Shown: positions 1-60,056 of the stretch, piece after piece | How the letters are laid out: every line of letters starts with the position of its first letter | Numbering within the stretch: position 1 is the first letter of the stretch | Virus record (IMG/VR): IMGVR_UViG_3300033156_000984 | Coordinates: 1 to 60,056 of that record | From: a virus | Lineage: Duplodnaviria; Caudoviricetes | Length of the DNA: 60,056 nt | Reading direction: 5' to 3' (one strand) | Notes under the pieces: generated by a model | What the model was told of the DNA's origin: nothing | Databases searched by the model: none | What the model saw: the letters and a program-made list of their open reading frames with translations, nothing else | Position numbers and translations under genes: made by a program

Positions 1-114
1 TCAGTTCAAAAGTCCGTATATTTTCGGTCTTCAGCCCGTATTGAGATCCTTCGCAAAACCTAATCATTCTATTGAGAAATTTGTTGGGAAAATTATCCGC
101 ATCAATGGAGAATA
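1..114. repeat. Terminal direct repeat, copy 1 (circular assembly overlap)
   Basis: 1-114 is identical to 59943-60056 (TCAGTTCAAAAG...GGAGAATA). Confidence 0.97.
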
Positions 115-223
115 TTTATTTGAAATTGAGATAGAAATTACTCCACCAATTGAGGGAGAAGTTGCTATACAGATGATTGGAGTAAAGGATTTTAAACTAA
201 ATGAATATCTTGTTTCGAAATAA
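1..223 (+). CDS. 3' part of an 80-aa hypothetical protein spanning the circular junction (starts at 59923)
   Basis: ATG at 59923 follows GGAGGTG and reads MKQKIKIQFKSPYIFGLQPVLRSF in frame into ORF 41..223. Confidence 0.8.
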   Translation, partial: QFKSPYIFGLQPVLRSFAKPNHSIEKFVGKIIRINGEYLFEIEIEITPPIEGEVAIQMIGVKDFKLNEYLVSK

Positions 224-246
224 TTAAGAAAAGGGGGGATTTTAAA

Positions 247-513
247 ATGGATAATTTCTATGCAGAGAAGCAGATTGTTATCGAAAAGATTAAGAACCTA
301 AAGAAAGTTTATGAGAGTATGCAAGAAAAATTAGAAATATTCTCAAGGGAAATGAAAGAATTTTTGGAAAAATATGATGAAGTATTGAGGAGAGATATGG
401 AAGATTTGCCAATCTGGCTTGTAATGAATTTAAGCCTTAAGGAGATAGACCAAATCAAAGAAATTTTAAAATTTTTTGACAAAGTAATTGAGTATTTCGA
501 AACCGAGGAATAG
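247..513 (+). CDS. Hypothetical helical protein
   Basis: SD-like AAGGGGG upstream; 88 aa. Confidence 0.75.
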   Translation: MDNFYAEKQIVIEKIKNLKKVYESMQEKLEIFSREMKEFLEKYDEVLRRDMEDLPIWLVMNLSLKEIDQIKEILKFFDKVIEYFETEE

Positions 514-685
514 AAATTTAACCTATGTATAAACGCTTCTATCTTTGTTTGAAGTATTTGTAAACACTTGGGGAATGAAATTATTGCTCTACTAAAAAAT
601 TTTAAGGTTGGTTGTGGGTGGGTTCACTACTATTAAAAAATTTTAAGTTAATAACTGTTAATAACTTCATCTATATATATATAGA

Positions 686-709
686 AATCAATCAATCAAT
701 CAATCAATC
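686..709. repeat. (AATC)6 microsatellite flanked by (TA)n tracts
   Basis: Read directly; TA runs at 670-685 and 711-723. Confidence 0.9.
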
Positions 710-1277
710 AATATATATATATAAATAGAAAAATAGAGACTTCCTTATAAAAATATAGAGATATTCCCCAAATACACATAAAAGGTACTTCCCTATAATA
801 TATTTAAACACTCAAATGTGAGAAATATATTACGGAGAAATATCTCACATGTACAAAAACACAACACTTATAATATACAACATATAGTACACAACACACT
901 ACTTAATAATTAACCCCAAAATGAATACCTTTTAAGAATTTAGACCATAATACTATATTTTAGAAAAAAGCCCTATATTTTACTAAAAATCCCCATATAT
1001 TAAAATACGATTTGATTAAATATTTATAGAGAAACGATGCACAACAAAAATTAACAGTTATTAACTTTATCCATAAAATATTACAATGCAACAACTTACA
1101 ACCCCCTACTTCAAGAAGAAAAGAATTAAAGAGGCTTCCAAAGCCATACAATATATTGTGTATCAAAAATTAAGGAAAACCTACTAATTTACTGTAGATG
1201 TACAAAAATTGTACACAAATGGAAAGGATTAAATTATTACAGTAGGTCTAAAATCGTAGAGAAATTAAAGCACTTTC

Positions 1278-1326
1278 CTATATATTACCCAACACTGCTA
1301 TATATTAAACAACGACCCTATATATT
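1278..1326 (+). repeat. Three CTATATATT direct repeats with 20-bp period
   Basis: Copies start at 1278, 1298 and 1318. Confidence 0.85.
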
Positions 1327-1368
1327 CACCCAAATATTGATCGGAAAATTTTAGAAAGGAGGTCAATA

Positions 1369-1770
1369 ATGAAAGCCTACGATTTCAAGAAAATCGAGTC
1401 AATAAAAGAAGCACTTTCCTATTTAGAGAACCTTCCTGAAGATAAAGATTATTCATTAGTTTTCCCTTTCGAAATACTTCCAAGCGGTCATTCTTTTATG
1501 ATAAAAGTTCGCAGAAAAGGAGATGAATTTATATTTAAAGACAACGGTGATATTATGGCAGGATTATTTTTATCGGGGATAGACACTTCATCACAAAAAT
1601 TTAAAAACAAAATCACATTCCTTTGCAGATTAAACAAAGTATTTTTTGATGAATTGAGGGAAGAATTTATTTATTACACTTCCATAAAAGAATTAGAACC
1701 ATCACTTCTAAAATTCATTATATTTCTAACGATGATTTCCGCTGCGGAAACATGGCTAAGGGCAATATAA
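1369..1770 (+). CDS. DUF1828-like protein
   Basis: LPSGHSFMIKV...FIFKDNGDIMAGLFLSGID resembles the DUF1828 pattern; SD GGAGGT. Confidence 0.5.
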   Translation: MKAYDFKKIESIKEALSYLENLPEDKDYSLVFPFEILPSGHSFMIKVRRKGDEFIFKDNGDIMAGLFLSGIDTSSQKFKNKITFLCRLNKVFFDELREEFIYYTSIKELEPSLLKFIIFLTMISAAETWLRAI

Positions 1771-1795
1771 AATAAACTAAAAGGAGGTATGTAAA

Positions 1796-2908
1796 ATGGC
1801 AAAACTATTAGGAAGGGAACTTGAAAGAAAAGCATTAACAGCAGGAATTGAAGCGGGATTACCAGTACTTTTAATTGGTAAACCCGGAGTAGGAAAAACA
1901 CATTTAGTAAATGAAACACTAAGAAAATATGAAGGGAACAAATTCACTTATCACATAACAAAATTCACAGAAGAAAAAGAAATCTTCCCGATTGATCTAA
2001 AAACCTTCCAAAAAGAAGGCAGGATAAGATATTTAAGGGAAGGAATATTAAACGCAAACTTCATTTATATAGATGAAATCTTTGATGCTTCAGATGCATT
2101 ATTAAGAGCATTTCTTGGAATAATGAATGAAAAGAAATTCATGAAAGAAGAAATTATAGAAGTTCCGTTATATTGCTTCATTGCATCATCGAATTATCAA
2201 AGACTAAATGAAACAACAGAAGCAGTACTTGATCGATTTGTAATCAAAATCCAATTCAAAGAACTAAACGAAAACCAAATAAGAACTTTATTAGAAGAAT
2301 ATAATTTAAAAGATTTCCAAAACGATCTTGAAACCGAAAAAATAACATTAGAAGAACTAGAACAAATAAGAAAAGAAGCAGAAAGTGTATTTGTTCCAAA
2401 AGACATCATTGATTTAATAGTCTTCTCAGATGCTTCGGATAGGAGAAAGCTCCAAGCAAAATATTTATATCAAGTAATGAAACTACGGGGATATACTGAG
2501 AAAGATATGCTAATGATTTTAGCATTTACATTGGATTTCAAAGTAGAAGAGATAGAGAAAGAGATATTAACAAAAATGAGACTAAATGAGCTAAAAGAAA
2601 TCGGAAACTTCTTAGAAGAACTTTCAGTAACATATCTCACACTACTTGAACCAATTGAATTGTATAACCTGCTTGAAAGATTAAAAGAATGTGAAATAAA
2701 ACTCTCACAGAATTATTCAACAGAATTCGATCAACTAATAGAAGAACTAAGAGATAAGATAACAAGCTATCAGAATCAAATTAAGGATATTCTAATCCAC
2801 AAAATTCCTCAATTTTTAACGAAGAAAGAAGAAGAAAAAGAAGAGAAGAAAGATGAAAAGGAAACAAAGAAAGAAGAAGATAACAAAGGAGAAAATCCAT
2901 GGGAATAA
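1796..2908 (+). CDS. MoxR/RavA-like AAA+ ATPase
   Basis: Walker A GKPGVGKT, Walker B YIDEIF, sensor-1 ASSN, Arg finger AVLDRF; next to a vWA gene. Confidence 0.88.
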   Translation: MAKLLGRELERKALTAGIEAGLPVLLIGKPGVGKTHLVNETLRKYEGNKFTYHITKFTEEKEIFPIDLKTFQKEGRIRYLREGILNANFIYIDEIFDASDALLRAFLGIMNEKKFMKEEIIEVPLYCFIASSNYQRLNETTEAVLDRFVIKIQFKELNENQIRTLLEEYNLKDFQNDLETEKITLEELEQIRKEAESVFVPKDIIDLIVFSDASDRRKLQAKYLYQVMKLRGYTEKDMLMILAFTLDFKVEEIEKEILTKMRLNELKEIGNFLEELSVTYLTLLEPIELYNLLERLKECEIKLSQNYSTEFDQLIEELRDKITSYQNQIKDILIHKIPQFLTKKEEEKEEKKDEKETKKEEDNKGENPWE

Positions 2909-3945
2909 ATAAAGAAGAGGAGGGAAAGAAAAAAATGATAATCTTAGATAAGAAAGGTCAAGCTATATCAGATAAATTATCAAGATTATTCATGGCAAAC
3001 AAAATAAATCAAGTAGTAGGACTAATGTATGGTGAAGGTATGATATATCCAATGGATGAAACAGAAAACTTTTGGAGAATTTTCCAGAAAAGCAGACTAT
3101 GGGAGATTATAAAAGACTTAAGAATTCCAGAAGAAAACAAAGCAAAATTATTAGCATTTATCTTTGAAAGTTTTGGACCGGGTAGCATGAAAGGTAATCC
3201 TGAGAAACATTTAGGAAACATAGCAACGAAATTAGAAGAGCTACTTAAAGATAGGGAAATAGATGAAGAATTTGTAAAACGATACATTGCAGTAGAATTA
3301 TTTGAAATGAATCTAGAAATAGAACTAGAAGATGAAACAAAAATCTATACAAATGAAGAAATTGATTTAGATGGTTATGATATAACATTCACAAAATATA
3401 AATTAGGCGAGATACCAAACCTAGCAGAAATTTTATTTAGAGGCGACAACTTCATATTAGATGCAATAAACGGAAAAGTGAAGAAACAAAGATTAATAAA
3501 CATAAAACAAGAAGAAAAACATGAAAGTAAGGATTATGTAATTTTATTAGATACTTCAGGCTCAATGGAAGAATTTATAGATGTAGCATTATCAGCAGTG
3601 AGAGCAATATTAAAGAAAACAAATAAAAAAGAAGTGAAGGTATATACCTTCGATGCAAAACTAAGGGATGAATTAATAGTAAATTCAGAAGAACAATTAA
3701 GGAAATTAGCATTTGCGGGCGGTGATACAAACATAGCAAGAAGCTTAGCAGAATTACAAGAAAAATTAGAAGAGGATACGCATGTAATTTTGATATCAGA
3801 TTTCATTGATTCAAGTGTAGAGAATGAAAATACATATTTTGATAAGATAAAACTAACTTGCGTGAAGATTAAATCAGATTGGAGCGAAAATATAAAATTC
3901 AAAGCAAAAAAACTAAAAATTTATGAGGTCGAAAGCGGATTATAA
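2899..3945 (+). CDS. vWA domain protein (ViaA-like partner)
   Basis: MIDAS motif DTSGSM...GGDTN...ISDF; alternative start at 2935. Confidence 0.88.
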   Translation: MGINKEEEGKKKMIILDKKGQAISDKLSRLFMANKINQVVGLMYGEGMIYPMDETENFWRIFQKSRLWEIIKDLRIPEENKAKLLAFIFESFGPGSMKGNPEKHLGNIATKLEELLKDREIDEEFVKRYIAVELFEMNLEIELEDETKIYTNEEIDLDGYDITFTKYKLGEIPNLAEILFRGDNFILDAINGKVKKQRLINIKQEEKHESKDYVILLDTSGSMEEFIDVALSAVRAILKKTNKKEVKVYTFDAKLRDELIVNSEEQLRKLAFAGGDTNIARSLAELQEKLEEDTHVILISDFIDSSVENENTYFDKIKLTCVKIKSDWSENIKFKAKKLKIYEVESGL

Positions 3946-3981
3946 AAAAAAAAAAAAAAAAAGAGGAGGTGTAGATTAAAA

Positions 3982-4254
3982 ATGAAGATCGATGCAATTT
4001 TAGTAAAAAAGGATGGTGAACGTGAAGAAATACAACTTGAAATTTTCAAAATCGAGAAAGAAGGAGCTTTCCCAATTAATATTTATATGGAGAAACATCC
4101 AGATATTGAAATCAGTGATGTAATTTATGCAGATATCTTATTGCAAGATATACGATTAGAAATTTCAGGTGAGGTAATAAACATCGAACCTAGAAAAAGT
4201 AATAAGAAATGGTATTCATTAGAAGGAGGAATATGGATTGATTTTAGGAGGTGA
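3982..4254 (+). CDS. Hypothetical protein
   Basis: SD GGAGGTG; operon context. Confidence 0.75.
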   Translation: MKIDAILVKKDGEREEIQLEIFKIEKEGAFPINIYMEKHPDIEISDVIYADILLQDIRLEISGEVINIEPRKSNKKWYSLEGGIWIDFRR

Positions 4255-4263
4255 ATTTTAAAA

Positions 4264-4614
4264 ATGAGGATTAAAACAAACAAATTCAAGATGAAAAAAT
4301 TACTAGGTAAACATTTCTTAAATCAAGACAAGGATTTCCAGATTGCTTTCCATGATAAGAAGAAAAAACGAATAATAATGGCTGCATCGTTTCCAGAAGA
4401 AGATTTAAAACATGATCTAGAATTATTAAAAGAGCATTTAAAGGAAACAGAAAATGTCGAGATATTTAATTTACCAGACTTCCATGAAATTTTGTCAGAT
4501 TTAGTAATAGGCGATGGTTATACATTTTTCCGAGTAAAAACAAATAAAGGGAATGCTTTGTTAGATATCTGGATGACCTTTGGAGGATTAGATGGAGATA
4601 TTCGGTTTGAATAA
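4264..4614 (+). CDS. Hypothetical protein
   Basis: SD GGAGGTG; operon context. Confidence 0.75.
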   Translation: MRIKTNKFKMKKLLGKHFLNQDKDFQIAFHDKKKKRIIMAASFPEEDLKHDLELLKEHLKETENVEIFNLPDFHEILSDLVIGDGYTFFRVKTNKGNALLDIWMTFGGLDGDIRFE

Positions 4615-4643
4615 TTATAAAACAAAGAGGAGGTGAATTTAAA

Positions 4644-4937
4644 ATGGCGATATTAAAAACAGAAGATTTAGCACCCATCAAGATCGATACTTTTATATTA
4701 ACAATTACAGATGATAAAGCAACATTAGAAATTCCGCATGGAGAATACTTAAAGAAATATCTAAGTGATTATATCAATGAATACATCTTTGTAGAAGATG
4801 ATAATTTAACCTTCTCAGGACTTCTTCTAAATGGAAGATATTATCACAAACAATATAGCAAATCAAAAAACGATGTACTTGAGTTAGAATTAACAGATAT
4901 TGAATTAGAATATTTCAAATCGAAAGGAGATGATTAA
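4644..4937 (+). CDS. Hypothetical protein
   Basis: SD GGAGGTG; operon context. Confidence 0.75.
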   Translation: MAILKTEDLAPIKIDTFILTITDDKATLEIPHGEYLKKYLSDYINEYIFVEDDNLTFSGLLLNGRYYHKQYSKSKNDVLELELTDIELEYFKSKGDD

Positions 4938-5511
4938 AATGCGGAAACCAACTGAAAAGGAATTAGAATTCTACATGAAACTAATCTCAATCTCAATAAC
5001 TGAAGATGGAGTATTTGCAATGTTAAAGAAGAAAGATAAAGAAAACCTAACATTAGCAGAAGCAGAAGCTTTAGGGATTAGATTTAAAAAGGATGAAAAG
5101 GAACATAGAGAATTTATTTTAGAAGACATAAAATGGAGTGTCAGATTCATAGTTGATGAAGATTTAGAGATTAAAAGACTGAAAACATTCCATTATTTCT
5201 CGCCTCTTCAAGAACGAAAAATATTACTATATAAGGATGATTCGCAGTACAGTGAAATAAAAGCAGAACTACAAATCAAGATAGATTACCCACAAGAAAT
5301 AGAACTAAAAATCTTAATCCCCTCAGAAGAAATGATTAAATCAATCCTTTCAGCAGAAATACTTAAACTTAAAGAAGAAGATATCTATCTTTCAATTCCC
5401 ATGAAAGCTACTTCAATCTATTCTGATTTAAAAGACTTAGAATTAACAATCATTTCTCCATATCCGGAGAATATTATTATTTGGAAAACAGAATGGAGGA
5501 GGGATGAATGA
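4930..5511 (+). CDS. Hypothetical protein
   Basis: Overlaps both neighbours; SD AAGGAG. Confidence 0.75.
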   Translation: MIKMRKPTEKELEFYMKLISISITEDGVFAMLKKKDKENLTLAEAEALGIRFKKDEKEHREFILEDIKWSVRFIVDEDLEIKRLKTFHYFSPLQERKILLYKDDSQYSEIKAELQIKIDYPQEIELKILIPSEEMIKSILSAEILKLKEEDIYLSIPMKATSIYSDLKDLELTIISPYPENIIIWKTEWRRDE

Positions 5512-5921
5512 TGTTATTACAAATTTATCTAAGATTTGAATACCCAAATGAAGATTTAGGAGTTTTAACAAGCAAAATCATAGCAAAACGTGATTTCAGT
5601 AATGAGAAAAGTATGATTGATGTCCCAATTGCAGATATTGCACATGGAGAATTATTAAGGATAGCGAAAGATGTCCCAGAAATAATAATCAAACCATTTT
5701 ATGCAAATCCTTATAGTGCAATTTGGGATCATGATGAATGGATTGAAAAATTTAAAACATTATATCGAGAATTAGTATCAGATTTAAAATCTAATGAAAC
5801 AACAGTTTATTCAAGAGGGGATGAAATAATAATTCATCCCCCAGACTTAGGAATTCTGCAGTTAGTATTAGAAAAAATAATATGGAAATTAGAGGAGGTG
5901 ACTCAAGATGGCAGAAATTAA
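5508..5921 (+). CDS. Hypothetical protein
   Basis: ATGA overlap with the upstream gene. Confidence 0.75.
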   Translation: MMLLQIYLRFEYPNEDLGVLTSKIIAKRDFSNEKSMIDVPIADIAHGELLRIAKDVPEIIIKPFYANPYSAIWDHDEWIEKFKTLYRELVSDLKSNETTVYSRGDEIIIHPPDLGILQLVLEKIIWKLEEVTQDGRN

Positions 5922-6159
5922 ATTTGCAAACCTAACAAAAGAAGAAATGGAAAGAGTACATGCAATGTTAGGTGCAGAAGTATTTGTAGTTGATGTAAAA
6001 ACTTCGTCAAGGAAAAAACGTGTATTTTGTGTACCAATTGATGGAGATTGGGTAACAATTTATGGTGGAGGTGGTGAAGAAGATTTACCAGATGAAATAA
6101 TTGAGGAAATCATCGATTGGCTTGAAAATGAATTAAGTAAAGAAAAAGGAGTACATTAG
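5908..6159 (+). CDS. Hypothetical protein
   Basis: SD GGAGGTG. Confidence 0.75.
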   Translation: MAEIKFANLTKEEMERVHAMLGAEVFVVDVKTSSRKKRVFCVPIDGDWVTIYGGGGEEDLPDEIIEEIIDWLENELSKEKGVH

Positions 6160-6181
6160 AAAAAAAGGAGGTAAAATAAAA

Positions 6182-6436
6182 ATGCCTCGAAAACGAAAAT
6201 TACCGAAGAAGAAAGTTAAAATCTGGAGCGAATTATTAGAAAACTTACAAGGATTAGGTAATGATTTAGAACTTAGAAGTTATCGCACTTGGAGAATAGT
6301 AACTGGAGATAGAGATTTAAAATGGATTATAGGTTTAACATGGAGAATTCAGCAGTGTATTGAAGAAATATTAGAGAATTGGGAAAAGCTTCAGAAAGAG
6401 CTAAAGAATTTAAGAAAGGAGGATAAAGCTAAATGA
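6182..6436 (+). CDS. Hypothetical basic protein
   Basis: SD GGAGGT. Confidence 0.7.
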   Translation: MPRKRKLPKKKVKIWSELLENLQGLGNDLELRSYRTWRIVTGDRDLKWIIGLTWRIQQCIEEILENWEKLQKELKNLRKEDKAK

Positions 6437-7044
6437 AGATAACTAAAGTAATCAAAGACGGCGAATTTAAAAAACTATGGCGAGGTGATGTAAGATTAAT
6501 CTGTATAGAGAATGATCTATATTTTATTTCAAGCTATGTGAAAGATACTATAGAATTAGACCAAGAGATCGATCTAAAGACTGGGAAAATAATTCAACGT
6601 GATAAACCAAAATATCTTCAATTAGAAGAAACAGCATGTTTTTGGGTAGATGAAAATGGTGAACCAATTAGTTTTATGGAGATTTGCTTGATTAAACCAG
6701 AAACCAATTTCCAAATTGAAGAAAGAAAAGAGGATATTAAACTATCCGGTCCGGATCATGATGAAATCTTAGAAATATTAAGAGAAATGAAGAAAGGAGA
6801 ACTGCTTGAGAAATTAAATGAAATAATACTCTCTAAGTTTGAAGAAATATTTGATGTATTTAAATTCCCAGAACTTGAGAAGGCATTGGATATTAAGAAA
6901 CTAACTTGGAAGGAACTTACTGAATTAGGTAAAAAATTAAGAAGGACGTCTGAGGTTATTATGAAGATAAAAGAGGAAGAATTATTAAAATCAGAAGGAG
7001 GCGATAAAAATGAAGGAGATCAAGAAAATAAAGAACGGACTTGA
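6433..7044 (+). CDS. Hypothetical protein
   Basis: SD GGAGG; ATGA overlap. Confidence 0.75.
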   Translation: MKITKVIKDGEFKKLWRGDVRLICIENDLYFISSYVKDTIELDQEIDLKTGKIIQRDKPKYLQLEETACFWVDENGEPISFMEICLIKPETNFQIEERKEDIKLSGPDHDEILEILREMKKGELLEKLNEIILSKFEEIFDVFKFPELEKALDIKKLTWKELTELGKKLRRTSEVIMKIKEEELLKSEGGDKNEGDQENKERT

Positions 7045-7339
7045 TGCAATCTGGGATATTTTATTCAATGAATATATTGTACCGCATCATCGTGATTGGG
7101 AATATATCAAACAAAAAATTCCCAGAATGCGATTCAATTTAAGGATTTTGAGATACAAATTTAAATTTATGCTCTTCACCACATTAATAATGACATTCTT
7201 TGCAAATTTAGTATTTGCAGTTCTTCAATTTGGAACTTCTGAAATGATATATTGGTTTCTAAGATTAGGTAAAATATTTGTCCCACTTCTTTCATTTGTG
7301 ACAATCTATCTAATGGTCAAAGAAGTAATAATGAATTAA
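7010..7339 (+). CDS. Putative membrane protein (two C-terminal TM segments)
   Basis: Hydrophobic stretches FMLFTTLIMTFFANLVFAVL and IFVPLLSFVTIYLMV; SD GGAGG. Confidence 0.7.
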   Translation: MKEIKKIKNGLDAIWDILFNEYIVPHHRDWEYIKQKIPRMRFNLRILRYKFKFMLFTTLIMTFFANLVFAVLQFGTSEMIYWFLRLGKIFVPLLSFVTIYLMVKEVIMN

Positions 7340-7365
7340 AATAAAAAGAAGGGAGTTGGAAGAAT

Positions 7366-7569
7366 ATGAAAATAAGAAGGGAAGAAGCTCTAATCACAGT
7401 ATTATTAGAGGAATTAGAAAACATGAAGAAAGCAATCATGGAACTAAATCAGCTTTTTAAAGATAAGAAACATCAAGAAGTTGAAGAAAAATTTATTGAG
7501 ATAGTAAGAAAAATAGGAGAACTAATAGTGATAATGCAGGATCTTTCAATCAAGATTTATCAGAAATAA
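7366..7569 (+). CDS. Small helical hypothetical protein
   Basis: SD GGGAG. Confidence 0.65.
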   Translation: MKIRREEALITVLLEELENMKKAIMELNQLFKDKKHQEVEEKFIEIVRKIGELIVIMQDLSIKIYQK

Positions 7570-7575
7570 AAGGAG

Positions 7576-8124
7576 GTGAATTTAGAAATGCAAAAACATA
7601 ATGATACCCATATCATTGATATTCTACGAAAATATCCTCCTCCAATTACTTCCCGTAAAGAAGATGAAAATCTTGGACAATCTATCTTTAAATGGTTAAA
7701 CCAAATTGAAGTACCAGAAGAATTTGAGGAATATGATATCGATGAAATTAATGGATACAAATTAAATTTACCTAAAGGTACAAGGAAAGTATTAGGTTAT
7801 ATTTTAGCAGAATTCTTACGAAGCATAAAAATGGATATCGATGGAGTAAGATACTTAAGATTCTATGATGAAACCATCCAAAGCCTGTTATTTCCATTGA
7901 TCATAGCACAAGGTATAACAGATTTTGATTTAGGAAACTATATAACAGAAGTATGGAAGGAAAACTCAACAAAGAAATGCGGATACTTAGGAATAATTAT
8001 TTGGGCATACCAATTCTGGAAGATAATCAATAAAGATCCAGACCAAGCTCGTTTAATTCTGGATAATGTAATTTCCTTATGGTTTATAGCATTCAATGAA
8101 CTTTGGAAATACTTCTGCATTTAA
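7576..8124 (+). CDS. Hypothetical protein, paralog family A member 1
   Basis: PLIIAQG...CGY...IAFNELW motifs shared with the next two genes; likely starts at ATG 7588. Confidence 0.75.
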   Translation: MNLEMQKHNDTHIIDILRKYPPPITSRKEDENLGQSIFKWLNQIEVPEEFEEYDIDEINGYKLNLPKGTRKVLGYILAEFLRSIKMDIDGVRYLRFYDETIQSLLFPLIIAQGITDFDLGNYITEVWKENSTKKCGYLGIIIWAYQFWKIINKDPDQARLILDNVISLWFIAFNELWKYFCI

Positions 8125-8148
8125 AACATAATTTTAAAACAAAGGAGG

Positions 8149-8844
8149 TTGAACAAAATGTTTGATATCATGAATGATTTCTTTGAATTCAAACAAAGAT
8201 TAAGTACTTATCCTGATTTAAAAGAATTATTACCAAGAAAACAACTTGAAGAAATGAATAAGGAATTTAATCTAAATCCAACTGAAGATTTATATCCAAT
8301 GAAACTATCAATTGCAGTAATGAGTTCATTAGAAATTGAAGAAGAAATGCTACAAAGATTTCAAGCAAATTTCAGAGAGATATCTTCTGAAATATCTGAT
8401 ACACCTAAAGAGATAGATCTACCATCTAATCTTTTAAAACGAATAATGATATTTACTAATTCATTTTTGAAACATGTATATGTTTCAGTAACTGAAGATA
8501 AGGAAGAATTGATTTTAGATAGTAGAGTACAAGTAATTTTATTAACTCTCCCATATGCACAAGCAATTGATCCAAACTTAATTAAAGATATATTCAAACA
8601 AAGTTTTGCATATCCAATTGAACCCAATTGTGGATTTATGACCTTCTATCCATTAATCTATACAACAATTTCTGGAATGTTATCAAAATCCTCAGATTTA
8701 ACTTTAGAAGATTGTGTATTCACATTACTTTCTGCAGTAAGAATCTCACAAATTATGATTTTAGCATTCAACACAATATTTGAAGAAATAAAAAGGAGGG
8801 ATTATCAATGGATCGCAGAGAATGTACTTTTCAAGAAATCCTAA
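8149..8844 (+). CDS. Hypothetical protein, paralog family A member 2
   Basis: TLPYAQA...CGF...LAFNTIF. Confidence 0.75.
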   Translation: MNKMFDIMNDFFEFKQRLSTYPDLKELLPRKQLEEMNKEFNLNPTEDLYPMKLSIAVMSSLEIEEEMLQRFQANFREISSEISDTPKEIDLPSNLLKRIMIFTNSFLKHVYVSVTEDKEELILDSRVQVILLTLPYAQAIDPNLIKDIFKQSFAYPIEPNCGFMTFYPLIYTTISGMLSKSSDLTLEDCVFTLLSAVRISQIMILAFNTIFEEIKRRDYQWIAENVLFKKS

Positions 8845-9419
8845 ATTCAATCAATTTCAACAGAACAGTAAAAGAAAATGAATTATTGGATGAACTTGCT
8901 AAACTTTCACCTTCTGAAGAATTAAAGTCATATTTTGATATCTTATTTCAATTAGTATTTCAAGATTATGAATTTTCTGTACCAAAAGAAATTCTATATG
9001 CAGGCGCAGATTATATCTTAGGATTATCCTCCTGTATTGAGGAATTTATCTTTGAGGACAGAATATTTGAATTTGTATCTCCACCATTTATGTTATTTAT
9101 GATACCAATACATACAGCACAAAGGAGAGGAGATAAAGAAAAATTAATCAAATTTTTCGAAGGTGAACACAAGAAATTAATTCAGGAATTTGGGTATATG
9201 TATATCTATGATTTAATATTTCAGTTATATCAGCTTCAGGTACTAAGACTTTCGAATAGAGATAAAAGAATTGCAGAAAATATGAAATTCAAGACTGGAC
9301 TAAATATAGAATTCTCGGAAGAAGATTTAACAAGAATTCTCGAAGGGATTTTGAAAAATATGATGATAATCTATTTAATTGCATTAGATGAAACTTGGAA
9401 GATTACGAAGAATGCATAA
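8808..9419 (+). CDS. Hypothetical protein, paralog family A member 3
   Basis: PIHTAQR...FGY...IALDETW. Confidence 0.75.
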   Translation: MDRRECTFQEILNSINFNRTVKENELLDELAKLSPSEELKSYFDILFQLVFQDYEFSVPKEILYAGADYILGLSSCIEEFIFEDRIFEFVSPPFMLFMIPIHTAQRRGDKEKLIKFFEGEHKKLIQEFGYMYIYDLIFQLYQLQVLRLSNRDKRIAENMKFKTGLNIEFSEEDLTRILEGILKNMMIIYLIALDETWKITKNA

Positions 9420-9448
9420 TTCCCAAATAAAAGAGGAGGGATTTAGGG

Positions 9449-9793
9449 ATGGAAAATTACGAAGATCTAAAAAGAATCATAATTTGTAAAACGATTTTCA
9501 AGTTAATGTTTTTAGAACACAGGTTTGATTTATTGAGACAACTTTCGCTTGAGGATTGTAATGATATAGTAATTAGAGTTTTGAATATATTAGATGAATT
9601 AGACGGAAGGTTTGATAAACTGAAAGATGCAATCGACGAAGATTCTATCAAGATGTTGAATATGCTAAACTCCTTGGATTCAGTCCTAAAAATTTATGCA
9701 ATCTTCCTTCATTTAATAAACGGATTTCTGGAATCAAGTTCTCGAGAGGAAATATTTAATAAACTGGAGGTGATGGAGAATGCAATATCATAA
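9449..9793 (+). CDS. Hypothetical helical protein
   Basis: SD GGAGG. Confidence 0.7.
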   Translation: MENYEDLKRIIICKTIFKLMFLEHRFDLLRQLSLEDCNDIVIRVLNILDELDGRFDKLKDAIDEDSIKMLNMLNSLDSVLKIYAIFLHLINGFLESSSREEIFNKLEVMENAIS

Positions 9794-10322
9794 TTTATAT
9801 ATGGCATTGAAAGATAAAATCAAAAGGGAAGATTTACGCCATATCGCTGATGTCATTAAAGAAATTGATAATAATCTAAATTATATCCATGAGAAGTTAG
9901 ATGAACATTTCGATGGTGGTTATGATGAAGTTATATTGCATGTAATTGCTACATTAAAAGAATTTGGTTTACCTAAAAGGAAACTATTATATGATAGCAT
10001 TTTAAGATATATGGATGATAAATTTTATTCTAAGTATGTAATAATGTATTTAGCTTTTGTTTATTCTTTAAAGAACAAAGAGATTAAGCTTGAAGATGGA
10101 TTAAAGAAATATCTTGAGATGTTTGTTGTATTAGTCTTAAGTGTAGGTTCATTAGCTGATACACCAGATTTAATATTAGAAACATTTAGAGGAGTACAAT
10201 CTTTCATTAAAGATAATTCAACAAACAAACTAGAATCTTCATTTAGATATTATGAAGTAATAATGAAATTAGCAAACCAGCTTCTCGAAAAATATTACAA
10301 CCAATCCAAGGAGGTGCATTAA
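9780..10322 (+). CDS. Hypothetical helical protein
   Basis: SD GGAGGTG. Confidence 0.75.
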   Translation: MQYHNLYMALKDKIKREDLRHIADVIKEIDNNLNYIHEKLDEHFDGGYDEVILHVIATLKEFGLPKRKLLYDSILRYMDDKFYSKYVIMYLAFVYSLKNKEIKLEDGLKKYLEMFVVLVLSVGSLADTPDLILETFRGVQSFIKDNSTNKLESSFRYYEVIMKLANQLLEKYYNQSKEVH

Positions 10323-10325
10323 AGA

Positions 10326-10643
10326 ATGTTATCTGAAAAAATGGATGCATTAATTGAGATTATCGAAGAAACTCCAGCCCCTGAAATTTTCAACAGATTA
10401 GGTTTCAATACTGCTATGGATGTCGATGAAATTTTAGAACAGTATTTTGATGAACCTTTTGATCCTGATAAGTTAAAATTATCAGTCTTGTATTCAATTA
10501 CAATGAAGACAATATTAAGTTTGATGACTATAGAAGACAAAGAAATTCGACTAATGGAATTCAAGAAAATCGAAGCGATAATATTTACCTTGATAGAAGA
10601 GATAGGAAAACTAATCAAGAAAATCAAAGAACAGGAGGTGTAA
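10326..10643 (+). CDS. Hypothetical helical protein
   Basis: SD GGAGGTG. Confidence 0.75.
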   Translation: MLSEKMDALIEIIEETPAPEIFNRLGFNTAMDVDEILEQYFDEPFDPDKLKLSVLYSITMKTILSLMTIEDKEIRLMEFKKIEAIIFTLIEEIGKLIKKIKEQEV

Positions 10644-10649
10644 ATCAAA

Positions 10650-11249
10650 ATGAAAGAACTAAAATTCAGACCTGATGTGGATGTAATTGTGAAGACTTCG
10701 ATTCAAAAAATTGAGACACCACAAAAGAAAGATACTTCAATAGTTTTTGCTACGATATTATCCCAAAATAGAAAATCAAAAAAACAAGAAGATCTTGATT
10801 GGATTGCAGGAATTTTTCAACCATTTAACCAAGCAAAGATATATAAAGAAAACGGTGAACAATCTGTTGATATTTATCCAGATAATTGGTTTCGCATCTT
10901 ATATGGTCTAAATTTGGAACGCATCTGTGATGGATTTAAATATCTTGGGGAAGGATATACTCAGACAATTTATGATTTTGTGTCAAAGATTTATTACCAA
11001 GCTGATTATCATTTCTTCATTAATAAAGAAGGATACATTTACTTAATCATCGATCATCCTAATTCAAGAATCTGTCAAGTATTCAGAGCTAATTCCAAAG
11101 TATTATTTCAACCATGGATCTATTCTGAATCAGGCGAGAAGATTTTAACGAAAAGATTTAAGAAAGAGATTGAATTTGATGAAATACTAAAGAAAACAGA
11201 AAAATCATTAAGAAGAAAACAAAAGAAGATGAAAAAGGAGGTAAAGTAA
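10650..11249 (+). CDS. Hypothetical protein with basic C-terminal tail
   Basis: SD GGAGGTG. Confidence 0.75.
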   Translation: MKELKFRPDVDVIVKTSIQKIETPQKKDTSIVFATILSQNRKSKKQEDLDWIAGIFQPFNQAKIYKENGEQSVDIYPDNWFRILYGLNLERICDGFKYLGEGYTQTIYDFVSKIYYQADYHFFINKEGYIYLIIDHPNSRICQVFRANSKVLFQPWIYSESGEKILTKRFKKEIEFDEILKKTEKSLRRKQKKMKKEVK

Positions 11250-11250
11250 A

Positions 11251-12048
11251 ATGAAGTACTTCTTAGATTACAAGAATATAATCTATTCTTTAAAGAAGAA
11301 ATCTCTAGATTCAGATGCAATTGAAGAGCCTATTGGTTTTATATATTATAATAAAGACTTACACAACAACAAAGCTTATCTATTAAAAAGAAATAAAATT
11401 ATTTCAGGTGATCATTCAGACATTTCAGTTAAGATTGTAGAAGAAACATATCCAGATTTAGAAGAATTTTGTATTTTAACGGGTGATGCTTCTGAGATTT
11501 TTAAGTTGAAGGATTTTATCGTATGGATGGATCCAGCAAGTTTTGAAATTAAAGATTTAAATTCCGGGGAAAAGATTAACATCTGGATTTCAGAATCAAC
11601 TTCAAAACTTCCACTCGAAGATCCCAATTTTTTGAAGAATATTTGCAATAAAGTACGATTATTCTTGAAAGATAGGGAAAAAATTGATGAATTCAAACGA
11701 AATAATCCAATACACTTCTTCAAGATTTCAGAAAACAAATTCCTAGTACATCTGATCTGGAATGATGAAGAATATTTTTCTTGGGGAAATTCAGATCAAA
11801 TTTTAACTTTTCTCTTTACAAAAACTCCATTGAAAGATTATAATATCGATGAAAGACGTGGCATATTCTATGCTCCATTTGACAATCAATTGAAATTAAA
11901 ACTGGTATTAAAATCCATTGAGCAGGATATTTATCTAAATACTTACGGGATCATGGTTGAAAAATTAAAAGGACGTGAGATAATTATACATTCAGAACAA
12001 AGATATTTAGATTGGGTGCCCAAATCAGACAAATTATATAAATTTTAA
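11251..12048 (+). CDS. Hypothetical protein
   Basis: SD GGAGGT; 265 aa. Confidence 0.78.
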   Translation: MKYFLDYKNIIYSLKKKSLDSDAIEEPIGFIYYNKDLHNNKAYLLKRNKIISGDHSDISVKIVEETYPDLEEFCILTGDASEIFKLKDFIVWMDPASFEIKDLNSGEKINIWISESTSKLPLEDPNFLKNICNKVRLFLKDREKIDEFKRNNPIHFFKISENKFLVHLIWNDEEYFSWGNSDQILTFLFTKTPLKDYNIDERRGIFYAPFDNQLKLKLVLKSIEQDIYLNTYGIMVEKLKGREIIIHSEQRYLDWVPKSDKLYKF

Positions 12049-12070
12049 AACCAGAAAGGAGGGATTAAGA

Positions 12071-12508
12071 TTGAAAACCAACCAATTCGATTTGACTAAG
12101 ATTATCAAAACTATCGACAAACTCTCACATACTCTAAGAAGAGCAATGGAAAGATTAGAACCTGAAGAAGTAGAAGAAATTTTCAATACAAAAGTAGAAG
12201 ATCCAAATATAATAATTAAGCAAATGCGAGACAGGATAGTATATTCACTTCAAAATTTTGCTCTTAATGAAAAAGCAAATCCTGATCCATCCCCAATAAT
12301 AAGAGTAATTGATAAGATGTCACATTCCTTAAGACGTGCTTCTGAGAAATTAGATACCGAAGATTTAATTGAAGTTTTCTCAGAAGATGTTGAAAATCCT
12401 AATGAAATAATCAAGAAAATCCGTGATCGTTCTGTTTTCCTTATCCAAGGACTCGCTCTCTCGGTTTCCCTTATGCGCTACAAGGAAAAATTCATGGAAG
12501 AAGATTAA
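12071..12508 (+). CDS. Hypothetical protein made of two ~55-aa internal repeats
   Basis: IIKTIDKLSHTLRRA...MRDR and IIRVIDKMSHSLRRA...IRDR; TTG start after GGAGGG. Confidence 0.8.
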   Translation: MKTNQFDLTKIIKTIDKLSHTLRRAMERLEPEEVEEIFNTKVEDPNIIIKQMRDRIVYSLQNFALNEKANPDPSPIIRVIDKMSHSLRRASEKLDTEDLIEVFSEDVENPNEIIKKIRDRSVFLIQGLALSVSLMRYKEKFMEED

Positions 12509-12516
12509 TTTTTTTC

Positions 12517-12545
12517 TTGACATTTGTGATTTGATGTGGTAATAT
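12517..12545 (+). promoter_or_regulatory. Sigma70-type promoter upstream of the replication cluster
   Basis: TTGACA (12517), 17-nt spacer, TAATAT with extended TGn; T-tract upstream; intergenic. Confidence 0.7.
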
Positions 12546-12591
12546 TCCTTTGGAATTAAGAGGATGTTAATAATTAAGGAGGAAGTTTAAA

Positions 12592-12774
12592 GTGCTGGTA
12601 AAACATATTGACAAAGACTGGATTGCGATATCATCCAATGAGGAATTATCAATATTTTATAAAGATTTAGAGCTGGTGAGAATCTCCTCAAATCCTTTTA
12701 ATATATCAGTTAATCGGAAAGAGATTAAAAAATTAAGGAGGGGACAACATGAAAAGTTTAAGAGCAAAAAATAA
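12592..12774 (+). CDS. Small hypothetical protein
   Basis: GTG start after GGAGG. Confidence 0.6.
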   Translation: MLVKHIDKDWIAISSNEELSIFYKDLELVRISSNPFNISVNRKEIKKLRRGQHEKFKSKK

Positions 12775-13243
12775 GGGATATGATTTTCATCGAATTTGTC
12801 AATTCATGGGATTTTATCAACCACCCAGAATGACAAAGTATATTGAAATGGGATTTGATGAATTACTTGATTCACTTCCAAATTTATTCATTGGGCAAGA
12901 GGAAATTGAAGAGGATGCTATTCAGGTTTTAATTGAAGAAATTTCAAATTTAGTCGGTAAGGATGCAACTGAAATCTTATATAGTATTGGCTTCTATTTA
13001 AATAAGGTTAAGCATAAGAGAAGATTTATTTTACTACTCCTTGCATTACGCAGATATGCAAGACTTAATTATATGCAGGAACTTGAAATGCTTATCAATT
13101 CAAAACTAGAAGAGATAGGATTTTATGATTATACTTCATTAAAATCTACAACCAGAAGAAGAATCTCAATACATGATCCAATAAATAACAATGACATGGA
13201 TAGAAATCAGAAGACAATGCAAAAAGAGACTGAATCCGAATAA
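12749..13243 (+). CDS. Hypothetical protein
   Basis: SD GGAGGGG. Confidence 0.72.
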   Translation: MKSLRAKNKGYDFHRICQFMGFYQPPRMTKYIEMGFDELLDSLPNLFIGQEEIEEDAIQVLIEEISNLVGKDATEILYSIGFYLNKVKHKRRFILLLLALRRYARLNYMQELEMLINSKLEEIGFYDYTSLKSTTRRRISIHDPINNNDMDRNQKTMQKETESE

Positions 13244-13326
13244 TAAAATCAGCAAAGTAGATGAAGTCGAAGAATTTCTCAAAGAATTATTTGCTGATGA
13301 AGAAGAAATATTGCCTCAGATAGAGG

Positions 13327-13854
13327 ATGATAATGATGAAATTACAAGTATCATTTGACGAAATTGAAAGCAAAGCTTTAGAAGATGCAAGTTTAATTAC
13401 TGGTCTTGAACCAGAAGATTTTGTTAAGATAGCTACTTTAAACGAACTTAGAATTTTCAATTCAGAATTCTTGTGGATGTATAGATTTATTAATCTAGAA
13501 TTTTTAGCTGAAGCGATGAATTTACCTTTGATCGATTTAGAAACTATATTTGAAGATTTAGGTGTTAGAATTTATAATATCAATAATCGAAAATATGTTC
13601 TGGAACCTTTTCTTGATTCATTCTTCGATATCTTATCTAGCCAATCTGAAAGCGATTCATTAAATGAAATTAAAGAGAAAGTTAAAAAGCTTCAATTGAA
13701 ATATACCCCAATCAGAATCTTTAGATTTTCAAAGGATTTCATCCAAATGATTTATGATATTGCAAAGACAAAGAATGTATCTCCTGAGGAACTTATAGAA
13801 TTTTATACAATGAAGGGAATGAGTTCTGATGAGATTAACACGCTCTCAGATTGA
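13327..13854 (+). CDS. Putative DNA-binding protein (RHH/HTH-like segments)
   Basis: Terminal strand-helix-helix-like patterns (LQVSFDEIE..., IFRFSKDFIQMIYDIAKTKNVSPEELI) and central LEFLAEAMNLP. Confidence 0.4.
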   Translation: MIMMKLQVSFDEIESKALEDASLITGLEPEDFVKIATLNELRIFNSEFLWMYRFINLEFLAEAMNLPLIDLETIFEDLGVRIYNINNRKYVLEPFLDSFFDILSSQSESDSLNEIKEKVKKLQLKYTPIRIFRFSKDFIQMIYDIAKTKNVSPEELIEFYTMKGMSSDEINTLSD

Positions 13855-14392
13855 TGAAATGAAAGTAAAATATCTAAATGGAGTTTCCTTATTTACGATT
13901 TCAAAAGAGTACAAGATTCCAATGATAGAACTAATTAGGATTGTATATCAAGAAGGATGGTTAAAAGAACGAAGAATTAAGGATGATTTATTATTTCTCC
14001 TAAAACTAGATGAATTTAGACGACGATTTTTAGCGAAATATCCTGAGATAATGGAAAAAATATTCTCATTAACAACCGAAGATTATATCTTGATAGCGGA
14101 AAGATTACGTGATGAAGTTTCTACATTAAACCCAAGAGATTTACATTTTGTATCTTCTGCTTTAGAGAAAACTTCAAATGCAATGAAAAACGCTATTCCG
14201 AATTTCACAAATCTTCATTCCACAATATTTGAAATCGGTGATTTCCAACTTGAACGTGAACATCTTCAGGAAGCTTTACAGCATTTCAAGAGAAAAGCAA
14301 TAGAATATAATGCAGAGGAAGAACTTGAAGATGCTGCATTTACAATAATAGATTCAAAATTGGAGGATCAACAAAATGCTAGTGAGAGTTGA
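13829..14392 (+). CDS. HTH protein resembling a terminase small subunit
   Basis: IDEMKVKYLNGVSLFTISKEYKI...EGWLKER resembles TerS-type HTH, followed by a helical region. Confidence 0.4.
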   Translation: MRLTRSQIDEMKVKYLNGVSLFTISKEYKIPMIELIRIVYQEGWLKERRIKDDLLFLLKLDEFRRRFLAKYPEIMEKIFSLTTEDYILIAERLRDEVSTLNPRDLHFVSSALEKTSNAMKNAIPNFTNLHSTIFEIGDFQLEREHLQEALQHFKRKAIEYNAEEELEDAAFTIIDSKLEDQQNASES

Positions 14393-15980
14393 TGAAACTG
14401 ATCAGATAATCAAAATTCATCCTTTTGATGTAAAGGAAGCTTTAGAGATAAGGAAATTAGGCGGAGTTTGGCAAAGTTCTTTAGGATATTTTATCCTACC
14501 AATTTCATCCTTACAGAGAATAAAATCTCTTAATTATCCAAAAGTAATCAAACAAGAAGGACTTCCTTATAATATCAAATTTAAAACTCAGCCTTATACT
14601 CATCAAATTGAAGGATTGAAAAGAGTTCTCAGTTCAAATTTCTTTGCATTATTTTGGGAAGTCGGTACTGGTAAGACTAAAGTAATTCTTGATTGTATTT
14701 CTTATCTGAAAGAACGTGATGAGATTAAATATGCATTAGTTATGTGTCCAGTCTCTGTGATAAAAACATGGGAAGATGAAATTAGAAAACATTCTGATTT
14801 ATCATATGCTGTATTATATGGGACTAAATCACAAAGATTGAAGAATTTGAAGCTAGAGAGGGATATCTATATAATAAACTATGATGGATTACGGGTTATA
14901 GAAGATGCGTTATTAGAAAAGAAATTTGATTTAATAGTCGCCGATGAAAGTCATCATATCAAAAATATATTTGCGAAACGTACAAGAGCTGCATTAAGAT
15001 TATCTAAAAATGCAAAATATAGATATATTTTAACAGGTACTCCAGTACTTAATGATTTGCTTGAGATATTTCCCCAGATTCTATTTCTAGATCACGGACT
15101 TACATTTGGTAGATCCTATGTAGCATTCAGAAACAGATATTTTGAACCAATCCAGTTTACCAACTTTACTAAATGGGTTATTTCAAAACATAATGCTAAT
15201 CTGATATTTCAGAAATTATTACCAATTTCATCCAGAGTGCTTAAGAAGGATTGTCTTGATTTGCCAGAGAAGATTTATTTAACCAGATATATTCCAATGA
15301 GTAAAGAGCAAGAGAAATTATATTCCGAGATATCAGAGAAGATACTAGTTGAAATCGAAGAAATAGAGAAAGAAAAGGATAAAAAATATGTACTGAAAAT
15401 AAGAAATGCTTTAACTAAATTGACTAAGTTATCACAGATTACAAGTGGATTTCTTTATACAGAAAACGGAGTTTATAGATTAAATCCAAATCCTAAATTG
15501 AATGACTTAATTGAATTGCTGAAAGAGCTTTCAGGTAAAATAGTTATATGGTGTGTATTCCAAGAAGAGATTAAGATTATTGAAGAAGCTTTAAGCAATT
15601 TAGGTTATACAGTTTATTCAATTTCAGGTTCGACTTCATTAAATACACGTAAAGAGATTCTAGATCAAATGAATAAATCGAATGATCAAGATATATTGAT
15701 AGCCCAAATAAAGACTTTAAGTCAAGGCATGAATTTACAATTTATCAATAATGCTATCTTTTATTCTAATTCATTTTCATTTGGAGCAAGAGAACAAGCT
15801 GAAGGAAGGATTCATAGAATTGGTTCATCGAAAGTTACTTACATTGATTTGGTTATTCCTAATAGTATTGATATTTCAATCTTAAAAAGTTTGCAACGAA
15901 AACGAGATTTAGCTGAGTTTGTATCAGGAGATACTTTGAAGACTTCATTAGAAAAAATGATGCGAGGTGAACTACGATGA
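14376..15980 (+). CDS. SNF2-family (SF2) helicase
   Basis: EVGTGKT, DESH, LTGTP, QAEGRIHRIG. Confidence 0.92.
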   Translation: MLVRVDETDQIIKIHPFDVKEALEIRKLGGVWQSSLGYFILPISSLQRIKSLNYPKVIKQEGLPYNIKFKTQPYTHQIEGLKRVLSSNFFALFWEVGTGKTKVILDCISYLKERDEIKYALVMCPVSVIKTWEDEIRKHSDLSYAVLYGTKSQRLKNLKLERDIYIINYDGLRVIEDALLEKKFDLIVADESHHIKNIFAKRTRAALRLSKNAKYRYILTGTPVLNDLLEIFPQILFLDHGLTFGRSYVAFRNRYFEPIQFTNFTKWVISKHNANLIFQKLLPISSRVLKKDCLDLPEKIYLTRYIPMSKEQEKLYSEISEKILVEIEEIEKEKDKKYVLKIRNALTKLTKLSQITSGFLYTENGVYRLNPNPKLNDLIELLKELSGKIVIWCVFQEEIKIIEEALSNLGYTVYSISGSTSLNTRKEILDQMNKSNDQDILIAQIKTLSQGMNLQFINNAIFYSNSFSFGAREQAEGRIHRIGSSKVTYIDLVIPNSIDISILKSLQRKRDLAEFVSGDTLKTSLEKMMRGELR

Positions 15981-16330
15981 TATTCACTAGATTAAGCGAA
16001 GTTTTTGGAATACCTTATGAAAATATTGCTAGATTCTTTGAATTTTCTCCTCAAAGATTGAAAAACATGGAACTTAATATGGAAGATAAAGAGATTATTG
16101 AATTTATTCCAAGAAATAAATTACTTAGATTTATCGGAATATTTTTAGATGTTGAAGAGAGCATTGGGAAAAGATTATTACAATGGAGATTAGAGAAAGG
16201 ATTTTCAAGAAGCGATGTAGCTGAAATGTTAAATGTTTCAGTAGTATCAATCTGGAAATGGGAAATTGGAGAAGGTAAACCCAATCCTGAAAATTATCGT
16301 AAAATTGCAGAACTAATATCATCAAGTTAA
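15977..16330 (+). CDS. XRE-family HTH regulator
   Basis: RLEKGFSRSDVAEMLNVSVVSIWKWEIGEGKP. Confidence 0.85.
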   Translation: MIFTRLSEVFGIPYENIARFFEFSPQRLKNMELNMEDKEIIEFIPRNKLLRFIGIFLDVEESIGKRLLQWRLEKGFSRSDVAEMLNVSVVSIWKWEIGEGKPNPENYRKIAELISSS

Positions 16331-16349
16331 ATGAGGAGGTGATTCCATA

Positions 16350-16748
16350 ATGGAAAACTCTATGGAATATCTAACAAAAGAACTCGAATATCTACAACAT
16401 CTTAGAGATGAAAAACGAAGGCATGAGGAGATTATTTCTCAGATTAATAAACGTATCGAAGAAATTGAGAAGTTTGTAAGTATGAAGATGGCAGAATGGA
16501 ATATTAATTCTATTCAACATAATGGATATACGTTTTATATCCGTAAACAATGTTTCCCTCGAATAGTTGATAGGGAAAAATTCTTTGAGTTCTTGAAGGA
16601 AAGGGGTGATGAATCAATAATCTCAATGACAGTACATCATCAAACTTTAAGGAGGTGGTATAATCAGTTGCAATTATTAGAAGAAAATACTGAAGTACCG
16701 GGGTTAGAAATCTTTGAAAAGATCGGAATTGGAATACGAAAATCTTAA
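16350..16748 (+). CDS. Phage replication-module protein (coiled coil plus small domain)
   Basis: DREKFFEFLKERG...VHHQTLRRW...VPGLEIF pattern, typical of the gene preceding phage SSB/annealing proteins. Confidence 0.55.
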   Translation: MENSMEYLTKELEYLQHLRDEKRRHEEIISQINKRIEEIEKFVSMKMAEWNINSIQHNGYTFYIRKQCFPRIVDREKFFEFLKERGDESIISMTVHHQTLRRWYNQLQLLEENTEVPGLEIFEKIGIGIRKS

Positions 16749-16762
16749 GGAGGTGAATTTAA

Positions 16763-17470
16763 ATGGCTAACAAGAAGATTCAAGATAATGAAAATCTGCT
16801 TCAGGTGAGATTTGAAAATAATTTACCTGTAAGTAATGCTGATGCTGATCCACTGCTAATGGAAAATATCCAAAGTTTAATGTCTCTTGGTATTAGACTT
16901 CCAAGGATTAGAATTACAACTTCTGGAGAATTTGAATATGTTTCTGATGAGATGTCTGAAAGATTCGAAGAATTTGAAGCTAAAGTAATCCACTTCCATG
17001 TTATGAATATGTATTGGGCAACTGGATATAAAGCTAATGAAATTCGACCACCTGATTGTATTTCTTATGATGGGATTACTTCTATAGATGGTAAAAATTG
17101 TCGTACCTGTGAGTATAATCAATTTGGTTCTGATCCAATTACTGGTAAAGGAAAAGCTTGTAAAAATGTAATTAGGCTTTTCCTTAAGGTTACTGATGAA
17201 CATGTATTGCCAACTATTTTGTGTATTCCACCAGCATCTATTAATGCGTTTATGAAATATACAACTGGGACATTATTTGTCAGAGGAAAATCTATTCAAT
17301 CTGTAGTTACTAGGTTTACTGCAACTTTGGAGGAATATCCTAGAATTAAATTCTCTGTGGTTAGGGATTTAACTCCAGAAGAATATGAACAAATAATTAA
17401 AGAAAAATCTGTGGTAGAGCAACTATTGGCTGAGCCAGTTATTTCTGAATTTGGTGAAGAAGAAATTTAA
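16763..17470 (+). CDS. Putative ssDNA-binding/annealing protein
   Basis: PDCISYDG...CRTCEYNQFGS...GKACK Cys motif; acidic C-tail EFGEEEI; replication context. Confidence 0.6.
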   Translation: MANKKIQDNENLLQVRFENNLPVSNADADPLLMENIQSLMSLGIRLPRIRITTSGEFEYVSDEMSERFEEFEAKVIHFHVMNMYWATGYKANEIRPPDCISYDGITSIDGKNCRTCEYNQFGSDPITGKGKACKNVIRLFLKVTDEHVLPTILCIPPASINAFMKYTTGTLFVRGKSIQSVVTRFTATLEEYPRIKFSVVRDLTPEEYEQIIKEKSVVEQLLAEPVISEFGEEEI

Positions 17471-17532
17471 ATACAACTGTGAAATTCAGAAAATAAAGTT
17501 AAGGACAATAATCTAGAAGGGATGGTTCAGCC

Positions 17533-20500
17533 ATGCTGAATTATTATATAGATGATTTCGAAGGGAGGTTCATTTATGTAGATATTTACACAAATAAATT
17601 AGGATGGAAACGCATTCGTATTTCAGAAGCACGAGAAGAAGTTCAAAAATACACAAGTGATGTATATGCTACTATACAACAATGGGAGAAATCTAAATTT
17701 GATGAAGGGGAGTTGGAATATACTCCCCTTTATTTTGATCTAGATGGAAAATTTGAAGAAACCTTAGAAGATGCAAAGAAGATAATTCAGTTCTTTGAAG
17801 AAACCTTAGAACTTAAACAACCAGCTTATCAAATTTTCTTCAGCGGATGTAAAGGATTTCATATAATAATCCATCAGAAAGTATTTGGAATTCTGCCATC
17901 TAATAATCTAACTTACATTCATAAGGATATCGCACAGTTTTTAACAGAAGTATTAAACTTAAAAACTTTAGATGAACGAGTTTATTCTAGAAGAAGACAA
18001 CTCAGAGTCTTAAATACAAAACATTCAAAATCAAAGCTTTATAAAGTAGAAATCTCAAGGGAAGAATTATTTGAGATAACTTCGTTTAATGATATCTCTG
18101 CTATTTCTTCAAAGCCTAGAAATCCTTTATTTGGTCTAGAAAGTTTTGAAATCTTATCACAATTTCCATTAGCATGTACTTGGTTTCAATCGTTTGTGAA
18201 AGCTTATCAAGAAAAAGAAAGATTAAGACGTTTCCAACCTATTGAAAAATTAGAATTTCAAGGTGAGCATCCTCCATGTGTTGAGCAATTATTAAATGAG
18301 CATATCCAGAAAGAGAATACTCGTAATATGGCAACGTTAGCATTAGCAACATACTTTAAAGATATAGGAACTTCTCCTGAAGAAACTTTAAGAATTTTAA
18401 TCGATTGGATTCTTAAAATTCCAAGACATTTAACTTCTAAGAAGACAGATCGTGAGTTAATTGCAGCAACTAAATCTGTTGTAGATACTGTATATAGATA
18501 CCCAGAAAGATATCATTTCATCTGTGCTGTAATGAAAAATCTAGGTATGGAATGTAATATTTTAAATTGTCCAGTAATAAAACATGAACAAAAACTTCAA
18601 CCTATTTCCTTATCCTTGAAAGATGCATTCTCTGCTGATTATGTAGGAATTCCTTCCTTAATTTCTATCATTCCTATTGGTCGTTCTGATACTAATTATG
18701 TATATCCTAAAAGTGTAAGATTTACTTGCCAAATGCAGAATTCACAGAAGACCTGTAGTATATGCCCAATGATGGATAAGGATGAATTAATAATTGAAGT
18801 TCCTCAAGAAAATATTGTCAGTTTAATTAAGATATCTGATTCAGGATTAGAGAAATATCTAAGAGGACTTGCAAGGATTCCTAATTGTAAATATGTTAAA
18901 GCTCAAATCTTAGAGTTCGGTGATGCAATTGAAATGGAAGCAGTTGAAAACATCAATCCTTTAAATGATTCGAGTTCATTATCATCTTCAGAAAGTATAG
19001 TACGTCCAATAATTTATCTTAATAAAACGTTCCCATACTCAGAAGAAATTATGTTACAAGGAAGAACTGTACGTAATCCTAAAGATCAATCTATAATCTA
19101 TATCGCTGATTCTGTAATTTCTACTTCATCAACAATCTCAAGCTTTGAGTTATCTGAAGAAGATATCGAAGCTTTAACTATTTTCCAAGCTGGCGGGAAT
19201 ATTAACAATATCCAGAAGAAACTAGATGAAATTTATGAAGATTTAGAAAACAATATAATTAATATCTATGAAAGACGAGATATGTTAATAGCGATTGATC
19301 TTATATTTCATACTCCATTATTCTTTAGATTAGATAACAGAAATCATAAAGGATGGGGGGAATTATTTATCTTAGGTGATACAGGATCAGGTAAAACTTC
19401 TGCGATAGAAGCATTCATAAAATTTTATGGATTAGGAGTAAGAGTATCAGGCGAATCTTCTAAACGTACAGGGTTAGCATGGACTTATTATAAGTATGGC
19501 GATCAATGGAGAATTAGATTTGGAATAATTCCAATGAATGATAGAAAATTAGTTGTGATAGATGAATTTTCTGGAATACCTGAAGAAGAATTTAAGAAAT
19601 TAACTGATATGAGGAGTTCAGGTATAGCAGATGCTAGAGGTGGAGTAGTTTCAGGTATTGCTTATGCAAGAACTAGATTAATCTATATTTCTAATCCCAA
19701 ATCAGGTTTATCATTAAATCATTATACTTTCCCAATATCTGCATTAAAAGAATTAATGCCAAGGAAAGAAGATATCAGAAGATTAGATTTAGTAATTGGT
19801 GCAAGAACTGAAGATGTTGATGTTGAAATTCTACATAGTTTTGAAAAGAAAGATGTTGAGCATAATTATGAAAACGAATTATGCAGGAAACTCATACTTT
19901 GGATATGGTCAAGAAACCCAGAACAGATTATAATTAAAGAAGAAGCGTTAAAGAAAGTTGAGACATGGGCAAGATATCTATCTAATAGATATTCAGTTGA
20001 TATACCTTTGTGTATGGCTTCAGATTTAAAACTAAAGATTATTAGACTTTCTTTAGGATTAGCAGGAAGATTATTTTCGACTGATGATGGAGAAAACTTA
20101 ATTCTTGAACCTGAACATGTTGAGTTTATTGGTACTTTCCTGAAGAAAATTTATGATTCTCCTTCATTAGATTTCTTAGGATATTCACATGCACATTTTG
20201 ATACACTTCAACCTAGCGAAGAGTTTTTGAAAGAAATAATCGGAGAGATTATCATAATACCGAATTCTATCCAAATGGCTAATTTCTTATTGATTACACC
20301 AAGATTTAATAAATCTACAATCTGCGAAATGCTTGGTTGGGATGGGGATGAGTTTAAAGAAGCAATGCGAAAGATGGCGAAATTTAAGCTAATTGAAGCT
20401 TCTAAAAATAGAGGATATCGTATTACACCATTTGGAATTTTGGTAATGAAAAGATTATTAGAAAAAGAAGATGAATTACAAAAAATTCAAGAACAAACAA

Positions 20501-20550
20501 AGTCAGAGATTGAAAGGAAGGGAGATGAAAAATGGTGGGAAGAAATTTAA
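17533..20550 (+). CDS. AEP primase(-polymerase) fused to an MCM-like AAA+ helicase
   Basis: AEP motifs LYFDLD and FSGCKGFH; Cys-rich primase C-domain (PPC...FIC...C..NC); Zn finger; Walker A GDTGSGKT, Walker B VIDEF, Arg finger IRRLD. Confidence 0.85.
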   Translation: MLNYYIDDFEGRFIYVDIYTNKLGWKRIRISEAREEVQKYTSDVYATIQQWEKSKFDEGELEYTPLYFDLDGKFEETLEDAKKIIQFFEETLELKQPAYQIFFSGCKGFHIIIHQKVFGILPSNNLTYIHKDIAQFLTEVLNLKTLDERVYSRRRQLRVLNTKHSKSKLYKVEISREELFEITSFNDISAISSKPRNPLFGLESFEILSQFPLACTWFQSFVKAYQEKERLRRFQPIEKLEFQGEHPPCVEQLLNEHIQKENTRNMATLALATYFKDIGTSPEETLRILIDWILKIPRHLTSKKTDRELIAATKSVVDTVYRYPERYHFICAVMKNLGMECNILNCPVIKHEQKLQPISLSLKDAFSADYVGIPSLISIIPIGRSDTNYVYPKSVRFTCQMQNSQKTCSICPMMDKDELIIEVPQENIVSLIKISDSGLEKYLRGLARIPNCKYVKAQILEFGDAIEMEAVENINPLNDSSSLSSSESIVRPIIYLNKTFPYSEEIMLQGRTVRNPKDQSIIYIADSVISTSSTISSFELSEEDIEALTIFQAGGNINNIQKKLDEIYEDLENNIINIYERRDMLIAIDLIFHTPLFFRLDNRNHKGWGELFILGDTGSGKTSAIEAFIKFYGLGVRVSGESSKRTGLAWTYYKYGDQWRIRFGIIPMNDRKLVVIDEFSGIPEEEFKKLTDMRSSGIADARGGVVSGIAYARTRLIYISNPKSGLSLNHYTFPISALKELMPRKEDIRRLDLVIGARTEDVDVEILHSFEKKDVEHNYENELCRKLILWIWSRNPEQIIIKEEALKKVETWARYLSNRYSVDIPLCMASDLKLKIIRLSLGLAGRLFSTDDGENLILEPEHVEFIGTFLKKIYDSPSLDFLGYSHAHFDTLQPSEEFLKEIIGEIIIIPNSIQMANFLLITPRFNKSTICEMLGWDGDEFKEAMRKMAKFKLIEASKNRGYRITPFGILVMKRLLEKEDELQKIQEQTKSEIERKGDEKWWEEI

Positions 20551-21026
20551 GCGAAGATTTAGTTATGGGTATCGATCCAGATTCAAAGAAATGTGGTGTT
20601 GTAATCTTAGATCCCTATAATGAAAGGAAAGTAGTATATGCAACTACATACAAAACACAATTTGAGGATGAAGTAGAACGATTAAATGATATAGCTACTT
20701 CAATAGAAGTCTTATTACTGAAATATCATCCTGAATATATAGTCTGCGAGATGTATCATAATACCCTTCCATTCAGATTTGTGAAGATTATTTTTAAATT
20801 GCTTGGTATGATAGAAAAAACAGTCTATGAATTTGGTAGTAAAATGATTTATATCACAGGAACTAGAGCGAAGAAAAAAATTGGATTAAGAGGAAATGCA
20901 TCAAAAGAAGAAGTTAAACGAAGGATGGAAGAAATCTTAAAATTTAATTTCGAAACCTTGGATGAATCAGATGCAGCTTTAGTTGCATATGCATTTACAT
21001 TAGAACTCAATGGAGATCAAGCTTAA
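20532..21026 (+). CDS. ruvC: RuvC-like Holliday junction resolvase
   Basis: MGIDP, VCE, GNASKEEV, DESDA. Confidence 0.85.
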   Translation: MVGRNLSEDLVMGIDPDSKKCGVVILDPYNERKVVYATTYKTQFEDEVERLNDIATSIEVLLLKYHPEYIVCEMYHNTLPFRFVKIIFKLLGMIEKTVYEFGSKMIYITGTRAKKKIGLRGNASKEEVKRRMEEILKFNFETLDESDAALVAYAFTLELNGDQA

Positions 21027-21371
21027 TCCAATTCCTAGAATCCATTCTTCATCCTGGAAATTATAACCTGAGCATATTATAACTTTAATATCAATAAAAT
21101 CAGGTAGGTATTCCCAATTAAATTTCTCAGATAGATTTAATAATGAAACTCCTAATCCAGCTAGAATATCATTATCATCAGCTCCACCTATTAGCTCAAG
21201 ATAATCATTGAATTTTACAACTGGTATTATTGGAGAAGCTTTAATCTCGTCGCTTACAAAATCATAATAAGAATAAAGTTGTAATTTTGCTTCCCATTCA
21301 GGAATTTCTTTAGCATTAATTATAGGGATCAATAAACTCAGGATTAAAGTAATCAATATGAATCTTATCAT
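21000..21371 (-). CDS. Secreted beta-strand protein with C-terminal Phe (outer-membrane barrel-like)
   Basis: Signal peptide MIRFILITLILSLLIPIINA; alternating strands; ends GIGLSLISIEF. Confidence 0.5.
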   Translation of the reverse strand: MIRFILITLILSLLIPIINAKEIPEWEAKLQLYSYYDFVSDEIKASPIIPVVKFNDYLELIGGADDNDILAGLGVSLLNLSEKFNWEYLPDFIDIKVIICSGYNFQDEEWILGIGLSLISIEF

Positions 21372-21718
21372 TCGTTCCCACCTCCATCACCGTTTCCTAG
21401 AATAGTTAGCACCTCATTTAAGGAAGAATTTGTCTCATTCAATGCTGCTCCTATTATTCTTAATTGCTTTTCTATCAAATCAATCTTATATCGTATTTCC
21501 TGCAGATTGTCTTCCATCTCATTCATTCTATCAGAATTATTTTCTATCATCACAGAATGTGTATTTAATCGTTCTCCATAGGATTTAATCTTCTCATCAA
21601 TTCTATAATATCCTCCACTGACTACTGCTATCAAAATGATTAGATAAACCAAGCTATTTAGATATCCCTTCTTAATAAAGAAATCCATTAAGATATCTCT
21701 CATTATAATCCCTCCCAC
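21368..21718 (-). CDS. Single-TM coiled-coil protein (holin/spanin-like position)
   Basis: TM LVYLIILIAVVSGGY followed by heptads; lies after the tail fibre genes. Confidence 0.45.
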   Translation of the reverse strand: MGGIIMRDILMDFFIKKGYLNSLVYLIILIAVVSGGYYRIDEKIKSYGERLNTHSVMIENNSDRMNEMEDNLQEIRYKIDLIEKQLRIIGAALNETNSSLNEVLTILGNGDGGGNE

Positions 21719-22929
21719 ATCACATAGTTGAAATAATTTTCATAATAAATCGCATCAGCCGTCACCATTGAATTATTAATGAAGCTTGCATCTATACTTG
21801 TGAAAGTACAATTACTTCTACTATCATTTAATTTCATATCAGATAATGATCCCATATAAACATTTCCAATGAAATCAGCTGAAATCATACTACTTTCATT
21901 AATTATACATTTTGAAAATGAGTTGGGAATATTTTCCTCACTACCAAGTTCAATGATTGAATCATTAATTATAACATTTTCATAATTGGTCCATGCCCAA
22001 AGCTCATTCTTTAATCTACTCTTATTAATTATTCCACTTGAATTTTCTTCATTAAAAATTCTTGTAATATATTCTAATTCGCAATTATCAAATATAGCAA
22101 AATTATATAAATGAGTATCCCCAAATGAACCGCTTAGAAATACATTTCTTAGCCGACAATTCTCAAAAAATATTGGTGAATAACTTACTTGACGAATAAT
22201 CAAATTACTAATATCACAATTTTTAAATTTTACGCTTTTTGGATAGTAAAATGTGATGGTATTATTAAGTCCATCTATTTTACAATTTTCGAAGTAATAT
22301 TCCCCAGTTTCAAATATTGCATATCCCGGAATATAGTTCGTATCATTACTCCAGACATGTTCTTTCCCTTGATAATTATCTACATATGAAGCCATATTAC
22401 AAGTTTCATATAGATAAAAAGTTACATCGATAGTATCATCATATTCATGATATACGTAATTCTTTACACTAAACAGTAATCTATTTGCGACAATATATCT
22501 TACATTTGCTAAATCATTAGTCGTGAAAGTGCTACCACTTCCGTTTGCATAATTTTTCCTAGGTTCAACATCAAATAAGACTATATCTGTCCCTAATCTT
22601 CCGCTTGCTCCTAATGTAATATTAGAATTTATGATTACCGTAGGTGGACTCTCCCACCCAATTATAGAAAAATCTTGTCCTACAATACTTGAATCGATAG
22701 TAATTAAGGTATGTGTGGTATATCCGTAATCTTTATTCAAATTAAAAACCCAGATTGCGGGAGCTGAATTTTCATTTATAATATATTTCCCAACCTGTCC
22801 TTGAAATAGATAATGCTCTTCTAAAGCTTCAAGGATATTCATGTTATTTAATAAATCACGAAAATTTTCTCTGATATATTTCGCAAACTGACTTATTCCG
22901 ATTGGCGGATAATATTCTTTAAAGCTCAT
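21703..22929 (-). CDS. Tail fibre/receptor-binding protein with beta-helix-like repeats
   Basis: Repeated FENC/FKNC/FDNC and INxS motifs. Confidence 0.6.
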   Translation of the reverse strand: MSFKEYYPPIGISQFAKYIRENFRDLLNNMNILEALEEHYLFQGQVGKYIINENSAPAIWVFNLNKDYGYTTHTLITIDSSIVGQDFSIIGWESPPTVIINSNITLGASGRLGTDIVLFDVEPRKNYANGSGSTFTTNDLANVRYIVANRLLFSVKNYVYHEYDDTIDVTFYLYETCNMASYVDNYQGKEHVWSNDTNYIPGYAIFETGEYYFENCKIDGLNNTITFYYPKSVKFKNCDISNLIIRQVSYSPIFFENCRLRNVFLSGSFGDTHLYNFAIFDNCELEYITRIFNEENSSGIINKSRLKNELWAWTNYENVIINDSIIELGSEENIPNSFSKCIINESSMISADFIGNVYMGSLSDMKLNDSRSNCTFTSIDASFINNSMVTADAIYYENYFNYVMWEGL

Positions 22930-22932
22930 AAG

Positions 22933-24213
22933 CTAGTATCCCTCCTTGTTATTAAATATCATATTATCCGACCCCGAAATTACCAATGAAGTTGTAACCA
23001 TCGCACCAATTTTAAATTCATTGCCATAGACGATATTCTTATTTCCTAATTTAAGATAATATCTTTCCGTTGGATATTGAAAATCACTTCCATAAGTGGG
23101 TACGTAACCTTCTGAAAATTCATTCCCATAGATTAAACATTGATTACATAATGGTCCCTTTGTAACATAAATAATATTACCGCTTAATAATGCATTAGTT
23201 AAAGCGCCAAAATTTTCTAGTAGCATAATTGAATTACCAACGATCTTAGCTCTTCCATCAGTGATATTAAATCCGGAAGATGAATCTTCAAACCTATTTC
23301 CAATTACTTCCAATAAAGTTCCCGCTGAATTCATACTGATATCAAGATTATTACCACCAAATACACAACCTAATACACTTACTTGATATCCCGAAACAAC
23401 TTCGATAGCTGTTGCACAATGATAAAACCTACAATTCTTGAATATACAGTTCTTTATATTACTTAGTCTTACACCATTAGCATTGCCATATCCATTGAAT
23501 TCACAATTTATGAAGATATAATTTCCGCCTATTAAGTTCAGGAATACTCCATCTGGCTCACCATAGAACTTGATATTTTCAAAGATAATATTATTACGAT
23601 GATCTTCAATTACATATTCCGAACCAAAATATCCATAACTCCAATTAGCAAATTCAACAACAATAGTAGTAGCATTTACTACTGAAGCTATAGTTCTATC
23701 TCCACCTTGAGTACGAATAGTAGAACCCTCCATTGAAGAATCCCAATCTGTTCCTATTCCAACTACTGTAACTGAAGATTCATTCTCAATTGAAATACTT
23801 CCGATATCATAAGGATCGTTTGCATGAGTATATAATCTTCCCCCATAAAAACCTATTGAATGATCTGTTTCCATATGTCCATAAATTCTTAATGAATGAG
23901 TCATCAAAGTATCTTGTGTAATACTAAGACTTTCAACGATATAAGTTCCGGGAACTGAGAATACTATTGGATGTCTAAAGATTTGGGTAGTGACAACTTC
24001 CCATCCTGTATCTGCATCATAGATTTTTAATTGAGAATTTGAGGTATCATACCATAGAATACCATATCTTTCATCGGAAGGTACATTCATTGAAGCTAAA
24101 TCAGGTTCAGTAGGTCCTGCAAGACATGTAAATATACTTCTGAAATTATTTTGTATTTCAGCTACCCAATTAGTTGATGTATCTGATGGAGCATTCCAAT
24201 CAAACGATTGCAT
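22933..24213 (-). CDS. Tail spike with parallel beta-helix (pectin lyase-like fold)
   Basis: N-terminal GILWYDTSNSQLKIYD fibre motif; FINCEF/FKNCRF/GNxF repeats. Confidence 0.7.
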   Translation of the reverse strand: MQSFDWNAPSDTSTNWVAEIQNNFRSIFTCLAGPTEPDLASMNVPSDERYGILWYDTSNSQLKIYDADTGWEVVTTQIFRHPIVFSVPGTYIVESLSITQDTLMTHSLRIYGHMETDHSIGFYGGRLYTHANDPYDIGSISIENESSVTVVGIGTDWDSSMEGSTIRTQGGDRTIASVVNATTIVVEFANWSYGYFGSEYVIEDHRNNIIFENIKFYGEPDGVFLNLIGGNYIFINCEFNGYGNANGVRLSNIKNCIFKNCRFYHCATAIEVVSGYQVSVLGCVFGGNNLDISMNSAGTLLEVIGNRFEDSSSGFNITDGRAKIVGNSIMLLENFGALTNALLSGNIIYVTKGPLCNQCLIYGNEFSEGYVPTYGSDFQYPTERYYLKLGNKNIVYGNEFKIGAMVTTSLVISGSDNMIFNNKEGY

Positions 24214-24227
24214 GAATATCCACCTCG

Positions 24228-26909
24228 CTATAATTCATAAACCATGAATCTAATTAATGCATTAGTTATATTCCAGTTTCTATCATAAGTATAAATTCTT
24301 TTATTTGAATAGTCAATACTTACAATATTATTCGATTCAAAATGCGCTCGTATTAAGTACATAACTGAATCGTTGACATAACTTGAGTAATCAAATGAAC
24401 CATTTACTTCTATTAATGAAGAATGTACTAATTCAGTATCTAAAGTAAACCATGCAATTATAGAATCAAAGAATTGAATCATATTAGAAGCTAATGAACA
24501 AGTTAATTTAAATGAAATAGAATTAGTTTCTAACTCAGAAGAATATCCCAATTCCCAATCTGAATATGAACCGGCTGGAATTCTTACTAAGGTCACATCA
24601 TCATTAAGTAAAGTCATATCTATCATATAATCATTTCTTTTAGCATAATCAAATTCACCGTTTGGTTTAAAAGTTATGGTATTAGGCAATGAAACATTAT
24701 CAAACGTAATCATATAACTTTCTGAATGCGGCAAACCCCATCTTGAGGTATTCCAAGTAATTGAATCAAATTGTATACTTGGATTCGGAAAAATTCCTCG
24801 TTCTTCAGTTTCACTTTGATGGGGTTTCAATACCAAAGAACATGTAACTAAATATGGAGTTAATGAGTACGAAGTAGCTAAACTTGGATTATGATGTATT
24901 ATATCTAGATAAGCATTATCATACTGAGCTGGATTATATGTAAATTTCATCACAGTATTTTCAATGAATGAGAATTTCCATTGTATTAACAAATAATGTA
25001 TATCATCCTTAACAGTATTCTGGAACATAGCTTTACCATCATTCGATACAACTGAAACTTCTTTAAGTTTGAATGGGAGCTTAAGATACCTAATTCCATG
25101 TCCTCTAACTCTATCATCTGTATTTGGTAAAAGTCTCACTAACCAATAAGCACGATCAATAGAGACAGAATAATATGAACTATCTATTATATCTAAACTC
25201 TCATCTAATACAGTAACTATCCTAGTATTTTCTAAAGTTCCCCAAACTATTTGAGGAAACCGAATTCTAAATTCAAGAACATCATATTCATCTATACTGA
25301 TATCTAAGATTTCTAACTCAAGTTCAAAATCTGAATATACATCTAAAAGCTCTTCAACTGTAGGTACAATTACTTCATGAGTATAACATCTTGATTGACT
25401 AAAGATAGGTTCATCACCTAAATACGGAATTAAAGTAACTAAATATCTTCCAGGATTTAAACCTATCGTAATACTAGTTCGATTAGTTGAATATTGAACT
25501 GAGCCAACCTTCAATACATATCTCCATCCAGCAGTTTGTGATCTCCATTTAAATTGTACTTGTGGTACAATCATTCCTTCTTCTGAAATTCCTAAACCCA
25601 AAATCTTGAATGTAAAATCAGGAGGTTCATACATGTCCGATATTGAAAATGATGATTCATATACATAATCAATGTTATAAAAATCTTCCCAGTTTGGTAT
25701 ATCCTCTCTGAGATAAATATCTGGAGAATATTCTATTGCTTCAATAGATAAAATGTCTCCTTCTTCATGTGAGATAGAAACAACTCTGAAAGATTTCTCA
25801 ACTCCGTTACCAAATGATGGATGCGAGATATTAATTACTTGACCAGGTAAGATATCTTGAAACTTAGCTAAAGGTACTTTAAATGATGCCTTCCATCTAA
25901 CATATTCCATGGATCGTAACAATGTTGTTCCAATCAACATCGCATGTTCTTTCTTAGTGATAGATTTCAAATCCATCTCAGAAATCCTAATATTTTCTCC
26001 TTGTCTTAATGGACCCTTATTCCTTAATTCAATTGTAGCTCTCTCATAGTTTTCATCTACATCTAAGAATGATATCCTAAGTACATTAGCTTTCTGAAAC
26101 TCTTCAAAAGTTGATACACTGAATTCTCTAATATCATTTTCATCAAAAGTAGCAACTGGTACTTCATATTTCTCACATCCAAGATAAATTTTACCATTCA
26201 TCCAATAAAGAAATCCCATGAATGAAGCACATATATTTTTGATTACATCTGATGATTTGGATTTCTGATCAACTACATAATTACATTCAAATCTAAGATG
26301 CCATTTATCTAAAGGTGGACAATAAACTACCTTATTACAATATTTTGCTACTTCAATAAACGAATCAGTATCAATCTGCGATGGATCTATTACATTACCA
26401 AGTCCATATCTCTTTGAAGTAAGGAAATCGTATAAACAATAAGCTGGATTACTAAACCAATGTCGTAGCCTAAATCTATCACAAGCTTGAGCAATATATG
26501 CAGGTGGTGATGGAAATAAATATATGTAAACATTATCCCCATCCTCAATTACATTTTTAATATAATATATCGCTCCAGTTTCTCCCCAAGGAATAACAGT
26601 AATTACTTCACCTTCCTTAATAATAATTCCTGCGTTATCTAATTCTGTTTTTGATGCTCTGATATAATATTCATTAGAATATTTCCATTCTAGTATCCTA
26701 ACCGATTTACGTGGATATGTGGATGTATTCAAATTCAAATTCAAAACTGGAATTCCTGTAGCCACTATTTTAATATTAGGGATATTGAGGGTATTGGATT
26801 CAGAACGAACTATAACTCCCTCAACAGCAGTACCAACGAAATTGAACTCTTCGCTAGGATATACTACTTGTATAGATTCCAACCATGTAGCAACTACGTA
26901 CTTACTCAC
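24228..26909 (-). CDS. Tail tip attachment protein (lambda J-like), C-terminal part
   Basis: SNPAYCLYDFLTSKRYGLG, IDTDSF, RFECNYVVD, PGQVINISH, IEAIEYSPDIY. Confidence 0.85.
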   Translation of the reverse strand: MSKYVVATWLESIQVVYPSEEFNFVGTAVEGVIVRSESNTLNIPNIKIVATGIPVLNLNLNTSTYPRKSVRILEWKYSNEYYIRASKTELDNAGIIIKEGEVITVIPWGETGAIYYIKNVIEDGDNVYIYLFPSPPAYIAQACDRFRLRHWFSNPAYCLYDFLTSKRYGLGNVIDPSQIDTDSFIEVAKYCNKVVYCPPLDKWHLRFECNYVVDQKSKSSDVIKNICASFMGFLYWMNGKIYLGCEKYEVPVATFDENDIREFSVSTFEEFQKANVLRISFLDVDENYERATIELRNKGPLRQGENIRISEMDLKSITKKEHAMLIGTTLLRSMEYVRWKASFKVPLAKFQDILPGQVINISHPSFGNGVEKSFRVVSISHEEGDILSIEAIEYSPDIYLREDIPNWEDFYNIDYVYESSFSISDMYEPPDFTFKILGLGISEEGMIVPQVQFKWRSQTAGWRYVLKVGSVQYSTNRTSITIGLNPGRYLVTLIPYLGDEPIFSQSRCYTHEVIVPTVEELLDVYSDFELELEILDISIDEYDVLEFRIRFPQIVWGTLENTRIVTVLDESLDIIDSSYYSVSIDRAYWLVRLLPNTDDRVRGHGIRYLKLPFKLKEVSVVSNDGKAMFQNTVKDDIHYLLIQWKFSFIENTVMKFTYNPAQYDNAYLDIIHHNPSLATSYSLTPYLVTCSLVLKPHQSETEERGIFPNPSIQFDSITWNTSRWGLPHSESYMITFDNVSLPNTITFKPNGEFDYAKRNDYMIDMTLLNDDVTLVRIPAGSYSDWELGYSSELETNSISFKLTCSLASNMIQFFDSIIAWFTLDTELVHSSLIEVNGSFDYSSYVNDSVMYLIRAHFESNNIVSIDYSNKRIYTYDRNWNITNALIRFMVYEL

Positions 26910-28015
26910 CAGAACTTCAGTCCCCTCTTTCTAATATCCTTACTTCTCCAACAATAATCTATCCAGACCATTAATTCATATTGCCCAGCTTCAGGAAATT
27001 CAACTAGTATAGAAGTACGATATGATTCTTGTACCCTTGCTTCAAGATAAAACTTTTCCTCTACCCAACCATAATCTGGTGAATCACAAATTTGATCGTT
27101 AGTTACTCCAAGTTTACGATATCTAATTACGAAATGCATATATACTGTTTCAATATCCCCATCATCACAAATATAGAATATCCCACTTGGGCTTTGCAAA
27201 TTTAATATCACTGCTTCATAATCTCGTGAAGTAGATATTTCAAAGGTATGAGGTTCCCCATGTACTGGTTCGCTAGATTCAACCAACTGCTCATTAATTT
27301 CAATATATTCGGTATCATTAAATCTATTCCATTCCTTAAGAATTACCTCAGGATTCTTTTCGCTAACACTATAAGTAACATTTTTCTGAGTTGAGACACC
27401 AACTATCTCATATGTATCATTATCCACTTCTCTTCTATCAACAGAATAAATCGCTTCACCAATTCCATAAAGTGCCAGGATATAATTACTAGGTTTACCA
27501 CTAACCCTGACCTGTTCCCAAAATGGAATAATTTCTTCCTGTATCCTGCGTTTTCTATTAACTAAACCTCTATATTCAGTCTTTAAGCTAGTACGATCTT
27601 GCCATCTATCTATAGAAGTTATTTCTGCTATCCTTGCATTAATATATTCTAATTCATCATACAAGGATGTTAAATCCTTTTTCCTTTCACCAATCAAATC
27701 ACCAGAAGTAAATGTATAATTAAGAATCTGCGCACCTACCTTACAGGTACCATATATTATTGGTATTGGAGAATTCTTTGCTAATCTTGCATTTATTCCT
27801 CTACTTGAATATACTGATTCTTGTACTTCTATATCTCCAAATGTACTACGTTGAATTTCACGATATTGAAAATAGCCACCAACTAAAAATCCAATGGAAG
27901 CGCCAGTAGCAACTGCTGTAGCTAATGATACAGTTGCTGGTAACCATCCAACACCAAAGGTTGCTGCACCTAATATTGCACCTAAAATTGTCGCACCTAA
28001 AGCTTTCCTACCCAT
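26906..28015 (-). CDS. Tail tip protein (J-like N-terminal part)
   Basis: Gly/Ala hydrophobic N-terminus, PIPIIYG, YGIGEA, GQYE. Confidence 0.75.
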   Translation of the reverse strand: MGRKALGATILGAILGAATFGVGWLPATVSLATAVATGASIGFLVGGYFQYREIQRSTFGDIEVQESVYSSRGINARLAKNSPIPIIYGTCKVGAQILNYTFTSGDLIGERKKDLTSLYDELEYINARIAEITSIDRWQDRTSLKTEYRGLVNRKRRIQEEIIPFWEQVRVSGKPSNYILALYGIGEAIYSVDRREVDNDTYEIVGVSTQKNVTYSVSEKNPEVILKEWNRFNDTEYIEINEQLVESSEPVHGEPHTFEISTSRDYEAVILNLQSPSGIFYICDDGDIETVYMHFVIRYRKLGVTNDQICDSPDYGWVEEKFYLEARVQESYRTSILVEFPEAGQYELMVWIDYCWRSKDIRKRGLKFW

Positions 28016-28328
28016 TCTTGAATCTCCTAAATATTAATCTTGGACGAATGTCTTTTATAATTCTAAATTTACCGAACCTATCAAGAATTTCAATTAAGTT
28101 ATTATCATATCCTTTACCAAACTGAATCTTACCTACTCGTAATAATATTACTATATCATCAACATGAAGCTGGTTTTCAATCTCATAATGCTTAATCAAT
28201 TCCCTTAAATCATTGATTGCATTAATCCATTTATAGCAATCCAGATCATTCAAGCTGAGGAAATCCTCCAAAATTTTTTGTATTTTTATGAGCAAGACAT
28301 CCATTTGGACCTCCGTAAGTTTTATCAC
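28008..28328 (-). CDS. Small tail protein, degenerate NlpC/P60 (gpK-like position)
   Basis: LDCY motif and position; the true start is probably the TTG just before NDLDCY, after GGAGG. Confidence 0.4.
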   Translation of the reverse strand: MIKLTEVQMDVLLIKIQKILEDFLSLNDLDCYKWINAINDLRELIKHYEIENQLHVDDIVILLRVGKIQFGKGYDNNLIEILDRFGKFRIIKDIRPRLIFRRFKNG

Positions 28329-29103
28329 ATTCAGTCATACTAGCTGAAGGAAAATTAGTTAAATCTATAGTATTTGATCCTTCAGGAGTACCAAATTTAC
28401 AATTTTCATCTCCGAAGTTCCATGGACAGAAATCTCTAATATAGTATCTCAATGGGAATGAAGCATCAAAGAATCCCAGTACTGATGATAGATCTACTTC
28501 AATTCTTTCATCAGAAATCGAGATCATTTTAATGAAATATTCTTCTGATATCCCAGCACTTAATCCTGATGCTATGAAATCTTCTAGATATCCATGATAA
28601 ATTTTAATTTTCTTGCCTTCTAACTTATAAGCGTGAAATAAGCTTGAGAATGCAGGATTTAGATTCGAAACATCTAATCTTAATGAAGGTAACGAATCCT
28701 TAATGACACGCTCGAATGCACCTCTAGTGAATGCAAACGGTGAAAATGTGATATTTGATATTACTTGTGTCTCAGCAATATCTATGAAATTATACATATC
28801 AACATAATCATTATAATCCAAAGTAGTGTTAATATTTCCTTCATATAAAATCTCATTCGAAGTAAGTGAATATACAGTAATTTGATAACTACCATCAGGA
28901 GAAATAACAATATTATCCAAATACTCAAACCAAGTATCAGTAGTTATAACATCTGATGATGGATAAATATTTTCAGTAATTCCACTCCTCATTGCTGAAT
29001 TACCACTGATAGTAACTGTAGTATTAGAATATGGACTTAATCTAATCTCTAATCTTCCACCAACCTTAACCTGAATTAGTTCAACTACTGTGTATTCACT
29101 CAT
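28246..29103 (-). CDS. Minor tail protein (lambda L/BR0599-like)
   Basis: CPW...C...CDKT...C...NFGGFP Cys motif at the C-terminus. Confidence 0.8.
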   Translation of the reverse strand: MSEYTVVELIQVKVGGRLEIRLSPYSNTTVTISGNSAMRSGITENIYPSSDVITTDTWFEYLDNIVISPDGSYQITVYSLTSNEILYEGNINTTLDYNDYVDMYNFIDIAETQVISNITFSPFAFTRGAFERVIKDSLPSLRLDVSNLNPAFSSLFHAYKLEGKKIKIYHGYLEDFIASGLSAGISEEYFIKMISISDERIEVDLSSVLGFFDASFPLRYYIRDFCPWNFGDENCKFGTPEGSNTIDLTNFPSASMTECDKTYGGPNGCLAHKNTKNFGGFPQLE

Positions 29104-30044
29104 ACCTTAACCTCCACTAAAGGTAATTCAAACTCATCAATTACTTCAGGAATATAATCATGATAAGGAATCTCAATTGTATCAGAATCAATCCTAACTC
29201 TAAATAATGGAAGATATCTTATATGATATACTCCATTGGCATCAAAGGTAATAATCTTATTTTCATAATCTATACTGTAATTCTCATAAGGATCTCCGTT
29301 ATCATCATATACATTTTCAGAATGTGGCATTATCATATGTGACAATGTAACTCCTGAGCCAGAATAATTAATTGTTTCGATTATATAATCTTGTAGAGGA
29401 TCGAAGAACAGGAAATCCTCATATTTACCATATGATATACTAATCATTCTTCGTATCTCATCACCATATTTTTCCTCGAGTAGTTGTGGTACTTTAATAG
29501 TCCATGATTTAATAGAAGAACTCCATCGTCTTGCACGATGCTCAACACCACCATCTGAGACAAATACTAATGTTTTATAATTATCACTTGGTACAATATT
29601 AGCAAATGGAATGACGAAGAAATAATCCCAGAAATAGAAACTTCTAACATTTTCTCGATAAACTATTTTTCCTGAAGGATCAGTATCATGTACACGGAAT
29701 TCAATATTAATCTGTCCATAATCAAAGAACGCTGTAAATACATATTTCTTAAGTTTGAATTTACCATATCCATTATTAACTGATGCGGAAGGAAGCTCCC
29801 CCCAATAAGTACCTTCAGTATGGAAATCCCAAACAAATCTAGTTGTATTAGAAGATGAATTAAACTGAACTGTGCTATCTTTTTGTTGCATTATCACTGA
29901 ATATGCATACGATGATACTCCAGAAATCTCAGGTACATTAAATATAGTATCAGAATAATTTTCAGCAGAAATCACTTCACATTGATTTTTTATATGTGAA
30001 TTAAAATGATATACATTATGCCAACCTGAAGAGTTCCAACTCAT
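29100..30044 (-). CDS. Distal tail protein (DUF2460-like)
   Basis: SDGGVEHRARRWS, GKYEDFLFFDP, VRIDSD, LVEVK; follows the TMP. Confidence 0.7.
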   Translation of the reverse strand: MSWNSSGWHNVYHFNSHIKNQCEVISAENYSDTIFNVPEISGVSSYAYSVIMQQKDSTVQFNSSSNTTRFVWDFHTEGTYWGELPSASVNNGYGKFKLKKYVFTAFFDYGQINIEFRVHDTDPSGKIVYRENVRSFYFWDYFFVIPFANIVPSDNYKTLVFVSDGGVEHRARRWSSSIKSWTIKVPQLLEEKYGDEIRRMISISYGKYEDFLFFDPLQDYIIETINYSGSGVTLSHMIMPHSENVYDDNGDPYENYSIDYENKIITFDANGVYHIRYLPLFRVRIDSDTIEIPYHDYIPEVIDEFELPLVEVKV

Positions 30045-30292
30045 CGTACTTTCCTCCGTATAGCTTGAATTGTTGGACCATTACGTAATACATCCGCAGT
30101 AACTGTATTCACTACAACATCAGGATGATATTTCAATGATTCAGCAACAAATTCTGGTGTTATAACATTAACAAGCACAGTATTAGAAGTTGGTACTATT
30201 TCAGGAATTTTCTCCAATGGAATTACAGCTTCAGGACCACGTTCTGCAATTTGCGCAATAGTTGGTGAGGTTACAATTCCTCCTTTCTGCAA
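30041..30292 (-). CDS. Tape measure C-terminal segment in a shifted frame
   Basis: KGGIVTSPTIAQIAERGPEAVIPL is the usual TMP C-terminal motif. Confidence 0.7.
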   Translation of the reverse strand: MQKGGIVTSPTIAQIAERGPEAVIPLEKIPEIVPTSNTVLVNVITPEFVAESLKYHPDVVVNTVTADVLRNGPTIQAIRRKVR

Positions 30293-33200
30293 AGGTATCT
30301 CAAACCAAGAAGCTGGTAAAAATCTCCTTTAAATGCTTCCTTTACACTTCCTACTCCAGTAATCCAATTATAAATAGCATCACCAAATGCTTTATCTATA
30401 TTCATTATAGCATAAATTGCTGTATCCATTAATACCCACCAAGACTTATATTGTTCAGTCCAGTATCTACCTCGCCGACGCCATAACTCATATTCAGCTT
30501 CTTGTTCTGATTTCTTACCAGTCATAACTTCTTGTGCTAAATTTTTATATCGTTCCTGAAGTTCTCTTATATTATTACCACTTAGCTGCATTAAATTATT
30601 TATATCACTTATAGCATCCTCTACAATTCTAAATTGTTCAGCAGAAAATGCTTCTGGTGTAATTTCCTGTATAACTTTCATCTGTAGATAAAGTGCATGT
30701 AATGCATCATAAGTTTGAAGTATCGATTCAATTGAATCTGATAGATTCATTAGTTTGCTTAAATCTGGAATTCCAAATAATTGATTACCAAGTGAATATA
30801 CTTCTTTTCTTACATTTCTGACATCAACAATAATTGATTTGATATTCTTAATCAACTCGAGTCTCTCATTTTCTTTCATTGTCTCATAAGTCTTTTTCAC
30901 ATGTTCAAGTATGATAGAATGTAATTCCTCAATAGCTTTCAATTTAGCTTCATTCTCAATTAATTCAGCACGTATCTTTACAATAGCATCTTTACCATTT
31001 TGTAGTTGAGTGAGAATTTCACCAATGATTTGTGAAGCCTTCTGGGGATTTTCTACTAAAGAACGTCCAAGTTCTTCAAAGTTGCCAATGAATTTCTCAA
31101 CCATGGTATTGGCATATTTAAGTCGCATGGATTCGATTAAATCAGCTCGAGCAGCTTCATCGCTCAAATTTTGTATCATTAAGATTAAATCGTCTATACT
31201 CATTCCCATTGTGAGCATGGATGAAGTTGTTAATGCTAAGAATCTAGCGAACTCATTATCCTGAACTGATTTTCTTAGTTGCATTAAATCCTTGCTCATT
31301 CCAACTATTACTTCATGAATGCGTCGATTGAGTACTTCACTCCTATCTATAATCTCATCTATATTTTGTGAGATATTTTGGAATAACTGCGGAATCCCAC
31401 GTAAACTAATATATCTTTGAACTTGAATACCTAAATTTTGTAAGATAGTGATTTGTTCTTTAGATAACTTAATTCTCTCTCGTTGCATATCAGACCATTT
31501 GCTTTCTATACCAAGTAATTCGACTCTTCGTGCTATACTTGAGCGTATGAATTTTGCATCAGCTTTCTCGATTTCATATCTGAGACGTTTTCTTTCTTCA
31601 TCAAGTTCACTTTCTTTTTCAATCAAATCTAAGTATGTTTCCATCATATAATTAATTCCGTTAATCGCACTAGCCAGCTTAATTTCTGATTTAATTCTTA
31701 ATATAGTATTAGCAATTAATAACTTCTCCCATTGACTAAGTTCTTTAGAACGTTCAACTATCTCATCTAAAGAATCCAGATATACCTGCATAAATCTTTG
31801 TGAGGTCTTAGATACCGATGTGAATAGATTATCCATTGCTTTAAATACATTTTCACCCAGATCATAAAATGTTCCGCTTAGTTTTTCTGCTAATACATCA
31901 CCAACTGATGCAGCTTTACTCATACTCATGACTAAAGTTTCAATTTGTTGATTTAGATTCTTTAATCGTTCTTCATTTTCTGATATTGTCTCTAAAGCTT
32001 CATCAAATTCTCTAGCTTGTTGGGGCGCTTCAGTTAACGCTCCAATGACAGAGATTAAAAACGTAGCTGCGGTAATTGCAACTCCTATCCAACCTAAAAA
32101 TTTTAATGCTCCCGCTGCAAATCCAACCATAGTTGCTTTAGCACCTGTCATAGCTGCTCCAAGAGTACCAGCTGCTGTTGCTGCACTTAGCATTTGCATT
32201 TTCATTTGATTTAGTTGTGCTGATATTCTCGTTATTCCTGAACCCAAGATTGATATTATACCTATCATTGCTGATAATGCTATTGAGAGGACTGCTACTT
32301 TAGCAGGTAGTCCATGGAGGATAGTGGAGAACTTTATGATTATAGAGATGAAAAACATGAATGTTTTTAATAATCCTTCAACAGCAGGAGCGATTTGTCT
32401 AGCAATTTGGAGTCTAAATGCGGAGAAGGCAGCACGGATTTTGCTTAAATTAATATAAAATGTATTTTGTGCTTCTTGCCATTTTAGATATACATCCTCA
32501 AACTTGATTGCTCGAATTTTGCGGAGTATTCTACCAAACTCCTCCCAATTAGCTACTAGGATTTTGATAGCAGTAGCTTGGCGTACACCGGGGAATATCC
32601 TTTGTAAACCAGTCAAATCAAGTTTAGAAAGTTCTCTAAATACATTTTCTAGTCCCACTGCTGAGACATATACGGGATCTAGTGATAATGAAAGTACTCC
32701 AAAATAATCTGCAGTCTGTAATGCTGCACGTGCAGTATCTGAAATATCACCACCTAAAGCTCTAAACATATTTCTTAATGCTGTTGTTACTTTCGCTGCA
32801 TTTGGTAGCACTCTTGTCATTGTTGCATATGCTGCTAAAAGTTCATCTAATGAAACACCTAAAAGCGCAGCTTCTTCAGCTACAGTACCAATAGATTTAG
32901 CTAAATCTTCCATTGTGCCACGACCATATTGTATCGTGGCAAATAATTTTGCTAATACATCCCCAGCTTCTTCAGCAGGTATCTTAAATGCTTGCATTAA
33001 TGTTATCATTGCTGATGTGAGTGTTTTAATAGGAGTAACAGTTGCTTGCGCTGTTACTGCTAATGCTCGCATCATATTTATTGATTCATCCATTGAATAT
33101 CCTGCTGAAATTAAATCATATATACCTTGTAAGATATCATCTAAAGCCGCACCTGTTTGTACTGACATTTGTTCGAATGCTTCCGTATATTGCCATACTG

Positions 33201-33957
33201 AAGTTTGTCCTTCTCTTAACAGAGAACCGATTTCAATTATTCGTTTTTCATACTTATATAGTGCATCAACAAATGGTGATAAGAATCTAAAGAACATATA
33301 TGATTGCATTACTGCATAGAATACATCTCTACCAAGTGTTTTAAATGCATTAGATAATGTTTCAATATAAAACGTCCATTTCTGTACATTAGCCATACCA
33401 GCTGTTGTAACTAATCGTGCTTCAATTCCAAGCTGATGTAATAGTTCGATGAATTTTTCAATATCCCTTGCAACTTCTGGAGAAATTCGTAAGGCACGTT
33501 CTAATCTACCAGATAACCCCTCAGGGATAGCTGTTGTGATTCTTTGTGCATATCGACCAAGTTGCATTACCACTCCTGCTGGTAATGCTCTAATTGTACG
33601 CTCAAATTCTGGACCAAACTCTTTTAATGTTTTACCAGTTATAATTTTAAGTGTTTGATCTATCATCTGGAAATTACGTTGTAAAGTTCTAGCTGATACT
33701 GATGCTGCACGTTCTGATTCAGCCATTGTAGTTAATGCTTCAGCTGTTAGTAATACACTAGAAGTCATCTCACGCCAAATCATTGAAGTTGTTCCTGATT
33801 GCTGAATTACATTATCTAGAATTTTGCTTAAGGTTTGTAATGCATGCCCAGCATTAAGGAAATGAGTTCTCCATGTTTTAATAATTCCAGCTAGCTCTTT
33901 AGAACGTGAAATAATCTCCTGAATATTCGGAAATTCAAATTCCATACCTTCAGCCAT
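30271..33957 (-). CDS. Tail tape measure protein (TP901-like core)
   Basis: 1228 aa, helical and Ala-rich; AGDVLAK, GVSLDELLAA, central hydrophobic segments. Confidence 0.9.
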   Translation of the reverse strand: MAEGMEFEFPNIQEIISRSKELAGIIKTWRTHFLNAGHALQTLSKILDNVIQQSGTTSMIWREMTSSVLLTAEALTTMAESERAASVSARTLQRNFQMIDQTLKIITGKTLKEFGPEFERTIRALPAGVVMQLGRYAQRITTAIPEGLSGRLERALRISPEVARDIEKFIELLHQLGIEARLVTTAGMANVQKWTFYIETLSNAFKTLGRDVFYAVMQSYMFFRFLSPFVDALYKYEKRIIEIGSLLREGQTSVWQYTEAFEQMSVQTGAALDDILQGIYDLISAGYSMDESINMMRALAVTAQATVTPIKTLTSAMITLMQAFKIPAEEAGDVLAKLFATIQYGRGTMEDLAKSIGTVAEEAALLGVSLDELLAAYATMTRVLPNAAKVTTALRNMFRALGGDISDTARAALQTADYFGVLSLSLDPVYVSAVGLENVFRELSKLDLTGLQRIFPGVRQATAIKILVANWEEFGRILRKIRAIKFEDVYLKWQEAQNTFYINLSKIRAAFSAFRLQIARQIAPAVEGLLKTFMFFISIIIKFSTILHGLPAKVAVLSIALSAMIGIISILGSGITRISAQLNQMKMQMLSAATAAGTLGAAMTGAKATMVGFAAGALKFLGWIGVAITAATFLISVIGALTEAPQQAREFDEALETISENEERLKNLNQQIETLVMSMSKAASVGDVLAEKLSGTFYDLGENVFKAMDNLFTSVSKTSQRFMQVYLDSLDEIVERSKELSQWEKLLIANTILRIKSEIKLASAINGINYMMETYLDLIEKESELDEERKRLRYEIEKADAKFIRSSIARRVELLGIESKWSDMQRERIKLSKEQITILQNLGIQVQRYISLRGIPQLFQNISQNIDEIIDRSEVLNRRIHEVIVGMSKDLMQLRKSVQDNEFARFLALTTSSMLTMGMSIDDLILMIQNLSDEAARADLIESMRLKYANTMVEKFIGNFEELGRSLVENPQKASQIIGEILTQLQNGKDAIVKIRAELIENEAKLKAIEELHSIILEHVKKTYETMKENERLELIKNIKSIIVDVRNVRKEVYSLGNQLFGIPDLSKLMNLSDSIESILQTYDALHALYLQMKVIQEITPEAFSAEQFRIVEDAISDINNLMQLSGNNIRELQERYKNLAQEVMTGKKSEQEAEYELWRRRGRYWTEQYKSWWVLMDTAIYAIMNIDKAFGDAIYNWITGVGSVKEAFKGDFYQLLGLRYLCRKEEL

Positions 33958-34339
33958 TCTTCTTCACCGCCACTCCAGGTAGTTTACCACCTGATTTGGT
34001 GTAATTCAAAAATTGTTTAAAACTAAATTCTTGCACTTCTCGTGATGTGGATAATGGCGAGCTGATTGAACGACGTGGTGAATAGGATGGAATTTTGGAA
34101 TATTGTTTCTCTATCTCCTTGAATTGCACACTCAGCTCTTCAGCTAATGCTACCAATGCTGGGAAGGTTAATTGTCCAACTTGCTCAGGTGTCCATCCAA
34201 AATGATATGCAAAGAATAAAAAAAATCTTGTTACTTGTCTTCTGATAAATTCATCTGAGTCTCTAAGTTTGGCAATGACATCTCTAGGAGTCCACTCATC
34301 ACTTGGTTTATATTGTTCATGAATAATATGAAGAAAGGG
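33950..34339 (-). CDS. Tail assembly chaperone, frameshifted extension (GT-like)
   Basis: The -1 frame is open from CCCTTTC (34339-34333) and encodes FAYHFGWTPEQVGQLT, running into ORF 33950..34156. Confidence 0.75.
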   Translation of the reverse strand, partial: PFLHIIHEQYKPSDEWTPRDVIAKLRDSDEFIRRQVTRFFLFFAYHFGWTPEQVGQLTFPALVALAEELSVQFKEIEKQYSKIPSYSPRRSISSPLSTSREVQEFSFKQFLNYTKSGGKLPGVAVKKNG

Positions 34340-34647
34340 ACTATTACCTTAAGAATATCTGTTAAATTACAATTTTCTTCTACCCATTTTAATGGTTTAT
34401 TTAAAATGAGAGACGCAGCCCTCTGTAACTCATCCGGGGCGCTCGTCAGTATCTTGATCACAATTTCTATCCCCTGAGTTGGCGAGAGCTGCGTCTCTTC
34501 CAAATTAATATCTTTAAGTCCTTTCTTGAGCATTTTTTGTACAATATTCAAGAATTGAACTTCTTGTTTGAATGTTAAACGTTCAGGTATCTCAATAGTC
34601 TCACCAGCTATTTCAATTGATTTCATGCTTGGATAAAATCTATCCAT
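34231..34647 (-). CDS. Tail assembly chaperone (G-like)
   Basis: Between tail tube and TMP; contains a slippery heptamer. Confidence 0.75.
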   Translation of the reverse strand: MDRFYPSMKSIEIAGETIEIPERLTFKQEVQFLNIVQKMLKKGLKDINLEETQLSPTQGIEIVIKILTSAPDELQRAASLILNKPLKWVEENCNLTDILKVIVPFFILFMNNINQVMSGLLEMSLPNLETQMNLSEDK

Positions 34648-34706
34648 AACTTGACCTCCCTCCTTTAAGGAGCTTTAGAGTCTTTCCTAGAATTATTTTA
34701 AGAGAT

Positions 34707-35324
34707 TTATTCAAGTCCTTCAATAGTAAGAGTAAGGTAACTTAGATTATAAGAAGCTGCGGGGTTACCCCACCAGTCCTGTGATACAGGTATTGGAGTC
34801 AATTCAAGATTCATTGCAATTACATCATCAGTTGGGAATGGTATATCAAACGATGCTAACATTTCAGCCTTCCAAATATAGATTGTGATGACATTATCTT
34901 CAGTTTCTTTATGTCGTATAATAGCTCGCACCTCAGGCACTGAATATGTTGCTCCATGCGATAGAATATTTTGAGTTGTAGCAAAATTAGCAATATCATT
35001 CATCGTTACATTTTCAGTAACTTCACCTAATCCACCAAATAATGCTAGATTGACATTTTTAAGATCCCATTCAAAAACCTGTAATGTAATTCTAAAAGTT
35101 TCTTCTGTTACCCATTTCTTTTGTACTAGCATAGGTTTACCTGCTCTGAATTCAAAGAAGCTTCTGTCGCATGCAATAGAGAAATCACCTACATAACCTA
35201 CCCAATCTCCAGTATCGGGAAACGTATCGGCAGTAGTACCAACAGCTGCTGAGGTTGTTATTGCTATTTCTGGTCTTCCAGATCGCAATTTATCCGGATC
35301 GCCTGTGTAAGATACTATCGGCAT
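34707..35324 (-). CDS. Major tail tube protein
   Basis: Position, size and beta-rich pattern (ITLQVFEWDLKNVNLALFG, ITIYIWKA). Confidence 0.75.
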   Translation of the reverse strand: MPIVSYTGDPDKLRSGRPEIAITTSAAVGTTADTFPDTGDWVGYVGDFSIACDRSFFEFRAGKPMLVQKKWVTEETFRITLQVFEWDLKNVNLALFGGLGEVTENVTMNDIANFATTQNILSHGATYSVPEVRAIIRHKETEDNVITIYIWKAEMLASFDIPFPTDDVIAMNLELTPIPVSQDWWGNPAASYNLSYLTLTIEGLE

Positions 35325-35520
35325 TTAATACCCCTCCTTTCTGAATCTCAATCTCGTGTAATTTACCACAGCTCCAGCATGTTATAAGTATGTTACCATA
35401 GATGATTTGAATATAGATATCTTTGTGCTTAATACTAAATCTTCCATCTGTTAATAACTTTCCCAATAATGCATTACATTCTGAACATCTAAATTCAGTG
35501 ATTTTACTCCGGAATTGCAC
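35290..35520 (-). CDS. Mu Com-like zinc-ribbon protein
   Basis: EFRCSECNALLGK...ITCWSCGKLHEI. Confidence 0.7.
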   Translation of the reverse strand: MQFRSKITEFRCSECNALLGKLLTDGRFSIKHKDIYIQIIYGNILITCWSCGKLHEIEIQKGGVLNADSILHRRSG

Positions 35521-35893
35521 TAAGAATCACTCTCCATGATGATTGAATATAATATAAATCTCCTTCTAGAATTTCTCCTTCGCTATGTCCATCATATGAG
35601 ATTCTCCATATAAAATTATCTGTTGAAAATTTTGAATTGTCAAGCAAATTATATAATTCAGAAAATACTTCAAGCGCTTCATTTAATGAATGTTTACTGA
35701 CAACAGTTAATTGCAAAGTTGAATGGAAATTTGGTCCTGATATTATTTTTGATACATAGATATTTCTTATTAGGACCATTGGATAATCCTGCTCTTTTTT
35801 AATTTCCCACATTGTTTGAATATAACATCCTTTAAGTTCCGGAATATTTCTTAATAAATATTTTCTTAATTCTTCATATGCTTCACTGAACAT
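35504..35893 (-). CDS. Tail terminator-like protein
   Basis: YPMVLI...LQLTVVSK...LYNLLD pattern; position. Confidence 0.6.
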   Translation of the reverse strand: MFSEAYEELRKYLLRNIPELKGCYIQTMWEIKKEQDYPMVLIRNIYVSKIISGPNFHSTLQLTVVSKHSLNEALEVFSELYNLLDNSKFSTDNFIWRISYDGHSEGEILEGDLYYIQSSWRVILSAIPE

Positions 35894-36410
35894 CGATTAT
35901 TCCTCCTTTTGTATATAATCTAACTTTAGGTGTAACTTCTTTACCTAATAATCTTCTTGATAAAGCTCGTGAGAAATTATTTATTTCTTGTAGTTTTAGA
36001 TCAAGAAATTCTTTGAAGGTATTACGTCCCAACATCTTTGAACTCCCTGTAATAACAGCTTCAATATATTTGAATTTATTTAAATCATTATCAGAAAATC
36101 CAATGAAGAATTTGTCTGAGATATTATTTTCAAATTGTGCTAACTCTCTCATTACAGAATGTGACCATGCTAAATGTTGATAAGCTTTACCAGTTTTGCG
36201 ATGTACATACCCAAATGGATGTTCAGATGTTATTAGATGAGGTTTTGGGTGTTGTCTGGAATATGGATGATGTTTTTTAATCCATTTTTGAGTATGTGAA
36301 CAATTTGGGTTAAACCACGATAGAACTGAATTATGGATATATCTAGCAAATTCTCGTTTGAATTGTAGTAATTTCTCAAGATGACGGCGGCTTAGTGGCA
36401 TCTTCCTCAC
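35883..36410 (-). CDS. Neck/tail completion protein (HK97 gp10-like position)
   Basis: VHRKTG...YIEAVITGSSKMLGRN; basic; position. Confidence 0.55.
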   Translation of the reverse strand: MRKMPLSRRHLEKLLQFKREFARYIHNSVLSWFNPNCSHTQKWIKKHHPYSRQHPKPHLITSEHPFGYVHRKTGKAYQHLAWSHSVMRELAQFENNISDKFFIGFSDNDLNKFKYIEAVITGSSKMLGRNTFKEFLDLKLQEINNFSRALSRRLLGKEVTPKVRLYTKGGIIDVQ

Positions 36411-38718
36411 CTCTTTGATGTAATTTCACTTCAGTTGCACTTTCTAATTTTTCGAGGAGTTGCCTTAGACTTCTAGTAATTATATGCCTACCTCGCTCAG
36501 CGTCTTTAATAGCTTTCCTTATACTTTCTTTAGCTAATGCCAAATATGCTAATCCTCTTTGTTCCCAATAATACACATTTACATTTCCTTTAGCATATTT
36601 CTCACAATTGTCTAGAGCTTTTAAAGCTTCTTGAGCATTTCCTTGTTCTAATAATTGTACCGCATAATTATACCATGCTCTATAATTAGTTGGGTCTTTC
36701 TTAAGTTCTTCTTGAGTTACCTTAATATACAATTCTTTATTTCTAATATATTCTTCTTTATCCATTAAACCTAGATTAATTCCTTTAATTGGACAGTCAC
36801 AGAGGGTATATTTTAGTTCTTTCAAAGAGTCATCCACACATTCATGTACTTTTCCATAAAATTTAATTTCTGGATGATGTTTCCAAATTCTTACAGTAGA
36901 AGAAGGGATTGCTTTGCCATCCCATTTCAAATTAAGGAATTCTATTAACATGGCATCAGCAGGACACAATCTTATGATTTTAGATAGATTCAAAATGTTT
37001 TCATAATGCTCATCTGGATCCATATACATCACCCATCTGGTTCTAATTAATTTCAATCCATCATTGCGACATTTTGAAAAATCTTGTTCTAGCGGTGAGT
37101 GGATATATTCAAATTCTAATAGTTGGGAAATTTGGAATAGCTCATCAAACGGTTGTAGTGAAGTATCCACTAAAACTACTTGATCAAATAGAGTATAATA
37201 ACCCCGGAGAATGAATCTGATAAACTCTTCAAAATTTTCTTTACCAGCCAGGAGTAATAATCCAACACTATGATCTTCTTCTAGATCATTGATATAAATT
37301 TTACAGGGTTTAACACTGAAGAAAATTTTTTCATATGAATCGGTTCCAAGAAATACATAGTTAGGATTTGGATCTATATTTTTATAAAACTCATATTTAC
37401 GTTTTACCTCTTCTTTATTATACGCCCAAAAATGAGCTATAGAATGATTAGAGGCAAAAATTCCATTCAGAATACGCTGGAGTGGATGCTGGATGGAATG
37501 AACCTGAACTTCATTATCGGGACCAAAAACATAATTATTGGGAAAAACTCGACTTCCTCGATAAGCAATTTCATCGAATTTAAATTGTATAATGAAATCT
37601 GAATGAAAAACCATCCAAGGAAAAGCATGCACTAGCTGAGATGGAAGCGCTGTTCTCAATACTTTGCGGAAAGAATCCTCATTCCCTAACATTATTTCAT
37701 CATCATCAAGACAAAATCTCCAAGGTATATTGCATTCCAAGGAGTAATCGATTTCCCATTGGAATATCTCTCTGAAATTAATTTTTTTGTCCCAGTTAAC
37801 TAATTTAATCTTATTATATTTTCTTGAATATTCCTCTATAAGTTCCTTGGAGCCGTCTTTTGATTCATTATCTATTACTACTATCTCATCAGCATACTTC
37901 AATGCATTATTAAGAGTTTTCTCCAATAATTTCTTTCTATTATGAGATTGAATGAAAAAAATATTACGATCTGAGTTTTGTGGAATGTGTTTCTTAAGGT
38001 ATTTTATTCCATCTTCGCAATTAATATGCGAATTTCGAGTTTTGTGTTTAACTATTAAATATCTTGTAAGGTAAACACTATAACCACTTTGCCACATTCT
38101 AATGAAGAGATCATTGTCATTAAAATGATATGAGAATTGAGTATCAAATCCTCCCAATTTTTCAAATACATTTTTCTTAACATAAAAACAATAACTAGCG
38201 GCGAGCATAATTTCCTGAACTCTTGGTTCGCAATTACGTTGAAGATCATTAATATCTATTTCTTCCCACCCCTTTTTTAAAGAAGTCTGAGCAGGATTGC
38301 CCACATATCCAACCCCCGAAGCTATTATGGCGGCAACAGGTCCAAATTTATCTTTAGTAAATTCACTAGCTAATGCATAGGAAAACTGAAATCTTTCAAT
38401 TAAATCTTGAGGGACTTCTATATCAGCATCCATACATATTACTTCAGGAAATTTGGCCAGTTTTACTGCATAGTTCATCCCAATTTGATATCTATCGGAT
38501 TCGATTTTCTCATATCGCAAAAAATCCTTTTTCTTCTTTAAAAAACCACGTATGAACTCTCGAGTCCCATCCTGTGAATTTGTATCTATGACAATAATTT
38601 CTAAATTATCTTTATACTTTTCTTTAATTGGAGTTAATTGTTTGAGTAGATTATATAAATGATTTAGTTGGTTATGAGTTACAATGCAAATTGAGTACAT
38701 CCAAAATCCCTCCTTCAA
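36376..38718 (-). CDS. Glycosyltransferase with three GT2 domains and a C-terminal TPR
   Basis: IDTNSQDGT/MDAD, IDNESKDGS/LDDDE, VDTS/DFSKCRN/MDPDE/GKVHE; TPR DPTNYRAWYNYA. Confidence 0.85.
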   Translation of the reverse strand: MKEGFWMYSICIVTHNQLNHLYNLLKQLTPIKEKYKDNLEIIVIDTNSQDGTREFIRGFLKKKKDFLRYEKIESDRYQIGMNYAVKLAKFPEVICMDADIEVPQDLIERFQFSYALASEFTKDKFGPVAAIIASGVGYVGNPAQTSLKKGWEEIDINDLQRNCEPRVQEIMLAASYCFYVKKNVFEKLGGFDTQFSYHFNDNDLFIRMWQSGYSVYLTRYLIVKHKTRNSHINCEDGIKYLKKHIPQNSDRNIFFIQSHNRKKLLEKTLNNALKYADEIVVIDNESKDGSKELIEEYSRKYNKIKLVNWDKKINFREIFQWEIDYSLECNIPWRFCLDDDEIMLGNEDSFRKVLRTALPSQLVHAFPWMVFHSDFIIQFKFDEIAYRGSRVFPNNYVFGPDNEVQVHSIQHPLQRILNGIFASNHSIAHFWAYNKEEVKRKYEFYKNIDPNPNYVFLGTDSYEKIFFSVKPCKIYINDLEEDHSVGLLLLAGKENFEEFIRFILRGYYTLFDQVVLVDTSLQPFDELFQISQLLEFEYIHSPLEQDFSKCRNDGLKLIRTRWVMYMDPDEHYENILNLSKIIRLCPADAMLIEFLNLKWDGKAIPSSTVRIWKHHPEIKFYGKVHECVDDSLKELKYTLCDCPIKGINLGLMDKEEYIRNKELYIKVTQEELKKDPTNYRAWYNYAVQLLEQGNAQEALKALDNCEKYAKGNVNVYYWEQRGLAYLALAKESIRKAIKDAERGRHIITRSLRQLLEKLESATEVKLHQRGEEDATKPPSS

Positions 38719-38719
38719 T

Positions 38720-39289
38720 TTATTTTAGTTGAAATACAAAATCTTCTCCTAATGGCTCAATTCTACAAGTATAATATTTCATCCCATGCTCTAATGTATT
38801 CAAGGAAACAATTTTATAATAATTATCATTTGAATAGATTATATCTCCAACTGAAAGATTCTTATAAGTCTTGATATAAGCAACTGGACCTTGCTGTTCA
38901 ATCATTCCAAATGGAGTAGTGAAAATTTCTGATTCACGAATAGTCAATAAAACAGAAGCTTCGAGGCTTAATGTCGGGATTCGCTCACCTATTGGATTAA
39001 TTAACTGTGTTTCAAAATTCACGGTTTGGATTGTGAATAACTGAGAGATTCCAGAATATGCATTCTCTGATTCTCCAACTGAAGAATTATCAATCGTAAT
39101 AACCTCTGAGATTAAATTTAAATTTTCGTCCAATCCCTGAATTGAAATCGTAATCAAATCCCAGTCCTGAGTAGATACAAATCTTAGATATGAAACCGTA
39201 GCTAATTCAAGATCCAAATCTATTTGAGGGAGGGAATCAAAAAGACTTGGGCTAAATGAATATAATTGACCAGACTGAAAAATTCTCAT
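38720..39289 (-). CDS. Putative head closure (stopper) protein
   Basis: Follows the adaptor; LSVGDII...YYKIVS. Confidence 0.5.
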   Translation of the reverse strand: MRIFQSGQLYSFSPSLFDSLPQIDLDLELATVSYLRFVSTQDWDLITISIQGLDENLNLISEVITIDNSSVGESENAYSGISQLFTIQTVNFETQLINPIGERIPTLSLEASVLLTIRESEIFTTPFGMIEQQGPVAYIKTYKNLSVGDIIYSNDNYYKIVSLNTLEHGMKYYTCRIEPLGEDFVFQLK

Positions 39290-39290
39290 T

Positions 39291-39842
39291 TTATCTCACC
39301 CTGATGGAATTAGAATCTATTATTGATTTAATAAATGGTGGAATACCATATTGATAAATTTTCTCTAACGTCATATCACCTATCTTTAATCTTCGAATAT
39401 CGAATTCTCCTTTGTTATTTATAATATATCCAGAAAGCTCAAGAATTGCAAACTTTAAATCATCAGGAACAGTGAATGAGGTATAACCTGCTCTATATTG
39501 AACTTCCCAGAAATGAGGAATGATTGTATTTAAAGAATTTTTGCATCTAATCATTCCACTCTTCTCAATAATGTAGAACTGATCTAGATTCCAAGAAATA
39601 TCATCTATCGTGATGGTTGAAATAGTCGCTACCGGGATACTTGATAAATATACTGTATTCTTCTTCGTAAAGAATTTATCTATGATATCTTCTCCATCAT
39701 CTTCCAATTTAGAGTAACCACATAATCGTTCTATAATCTTTTGAGAATAACCAATCACATTAGATAACGCTGAATCAGAAATAAAATCTGTTGAATAGCC
39801 AAAATATTCCCGTACTGTGGAAACATCTATCAGCATATTCAA
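39291..39842 (-). CDS. Head-tail adaptor protein
   Basis: IERLCG...VQYRAGY...VPDDLKFAILEL...KIGD. Confidence 0.8.
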   Translation of the reverse strand: MNMLIDVSTVREYFGYSTDFISDSALSNVIGYSQKIIERLCGYSKLEDDGEDIIDKFFTKKNTVYLSSIPVATISTITIDDISWNLDQFYIIEKSGMIRCKNSLNTIIPHFWEVQYRAGYTSFTVPDDLKFAILELSGYIINNKGEFDIRRLKIGDMTLEKIYQYGIPPFIKSIIDSNSIRVR

Positions 39843-39854
39843 CTACCTTCCTCA

Positions 39855-40103
39855 TCACTTAGATTTCTTCCTTTTCTTTTTCTTAGTGGTTTTGGTTTTA
39901 GTCGTGGAAGACTCTGCTACTTTAACCTTTTCTTCTTCAGGAATCAATTCAACATCAAACTTAGGACGTATCATGAAATGATTAGCAATATTTGGATCGT
40001 CAGTAATGAATTCCCCATTCTCAAACATTACAGGACCAAAAGGTGTAGCAACATATTGACGATAACTTAAATAACGAGTTGATTTAATTCTCCATTTAGA
40101 CAT
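39855..40103 (-). CDS. Small head-module protein with basic tail
   Basis: FENGEFITDD; directly downstream of the capsid gene. Confidence 0.65.
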   Translation of the reverse strand: MSKWRIKSTRYLSYRQYVATPFGPVMFENGEFITDDPNIANHFMIRPKFDVELIPEEEKVKVAESSTTKTKTTKKKKRKKSK

Positions 40104-40140
40104 TGCTAAATCACCTCAGAATTTTAAAAAATTGGGGGTG

Positions 40141-40165
40141 GGGAGGGAAGATAATCTTCCCTCCC
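40141..40165 (-). terminator. Strong hairpin after the capsid gene (attenuator or mRNA stabiliser)
   Basis: GGGAGGGAAGA-TAA-TCTTCCCTCCC, 11-bp perfect stem. Confidence 0.6.
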
Positions 40166-40185
40166 GATTCAATTTTAAATTTATG

Positions 40186-41202
40186 TTACAAGGTGCGCTT
40201 CACACCAACCAGAGCAGCTATACCATAAGGATCATTCACTACAAGTACACTACGCTCATATACTTCGAACTCTTCAACCTGCGCTGAAGTCTTACCTAAT
40301 GACTCTTTCTTAAGTGGTACCAAATCAACGAAGAATACATTATCAAGATTCACGCAGAAGAATGCAGTTGAGTCTCCACCCCAGAGCTGATATCTAGTAA
40401 GACCACTAGCTGCAGCACTTGATATTAGACCATTAGGATCAAGTGTTATAGTATCAGGTATTGCAGAAGTTACAAAGATGGGGACACCTTCATAAGAAGG
40501 AACTTTGATACCGGGATCAACTTCAGTTGTATTTAATGATAGATAACCATATACCAATCCTTTAAGCTCACGGAGTCCACCCTCAGAACAGAATATTGCT
40601 TTCTTCTTACCCTTCACTGAAGATATTAGCTCATCAAGTTTAGTCAATGTTAGTGTAGCTGCATTAGCATCGCTTCCCATCTGGATAACCCTATCATCAC
40701 CGATATTGAACTCAGTAGTAGCATTAGCACAGTAATAGTACAGACCACTCATCTCAGTTATTGCAGTAGTAGCATCAGCACGTCCCCAGAACATTAGCCA
40801 TGTCTCACGCTCAACTATTCGATTTATTATGAATTGTATTTCATCCTGTAATAGGTCAGTCTTTTCTTTTCCTTTATCAATATCTGCCTGATATACTTTA
40901 CCTTTCATACCAAAGTTCACATAGTTAAAGCTCTTGAGATATACAGTACCTGTTTCCTCATCAAGCGAAGTATCGTCATCTGCAAATTCTGCTAGTAATG
41001 ATTGAGTTGTATAAGGATCGGTCTGTGATACATGATAACGTACATCATAACCACGACCGCTACCACGCTTACGTGGCACAACTGCCCGCACTTCATTGAT
41101 ATAGCGTGCATAGTCACGTAGCTGTTCGTCTTCTAAAGCACCCCAATCGACAGAGGAATCCATATTAAGATCTTTCAATACTTCGATGGGATCTACCTGC
41201 AT
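40186..41202 (-). CDS. Major capsid protein (HK97 fold)
   Basis: 338 aa, downstream of the protease; WLMFWG, LTLTKLDELI, YEGVPIFVTSAIP, LVVNDP. Confidence 0.85.
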   Translation of the reverse strand: MQVDPIEVLKDLNMDSSVDWGALEDEQLRDYARYINEVRAVVPRKRGSGRGYDVRYHVSQTDPYTTQSLLAEFADDDTSLDEETGTVYLKSFNYVNFGMKGKVYQADIDKGKEKTDLLQDEIQFIINRIVERETWLMFWGRADATTAITEMSGLYYYCANATTEFNIGDDRVIQMGSDANAATLTLTKLDELISSVKGKKKAIFCSEGGLRELKGLVYGYLSLNTTEVDPGIKVPSYEGVPIFVTSAIPDTITLDPNGLISSAAASGLTRYQLWGGDSTAFFCVNLDNVFFVDLVPLKKESLGKTSAQVEEFEVYERSVLVVNDPYGIAALVGVKRTL

Positions 41203-41208
41203 GCGTCA

Positions 41209-42459
41209 TCACCTCTCATATCGTTCTTTCAACTCAAGGATTGTACGTAACCTTTCTTCAGGTGTCAGTTCTTTTAGTCTTTCTCTTATTTCTTTTATTA
41301 CGTCTTTAGTTTCGGGTTTGTCGTCACGAGGCTGTAACCCTTTCCTAACGGGTACAGATTCGGCGACATCTTCAATTAATTGTGTCATTTTTGTTTCAAA
41401 TGCTTTAATCTTTTCATCTATTTTATTGAGAATATCCTTAGTTACTTCCTCAATATCGAGTTCTTTGGTTGGATAAGGATATGGATAACCATACTCCTCA
41501 CTGAGTTTCCGAAGCTCTTCAATCATCGCATCAATCTTGTCCTTAAGTTTCTTATCATCAATTTTACCTTTGAGTGTCTTTAGAAGTGCTATCACTTTCT
41601 GTATAGTATCTGCACTCTTTATAACCAAATCTTTTAGTTTTTCTATTTCAGTATCATCTGTGTTTTCATTATCTTCCTTTGTATCATCTTCTCTGGAATT
41701 ATCTACTTCTTTCGTCTGATCTTTAGTTTCATTAGTCGTATCCTGATCCTTTGCATCAGCAGATTTCTGAGTATCCTTAGCACCCTGAGAAGCATTCTGT
41801 GGCTCATCTCCTTCATTAGTAGGATTATCCACAATGGTGTCATCAGTATCTTTAGTTACATCCTTAGTCTGCTCATCCTCATCCTTCTTTTTCTTAAGAT
41901 CATCATCACGATTACCAACAACCATATCATCCACCTCCAATGCCTTCGATACATAATAACTCATTATCTTTGATAATGGTTGAGCTGGTAATGAAACTAA
42001 TGAGATTTCAAATATTTCTAAGTCATCACATACAAGGATTGTTCTACTGAGTTCTTCATTCCATTCCTCATGATATCTTACTCGGCCTCTGTATGAGAAT
42101 GAATTAATTATACCTTGAGTGATTTGATTCCAAATCCAATCATTATATTTATCTATCATAATTTTAACTCTAATTCCTTTATCGTCAAGTTTAAACTCTA
42201 AAAGTTTGCCTATAGGATAATTTTTTTCATGATTAAATAATACGGTATTACAGAATTTTAATGACTCTAATGCTCGTTCTGCTGCTTTCTTAGAGATAAT
42301 TTCAAATTCTCTATCAGGTGTTTCAACCATTAAGATATATCCCTCAACTATTCTATCTCCTTTCTCTTCATCTTTCTTAGTTTCGGATTCATAGCTTCGT
42401 ACTATATCAAAATATCCTTCGAATTCTTTTGTTCTAACTTCGTTAACAGTTATGCCCAT
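41209..42459 (-). CDS. Prohead protease with C-terminal scaffold region
   Basis: VEGY, LFNH...PIGK, FSY, EISLVSLPAQP; acidic linker and coiled coil; start moved to ATG 42459 after GGGGGTGA. Confidence 0.88.
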   Translation of the reverse strand: MGITVNEVRTKEFEGYFDIVRSYESETKKDEEKGDRIVEGYILMVETPDREFEIISKKAAERALESLKFCNTVLFNHEKNYPIGKLLEFKLDDKGIRVKIMIDKYNDWIWNQITQGIINSFSYRGRVRYHEEWNEELSRTILVCDDLEIFEISLVSLPAQPLSKIMSYYVSKALEVDDMVVGNRDDDLKKKKDEDEQTKDVTKDTDDTIVDNPTNEGDEPQNASQGAKDTQKSADAKDQDTTNETKDQTKEVDNSREDDTKEDNENTDDTEIEKLKDLVIKSADTIQKVIALLKTLKGKIDDKKLKDKIDAMIEELRKLSEEYGYPYPYPTKELDIEEVTKDILNKIDEKIKAFETKMTQLIEDVAESVPVRKGLQPRDDKPETKDVIKEIRERLKELTPEERLRTILELKERYER

Positions 42460-42463
42460 GAAC

Positions 42464-45400
42464 TCACCCCCTTTCAGAGCCAGGCGATTTCTCAACCTTC
42501 TTCATAAACCAAGCTTCACCTTTCTTTTCAAATAAGAATACACCTTCTACACGATTTCCCTTGAACTCAATCTTCTTGATTCCTACTGAATCTTCATAAA
42601 TTATTATACCCCCACTATCAAGTTTTTCAACAAACATTTCAGTGTTTTTAGTTTCATTAGCAGGATGATTGGGTGGTATGTAACCATGAAGATTTGAATA
42701 ATCTTCTTTTTCTTTTCTGATATATACCTCATCACCGCCAAATCTAACGACATCTTCGATTTTATTTGGAAGTATTATCGCATAATGATTATTGCCAACC
42801 GAATATCTAATAGCCCAATACCTAAGCGACGGTGAAACTCTAACCACTAATGGACCTTTGTAATAGATGTACTGATAAACAAATCGTCCTTTAACTTGAC
42901 AAACTATCTCTTTTGATTTACTTCGCTCATATTCAATTTGAATTTCACCTTTCTTAATTAATTCAACTAATTCATTCCTTACAGTTAAAGCACCTTCTAA
43001 ATTACCTACAGTCCAATATCTATATTCTTTGGGTATCTGTCTTCTAATATATCTAGGTAAAGCTGAGAATCCTACTGGTGGCATCCAACCTTCATCTACA
43101 GCACGTTTTGATAATACATAAGGTTCTTGATCATCTGGTTTTATTGCTAACCATCCATATTCACCACGTCCAAATTCTCCTTCTGAAGGTGGTAAGACCT
43201 CTTCAGCTAATTTCTCTAATTCTTCCAGAATCTCATTTCTATAGAATGGTAACTCATCTTCGGAATACAATTTATTATAATCAAACTCAAGCACTTCAAG
43301 GATATCTTCGGGTATATCTAATGATTTAAATTTTTCATTCTCTAAAGCTTTCCAGATATTTTTAATCCTTCTGAATACTAATCTATAATTCATTACTTTA
43401 CCATCAAGGAAATATTCATGAAACCATGGTTTTTGCGCACCATATTCCACATATCCTCGATCTATGATATGAAATACACCGGGATAATTTTTTGTGGCAC
43501 CAACTTTGCCGGGAGGTACTACTCCTTCAAATTCTAACCATTCAAATGGTTCCGGTGCAGCTTTCACAGCTGCTATCTCAACATTAACTAATTTTGAATC
43601 ACGTTTACGTTTTTTCCATTCACCTGTCTGCCAATTTATTTTAAAATATTTTTCCGATTCAGCATCAATTTTCTTAGCCTGCTCAAGTGTTAATACAGGT
43701 TCTTTTATAGTATCTTTGATTAAGTCCGCTAGCGTGAATTTAATTAAAACTTCATTTTTAACTAACTCAAATCGTGGATCGGTATGGCAAGTACGTCCTC
43801 TGAAATGATGTTGTGCTACATACTTGCATCGTTTATCTTCATCTGGTAATCTCATATATGGATCACTGGGTGTGAGATAATCTTTAGTGATATCCAAATC
43901 TTTAGCTTTCAAATCTTTCGGAATTTTGAATGTACAAACCAGATACCAATCATATCCAGTTCTTGCGTGAATTGCACCTAGCCAGTTTCTTCTATCACCA
44001 AATATAACTAAACCTAGTTTGGTATTTGGAGGAAGCTCAAATCGTTTGCGATTGATTATCTTAAGGATAGATTCACGATCTAGTTCAATGAAATCATCTG
44101 CTATCTCAAACAATACTTCTAAGAAGATTTTTCGTGAAACTGGTTTCATTTTTTCAGGATGGAAAGTAGTATTTCTCCTTGAAATTAATTCTTCCATAAT
44201 CTGTTTCAGCAATCTTTTAACTTTAGCTTTTGTTATTCCAGATATTACTTCTCCTTGTTCTAATCTGCTATACCAAGCTAATGCAATTCTGAAATCATCT
44301 CGTAATTGTTCGGTTTGTAATCTTTCTGGATTATATTTATCTATTTCTTGAATCTTTTCTGAGAAATGGGATTGTAATAATCTGATAACCTCCTTGAAAT
44401 TCTTTGGTTGTATAAATTTAATCTCATCCTTACGAGTGATTAGTTTCATCACTAATACCTCATTCTTGTATGCTTCCTCAAGTGCATTAACTAAATTAGA
44501 AGTACGCCTCTTTGTGGTATCTATAATTCTAGGCGCCCATATCCCAATATCGAATTTTCCCTTAATATTATCAATTATTAAGTTCATTTGTTCTCCTTCG
44601 ATTATGATTCTATCACCTTTCTTTAGTTTGACATCTGTATTAAAAGTTCGTCCGATTACTATTTTGCCATCTTGTACATCCTCGAAGTAATCCGAGTACT
44701 TCGAAGTTAATCCAATAGTATAATTATAAACTCCTTTTGTCTTTGTTTCATGTACATCTAAAATTTCAACTACTACAAGGAATGCTTTATGCCATTTAAG
44801 CCATCCGTTTCTTGAATTTACATCTAAATAATATTTTGCATTATGTTTTTTTATCACGACACCTTCAGAACCAGGCTTATGCGATAATTCTTCACATATT
44901 TCTTTAAATTTATCAAAATCATAATCTTCTAATTCGATATTAGGTACCTCATTTAATTTATGATTTTTTACATCCGGAATTTCTAAAGTTGAATATCCAA
45001 TACCTAATTTACGTAAGTATTCCTGCCGAACCTCTTCAAATGCACGATGTAAATCTCCAATTTTGCCATAGTACAAGCAAGTAAATACATTAGCTATGAA
45101 ATTAGAATCATCAACCTCTCCAAGTCTGTGTACATAAGCTGCTACAGCTTCACGTGGTTGATGTTCACCGTTTATCCAGCATTCAATCTCTGCATCAAGA
45201 ATGAATTGCTCAACCTTGAGTTTTAATAATTCCTTCACCATATTTGGGAATTTTCTTGTATGATCAGTTCCATCTTCAGAAATTATCTTGACTTTATTTT
45301 TATCTCTAAAAATCAAGACTCGATATCCATCATATTTCTTTGATATATAAATAGGCATATCGTCTTCCTTGATTAATTCCCATACAGCTTCCAAACTTTG

Positions 45401-45568
45401 TGGTTCGCCTTTAACTGTTACTCTTACAGGTTTCATTCCATAGAAGAATCGATTTAGTTTAATTCTATCTTCTTCTTTAGATTTTTCAGCTTGATCTTTG
45501 AAACGTTCAGCAAGGTATTTGGTTTTGTATCCCTGAATTGTAGCTAACGTACATTTCAGGAAATCCAT
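42464..45568 (-). CDS. ATP-dependent DNA ligase fused to two LigD 3'-phosphoesterase-like domains
   Basis: Ligase motifs KYDG, ILDAE, EGVVIK, WLKWH; PE-like YVAQHH...HTDPRFE...FEGVVPPG...IIDRG; second degenerate copy FVYQY...HGYIPP...LDSG...EFKGNRVEG. Confidence 0.82.
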   Translation of the reverse strand: MDFLKCTLATIQGYKTKYLAERFKDQAEKSKEEDRIKLNRFFYGMKPVRVTVKGEPQSLEAVWELIKEDDMPIYISKKYDGYRVLIFRDKNKVKIISEDGTDHTRKFPNMVKELLKLKVEQFILDAEIECWINGEHQPREAVAAYVHRLGEVDDSNFIANVFTCLYYGKIGDLHRAFEEVRQEYLRKLGIGYSTLEIPDVKNHKLNEVPNIELEDYDFDKFKEICEELSHKPGSEGVVIKKHNAKYYLDVNSRNGWLKWHKAFLVVVEILDVHETKTKGVYNYTIGLTSKYSDYFEDVQDGKIVIGRTFNTDVKLKKGDRIIIEGEQMNLIIDNIKGKFDIGIWAPRIIDTTKRRTSNLVNALEEAYKNEVLVMKLITRKDEIKFIQPKNFKEVIRLLQSHFSEKIQEIDKYNPERLQTEQLRDDFRIALAWYSRLEQGEVISGITKAKVKRLLKQIMEELISRRNTTFHPEKMKPVSRKIFLEVLFEIADDFIELDRESILKIINRKRFELPPNTKLGLVIFGDRRNWLGAIHARTGYDWYLVCTFKIPKDLKAKDLDITKDYLTPSDPYMRLPDEDKRCKYVAQHHFRGRTCHTDPRFELVKNEVLIKFTLADLIKDTIKEPVLTLEQAKKIDAESEKYFKINWQTGEWKKRKRDSKLVNVEIAAVKAAPEPFEWLEFEGVVPPGKVGATKNYPGVFHIIDRGYVEYGAQKPWFHEYFLDGKVMNYRLVFRRIKNIWKALENEKFKSLDIPEDILEVLEFDYNKLYSEDELPFYRNEILEELEKLAEEVLPPSEGEFGRGEYGWLAIKPDDQEPYVLSKRAVDEGWMPPVGFSALPRYIRRQIPKEYRYWTVGNLEGALTVRNELVELIKKGEIQIEYERSKSKEIVCQVKGRFVYQYIYYKGPLVVRVSPSLRYWAIRYSVGNNHYAIILPNKIEDVVRFGGDEVYIRKEKEDYSNLHGYIPPNHPANETKNTEMFVEKLDSGGIIIYEDSVGIKKIEFKGNRVEGVFLFEKKGEAWFMKKVEKSPGSERG

Positions 45569-45569
45569 A

Positions 45570-46067
45570 TCAATATTCCCCTTTCAATTTAAGGAATGGA
45601 GCATTCTCCCATTTATCAGGGGTTAAATAATCTTCTACTTTGATATCCATACCTGCATACTTGAAAGCCTCTGCCATACCTTCAGTACAAGTATATTTAT
45701 CTTTTAGATTAATTTTGAATATTATCGAAAAAGGAATTTTTAATACTATTCCAATTCCTGTAACGATTAAGAGTAGAAAATCATATTTACGTTTTTCAGC
45801 AATCTTTTTCTCGAAGAACTCAACTATTTTTTCTTCGAAACCTTCTGGTGCATTTTCAATTTCATATATTCTTATTTTGTATAAAGTGAGAGGTCCAATC
45901 TTCTTATATCTAAATCTTTCAGTAGAAGATGTCTTCCTAAATCCAAACCATCCAACCTCATAGATAGTATCAGATGATAGATAAGCTATATGATTACCCC
46001 AAGAATTACATATTTGTCGAATTGCAGTTCCAACAGGGGAATACTCATCTCGAAAGATTACTATCAT
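45570..46067 (-). CDS. Permuted papain-like NlpC/P60 peptidase (YaeF/YiiX-like)
   Basis: WGNHIA (His first), KYDF, YTCTE (Cys later), LTPD. Confidence 0.78.
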   Translation of the reverse strand: MIVIFRDEYSPVGTAIRQICNSWGNHIAYLSSDTIYEVGWFGFRKTSSTERFRYKKIGPLTLYKIRIYEIENAPEGFEEKIVEFFEKKIAEKRKYDFLLLIVTGIGIVLKIPFSIIFKINLKDKYTCTEGMAEAFKYAGMDIKVEDYLTPDKWENAPFLKLKGEY

Positions 46068-46086
46068 TGCAATTAATCCTCCTTTC

Positions 46087-47436
46087 TCATGCTAATTTAT
46101 TCTTCTGACATCCAAACACATACTCATAATGTCCATCAAATTTACTTAAAAAGTTCCATAACATTCTAAATACTCTCCAACCATATGGAAATTCCCAAGC
46201 ATCATGCATGTGGAAATTATCTGCATCCATGAAAGGTGTTTCATTATAAACTAGCGCTTTGGTTTGACTCAGAACCAAATCTTCGATATCATATGCTTCC
46301 TCATAACCATTTAATTCAACACCTAGTCTGGGTGAACCATAAATATAAAGATTGCGTAATCGAGTATCCACAGTCTTTATTGGATGAACTTCTTTTAATT
46401 TTGATTCACGTTCACCATTATAGGGCATAATTTTAGTAGCGTTAACTGAATTGACATCGTATTTCCTCAAAATTTCAGCCATACTGGGTGAAATAATGCA
46501 ATGTGGAGCTATCCAGTGACGACCTAATAAATCCTGTAAATTTACTTGATATATTTTAGAGATGTCTTTAAGATAATTTTCTTCGGTTCCTTGAAAATCA
46601 TGTATTTCAAACTGAAAAGCAAAATCCATATAAATATGTAATCTAAAATTTTGATAATGCTCTTTGATATATTTCCGAATTTCTTCTATTACTTTCTCAT
46701 TTAGGATAATAGTTTCAGCAATAGCGCAAGTAAATTTCATACCTTTGCTTATAGCTTCTTTGAAAAATTCAATAATATAAATATTTTCATTTTCATCCTT
46801 TAATTGAGAAAGAGAAGCAAAAGCCATTGGAAATCCCTCAATATCAAATGCAAATCGTATCTTACTTAAGTTACCAAATTGTTCCGGGAACATTTCAACT
46901 AAGTATTTTCTTAAAAATAACAAACCCGGATCACATGATAGTTCTGGATTATTAGTCCAATCATGGAAATAATATGCTTGACCAAACCCCTCCCACCCTT
47001 CAGCAGTCCCTACCATACCTGCAATGATATATGTATTGGATTCTTGATTTGTGGTCAACCATGGTATGATGTTGCTATAACCTTCTACATTAATAATTGC
47101 ACCCCCCCAAAGAGGATCAGAATAATATCCCCAATCCTCATCTGAATTATAAAAATAGCCTACAGAGGGTGGATATACGTTCCAAGGAATAAAGTGAAAA
47201 ATTGGTATATTTCCTCGTAAATTTCGTAAACGTTCTTCGGAGTTTTCACCTAAAATCTCCCCAAATGTTATTAACATATCTACTTCAGGGATATTCCTTA
47301 ATTGAAATGGGAGTTCAACAAAAACTACTTTATACCCATTTTCTTGAAAATATTTTGCTAATCTACTACATACTAATTTTGCAAGTTCAGCTATATCAAC
47401 ATATGAAATTTTTACTCCAATCCTGAGAAGCTGCAT
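46087..47436 (-). CDS. Polysaccharide deacetylase (CE4/NodB)-fold-like protein
   Basis: IRFAFDIEG, WIAPHCIIS...EILRKYDV, FHMHD; motifs are degenerate. Confidence 0.5.
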   Translation of the reverse strand: MQLLRIGVKISYVDIAELAKLVCSRLAKYFQENGYKVVFVELPFQLRNIPEVDMLITFGEILGENSEERLRNLRGNIPIFHFIPWNVYPPSVGYFYNSDEDWGYYSDPLWGGAIINVEGYSNIIPWLTTNQESNTYIIAGMVGTAEGWEGFGQAYYFHDWTNNPELSCDPGLLFLRKYLVEMFPEQFGNLSKIRFAFDIEGFPMAFASLSQLKDENENIYIIEFFKEAISKGMKFTCAIAETIILNEKVIEEIRKYIKEHYQNFRLHIYMDFAFQFEIHDFQGTEENYLKDISKIYQVNLQDLLGRHWIAPHCIISPSMAEILRKYDVNSVNATKIMPYNGERESKLKEVHPIKTVDTRLRNLYIYGSPRLGVELNGYEEAYDIEDLVLSQTKALVYNETPFMDADNFHMHDAWEFPYGWRVFRMLWNFLSKFDGHYEYVFGCQKNKLA

Positions 47437-47442
47437 GATGAA

Positions 47443-47841
47443 TCACCTACCAAACAACCTAATTGTATATGTCACAACACCGCTGACTTCAATTACTAAT
47501 GCTGGATATAAACTTTCCGATTCAGTATATTCCCAAGCTGATGTTGCGCTTACTGTATCTGAGGTGATAAAAATCGTATATGGTGATGTTAAATCCCATT
47601 TTGAAAGTGTGACTAAAGCATCTGTCCCTTCTTCATTATCGAATTTCAACCAATATTTAGAATAATCTGAAACATTTATAGTGATTAAACTAGCTGAAGT
47701 CTCGATCGAAACCCCAGATAATGGCATTGTAGGATTAACAGGTAAATATGTATTACTTGCAAACCAATCGCTTAAGGTTTTCACACCTTCAACATTTAAT
47801 TTTTCAAAGAATTCTCGCCATTCATCTAGTGTATTGAACAT
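47443..47841 (-). CDS. Small beta-rich protein, paralog of 49168..49644
   Basis: ITINVSDYSKYWLKF...GTDALVTL. Confidence 0.65.
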   Translation of the reverse strand: MFNTLDEWREFFEKLNVEGVKTLSDWFASNTYLPVNPTMPLSGVSIETSASLITINVSDYSKYWLKFDNEEGTDALVTLSKWDLTSPYTIFITSDTVSATSAWEYTESESLYPALVIEVSGVVTYTIRLFGR

Positions 47842-47868
47842 CCTAGCTCACTCCCTCTTTCCATCGAA

Positions 47869-49155
47869 TCAAAATAACTCAGAAACTATCCTTTCATAAA
47901 ATTTCCAAATATCTTCTAATCTAACTGGGATCCATCCTGATTTTTTTATGGTTTCAATTACCTTATCAAATTCATAATCAAATACAGAAAATTCCGCTTC
48001 CCCCAAATTAGAAATTGAATCCGCAATTCCTGGAATCACTATACTTGCTATTCCGGTTAGATTTTTCAAGATTATCAGATATTGTTTTAGAAAATCCAAT
48101 TTTCCATTATCTTCTATCCCTTTAACCGTTAAGTGAGATTCATCTATCTCCCAAGGTTTTTCTTTAGAAGCGAGTAATTGCCCTAATTGAAATACATATT
48201 TGTTTGCAAAATGTTGATTCACTAGATTAATCCAATGTCTATTGGTATTTACTGAATTTAAAGACAAATCATATTGAAATCCGTTATCACGAACGCTTTC
48301 GATTTTAGAAAAATCAGGATGGGTAGTTATTGCTTGGGTGGGGCTTGTAATTCGCTTTTTATCATCTTTGATATATCGATCACTTTCCATTTCATAAGTG
48401 CTAGAATATCCATAAACTCGATGAAAAGATTCTTGTAAATCTTTTATCGTGAAAATATCCCATTTGGGTTCCTGATAAATCTCGATAGGTCTAAGAGAGA
48501 GAGAACATCTTCTACGTAATTTAGATTTTATTCTATTTGCAGTTTTTTCTCCATTATATTCCATAACTTCAGGAAAATGTACTATTATTCCTAAAATAGG
48601 TATAAAATTATCTAATTTGACAAGGAAGAAATTTGTATAATCAAATTGAGCAGCGGTATTGCGAACATTTTGCTGAAAGCCAATGTAACCTTTAAAATGT
48701 CCAATATTTTTGAAACATACAGCTGAAACTTGGAATTCATTCTCTACACGCGGTAAGGAACGTAATTTATAAGTAGAATAATCACAATTCGGTGGGTCAT
48801 AATTATGGAACCTATTCGTAAATTCTGTATAATTCACAGATATGTGATTATCATCAAAAGTTCTCAATCTATCGTTTCTAAAACGAACTTTAAGTCCTGT
48901 GTGATAAGTATTTTCAGCTTCCGAAAAATCCCATCGAGTTTGGCAACCGATAACATAATACCCCGGCTCAAGTTCTATATATTGATATATACCAAAACCT
49001 ATAGTTTGATTCTTTACTCTAATGAAATTCTTTCCGTTTTCCGATAGGAGATTAATTGAGCTTTGATTCCAACCACTCCATCCGTTTAAACCATCACTTA
49101 AATCACCATTGGTGAAATAATTATCAGAAATCTGAATCCTTTTAAGAGATTTCAT
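47869..49155 (-). CDS. Carbohydrate-binding-module-like domain plus deacetylase-fold-like C-terminus
   Basis: NYFTNGDLSDGLNGW...IYQYIELEPGYY (galactose-binding-like); ends FDKVIETIKKSGWIPVRLEDI. Confidence 0.5.
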   Translation of the reverse strand: MKSLKRIQISDNYFTNGDLSDGLNGWSGWNQSSINLLSENGKNFIRVKNQTIGFGIYQYIELEPGYYVIGCQTRWDFSEAENTYHTGLKVRFRNDRLRTFDDNHISVNYTEFTNRFHNYDPPNCDYSTYKLRSLPRVENEFQVSAVCFKNIGHFKGYIGFQQNVRNTAAQFDYTNFFLVKLDNFIPILGIIVHFPEVMEYNGEKTANRIKSKLRRRCSLSLRPIEIYQEPKWDIFTIKDLQESFHRVYGYSSTYEMESDRYIKDDKKRITSPTQAITTHPDFSKIESVRDNGFQYDLSLNSVNTNRHWINLVNQHFANKYVFQLGQLLASKEKPWEIDESHLTVKGIEDNGKLDFLKQYLIILKNLTGIASIVIPGIADSISNLGEAEFSVFDYEFDKVIETIKKSGWIPVRLEDIWKFYERIVSELF

Positions 49156-49167
49156 AGTACATCACCT

Positions 49168-49644
49168 TCATGAAGTGAACGAAAAATCCCAAATCATTTT
49201 AACGAAATCTATAATCAAAGTACAGTTTGTATCTAGATAGAAAGTAAATTGAATTCCTGTTGGATAATATTCATTCATAATATTTCCCCAACTCGTAGAA
49301 TCACTTCTAAGGGTTGCATCATAACCATCTGAAAGGGTTACAGTCCTATACAGTAAACTATTAGTAGATGGATTGTAAAGAAATTCTACTGTTATTACTA
49401 CATCAGTTGCGCCTGTATAAATAAATCTTACATCATATTCAATAGCATCTGATAAATCCAATGTAATACAAAATTCACCTGATTCATCAAAACTCCATCC
49501 TGTATAAGTTCTTTGAGGTTTAGAAATCCATTTTTCTAATTCTGAGACTGGTAATCCACCATTTAATGCTTCAACATCATAATCCCAATTTCCTCGAGTA
49601 ATTCCTTCAAGGAATTTAATTAATAAATCATTTATATTAGGCAT
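49168..49644 (-). CDS. Small beta-rich protein, paralog of 47443..47841
   Basis: ITLDLSDAIEYDVRF...ATDVVITV. Confidence 0.65.
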   Translation of the reverse strand: MPNINDLLIKFLEGITRGNWDYDVEALNGGLPVSELEKWISKPQRTYTGWSFDESGEFCITLDLSDAIEYDVRFIYTGATDVVITVEFLYNPSTNSLLYRTVTLSDGYDATLRSDSTSWGNIMNEYYPTGIQFTFYLDTNCTLIIDFVKMIWDFSFTS

Positions 49645-49646
49645 CT

Positions 49647-50135
49647 TTAAAAACCTCCCTCTATTTCCTCCTCATCAAAAACTGAATCATAATTACGTAA
49701 TTTTAGTTCTCGTTTGATTAATTCTTCTAGGAATAATAATTCCTCCTTACTTAAATTGGATAAATCCAATCCGTCAGTAGAGTTATATGATAATTCTATT
49801 ATTTTACTATCATCTATTCGTTCTAATTTCAATCTATATAATGGATAATATGATGTAAACGGTCCATGAAACCTATCATATATGAAATGCGCACGTAGTG
49901 CTAGTTCCTTCGGCATATTACGCAGTATCCTAAATTTAATTGGTATATCTAAATCTTCTGGTAATGATTCGCTTCTAATCAAGAAATCTATATCACCTGT
50001 TGTACCTTCCTTATCATAAACGATCCCGCCTGTTAGATATACAAAAGGATCCTTAACAATGAATGATTCAAAATAATGTAGTATATCATTCAATTTAATT
50101 CGTTTACCTAAATTTTCGCCTGAATGCTGCATCAT
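49647..50135 (-). CDS. Pol-beta superfamily nucleotidyltransferase-like protein
   Basis: VYLTGG...GDIDFLI matches hG[GS]-x(9-13)-DhDh. Confidence 0.65.
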   Translation of the reverse strand: MMQHSGENLGKRIKLNDILHYFESFIVKDPFVYLTGGIVYDKEGTTGDIDFLIRSESLPEDLDIPIKFRILRNMPKELALRAHFIYDRFHGPFTSYYPLYRLKLERIDDSKIIELSYNSTDGLDLSNLSKEELLFLEELIKRELKLRNYDSVFDEEEIEGGF

Positions 50136-51329
50136 TCATTCAGCTCCATCCTTTACTTCTTCAATCGGTAATTTTTCAATCTTATTACCAAGTATCATGA
50201 TATTCCTATCCCCATCCTCTACCTCAGGTAGATTAATACCATAAATCCTAGATAATATTCTACGTGATTCGTTAATTGTAATTGCACCATAACGTATTGC
50301 ATCAGATATACTACGTAAAATAATTTCATCCTCACCCGGTGATGAGACTAGGAATTTTAATGAATATTCTTCACCAAATGATGGTACTATCAACTGATTA
50401 GTTAATTTACGTGCTATAATACTTAATAATGGTTTAATAGTACGTTCAGTAGTTATCTTTACAGAGAACGGTAGGTTAGTTTTAGAAGTAGTTTCAGTTG
50501 CATAACCAAAATCACCGGGATTAATACCGAAATTCTGAAATACAATTGATTCAAGCTGTAATTTCACTTCTGGATATGATTTATAATCAAATTTACTAGC
50601 AAGCTCAATCCATGATACGTCATCTGAGGTTACACCACGCATGATAGGTATTTCTTGCGCTTCCTCAAGCTGTTGTTTTAGTTTTTCGTATTCTTCATCA
50701 TTTAAATAAGGTACTAACAAGATACCATCAGGTGTGGTACCACCTAAGTAATCCATTAAATTACGTGAAGCTAATACTAATGAAGCAACCTCAACCTCGA
50801 TTGTATTTAATATTGGAAATCCCCAAATTTTGTTGCTACGTGTATGATAAACCATATGAATAATTTCATTACGCTTAAATTTAATTTCCTTACCTTCAAT
50901 TTTTTGAATATATGATAGAATCCTGCCGTGGTCATCAACCTCAATCTCGAAATGATGCGGCGCACGTACCCATAGCTCTACAATTTCATGTCCTCTAGTA
51001 CGTACTATTTCAATGAATGAAATATCATATAAGACTAAATCGAATACGATTTTCTGTACTAGATCATTTAAATCTTCATAGTTTACATTGATTGCTTTCA
51101 ACCAATCTTCGATTTCTTTACATGCTGAAGGATCGGGTCCTGCAACAAACCATATAGCTTCACCAGCTAGTTTACTTAGGAAATCTACACATTGACGTAC
51201 TATAGCTACCTTCTCATAAATTGTTTCAATTAATGGGAATGATAATCTACCTGCGGGTTTTAATTTATTAGTAAATAATCTATCAGTAGTTACCGTACCT
51301 TTAGGCGTAGGCATTTTTATCCTAACCAC
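50136..51329 (-). CDS. Portal protein
   Basis: FIEIVR...IVELW, EIIH...WGFP, FGINP, GAITINESR, DGDR. Confidence 0.88.
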   Translation of the reverse strand: MVRIKMPTPKGTVTTDRLFTNKLKPAGRLSFPLIETIYEKVAIVRQCVDFLSKLAGEAIWFVAGPDPSACKEIEDWLKAINVNYEDLNDLVQKIVFDLVLYDISFIEIVRTRGHEIVELWVRAPHHFEIEVDDHGRILSYIQKIEGKEIKFKRNEIIHMVYHTRSNKIWGFPILNTIEVEVASLVLASRNLMDYLGGTTPDGILLVPYLNDEEYEKLKQQLEEAQEIPIMRGVTSDDVSWIELASKFDYKSYPEVKLQLESIVFQNFGINPGDFGYATETTSKTNLPFSVKITTERTIKPLLSIIARKLTNQLIVPSFGEEYSLKFLVSSPGEDEIILRSISDAIRYGAITINESRRILSRIYGINLPEVEDGDRNIMILGNKIEKLPIEEVKDGAE

Positions 51330-51338
51330 CTTTCTTCA

Positions 51339-52814
51339 TCATGTAAATACCTTAATTACCTTGGGTTTCATTTGGATTGTTTCAATCTTGATAGGTGGGC
51401 GAAATGTGCGTTCTGATATACCTTCAAGAGCATAGTATAACGCATCTACACAATCATCATGCTTTGAATGTGGGAAGGTTAATAATTGTGTAAACATTTT
51501 ATCCCAATCTATTTCCTCATTAAATATTATGTGTCCATTCTCAAATTTTGTCAAATATTTTGTAAACCTCATTACCTTGCTTTCTGATGCTATACTACCT
51601 TTAATATCGAAACCATCTTGTAATAACTGATCATGTAACATTTTGAAACCTGTTACTTCCATATTAATGAATTTTGTATTCCATTTATGCTCAAGATTAA
51701 TTAAATGTGATTTAATCTGTTCATAACTAAATTTGCCTGCTAAATAATCAAGTATATATACCTTCTCAGGGTAATCTGGATTAATACCTACTACAACGAA
51801 ACATGTTTCATCAGGTCCTGAACCTGAAGCTGGATCTATGCCTATACCAGTTAACCAGGTTGATCTATCGAAATCAGTTCTATCTGTTATCAACCAGTAT
51901 GGCGAGATGATATTACCTTCCAGCTGTGAGAAATCCATCTGGTATTCAAGATTAAATCTTAAAGTACCCATGATACGTTTCCTACGTAGTAATTCTTCCG
52001 TTGGGAAGAATGATTCCCAAATTGAGTGTGGTTTACCTTCTGAATCGTAGTATAAAGCTTTAATTTTTAATGTTTTCATTAGTTTGTTTTTCATAATGTA
52101 AGCATGTAAATCTTCGGGTGAATGTGTTGTACCATTTACATGAATTCTACCACCTGCTAGCATCATTGGTAAGATTTCGTTAATGAATGTTTCAATTGTA
52201 CGTACAGCTGCTATACCTCTGCAATTATTTTTATCAACCAAATCATCGCATACTATTAAATCAACATGCCTTGCTCTGATGGTTGATTCCAAACCCAATG
52301 CTGTTAATGTTGGTGTATCCAATATTTTAGTTCGTTTTTTAACAGTGAACCTTAACTGATCCCATTGTAAATCTCGTGAGTACCATTCACCAAAAAATGA
52401 AATAAATACTGGATCTTGGAAATGTAGTTTCATTACGTTAGGTTGTAGTTTAGCTTGCGCTAATGTTTTTGATACAACTACTAATCTGATATCTGGATTT
52501 TTTAATATATTCCATAATACAAAAGCTCTATTACAAATCCAGCTTTTACCAAATCCTCTCGGTCCTAAGACTAATGTTTCTTTATTATCTAATTGAAATT
52601 TGAACATTTTCCTATGAAATGGTTGCAAATCCATCCTCAATACTATCATTATGAACATTTCCCATAGATTTTCTGATAGGATTAATTCGCCTGCTTCAAG
52701 ATATAATTCTCGTTCTATCAACTGGCATACCTTATCTTCAGCTTTACGTTTACGAGCTAAATTCACCATTTTACCTAGAACTACTCCCTCATTGGATACA
52801 TTAATACCTCCCAA
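51339..52814 (-). CDS. terL: Terminase large subunit
   Basis: Walker A GPRGFGKS, Walker B LIVCDD, nuclease GIDPA...HDDCVDA. Confidence 0.93.
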   Translation of the reverse strand: MGGINVSNEGVVLGKMVNLARKRKAEDKVCQLIERELYLEAGELILSENLWEMFIMIVLRMDLQPFHRKMFKFQLDNKETLVLGPRGFGKSWICNRAFVLWNILKNPDIRLVVVSKTLAQAKLQPNVMKLHFQDPVFISFFGEWYSRDLQWDQLRFTVKKRTKILDTPTLTALGLESTIRARHVDLIVCDDLVDKNNCRGIAAVRTIETFINEILPMMLAGGRIHVNGTTHSPEDLHAYIMKNKLMKTLKIKALYYDSEGKPHSIWESFFPTEELLRRKRIMGTLRFNLEYQMDFSQLEGNIISPYWLITDRTDFDRSTWLTGIGIDPASGSGPDETCFVVVGINPDYPEKVYILDYLAGKFSYEQIKSHLINLEHKWNTKFINMEVTGFKMLHDQLLQDGFDIKGSIASESKVMRFTKYLTKFENGHIIFNEEIDWDKMFTQLLTFPHSKHDDCVDALYYALEGISERTFRPPIKIETIQMKPKVIKVFT

Positions 52815-53134
52815 CCTGTGCCTCTACCATCTGATTTAATTAGTTCATAGCTCCATGAATTGATTGGATTGCCTTTTGAATCGTTTTCGTACCATCGCAT
52901 TAGGATATCATATTCGTTTGAAGTAATTAGATATATAACCCGATCACTGCAATGGAATTCATCTAATCCAATTATATTATACCTCTTATTTAAGGATTCT
53001 ATCACATTAATTGCATTTAATTTTTGTTCTAATGTTAGGTTATCTAATTGCATGATTCGTGGTTCTACTAAATTAACTGCACAGGATTGTAGAAATATTA
53101 ATAATATTAAACTACTATGGCGCAGGAGCTTCAT
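52781..53134 (-). CDS. Putative lipoprotein
   Basis: Basic N-terminus, hydrophobic core, lipobox LQSC. Confidence 0.65.
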   Translation of the reverse strand: MKLLRHSSLILLIFLQSCAVNLVEPRIMQLDNLTLEQKLNAINVIESLNKRYNIIGLDEFHCSDRVIYLITSNEYDILMRWYENDSKGNPINSWSYELIKSDGRGTGWEVLMYPMRE

Positions 53135-53465
53135 CCTTACCTAGATTATTTAGGTATTCAATCATAGCGTTCCATGTTGATAAACCTAATTCAAAACCTA
53201 GAATACCTTGAAGTACTAATAATCCGTTTGATACTAAGACCATAGGTGATTCTGTTTCGTCATACATCATGCTGAAATAAATTGCATAGCTGCGGTTATC
53301 ATCCTCGGTTATGATATCAGCTTTGAATTGAAGTGTGATATCTTGGTATGGGATATAGAAGAACACTGAATCATCATAAATATCTACATCTACCTTCAAA
53401 GCGGATGGATTATAGACTACTATCTCATGATTACTTATTACATAATCACGCATTGGTTCTAACAC
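53115..53465 (-). CDS. Hypothetical acidic protein
   Basis: SD AAGGAGGTG upstream. Confidence 0.7.
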   Translation of the reverse strand: MLEPMRDYVISNHEIVVYNPSALKVDVDIYDDSVFFYIPYQDITLQFKADIITEDDNRSYAIYFSMMYDETESPMVLVSNGLLVLQGILGFELGLSTWNAMIEYLNNLGKDEAPAP

Positions 53466-53489
53466 CTCCTTATTTTATTTTAGAACATT

Positions 53490-53721
53490 AAAGGAAGGAG
53501 GATGCTAAATCACAGGCAAGGTGGTATATGTGTGGTGATGCACTTTAATTTATTCCTGAAGAAGGGAGGGATGTGGAAGGCAAGTAAGCGAGCGAAAGGC
53601 AGGCGGCATACACCACACATATACTTTTGAGCGATATTCAGTTGTCCGAGTGAGGGAATGTGGGTTGGAGGTGATGGGCATATTCCCTCATCCTTTGAAT
53701 TTCTAGCATCCTCCTTCCTTT
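53490..53721. ncRNA. Candidate structured non-coding RNA (three-stem junction)
   Basis: 18-bp closing stem 53490-53507/53704-53721; 14-bp stem 53524-53537/53611-53624; 12-bp stem 53651-53662/53679-53690. Confidence 0.55.
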
Positions 53722-53725
53722 TCAT

Positions 53726-54982
53726 TTATTTATTGTGGAATAATCCAAATTCCTGTTCTAATCGTTTATTAGCGATTTCTATATAATCTGGATTTAATTC
53801 TATGCCAATCCAATTTCTACCTAATCGTTGTGCTACTATAGCTACTGTACCTGAACCCATGAATGGATCAAGTACAATACCAGCTTCCCAGCCTGCATTG
53901 CAACCACAATCAGTCCAGCCGATGCATTTACGTATCGCTACTGCATGTAAGGTACTATCATATGTCCCATGTGTTATAAATTCGGTATCAGCAGTATAAG
54001 GTTTGGGTTCGCTTTGTTTAATTACTTTAGTTCTTTCAATTATTCGTTCACGTGGTTTACCACATTTCTTGCAAACCCATCTTGGACAGCTTGATTTAAT
54101 CATTGGTTCAATTAATCTAGGTGGAAAGGTTGCAAAATGCGCATCCTTGAAAGGTTGTACTGGTATTGTCCATAAATCGCCTGGGTTTTTGCCGATGATG
54201 AATTCTTCTGAATTATGTCCGTTCAGTAGTTCTATCATAGTATCCGATTCATATTCGACCCTTACAGCATCTAGATCAAACCAGTATTTTTTATTTTTAA
54301 CCAGCATAAATATGGGTTCATATGCTCTGGTGAACCTATCCTTCACGCTGTCCGGTAAATGGTTTGGTTTATACCAAATTACTATGTTACGTAATATCCA
54401 GTCTTGCTCGTCGATCATGCGTAATATTAACCTATAATTTTGTAGCGCTAAGCATTTTGGTTTTAGTTTCGATTGCGGGGAAGGTTTGTATCTATATAAT
54501 TCAGATCTTGAAATGCTTGCAGTCTCACGCCAATCATATCTGCCGCAGTTGCTGCCACCATAACAATCACCATGATTCCAGTACATTACTCCTGTATCCT
54601 TTAATACACGTTTCAATTCAGCGGTTATTTGTAATAGATGATCAATATACATTTCTAATGTTGGTTCTAATCCTAATTGACCATACCATGCACCACATTT
54701 TTTACAGAATGCAAATCGTTGCGTGAAATGTAGGTGATCCTTAAAGTTGCCTATGCTGTTTTTTGTACCACCACGATATCGCATTCCTTCCTGGAATTGC
54801 CATTCGTGTTCACAGTTCGGATCACCATCCCATACCTTGAAAGTGCTTTCCCCATAGTACCTTAAACCCCAGTACGGAGGTGAGGTTATTATGCAATCTA
54901 CAAAATTGTCTGGCATTTGTTTTAGTACCTCTAATGCATCACCTTGATGAATCTTGTTTAGCCAGTCTGACTTTGTCTTCAT
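53726..54982 (-). CDS. DNA methyltransferase, beta class (N4-C/N6-A), with Cys-rich insertions
   Basis: Motif IV TSPPY precedes motif I DPFMGSGT; HFATFP; CEHEW/CKKC and CKKC/CGC inserts. Confidence 0.92.
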   Translation of the reverse strand: MKTKSDWLNKIHQGDALEVLKQMPDNFVDCIITSPPYWGLRYYGESTFKVWDGDPNCEHEWQFQEGMRYRGGTKNSIGNFKDHLHFTQRFAFCKKCGAWYGQLGLEPTLEMYIDHLLQITAELKRVLKDTGVMYWNHGDCYGGSNCGRYDWRETASISRSELYRYKPSPQSKLKPKCLALQNYRLILRMIDEQDWILRNIVIWYKPNHLPDSVKDRFTRAYEPIFMLVKNKKYWFDLDAVRVEYESDTMIELLNGHNSEEFIIGKNPGDLWTIPVQPFKDAHFATFPPRLIEPMIKSSCPRWVCKKCGKPRERIIERTKVIKQSEPKPYTADTEFITHGTYDSTLHAVAIRKCIGWTDCGCNAGWEAGIVLDPFMGSGTVAIVAQRLGRNWIGIELNPDYIEIANKRLEQEFGLFHNK

Positions 54983-55111
54983 TATTAATCATTGTCCTCC
55001 TTCCATTATTATACAATTTTATGGTGATGATTTCAAAATAACGTAAGCCTCGGCTTTTACTACGTAGCTCACGCCATGTGTAGGGGTTGTCTAAATCACC
55101 ATAGTTTATCA

Positions 55112-55291
55112 TCATATCCTTACACCATATTTGTCAAATATTACTAGGATCCTGTCAGCTAGGTTGTAATAATCCGTTAGTTCAAATTCATTCAACTCCT
55201 CAAATTCTTTGCGTGATTCGTTTTCTTTCGTTAGTTCATTATACATTAATCGTGCTAGTTCTTCACGTATTACATGACGTAGCATGTACAT
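55112..55291 (-). CDS. 59-aa hypothetical protein (below the ORF track cutoff)
   Basis: GGAGG then ATG; MYMLRHVIREELARLMY...DKYGVRI. Confidence 0.6.
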   Translation of the reverse strand: MYMLRHVIREELARLMYNELTKENESRKEFEELNEFELTDYYNLADRILVIFDKYGVRI

Positions 55292-55350
55292 GGTTTTTTG
55301 TTGCCTCCTTTCTACTCATAATTTTTTCAACAATTAGTTCTTCTATACTT

Positions 55351-55875
55351 CTATACTTCTATACTTCTGTGACCTATCAGGATCTTAGATTTTAATGAAG
55401 TAATATCAATGTCTAGCTCTGGGAATTTTTTTCTTAGTTTTATGATTACATTCTCTATGTCTTCATCAGATATTTGACCTTTTAATAAATAAGCATCTAG
55501 GTACCATTTTAGTTCACGCCAGATTACCTTCGATTTGCTATAGTTGGGTAGCCTTATCATGTTTTTCCAAGTTGTTATAGTGAAGGGGGCTACCTTTAAT
55601 AAATTGCTTAGTCTCTTGGTTCCTCCTATGGGAGATAATACATTGATTAATACCGATGCTTTGATGCGAAGGGAATAGTCGTCTAAAAGTTCTTGAAGTT
55701 TTTCGATTGCATTATCAAGCTGAAGTCTGGATATCTTCCCTCGGGTTAGCCACCTGGAAACGCCTGCTTCAGTTACATCTAGACGATCTGCTAGCTCTTG
55801 TAATGTGAAGCCTCGGCATTTCAATAAATATCTCAGGTTCTCAAGTACCCAGTTTTGTTTTTGCATGTGCAGCAC
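55351..55875 (-). CDS. XRE-family regulator with two HTH-like domains
   Basis: RGFTLQELADRLDVTEAGVSRW; second LSNLLKVAPFTITTW. Confidence 0.8.
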   Translation of the reverse strand: MLHMQKQNWVLENLRYLLKCRGFTLQELADRLDVTEAGVSRWLTRGKISRLQLDNAIEKLQELLDDYSLRIKASVLINVLSPIGGTKRLSNLLKVAPFTITTWKNMIRLPNYSKSKVIWRELKWYLDAYLLKGQISDEDIENVIIKLRKKFPELDIDITSLKSKILIGHRSIEV

Positions 55876-55957
55876 TCCTCTCTTATGGGGTTTAATCTTT
55901 AATACTGCTTCAGGGTAACGACTAAAGCTTTACCATAAAAAGAAGTATATTTATCGC

Positions 55958-56473
55958 TCATTGTATTCCTTCTTTGATTAAAATTTGTTTCACTTGAGTT
56001 GATGAAAGATGAGGTTTTAACGCTGTGATACCTTGTATTATGGATTGTATATTAATGTTGGGTCTTAAGGTGCGTAGATACATGGCTGTCGTTATTACGA
56101 ATAGCTCTTGAATCATGAAATTGCCATATCTATCTACTATAGTATCAAGCATCGCTCGATCTTTATTCGATAATCTATACGATGATTCTTTCTTGGTATG
56201 ATGAAAGTAGCCTCTCAAAGGATCCCATTTCGATGTAATTAATTCTGCAGAATTCGCTGCTGCTATATAGTATCCTATTAAATGAGAATATATGCCTCTG
56301 TGATATAGCTCATAACGATAATCTTCATGCATCTTTCTTTCAAATATATACATTAAGTATTGTATGGTCGATTCTCCTATCTGTTTGCCAGGATATTTCT
56401 CTTCTAATTTTTTTACTAAATAATATATAATGTTTATCATGCGTAAGGTTTCTTTCATGTTTTGATACCTCAA
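55958..56473 (-). CDS. YwgA/DUF4065-like protein
   Basis: TIQYLMYI...YELYHRGIYS resembles the QKLxY...YxxYxxGPYS pattern. Confidence 0.4.
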   Translation of the reverse strand: MRYQNMKETLRMINIIYYLVKKLEEKYPGKQIGESTIQYLMYIFERKMHEDYRYELYHRGIYSHLIGYYIAAANSAELITSKWDPLRGYFHHTKKESSYRLSNKDRAMLDTIVDRYGNFMIQELFVITTAMYLRTLRPNINIQSIIQGITALKPHLSSTQVKQILIKEGIQ

Positions 56474-56482
56474 CTTTCTACT

Positions 56483-56740
56483 TTATATAATGGCTTCTTG
56501 TGGTTCATTATATATTTCTATCGGTTCTTCAAAGTGCTTTATGAGCTGAAGTGCTAGCGATACCGCAGACCTTATTTCGGGATAACGGAATTCCTGAATT
56601 GAGATGATTTTTTCTTTGCCTTCTTTAACTACTTTGTTCACAGCTTCTTTGTCTTCTTTCTTTTTAACCTCGCTTACCATTAAGCTCCAAGTTGCAGTAT
56701 TTGGATAACGACTTATGACTATCCTTATGTCTTTGTTCAT
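56483..56740 (-). CDS. Hypothetical protein, first gene of the - arm
   Basis: SD AAAGGAG. Confidence 0.72.
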   Translation of the reverse strand: MNKDIRIVISRYPNTATWSLMVSEVKKKEDKEAVNKVVKEGKEKIISIQEFRYPEIRSAVSLALQLIKHFEEPIEIYNEPQEAII

Positions 56741-56783
56741 TATTTAACACTCCTTTCTTTGAGAATTTTCTTCTTCTGATATT

Positions 56784-56812
56784 ATTTAATAATAAGATGA
56801 TTGGGATGTCAA
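56784..56812 (-). promoter_or_regulatory. Leftward sigma70-type promoter
   Basis: TTGACA on the - strand (56812-56807) preceded by a T-tract; weaker -10 (TTAAAT at 17 nt). Confidence 0.5.
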
Positions 56813-57129
56813 GAAAAAAATGATGAAAAGAAGAAATTTTTTTAAGGAAGTGGTGTGGATATTGGGGTTGGGTGCTGAGGTTGGGTGCTGAGTGCGTTGA
56901 ATTGGATTTTTAGGAAAAATTTGTGGCAAGTCTAGTGCCACGCCCAGCAGGGTTTGATTTTTTCTGATAGGGTTTAAATTCAATGACGCCAAAATATTCT
57001 TATTAAGATAAAAATTCATCTATACCAAAAAATTATCACTATGACAATAATTCTGCTAAAATTAAGTTTTTCAAGATATGCTAAATTGTGGTGGTGAACT
57101 GGATTATCCGGCAATAGTGCATTTTTTTA

Positions 57130-57159
57130 TTGACAAATAGGGTGGTAGCGTGGTATAGT
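57130..57159 (+). promoter_or_regulatory. Rightward sigma70-type promoter
   Basis: TTGACA, 18-nt spacer, TATAGT with extended TGn; T-tract upstream. Confidence 0.72.
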
Positions 57160-57167
57160 ATATACAG

Positions 57168-57195
57168 GGCAAGGCAAGGCAAGGCAAGGCAAGGC
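57168..57195 (+). repeat. (GGCAA)5 GGC tandem repeat in the 5' leader
   Basis: Read directly; its complement CTTGCCTTGCCTTGCC lies at 57449-57464. Confidence 0.9.
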
Positions 57196-57219
57196 TAACA
57201 CAAAAAGGGGGGTGTAAAT

Positions 57220-57438
57220 ATGATAAGAGATAAGATCAAGCAGGTAAAAGAGGATAAGGATAATGTAAAAAAGATATGGAAAACACTACTTCAAATAGCA
57301 AGAGATCAAGGGTATAAAAATAATCCAGATATTGCCGCGTTTATGCTTCAAATAAGAGCAACCCTTACCAAAAAAGAGATTGTCGATTGGATAAAAGCAA
57401 ATCTTCAGCAAGGATCAGCACCGGATAACATAATATAA
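57220..57438 (+). CDS. Hypothetical protein, first gene of the + arm
   Basis: SD GGGGGTG. Confidence 0.72.
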   Translation: MIRDKIKQVKEDKDNVKKIWKTLLQIARDQGYKNNPDIAAFMLQIRATLTKKEIVDWIKANLQQGSAPDNII

Positions 57439-57494
57439 AAACAAAAATCTTGCCTTGCCTTGCCTCAAAAATTAAAAAAAGGAGGTAATTAAAA

Positions 57495-57704
57495 ATGAGG
57501 ATCACAAAAATAGGGAATTTAACAGATCAACCGGACAAAACCCTATACCAAATTAACTTGTGGGGTATTGAGTTAGAGGTTGCTGTTGATTATGATAATT
57601 TAGGTATAGAGATTGCAACCTTTAATATTGGCAATACTGATATTATGGATATATTTTGCGCTATGAAGGATCTAAACATAACGGATTGCATCATAGAAAT
57701 ATAA
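57495..57704 (+). CDS. Hypothetical protein, paralog family B
   Basis: SD GGAGGT; similar to the next gene. Confidence 0.72.
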   Translation: MRITKIGNLTDQPDKTLYQINLWGIELEVAVDYDNLGIEIATFNIGNTDIMDIFCAMKDLNITDCIIEI

Positions 57705-57720
57705 AAAAGGAGGTATAAAA

Positions 57721-57930
57721 ATGATCCAAATCTTAAGGGACGGCCGGCAAGGGGATTTGGAAATAGTAGAAATTTCCGTTGCACCAAAACTATTTATAAC
57801 TTTTGGCTATGATCCTCTTGCTGGAGAAAACGGACAAATTAAATTGTTAGAATGCAAGATTGCCGATATTGATCTTTTGGAGTATATTGGCAATCTTATT
57901 GAATTGGGTATTATGGAGGCATATATATAA
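57721..57930 (+). CDS. Hypothetical protein, paralog family B
   Basis: SD GGAGGT; similar to the previous gene. Confidence 0.72.
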   Translation: MIQILRDGRQGDLEIVEISVAPKLFITFGYDPLAGENGQIKLLECKIADIDLLEYIGNLIELGIMEAYI

Positions 57931-57936
57931 TCTTAC

Positions 57937-57964
57937 ATAGCCGGCTTTTGCCGGCTATCTTTTT
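57937..57964 (+). terminator. Rho-independent terminator
   Basis: ATAGCCGGC-TTTT-GCCGGCTAT followed by CTTTTT. Confidence 0.8.
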
Positions 57965-58460
57965 GCCCTATAATTTTAGTAAAATTAAATAATTTTTTGG
58001 TGATATTATGATTAAAAAAATATTTTCCCAAAATTGCAAGTATAATACAAAATATACTAAAAATTGCGCTTGTCAGATTGCGCTATATAAAGAGATCTCA
58101 CCGCACCCTATATATCTATATAGGGTGCGTTTTTTAATTTTAAAAAATAATCCTAAATCCTTGCAACAGGATTTAGGATTTTCAAAAAAATATTTTTATA
58201 ATAGCGTTAAAATAGAAAATCCCAAATTTAGCGCTATTATAAATAATTTTTCTATTGACGCTAAAATAGTATATCCTATTTTAGCGCTAACACAAAAAAT
58301 TTTCTATATAAATCCTAAAGATAAATATCCTTATTTAGAATTTATAAAGAAAATTTTCTTAATAAATCCTAAAGAGGATTTCTCCTTTTTAGGATATTCT
58401 AAAATCTTAACAATAGTTAGGATTGTTAATAATTTTTGGATTGTTAGGAAAATTATACTT

Positions 58461-58514
58461 GTTAGGATTTTTAAGATTTTTAGGATTGTTGGGATTGTTA
58501 GGATTGTTGGGATA
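58461..58514. repeat. Six degenerate 9-bp tandem repeats (consensus GTTAGGATT)
   Basis: gttaggatt tttaagatt tttaggatt gttgggatt gttaggatt gttgggata. Confidence 0.85.
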
Positions 58515-58615
58515 ATTAGAGATTTAAAATATATCCTCCTTAACTGGCTTCAAAAAATTGCAAAAAATTTTCTGATTTTAGAAAAGAAAAAAAATCACAA
58601 AAGGAGGGATTTAAA

Positions 58616-59050
58616 ATGAAGAAAACAAATTTCGAAAAGGAGGTAGAAAGAATTGTGGAAGATTTTGAAAAATTGAAAGAATTGCATCGGAAATTTCTAA
58701 AATGGAAAGAATTGGAAAAGGAATTTCAAAATGAAGAATATATTTCTCCAAAAGAAGTAAAACTTTTCTCGGAAATATGCCAACAATTAAAAAATAGAGG
58801 ATTAGACAACTTTGTAGTTTTTCTTGGAGGTTTTTTGGAAAAAAGATATCGTTGTGAACATCCTATAAGTTATCAAAAATTTTATTGGAAAGATGGTTTA
58901 AAAGAAGAAGGAGTTTTAGTATGTCTTGCTTGTGGAAGAATTCTCCAAAAATTTGGAGATGTTTATCCGGAAAGAAATTTCCGAAAATTTAAAAAATTCC
59001 CCAAAAAGATCCAACTTCGTCTAACAAAACCTGAGGATATTGAATTGTAA
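58616..59050 (+). CDS. Hypothetical protein with CxH...CxxC Zn motif
   Basis: CEHP...CLACG; SD GGAGGG. Confidence 0.72.
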   Translation: MKKTNFEKEVERIVEDFEKLKELHRKFLKWKELEKEFQNEEYISPKEVKLFSEICQQLKNRGLDNFVVFLGGFLEKRYRCEHPISYQKFYWKDGLKEEGVLVCLACGRILQKFGDVYPERNFRKFKKFPKKIQLRLTKPEDIEL

Positions 59051-59189
59051 AAAAAAAAAGAGAGAATAAAAAAAAGAAAATAAAAAAAGAAAATAAAAGA
59101 AAAAAAAGAAAGAAAATAAAATAGCGGGGAAATGGGAAATTTCCTCGCTAAATAATTAGTATATAAGAAAATTAAAGAGCTTCATAAAT

Positions 59190-59471
59190 TTGATAATAAA
59201 TCTTCAATTGCCACACATGAAAGCAGGAACTTTAAGACAAATCTTTTCTCCATTTTTCCCAAAAGAAATTGATAGTATTTTGGGAACTTTTGAAGATAAG
59301 GAAACTTCGCTTAGAAAAGTCAGGATTAAAGATGGAAATCAATTTAAAGAGATGATTATAATTAAATTCAATGATCTTCGTTTCCAAGAAAAGAAAATAG
59401 AATTAGAAGGAGGTGATGTAATTTGGATCAAAAAAGATAGAATAATATTTTTAAGACATGTAGCAAATTAA
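59190..59471 (+). CDS. Hypothetical protein (start uncertain)
   Basis: Protein-like composition; no clear SD. Confidence 0.5.
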   Translation: MIINLQLPHMKAGTLRQIFSPFFPKEIDSILGTFEDKETSLRKVRIKDGNQFKEMIIIKFNDLRFQEKKIELEGGDVIWIKKDRIIFLRHVAN

Positions 59472-59491
59472 AAAAAAGAGAGGTGATTAAA

Positions 59492-59590
59492 ATGAAATTC
59501 TTAAACATCATTAAACTAATCGGCTGGACATTTATTTATTTCACTATATGTTTTATGCTTGCAACTATTATTGTTTTGTATTGGAGGTGA
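59492..59590 (+). CDS. 32-aa single-TM peptide (below the ORF track cutoff)
   Basis: SD GAGGTGA; MKFLNIIKLIGWTFIYFTICFMLATIIVLYWR. Confidence 0.6.
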   Translation: MKFLNIIKLIGWTFIYFTICFMLATIIVLYWR

Positions 59591-59595
59591 AAAAT

Positions 59596-59790
59596 GTGAA
59601 CAAAATTGAAAAAATTTGTCAGGAAATTCAGTTTTGGTTTACAATGCTGATGGTTTTGCTTGCAATTGGGTGTTTTGGAGGATTGATTTATTATACGATT
59701 TGGGATTATTTTCATACTTCTGAATTTGAATATCACATAAAACTATATGAAACAGCAGATAAATATGCAGATTTCATACTAAATAAATAG
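59596..59790 (+). CDS. Small single-TM protein
   Basis: GTG start after GGAGGTGA; TM FWFTMLMVLLAIGCFGGLIYY. Confidence 0.65.
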   Translation: MNKIEKICQEIQFWFTMLMVLLAIGCFGGLIYYTIWDYFHTSEFEYHIKLYETADKYADFILNK

Positions 59791-59820
59791 GGAGCAGATT
59801 TTCTGCTCCCTATTTTCTTT
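59785..59820 (+). terminator. Rho-independent terminator
   Basis: AAATAGGGAGCAG-ATTTT-CTGCTCCCTATTT followed by a T-rich tail. Confidence 0.8.
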
Positions 59821-59922
59821 GTCTTCATTGCGCAATTTTTTCAGAAATTATTTGCAGAGATTTGAGCATTTTTTTTGAAATTTAAGTGCCAAAAAATATT
59901 CCCAAAACGGAGGTGAAATACG

Positions 59923-60056
59923 ATGAAACAAAAAATTAAAATTCAGTTCAAAAGTCCGTATATTTTCGGTCTTCAGCCCGTATTGAGATCCTTCGCAAAA
60001 CCTAATCATTCTATTGAGAAATTTGTTGGGAAAATTATCCGCATCAATGGAGAATA
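59923..60056 (+). CDS. 5' part of the junction-spanning 80-aa gene
   Basis: GGAGGTG then ATG at 59923; continues to 223. Confidence 0.8.
   Translation, partial: MKQKIKIQFKSPYIFGLQPVLRSFAKPNHSIEKFVGKIIRINGE
59943..60056. repeat. Terminal direct repeat, copy 2
   Basis: Identical to 1-114. Confidence 0.97.

Follow-up and report, generated by a model that had tools for sequence, protein, structure and literature searches.

DNA ligase, duplicated LigD-type phosphoesterase barrels and a putative nucleotidyltransferase in the head module of a tailed virus: a possible Ku-less repair kit for the incoming genome

The Dar system of phage P1 and the IP proteins of T4 are loaded into the head via the morphogenesis machinery, ejected, and protect the incoming DNA. 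Their packaging has been demonstrated experimentally, whereas that of the ligase/phosphoesterase family considered here is only predicted. Neither system is known to have ligase or phosphoesterase (PE) activity. Bacterial LigD unites a ligase, a 3'-phosphoesterase and an AEP polymerase and acts with Ku in NHEJ. The archaeal PE enzymes CkoPE and MbaPE (PDB 3p4h, 3p43) are, in the accessible text of PMC3082917, single-domain proteins that are not clustered with repair genes. According to the available part of PMC12848934, which cites Pitcher 2006, mycobacteriophages Omega and Corndog circularise their genomes with phage Ku and host LigD. The phage and plasmid "polyvalent proteins" (Iyer et al. 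2017, PMC5512222) are very large products, with many domains, of genes in the late virion region and are associated with MuF. They carry DNA methylase, 2H and Pol-beta nucleotidyltransferase (NTase) domains and a C-terminal assemblin-like (prohead) peptidase, and have been proposed to be injected with DNA. They are scarce in archaea, and nearly all of those longer than 1000 aa are bacterial; their Pol-beta NTases are ArdC-linked and predicted to modify proteins. In the main text of that paper LigD has 0 occurrences, and the sole ligases mentioned are RNA ligases of the ATP-grasp type, which are not linked to polyvalent proteins; its supplement might list such architectures.

The window, that is, the whole stretch of DNA analysed (60,056 nucleotides), is a complete virus record of 60 kb. 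Its late operon encodes, in this order, TerL, the portal, a 162-aa Pol-beta-like NTase candidate, five orphan ORFs, a 1034-aa ligase protein, the prohead protease and MCP (Table 1). The ATG of the protease gene at 42459 lies 4 nt past the ligase stop codon and is preceded by a Shine-Dalgarno-like run, GGGGGTGA; the two proteins are separate ORFs in this virus. The C-terminal half of the protease is acidic, helical and scaffold-like.

Table 1. Features of the head module and domains of its candidate repair proteins
Feature	Positions	Strand	Remarks
TerL	51339-52814	-	
Portal, upstream edge of the module	50136..51329	-	PF04860 E 4.1e-18; phrog_12 E 1.3e-22
162-aa NTase-like ORF; putative stand-alone Pol-beta-like minimal NTase domain	49647..50135	-	begins one base past the portal ORF end; G36-G37 ... 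D48-x-D50, D87
Five-ORF cassette	45570..49644	-	158, 428, 132, 449, 165 aa
1034-aa ligase/PE ORF	42464-45568	-	
Ligase adenylation (nucleotidyltransferase) domain, aa about 45-262	44783..45436	-	motif I K78-Y-D-G; motifs III, IV, V
Presumed OB domain, aa about 263-380	44429..44782	-	conserved region past the adenylation domain
LigMid small helical domain, aa about 395-505	44054..44386	-	in 26/159 family proteins
PE-A, first LigD-3'-phosphoesterase-like barrel, aa 575-740	43349..43846	-	invariant H588, H595, D597, R599
Inter-barrel segment, aa 795-880	42929..43186	-	invariant Pro, Ser, Trp, Arg positions
PE-C, second, degenerate LigD-PE barrel, aa 888-1030	42479..42907	-	without His-His-Asp metal ligands
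Prohead serine protease (S78)	41209..42459	-	PF04586 E 2.3e-15
MCP	40186-41202	-	

Like bacterial LigD, the module combines an ATP-dependent ligase, a PE barrel with a His-His-Asp metal site and an Arg, and a candidate nucleotide-adding module, and would share the logic of heal, add and seal. It differs from LigD in several ways: a Pol-beta-like domain of roughly 110 aa takes the place of the AEP primase-polymerase as nucleotide-adding module, there is a second, degenerate copy of the PE, and the genes belong to a viral head module, where fusions with a prohead protease and with DNA methylases are frequent. Ku is absent, as the earlier note had stated: PF02735 has 0 matches at E <= 1 across the whole record. 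NHEJ-type end joining of a phage's own incoming genome would be the feature shared with Omega and Corndog, insofar as the source covers them; however, they bring Ku and borrow LigD from the host, whereas this virus encodes a ligase, PE barrels and the putative NTase but no Ku.

The same note had called an ATP-dependent ligase, and this assignment holds. The 1034-aa protein has all adenylation motifs (K78-Y-D-G, D125-A-E127-I-E129, E235-G-V-V-I-K240, W-L-K258), which are conserved at 92-100% over 79 homologous ligase domains. It matches PF01068 at aa 61-258 (E 1.5e-18) and, in PDB, DNA ligase 1 (E 9e-7); the ligase family profile matches DNA ligases at E 2e-20. The presumed OB region lies outside all Pfam and PDB profile matches; its best conserved positions in homologues are G306 and G318 (97%), P346 (95%) and K375 (91%). 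The position of LigMid varies among relatives, being usually N-terminal to the NTase-like domain, and its alignment (A6) has no informative match in PDB or Pfam.

The C-terminal 480 aa are modelled as two LigD-PE barrels (AF2, pLDDT 86.1), and the top 7 Foldseek rows for this part are all LigD-PE entries, so that the fold proposed earlier from motifs was recovered for both copies. The best structural and profile matches of both barrels are the archaeal enzymes, although here the barrels are in tandem and fused to a ligase. The PE-A model is beta-rich with blocks of pLDDT > 90, and its profile (A4) matches 3p4h at E 4.2e-5 and 3p43 at E 1.6e-3. PE-C superimposes on 3p43 with Z 14.8 and rmsd 2.1 A over 118/124 residues, and on 3p4h with Z 14.5 (VIA-align), the next fold having Z 5.6; its profile (A5) matches 3p43 at E 3e-6. 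The A4 and A5 alignments match each other in hhalign (probability 94%, E 1e-7), which supports an internal duplication of the barrel. The segment between the barrels is modelled at pLDDT 93-98 and has a mean column identity of 52% (alignment A8, n=44 sequences), with no informative match in PDB.

PE-A has the same metal triad and Arg as the archaeal enzymes. Its motif residues are Q586, H588, H595, D597 and R599, followed by A671-P-E673-P ... W677 in place of the canonical E-D-H...Y. The two His, Asp, Arg and Trp are kept in 45/45 sequences. In this virus Glu stands for the essential phosphate-binding His (His51 of CkoPE), as it does in 33 of the 45, and Trp for Tyr (Tyr55 of CkoPE). In addition, this virus has Ala where 44/45 relatives carry Lys. 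Since the H51A substitution in CkoPE leaves product under 1% (accessible text of PMC3082917), the canonical chemistry of PE-A may be lost or altered. On the other hand, the invariant triad and Arg argue for a working active site, as do inteins inserted at the two most conserved motifs of PE-A in 8/159 proteins.

The assignment of the 162-aa protein is less firm. The Pol-beta-type motif noticed earlier is present and conserved (G 40/40, G/S 40/40, D 40/40 and D 39/40 across homologues), but the fold and profile matches are weak. PF01909 scores 14.7 bits (E 0.042), below its cut-off of 21 bits. The AF2 model (pLDDT 87.4), in which a C-terminal helix (aa 130-152) follows the domain, has as its best VIA-align match the minimal NTase 1no5_B (Z 6.0, rmsd 3.5 A, 73 residues aligned) and nothing in Foldseek at E <= 0.001. 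All 34 PDB matches of the NTase profile (34/34) are Pol beta or TdT-type polymerases, with E of only 0.3-1.2. Judging from the motif and these low-scoring matches, the protein may be a Pol-beta-like NTase. It shares the G-[GS]...D-x-D signature with the MNT HI0073 (PDB 1no5); however, MNTs pair with HEPN toxins, whereas in most family proteins that have both domains this one leads directly into the N-terminus of a DNA ligase.

Indeed, the 162-aa protein is homologous to an internal domain in 53/158 family proteins (phmmer, best E 1e-28), and a family HMM finds an NTase-like domain in 62/159. It is N-terminal to the ligase in 54/54 proteins having both, and contiguous with it in 46/54. The five cassette ORFs have no homologue among the ORFs of 80 related loci and no Pfam or NCBIfam family above threshold; the 449-aa and 428-aa ORFs have 0 matches in 50,697 phage records, the former giving only weak Atlas leads (polysaccharide deacetylase/DUF2334). 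The cassette has the same GC content as the flanking genes (0.30-0.34) and probably lies outside the repair unit. This arrangement strongly supports derivation of NTase and ligase from one ancestral unit, split here by the cassette, as had been suggested before.

Related modules were compared in 79 viral loci, where a single polyprotein, at most 2242 aa long, usually unites the NTase-like domain, the ligase and the PE pair. PE-A and the ligase share one ORF in 52 loci, and in 7 the ligase lies just upstream of PE-A; the NTase shares that ORF in 35 loci and is found upstream of it in 16. Fusion to a prohead protease occurs in 30 loci, and in 23 the next ORF encodes one (53/73 testable loci). 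An XkdF-type protease lies <=40 aa from the C-terminus in 50/159 proteins, the median linker between PE-C and the protease domain being 17 aa. Portal and MuF genes are upstream of the module, and in ANMV-1 the gene is immediately after the portal. Several relatives are linked to archaea. The polyproteins of the family often carry inteins too, and Pfam finds fused Dam (46/159 proteins), Dcm, 2H/LigT (6/159), PNK3P (2/159) and MBL domains, DNA methylases being the commonest addition. These domains fit a theme of repair and anti-defence. For 2H and PNK3P, RNA repair fits as well as DNA repair.

On the evidence of these alignments, the ligase motifs and the PE-A and NTase residues are conserved features rather than chance matches, and the virus appears to have a minimal form, divided between separate genes, of a head-module "polyvalent" protein family that is widespread in uncultured tailed viruses. 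The tie to head genes seen in one genome thus extends to its relatives. We found no description of the ligase/PE/NTase family in the literature searched, but the claim of an undescribed system needs qualification: by analogy, in size, late location, MuF association, terminal peptidase and the methylase, 2H and NTase domains, the family fits the polyvalent-protein theme and is not wholly without precedent.

We see an even chance that the module is a capsid-delivered, Ku-less kit that heals and seals the incoming genome. The protein would be made late, enter the procapsid with the protease and scaffold, be cut free by the maturation protease and accompany the DNA when it enters a new host. There PE-A would clean blocked 3' ends via the metal bound by His-His-Asp, the NTase-like domain would add or activate a nucleotide at the end, and the ligase would seal the break through adenylated K78, while PE-C and the conserved linker might hold the nucleic-acid end; the substrate may be DNA or RNA. 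Of the indirect arguments for incorporation into the capsid, the conserved head-module synteny and the many protease fusions are the best available. Points against this reading include that the ligase protein of this virus is not fused to the protease and that no targeting signal was identified in it, as well as the altered phosphate-binding site of PE-A, the weak fold call for the NTase and the testable loci in which no adjacent protease was detected. Circularisation of the genome, suggested in the earlier note, gained no specific support: the terminal direct repeat of the record is only 114 bp, and the terminase matches Terminase_6C and also Terminase_6N (T4likevirus-type, E 0.077).

Another possibility is that the proteins are expressed late and stay unpackaged, healing and sealing nicks or ends in concatemers before or during packaging, or in head DNA, so that the protease fusions reflect co-expression with head genes only. 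The genes are indeed closely spaced within a single late operon that includes terminase and portal, nicks are known to affect packaging in T4, and two protease HMMs detected no protease adjoining the module in 20/73 testable loci. However, the covalent fusions at the extreme C-terminus are hard to explain without procapsid entry, and the DNA methylases and MuF neighbours fit the published theme of injected proteins; we consider this explanation unlikely. A role in RNA repair, with the PE, 2H and PNK-type domains healing and the ligase sealing RNA (e.g. tRNAs cut by anticodon nucleases or HEPN RNases) and the NTase rebuilding 3' ends like the CCA-adding enzyme, agrees with the 2H/LigT and PNK3P domains of relatives and with a weak PF09414 RNA_ligase match (E 0.021); moreover, minimal Pol-beta NTases usually use ribonucleotides. 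It is nevertheless distinctly improbable, as DNA ligases match far better, DNA methylases prevail among the extra domains, and canonical PE enzymes, in the accessible text of PMC3082917, work on DNA primer ends.

The barrels might instead be non-enzymatic and take over the function of the absent Ku, binding or bridging ends and presenting them to the ligase. The lack of all metal ligands in PE-C, and of the phosphate-binding His and the near-invariant Lys in PE-A of this virus, would agree with that; given the triad and Arg invariant in PE-A and the location of inteins in its conserved motifs, we regard it as highly improbable. Finally, an ordinary replicative ligase, joining Okazaki fragments and placed in the late module by chance, could be expected in a virus that has replication genes of its own (a PriL-like + MCM protein, SNF2 helicase, RuvC) and no other ligase among 52 ORFs scanned. 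However, the replication block is encoded by the other strand and lies some 22 kb or more from the head module, and the place between portal/MuF and protease/MCP is kept across the 79 loci, with fusions common; there is hardly any likelihood of such a coincidence. If the capsid-delivery reading is correct, the module would mend damage inflicted by host nucleases on the incoming genome, and would do so independently of Ku.

The C-terminal 480 residues of the ligase protein (aa 555-1034, here the C-module) have no Pfam match, and the NCBIfam model LigD_PE_dom aligns to them at E 0.02-0.06. The C-module is a large family: HMMER, run in full against 1.84 billion representatives, retrieved 876 clusters (50% identity level) at E <= 0.001, and 338 of these reach E <= 1e-30. 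The AlphaFold2 model, based on a 50-sequence alignment, has a mean pLDDT of 86.1. The best seven rows of the Foldseek search with this model are LigD phosphoesterase entries (3p4h, 3p43, 2lj6, chains A and B of 3n9b, 3n9d, 5dmp; E 5e-5 to 2e-3), and the eighth is unrelated (E 1.5e-2); among the viral structures of BFVD, Foldseek found no match at E <= 0.001. In VIA-align, model residues 339-473 (residues 893-1027 of the protein) superimpose on the archaeal stand-alone phosphoesterase MbaPE (3p43) with Z 14.8 and rmsd 2.1 A over 118 of 124 residues. The same region, the second barrel PE-C, aligns with the related archaeal enzyme CkoPE (3p4h) with Z 14.5; the highest score of any other fold is Z 5.6, for a triphosphate tunnel enzyme. 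The structure searches used the model of the whole C-module; the fold of the first barrel, PE-A, is supported by its own profile (aa 575-740, 45 sequences), which matches 3p4h with E 4.2e-5, and by its hhalign alignment with the PE-C profile (probability 94%). The PE-C profile (aa 888-1030, 43 sequences) matches 3p43 with E 3e-6. Thus the eight-stranded beta-barrel of the LigD 3'-phosphoesterase superfamily is present. The earlier note was correct in describing two phosphoesterase (PE) copies, the second degenerate, since both profiles match PE structures and each other, and PE-C contains none of the metal ligands.

Two further conserved parts of the ligase protein produced no informative match in PDB or Pfam. 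These are the Pro/Trp-rich segment between the barrels (86 aa, mean column identity 52%) and LigMid, a helical domain of roughly 90 aa whose position in the family varies, although it usually precedes the nucleotidyltransferase (NTase)-like domain. A designed retro-aldolase seen in these searches at E 1.8e-4 was taken as noise.

The active site of CkoPE consists of six residues, His9, His15 and Asp17 binding the metal, Arg19 and His51 binding the phosphate, and Tyr55 (PMC3082917). In the mutational data of that paper, substitutions H9A, H15A, D17A and H51A leave less than 1% of product and R19A leaves 1.6%, while Y55A retains 23%. In PE-A, residues H588, H595 and D597 are the same in all 45 sequences and align with the CkoPE metal triad with a one-residue insertion; R599 is equally invariant. 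The position of the essential His51 is occupied by Glu in 33 of the 45 sequences (E673 in the window), and that of Tyr55 by Trp in all 45 (W677). The latter change may be tolerated, as the Y55A mutant of CkoPE is still partly active. Three residues ahead of E673 the window copy has Ala, a position at which 44 of 45 relatives have Lys. These alignments place PE-A in the PE fold superfamily, its metal site intact and its phosphate site non-canonical, and thus canonical PE chemistry cannot be assumed.

Inteins with clean Cys...His-Asn|Ser/Cys/Thr junctions were found in 8 of 159 family proteins (P0013, P0015, P0044, P0054, P0064, P0076, P0097 and P0138). They interrupt PE-A at three sites coinciding with its two most conserved motifs. 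Functionally critical sites are where inteins are typically inserted. Related viruses have inteins or LAGLIDADG domains elsewhere too, one (L024) in the ligase and another (L043) in the large terminase subunit TerL and the portal.

The adenylation domain is predicted unambiguously to be of the ATP-dependent DNA ligase type. All the motifs quoted in the earlier note, for this and the other domains, were found where it put them. In 79 homologous domains, the lysine of motif I that would be adenylated (K78 of K78-Y-D80-G81) is kept in 92%, and D80 and G81 in 96%; E127 and E129 are kept in 95-96%, S234-E235-G236...K240 in 95-100%, and K258 in 97%. We read the last three groups as the covalent nucleotidyltransferase motifs III, IV and V. 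PF01068 matches the protein with E 1.5e-18 (67.7 bits against a cut-off of 26.2), structures of human DNA ligase 1 match it at E 9e-7, and a 39-member family profile reaches E 2e-20 with DNA ligase structures. Residues 263-380 are conserved among the homologues; the Pfam and PDB profile matches end at about aa 246-264. As no tool assigned a fold to this region, an OB domain with motif VI is a reasonable assumption only.

The small gene preceding the five-ORF cassette encodes a 162-aa NTase-like protein. A search for homologues of near-equal length returned only the protein itself. Its relatives are internal domains of long proteins, found in 53 of 158 proteins containing the C-module with E down to 1e-28; a family HMM detects the domain in 62 of 159. 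The NTase signature G-[GS]-x(9-13)-D-x-[DE] is complete in 40 of 40 members (G36, G/S37, D48, D/E50), and the third carboxylate, D87, is present in 31. PF01909 scores 14.7 bits on the 162-aa protein, below the cut-off of 21 bits, and matches 3 of the 40 members at E <= 0.1. All 34 matches of the NTase profile in PDB are Pol beta or TdT-type polymerases and are weak (E 0.3-1.2). The AlphaFold2 model has pLDDT 87.4. Foldseek found no match for it at E <= 0.001, and in a wide VIA-align search the best match was the minimal NTase 1no5_B (Z 6.0), with NTases in 7 of the 13 top rows. The Atlas neighbours carry NTP_transf_2. This evidence is weak and consistent, and a Pol-beta NTase fold is quite probable. 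The domain is minimal, without fingers or thumb, and thus a role as a templated polymerase is unlikely. We consider terminal addition or adenylyl transfer more plausible.

In all 54 family proteins having both domains, the NTase-like domain is N-terminal to the ligase, and in 46 of them the two are contiguous. The locus census covers 79 IMG/VR loci with a PE-A ORF, from 80 kept out of 94 confirmed relatives. The ligase shares an ORF with PE-A in 52 loci, lies in an upstream ORF in 7, and escaped detection in 20, many of them truncated at a contig end; for the NTase these numbers are 35, 16 and 28. The largest relatives reach 2242 aa and contain up to about eight recognised domains. In the window, the ligase and the PE pair share one chain, and the NTase and the prohead protease are encoded by separate genes. 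None of the five cassette ORFs has homologues in the 80 related loci, and the 449-aa and 428-aa ORFs have no match among 50,697 phage records. Given the constant domain order, the fusions and the absence of cassette homologues in related loci, the suggestion that the NTase and the ligase are an ancestral unit split by the cassette is well supported. As for the cassette itself, the 449-aa ORF weakly resembles polysaccharide deacetylase/DUF2334 proteins in the Atlas, and the 165-aa ORF matches phrog_1128 (E 1e-5). Recent acquisition of foreign DNA finds no support in composition, since GC and GC3 of the cassette are the same as those of the flanking genes.

Features of the window discussed in the text (coordinates in nucleotides; late-operon genes in order from the DNA methylase)
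Feature	Coordinates	Strand	Remarks
MoxR-type AAA+ ATPase and VWA/CoxE-like protein	1796-3945	+	beginning of plus-strand block; PF20030, E 2e-31 (ATPase)
PriL-like + MCM replication protein	17533-20550	+	1005 aa
SNF2 helicase		+	plus-strand half
RuvC		+	plus-strand half
DNA methylase	53726-54982	-	start of the listed late-operon order
TerL	51339-52814	-	
Portal	50136-51329	-	
NTase-like protein	49647-50135	-	162 aa
Five-ORF cassette	45570-49644	-	co-oriented ORFs of 158, 428, 132, 449 and 165 aa; no family matches
Ligase protein	42464-45568	-	1034 aa
LigMid	44054-44386	-	within the ligase protein
Inter-barrel segment	42929-43186	-	within the ligase protein
Prohead protease (S78) with a scaffold-like tail	from ATG 42459	-	
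Major capsid protein (MCP)	40186-41202	-	
Head completion and tail genes		-	downstream of MCP
Triple glycosyltransferase	36376-38718	-	780 aa; downstream of MCP

The window is an entire IMG/VR virus record (60,056 bp) with a GC content of about 32%, and its two ends carry an exact direct repeat of 114 bp. The late genes form a tightly packed operon that makes up the minus-strand half. The late interval contains 59 candidate sigma-70-like promoters versus 77.5 in shuffled sequence, and 3 terminators versus 6.1. Thus such sites are rarer than in shuffled sequence, and nothing points to separately transcribed units inside the interval. A programmed frameshift from the ligase into the protease was considered and dropped: the ATG that is the most likely start of the protease is situated 4 nt past the ligase stop codon, behind a Shine-Dalgarno-like run, and joining the two reading frames would take a +1 shift. 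The 780-aa protein within the head-tail structural block combines three GT2-type glycosyltransferase regions with TPR repeats. Together with the cassette, it hints at glycan modification of the virion or of the host surface.

The linkage to head genes extends beyond the window. Pfam analysis of the first 17 homologues revealed a C-terminal XkdF-type prohead protease (PF14550) in six, a Dam methylase in seven, an MBL domain in two, and parts of inteins in two. In the whole family the protease occurs in 50 of 159 proteins, every time at most 40 aa from the C-terminus, and the linker between PE-C and the protease has a median length of 17 aa. Across the 79 loci the protease is fused in 30 and encoded by the next ORF in 23; in 6 the contig ends too early, and in 20 two HMMs detected none. 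In some of these 20, the next gene encodes a protein of 820-860 aa with a C-terminal MCP domain. In the 12 loci scanned, the genes just upstream, where the contig is long enough, include MuF in five and the portal in six; scanning the window gave no MuF. The head-module synteny that the earlier note suggested looking for is conserved in related viruses.

Phage polyvalent proteins are encoded among late virion genes and have been argued to be included in the virion (Iyer et al., PMC5512222). The family fits this frame. The proteins carry several unrelated catalytic domains and occupy a late virion gene position, and in relatives there are the MuF association and the C-terminal assemblin-like peptidase. 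By the same token, they may be included in the virion. Further domains fused in relatives, according to Pfam, are Dam and Dcm DNA methylases, a 2H/LigT phosphoesterase, a PNK-type 3'-phosphatase and an MBL-fold domain. Among these, the methylases suggest protection of DNA, and the 2H and PNK3P domains suggest healing of 3'-phosphate or cyclic-phosphate ends, which fits repair of DNA or RNA. In one related locus (L002, positions 2976-5045), the MuF protein encoded upstream of the polyprotein has an ATLF region, a zincin-like peptidase in Pfam (E 1e-8), which fits the metallopeptidase theme of polyvalent proteins.

Bacterial non-homologous end joining by LigD and Ku differs in two respects. It includes Ku, whereas no match to PF02735 was found at E <= 1 in six frames of the complete record, as the earlier note had anticipated. 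LigD has an AEP polymerase, whereas Pfam detects no LigD polymerase/AEP family in the ligase or the 162-aa ORF at E <= 0.1. The NCBIfam LigD models align with nothing beyond the ligase part, and their scores there are far under the cut-offs. Each part is known, that is, ligase, PE, Pol-beta NTase and the polyvalent theme; their combination seems not to have been described in the searchable literature, since we found no earlier description of a ligase/PE/NTase module in publications on polyvalent proteins, LigD phosphoesterases and archaeal viruses. In the main text of Iyer et al. (PMC5512222), LigD is absent and ligases appear only as RNA ligases unlinked to polyvalent proteins; the supplement may list more.

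All family members found are from uncultured viruses. The only one of the 50,697 deposited phage records with the module is the uncultured archaeal virus ANMV-1 (GenBank KP703175). Its ligase-PE gene, annotated simply as ATP-dependent DNA ligase, directly follows a gene at 1913-3193 annotated as a MutT-like phage hydrolase, which in fact encodes a portal (PF06381, Phage_portal_3, E 3e-22). TerL of the window virus has at most 22.5% identity to any deposited phage. The PriL-like + MCM protein joins a region resembling the primase large subunit (PF04104, E 3e-6) to an MCM P-loop (PF00493, E 3e-8), and this archaeo-eukaryotic character points to an archaeal host. In addition to this protein and ANMV-1, the archaeal link is based on a homologue named from a Thorarchaeota MAG and on archaeal DNA ligase entries matched by the family profile. 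A single-protein scan of species-representative prokaryote genomes confirmed no relative. The strict PE-A motif pattern matched just one 5.5-kb contig of a Planctomycetota MAG in 185,579 such genomes. Thus the family seems to occur almost exclusively on viral and metagenomic contigs, with hosts that may not all be archaea.

The likeliest of the mechanisms considered is that the system heals and seals DNA ends after delivery in the capsid. The ligase protein would be made late and enter the procapsid together with the protease and scaffold, in relatives by covalent attachment to the protease. The maturation cleavage would then free the repair protein, which would leave the capsid together with the DNA. 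Inside the next host cell, PE-A would clean 3' ends, the NTase-like domain would add or activate a nucleotide, and the ligase would seal the break; PE-C and the conserved linker might hold the ends. With all steps taken together, this scheme could equally well be right or wrong. The late gene position would also suit a sealer of nicks or termini that acts late and is not packaged, which we regard as rather unlikely. An RNA repair kit, compatible with the 2H and PNK3P domains, is less probable again, given a ligase whose best-matching structures are DNA ligases. It is slightly more improbable that the PE barrels serve only to bind ends as a Ku substitute; the lack of metal ligands in PE-C speaks for this, the invariant metal site of PE-A against it. 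That the protein is a misplaced replicative ligase, with the replication genes in the opposite half of the window, is very improbable. As for circularisation of the incoming genome, proposed in the earlier note, we found no support beyond the analogy with mycobacteriophages described as using host LigD (PMC12848934).

Capsid delivery can be extended to a broader and more doubtful interpretation. Tentatively, these mostly archaeal-type tailed viruses would represent a large undescribed class, in which a Ku-independent end joiner is loaded into the capsid via the prohead protease and injected along with the genome; breaks introduced by restriction or CRISPR nucleases would then be healed and sealed ahead of any viral gene expression. 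The machine would consist of a Pol-beta-type nucleotide adder, a Glu-for-His variant of the Mn phosphoesterase and a DNA ligase, often with DNA methylases. If this is true, the Glu-for-His switch would define a catalytic variant that is new to the PE superfamily.

The authors of the structure paper (PMC3082917) could place the archaeal PE enzymes in no pathway, as the PE genes are not clustered with repair genes. The present family provides a context, as here a PE shares one polypeptide with a ligase and, in relatives, with an NTase-like domain. It also offers invariant candidate catalytic residues and key motifs marked by inteins. Polyvalent proteins are reported to be few in archaea (PMC5512222), and the theme is here extended to giant proteins of viruses with archaeal links. 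If the proteins are packaged and active, they would constitute a new type of counter-defence, virus-delivered repair of DNA (or RNA) breaks, with the damage mended on arrival, whereas the known counter-defences inhibit the host nuclease instead.

Follow-up and report, generated by a model that had tools for sequence, protein, structure and literature searches.

Among phage operons, RNase III sites and Rho-dependent terminators are exemplified by the intercistronic sites of T7 and by the nutR-tR1 region of lambda with its rut sites. An RNase III substrate needs about two turns of uninterrupted double-stranded RNA. Several other kinds of folded or palindromic sequence serve for comparison. Type I toxin mRNAs such as hok and AapA1 fold back by 5'-3' pairing; invertons are invertible promoter switches; bacterial MITE-type elements include Correia, RUP and ERIC; and cos sites and late promoters are classically located just upstream of a packaging module. 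The Shine-Dalgarno (SD) sequence of the Staphylococcus aureus icaR mRNA pairs with a UCCCCUG anti-SD motif, joining the 5' and 3' untranslated regions and creating an RNase III substrate (PMC3868564). A large survey that applied a MITE-Tracker screen gives a MITE frequency of 0.01% of viral sequences (PMC11602168).

The locus compared here with these systems lies in a window of 60,056 bases, which is a whole IMG/VR virus record with a completeness rating of 100% and a 114-nt direct terminal repeat. The genes of the phage are tightly packed, with most same-strand gaps below 85 nt. A rightward block from ∼57220 encodes an MCM-primase, an SNF2 helicase and a MoxR/VWA pair, and a leftward block running from ∼57019 to 21000 encodes small ORFs, an HTH protein, a DNA methyltransferase, then (past the element) two small ORFs, TerL, the portal and tail genes. 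The rightward early promoter is near the bacterial consensus (TTGACA-18-TATAGT with a preceding TG, 57130-57159), and ribosome-binding sites of the GGAGGTG type are found throughout the phage; the host is therefore taken to be bacterial and probably Gram-positive-like. No tRNA genes were found in the phage. By sequence the phage is an orphan: identity to its best TerL relatives is 26-30%, only 4 TerL homologues, at 26-28% identity, turned up among 5.8 billion protein clusters, a single-protein TerL scan was empty, IMG/VR gave none closer, and the best matches among cultured phages are ∼22% identical.

Genomic neighborhood analysis places the element (Table 1) within a run of minus-strand genes, since the methyltransferase, both downstream small ORFs (116 and 117 aa), TerL and the portal all lie on that strand, and a preceding sequence-only reading had likewise placed it after the methyltransferase and ahead of the packaging genes. 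The spacer between the methyltransferase and the 116-aa gene measures 260 nt and is among the genome's largest same-strand gaps; the edge of the element is 4 nt from the methyltransferase stop codon (53726-53728). The other large same-strand gap, 28016-28245, is unstructured (z 0.32). The base composition of the element sets it apart from its surroundings, with a GC content of 0.47 and a GC skew of +0.34 in 53500-53699 against a GC content of 0.30-0.39 (about 0.33) in the flanks, and its excess of G over C and its purine skew are opposite to those of the surrounding coding strand and flanks. Relatives of the methyltransferase (≤51% identity) have the next gene directly after the methyltransferase, without such a spacer.

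Table 1. Positions of the element, its parts and the neighboring features in the 60,056-base window
Feature	Position	Strand	Remarks
Element	53490-53721 (232 nt)		Between the DNA methyltransferase gene and the packaging genes
Closing inverted repeat, left arm AAAGGAAGGAGGATGCTA	53490-53507		SD-like AAGGAGG plus ATG readable on either strand
Closing inverted repeat, right arm	53704-53721		18/18 Watson-Crick with left arm
Stem 2, 15 bp	53523-53537 with 53611-53625		Outermost pair G.T
Stem 2 extension, 4 bp	53538-53541 with 53606-53609		
Stem 2 loop, 64 nt	53542-53605		Purine-rich on +; C/U-rich in minus-strand RNA
Stem 3, 13 bp	53650-53662 with 53679-53691		One terminal and one internal G.T
Stem 3 16-nt loop motif GGAGGTGAT	53667-53675		Minus strand reads ATCACCTCC
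AGGCAAG copy 1	53514-53520	+	Junction region, mostly unpaired in both folds
AGGCAAG copy 2	53578-53584	+	Inside 64-nt loop of stem 2
C-rich, G-poor tract of minus-strand RNA	53521-53598	-	28 C and 7 G in 78 nt
71-aa ORF	53513-53725	-	In frame with and abutting methyltransferase stop (TAAATG); judged non-coding
42-aa ORF	53502-53630	+	SD and AUG in closing helix; judged non-coding
N6/N4 DNA methyltransferase	53726-54982	-	Upstream gene; PF01555 1.4e-44; phrog_67
Sigma-70-like match TTGAAA-17-TATAAT	55036-55008	-	Upstream of methyltransferase
116-aa ORF, no family	53115-53471	-	Downstream gene; probable ATG 53453
TerL	51339-52814	-	
Portal	50136-51329	-	
Early leader bracket	57166-57465	+	(GGCAA)5 pairs with (TTGCC)3 at 57449-57465; encloses 72-aa ORF

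The element is a real, statistically solid, orphan structured element without a known family. Its plus-strand RNA folds at -96.1 kcal/mol against -62.9 ± 4.5 for shuffles (z -7.45) and its minus-strand RNA at -80.9 kcal/mol against -46.7 ± 4.4 (z -7.74), while the single-stranded DNA, with DNA parameters, reaches -45.2 kcal/mol (z -6.45); in each case none of the 200 shuffles folded as well. With flanks included, the minus-strand fold retains a z-score of -5.43, and in the minus-strand minimum free energy and centroid structures the closing helix extends to 20 contiguous pairs. By our own arithmetic, a perfect 18-bp inverted repeat within 500 nt is expected ∼0.001 times or fewer per 60 kb. A palindrome spanning the whole element was considered and rejected: apart from the terminal repeats, an equally good alignment is given by 141 of 500 shuffles.

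The architecture proposed in the sequence-only reading is borne out in its essentials. The GC-richer island that it saw after the methyltransferase is present (0.47 against about 0.33), the 18-bp closing stem is perfect, and its second stem, around a purine-rich loop of 64 nt, and third stem, with a 16-nt loop, are both found, each one pair longer than it had counted (15+4 bp against 14+4, with an outermost G.T pair, and 13 bp against 12); the third loop carries the motif it had pointed out, with the reading it gave for the minus strand. A weak G.U preference for the plus strand, also part of that reading, can be seen in the minimum free energy structures, which hold 10 G.U pairs on the plus strand against 2 on the minus strand; the preference is weak because G53660.T53681 is the only such pair internal to a main helix. 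The repeated word AGGCAAG (starting at 53514 and 53578) is likewise where it was reported, and is common to the early leader repeat.

Several observations bear on how the gap is transcribed. The promoter and terminator scans register consensus matches only, in numbers not above those of shuffles (9 against 11.8 ± 4.1); among them, a sigma-70 match of 11/12 positions lies 25 nt upstream of the methyltransferase start. Neither the terminator scan nor the folds gave a hairpin-plus-U terminator on the minus strand between the methyltransferase and the late genes. Because of this promoter match and the missing hairpin-plus-U terminator, some other kind of barrier at this position is plausible. In the two groups of distant TerL relatives that were folded, a terminator hairpin occupies the gap upstream of the packaging genes; on a reading of the folds, it is accompanied in one group by a promoter-like site and in the second by a short ORF. 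Neither group has an element similar to the one described here. Because terminator hairpins occur in both folded groups, this gap is probably a transcription-unit boundary in the lineage of these relatives.

The explanation that best accommodates these data, held tentatively and at somewhat less than even confidence, is that the element is a cis-acting, phage-specific non-coding RNA boundary module in the leftward transcript, acting via processing or termination. It would be carried inside a minus-strand polycistronic transcript, at the point where the methyltransferase gives way to the packaging and structural genes, and there the 260-nt untranslated spacer would fold into a closed three-way junction whose closing helix pairs an SD-like with an anti-SD-like arm. 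The 20-bp perfect closing helix would be long enough to serve as an RNase III substrate, assuming that the host has RNase III, and the 64-nt loop would present a C-rich, G-poor single strand of the kind that loads Rho, assuming likewise that Rho is present. Cleavage or Rho-dependent termination would then uncouple expression of the late genes from transcription started upstream. As the module closes on itself, the ribosome-binding site of the next gene would remain near the methyltransferase stop codon, and neither would be disturbed. Since both flanking genes are on the minus strand, such a module needs no promoter of its own. The sequence-only reading had suggested a ribosome or CsrA decoy, an SD blocker, a late-operon leader or antiterminator, and a packaging RNA. 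Of these roles, that of a late-operon leader, or boundary element, is the best match to the context; the decoy and packaging-RNA roles have no specific support.

The composition and length of the RNA are in accordance with both proposed activities. Only one other distinct region of the 36-kb leftward unit (21000-57019), 56846-56923 (33 C and 3 G) in the apparent 5' leader, is more C-rich and G-poor than the tract in the element, which ranks 16th among 7189 windows. This tract is mostly the 64-nt loop, lies past the methyltransferase stop codon and resembles a rut site in composition. The 20 contiguous pairs predicted for the closing helix provide the approximately two turns of uninterrupted double-stranded RNA of an RNase III site. 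In the minus-strand fold with flanks, the SD of the next gene stays unpaired: a small local hairpin that follows the element after 3 nt has the SD of the 116-aa ORF (AAGGAGGTG, 53471-53463) in its loop.

Like the T7 and lambda sites, the element is a structured untranslated spacer between cistrons at an early/late boundary, with a C-rich, G-poor tract beside stable hairpins. It has no sequence or Rfam relation to those sites, and a three-way junction closed by a perfect 18-20 bp helix is not their usual form; no antiterminator protein was identified. The likeness to icaR (PMC3868564) is a long-range helix of RNase III length in which an SD-like purine tract and an anti-SD tract of the CCUCC type come together; the phage also brackets its first early gene by a 5'-3' helix. 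The icaR helix controls the SD of the gene that it encloses (PMC3868564), whereas the closing helix of the element surrounds no credible gene, and the next gene has its real SD beyond the helix, unpaired.

Three properties of the element run against the boundary module. Its three main helices are almost perfectly Watson-Crick, which would be less usual for an old RNA than for a young or DNA-level palindrome; the G.U pairs favor the plus strand and not the mRNA strand (10 versus 2); and the purine skew is reversed, as expected if the segment had been inserted or were transcribed in the opposite direction. Because of these properties, readings of the element as a plus-strand small RNA, a MITE or a DNA site are kept alive alongside the boundary module.

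Searches for relatives returned the element alone. None of 4227 Rfam families reaches its gathering threshold in 53000-54200, in agreement with the sequence-only reading, which had recognized no known RNA family; we take this set to include phi29 pRNA, CsrB/Rsm, 6S, Y RNA, ribozymes and riboswitches. At E-values up to 10 there were 4 matches, the best at 16.9 bits against a threshold of 44, and the sole one over the element was to a mammalian lncRNA model (15.2 bits against 55). A packaging RNA of the phi29 type was rejected, as an Rfam match is absent and TerL and portal of the phage are of the classical kind. The element is single-copy in the complete phage, and blastn found no match to it among 50,697 phage records and 72,556 plasmid records. 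Its exact terminal-repeat 18-mer has 0 matches in viral contigs, as do internal 19-mer and 23-mer probes; elsewhere the 18-mer has 8 matches in genome contigs and 17 in metagenome contigs, all single and unpaired with similarity extending over ≤26 nt, and these are chance matches. Against 80 loci of distant TerL relatives, blastn and nhmmer gave a best E-value of 1.7. A covariance model built from the single sequence of the element itself, run on the window, on the same 80 loci and on 21 loci from relatives of the methyltransferase, recovered the element alone, the other matches being short unrelated hairpins (for example, L039:1089-1137). The element was found in 0 of 401 sampled bacterial genomes of one phylum.

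The element could alternatively be MITE-like or otherwise foreign palindromic DNA that entered a short spacer between genes, was tolerated thanks to its self-folding and has no function for the phage. Its 18-bp perfect terminal inverted repeats, 232-bp length and missing transposase are those of a MITE, its GC content of 0.47 and its skew are foreign to the flanks, its helices are near-perfectly Watson-Crick, and its removal would leave a compact junction of stop codon, 7 nt and SD hairpin. However, no convincing target-site duplication abuts the repeats: a single nucleotide (T) matches directly at both ends, and a CAT/CAT pair is obtained only by adding a mismatched T per end, which for 3 nt is near chance in AT-rich DNA. 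Nor is there a second copy in the phage, in viral, genome or metagenome contigs, in the phage and plasmid records or in the 401 genomes. The multi-copy MITE with target-site duplications that the sequence-only reading had named as its own counter-case was not encountered in anything searched. Two-fold symmetry is absent beyond the terminal repeats, and the presence of AGGCAAG in the phage's own early leader is left unexplained. The occurrence of MITEs in viral contigs is known, and they are rare there (0.01% of viral sequences in the MITE-Tracker survey; PMC11602168). In size, perfect terminal repeats, intergenic position, stable fold and lack of a transposase the element resembles bacterial and viral MITEs (PMC11602168). 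Unlike them, it lacks a convincing target-site duplication, a second copy anywhere searched and overall palindromy, and one of its words recurs in a regulatory region of the phage. An inserted element of this kind is considered unlikely. Should the element be a single-copy MITE after all, it would serve to mark the host of the phage.

The G.U bias and the skew would also be expected of an independent small RNA transcribed from the plus strand, antisense to the operon, starting at the left arm and ending at a U-rich tract past the right arm. Its possible roles would be to gate the late operon in cis as an antisense RNA, to mimic the (GGCAA)n early leader or to serve as an SD-rich decoy. The plus-strand fold is the stabler of the two (-96.1 versus -80.9 kcal/mol) and has more G.U pairs (10 versus 2), the skew is G-rich on that strand, TTTTCATTTATTTATT lies directly past the right arm, the third loop presents GGAGGTGAT, and both AGGCAAG copies are in unpaired regions and in the same sense as in the early leader RNA. 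Yet the z-scores of the two strands are equal, and because they are, the energy difference between them is an effect of composition. Upstream, no plus-strand promoter-like site reaches at least 9/12 positions, the nearest being at 53177-53204, and by eye only a 7/12 match (TTGGTT-17-TATTTT) is seen. The minus strand has no intrinsic terminator, and the only terminator-like match on the plus strand is a 6-bp sub-hairpin (53673-53692), a count of 1 compared with 1.6 ± 1.3 in shuffles. No small-RNA family of Rfam matches. An antisense transcript of this design is accordingly rated as improbable.

A site acting at the DNA level is suggested by the position directly upstream of the packaging module, and could be a late promoter with regulator repeats shared with the early region, a cos or pac region ahead of the small-terminase gene, or a switch that inverts between the 18-bp repeats. 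The AGGCAAG words also occur in the operator-like (GGCAA)5 shortly after the early promoter, and the perfect inverted repeats resemble those flanking invertons; like an inverton, the element is an intergenic segment within the 100-800 bp range, bears perfect inverted repeats and lies upstream of an operon. Against this, the hairpins are nested or serial, with arms 16, 64 and 196 nt apart, unlike the geometry of dimer binding, and neither strand holds a sigma-70-like promoter inside the element. Resolvase/invertase (PF00239) and tyrosine recombinase (PF00589) domains gave 0 matches across the 60-kb record, whereas control genomes matched, so that any recombinase would have to be a host enzyme, which is possible. 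Unlike an inverton, therefore, the element has neither a recombinase in the phage nor an internal promoter match, and its internal hairpins would be superfluous. We regard a DNA-level site as distinctly doubtful.

The possibility that the element encodes a protein, either through the 71-aa minus-strand ORF or as a type I toxin-like unit through the 42-aa plus-strand ORF with its SD and AUG in the closing helix, appears slightest of all. The 71-aa ORF is recorded by a gene caller, and a frame of 71 codons stays open in 3.7% of shuffles in the given frame and in 13% in any of the six. Nevertheless, its codon score of -0.159 falls below those of all 142 in-frame 71-codon windows of phage genes (mean 0.373, sd 0.128, minimum 0.034), and its ATG is not preceded by an SD. 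Neither ORF matches a Pfam or PHROG family. Among 5.8 billion clusters, the 71-aa ORF matches only itself, and a search of 1.84 billion representatives otherwise returned three long proteins, matched in several short stretches, of which the one inspected is repetitive and of low complexity. The 42-aa ORF, small and with a basic tail, shares with hok and AapA1 a unit of ∼230 nt in which 5'-3' pairing of the ends buries the SD and AUG on the plus strand. Unlike those toxins, its peptide is too little hydrophobic: the hydrophobic patch covers 13 residues, and because the Kyte-Doolittle average over 19 residues is ∼0.4, it would form no transmembrane helix. Its codon usage is also atypical (score -0.14), and neither a promoter nor an antitoxin RNA was identified for it. 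The evidence against coding is stronger than that for it, and both ORFs are treated as non-coding.

The word shared with the early region connects the element to the rest of the phage. AGGCAAG occurs 10 times genome-wide, with 7 copies in the early leader bracket, 2 in the element and 1 elsewhere, and 5 of 20,000 shuffles of the element carry at least 2 copies in 232 nt; other words common to the element and the genome are at chance level only. Judged by sequence, the sharing of this word between element and early leader argues for a phage-intrinsic function and not for foreign junk. The (GGCAA)5 repeat stands at the extreme 5' end of the early transcript, and the 72-aa ORF enclosed by the bracket is the first early gene. 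Beyond the element, a scan for perfect inverted repeats of at least 13 bp with arms 60-500 nt apart returned two other long repeats, namely (GGCAA)5/(TTGCC)3 and an 18-bp perfect repeat at 645/1050, which closes a 423-nt multi-hairpin AT-rich module (z -4.86, -4.68).

The same word admits a further reading in trans, in which a stable RNA of ∼190 nt, cut from the leftward middle/late transcript at the 20-bp helix, would pair with the early (GGCAA)5. Its single-stranded CUUGCC-containing regions would bind the 5'-terminal (GGCAA)5 of the early-operon mRNA, and this pairing would compete with the protective 5'-3' helix of that mRNA, so that the early genes would be turned off as late transcription rises. 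Across 2064 genome windows, the minus strand of the element forms a duplex with the leader at -31.9 kcal/mol, compared with -35.2 for the cis partner; trivial antisense, cis partner and a terminator hairpin aside, no other window does better, and 5 of 1000 shuffles match it. We consider such an anti-leader RNA very unlikely. If it did exist, a trans-acting RNA embedded in an operon would time the early-to-late switch.

The present value of the element, one sequence from an uncultured orphan phage, is limited, and the parts most worth following are its link to the early-leader repeat and the repeated use of long-range helices by the phage. If the boundary-module reading is true, an early, self-promoted methylase would be separated from the late genes without a classical hairpin terminator. 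The separation would be made by a closed RNA junction sealed by SD/anti-SD pairing, a compact and transferable insulator design. Together with the (GGCAA)n bracket around the first early gene, such a module would mean that this phage sets the timing of its gene expression largely via long-range RNA helices.

The nominal 77-aa 'ORF' at the head of the leftward (minus-strand) gene block is probably not a gene; the region is probably a regulated leader of roughly 240 nt. Its codon score, a measure of likeness to the codon usage of this phage's genes, is atypical at -0.192 (142 in-frame 71-codon windows: mean 0.373, minimum 0.034). The region contains a tandem GGTTGGGTGCTGAG x2 and a terminator-like hairpin. 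It also includes the stretch that ranks first for high C and low G across the leftward unit, with 33 C and 3 G in the minus-strand RNA of positions 56846-56923.

Coordinates of the features discussed (window positions unless prefixed by a locus name)
Feature	Position	Strand	Remarks
Nominal 'ORF'	56786-57019	minus	77 aa
Terminator-like hairpin	56941-56923	minus	inside the 77-aa 'ORF' region
First early ORF	57220-57438		72 aa
Replication protein	17533-20550		1005 aa; MCM P-loop domain and primase-type domain
18-bp perfect inverted repeat	645-662 with 1050-1067		closes the module at 640-1072
thyX-to-packaging-genes gap	L036:4734-4924; L034:4888-5030		distant TerL relatives

On the rightward side, sequence matching within 57130-57465 identifies a near-consensus promoter, TTGACA-18-TATAGT with TG. 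After it, at the likely transcript start, lies (GGCAA)5, and its pairing partner (TTGCC)3 follows 3' of the first early ORF; the resulting 17-18 bp helix brackets this ORF 5'-3'.

The gap preceding the packaging genes in L036 and L034, loci from distant TerL relatives, carries a strong terminator hairpin. After the hairpin, a short hydrophobic putative ORF with its own SD was found by reading; it falls under the ORF cut-off of 50 aa.

A second closed module resembles the 232-nt self-folding element (53490-53721) in that a perfect inverted repeat of 18 bp closes it. The enclosed DNA is very AT-rich and carries several long hairpins, among them (TCAA)6 flanked by (AT)n. Its predicted fold reaches -104 kcal/mol on the minus strand vs -56.6 kcal/mol on the plus strand. 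Five CCCTATATATT-like words with a spacing of 20 nt occur in the region 971-1326 (at 971 and 991, then at 1276, 1296 and 1316), and one further copy, at 58102-58129, takes the form of a palindromic hairpin of 12 perfect base pairs. Judged by sequence, these words look like iterons or operators for a putative DNA-binding protein.

The genome's strongest self-complementarity, allowing for GC content, is found at 58000-58530 (residual z down to -6.5). A nominal 203-aa ORF here contains palindromes as well as 9-bp repeats of the GGATTGTTA type in tandem, and the region is a candidate replication origin. The nearest Atlas clusters to the replication protein are viral MCM-primase fusions.
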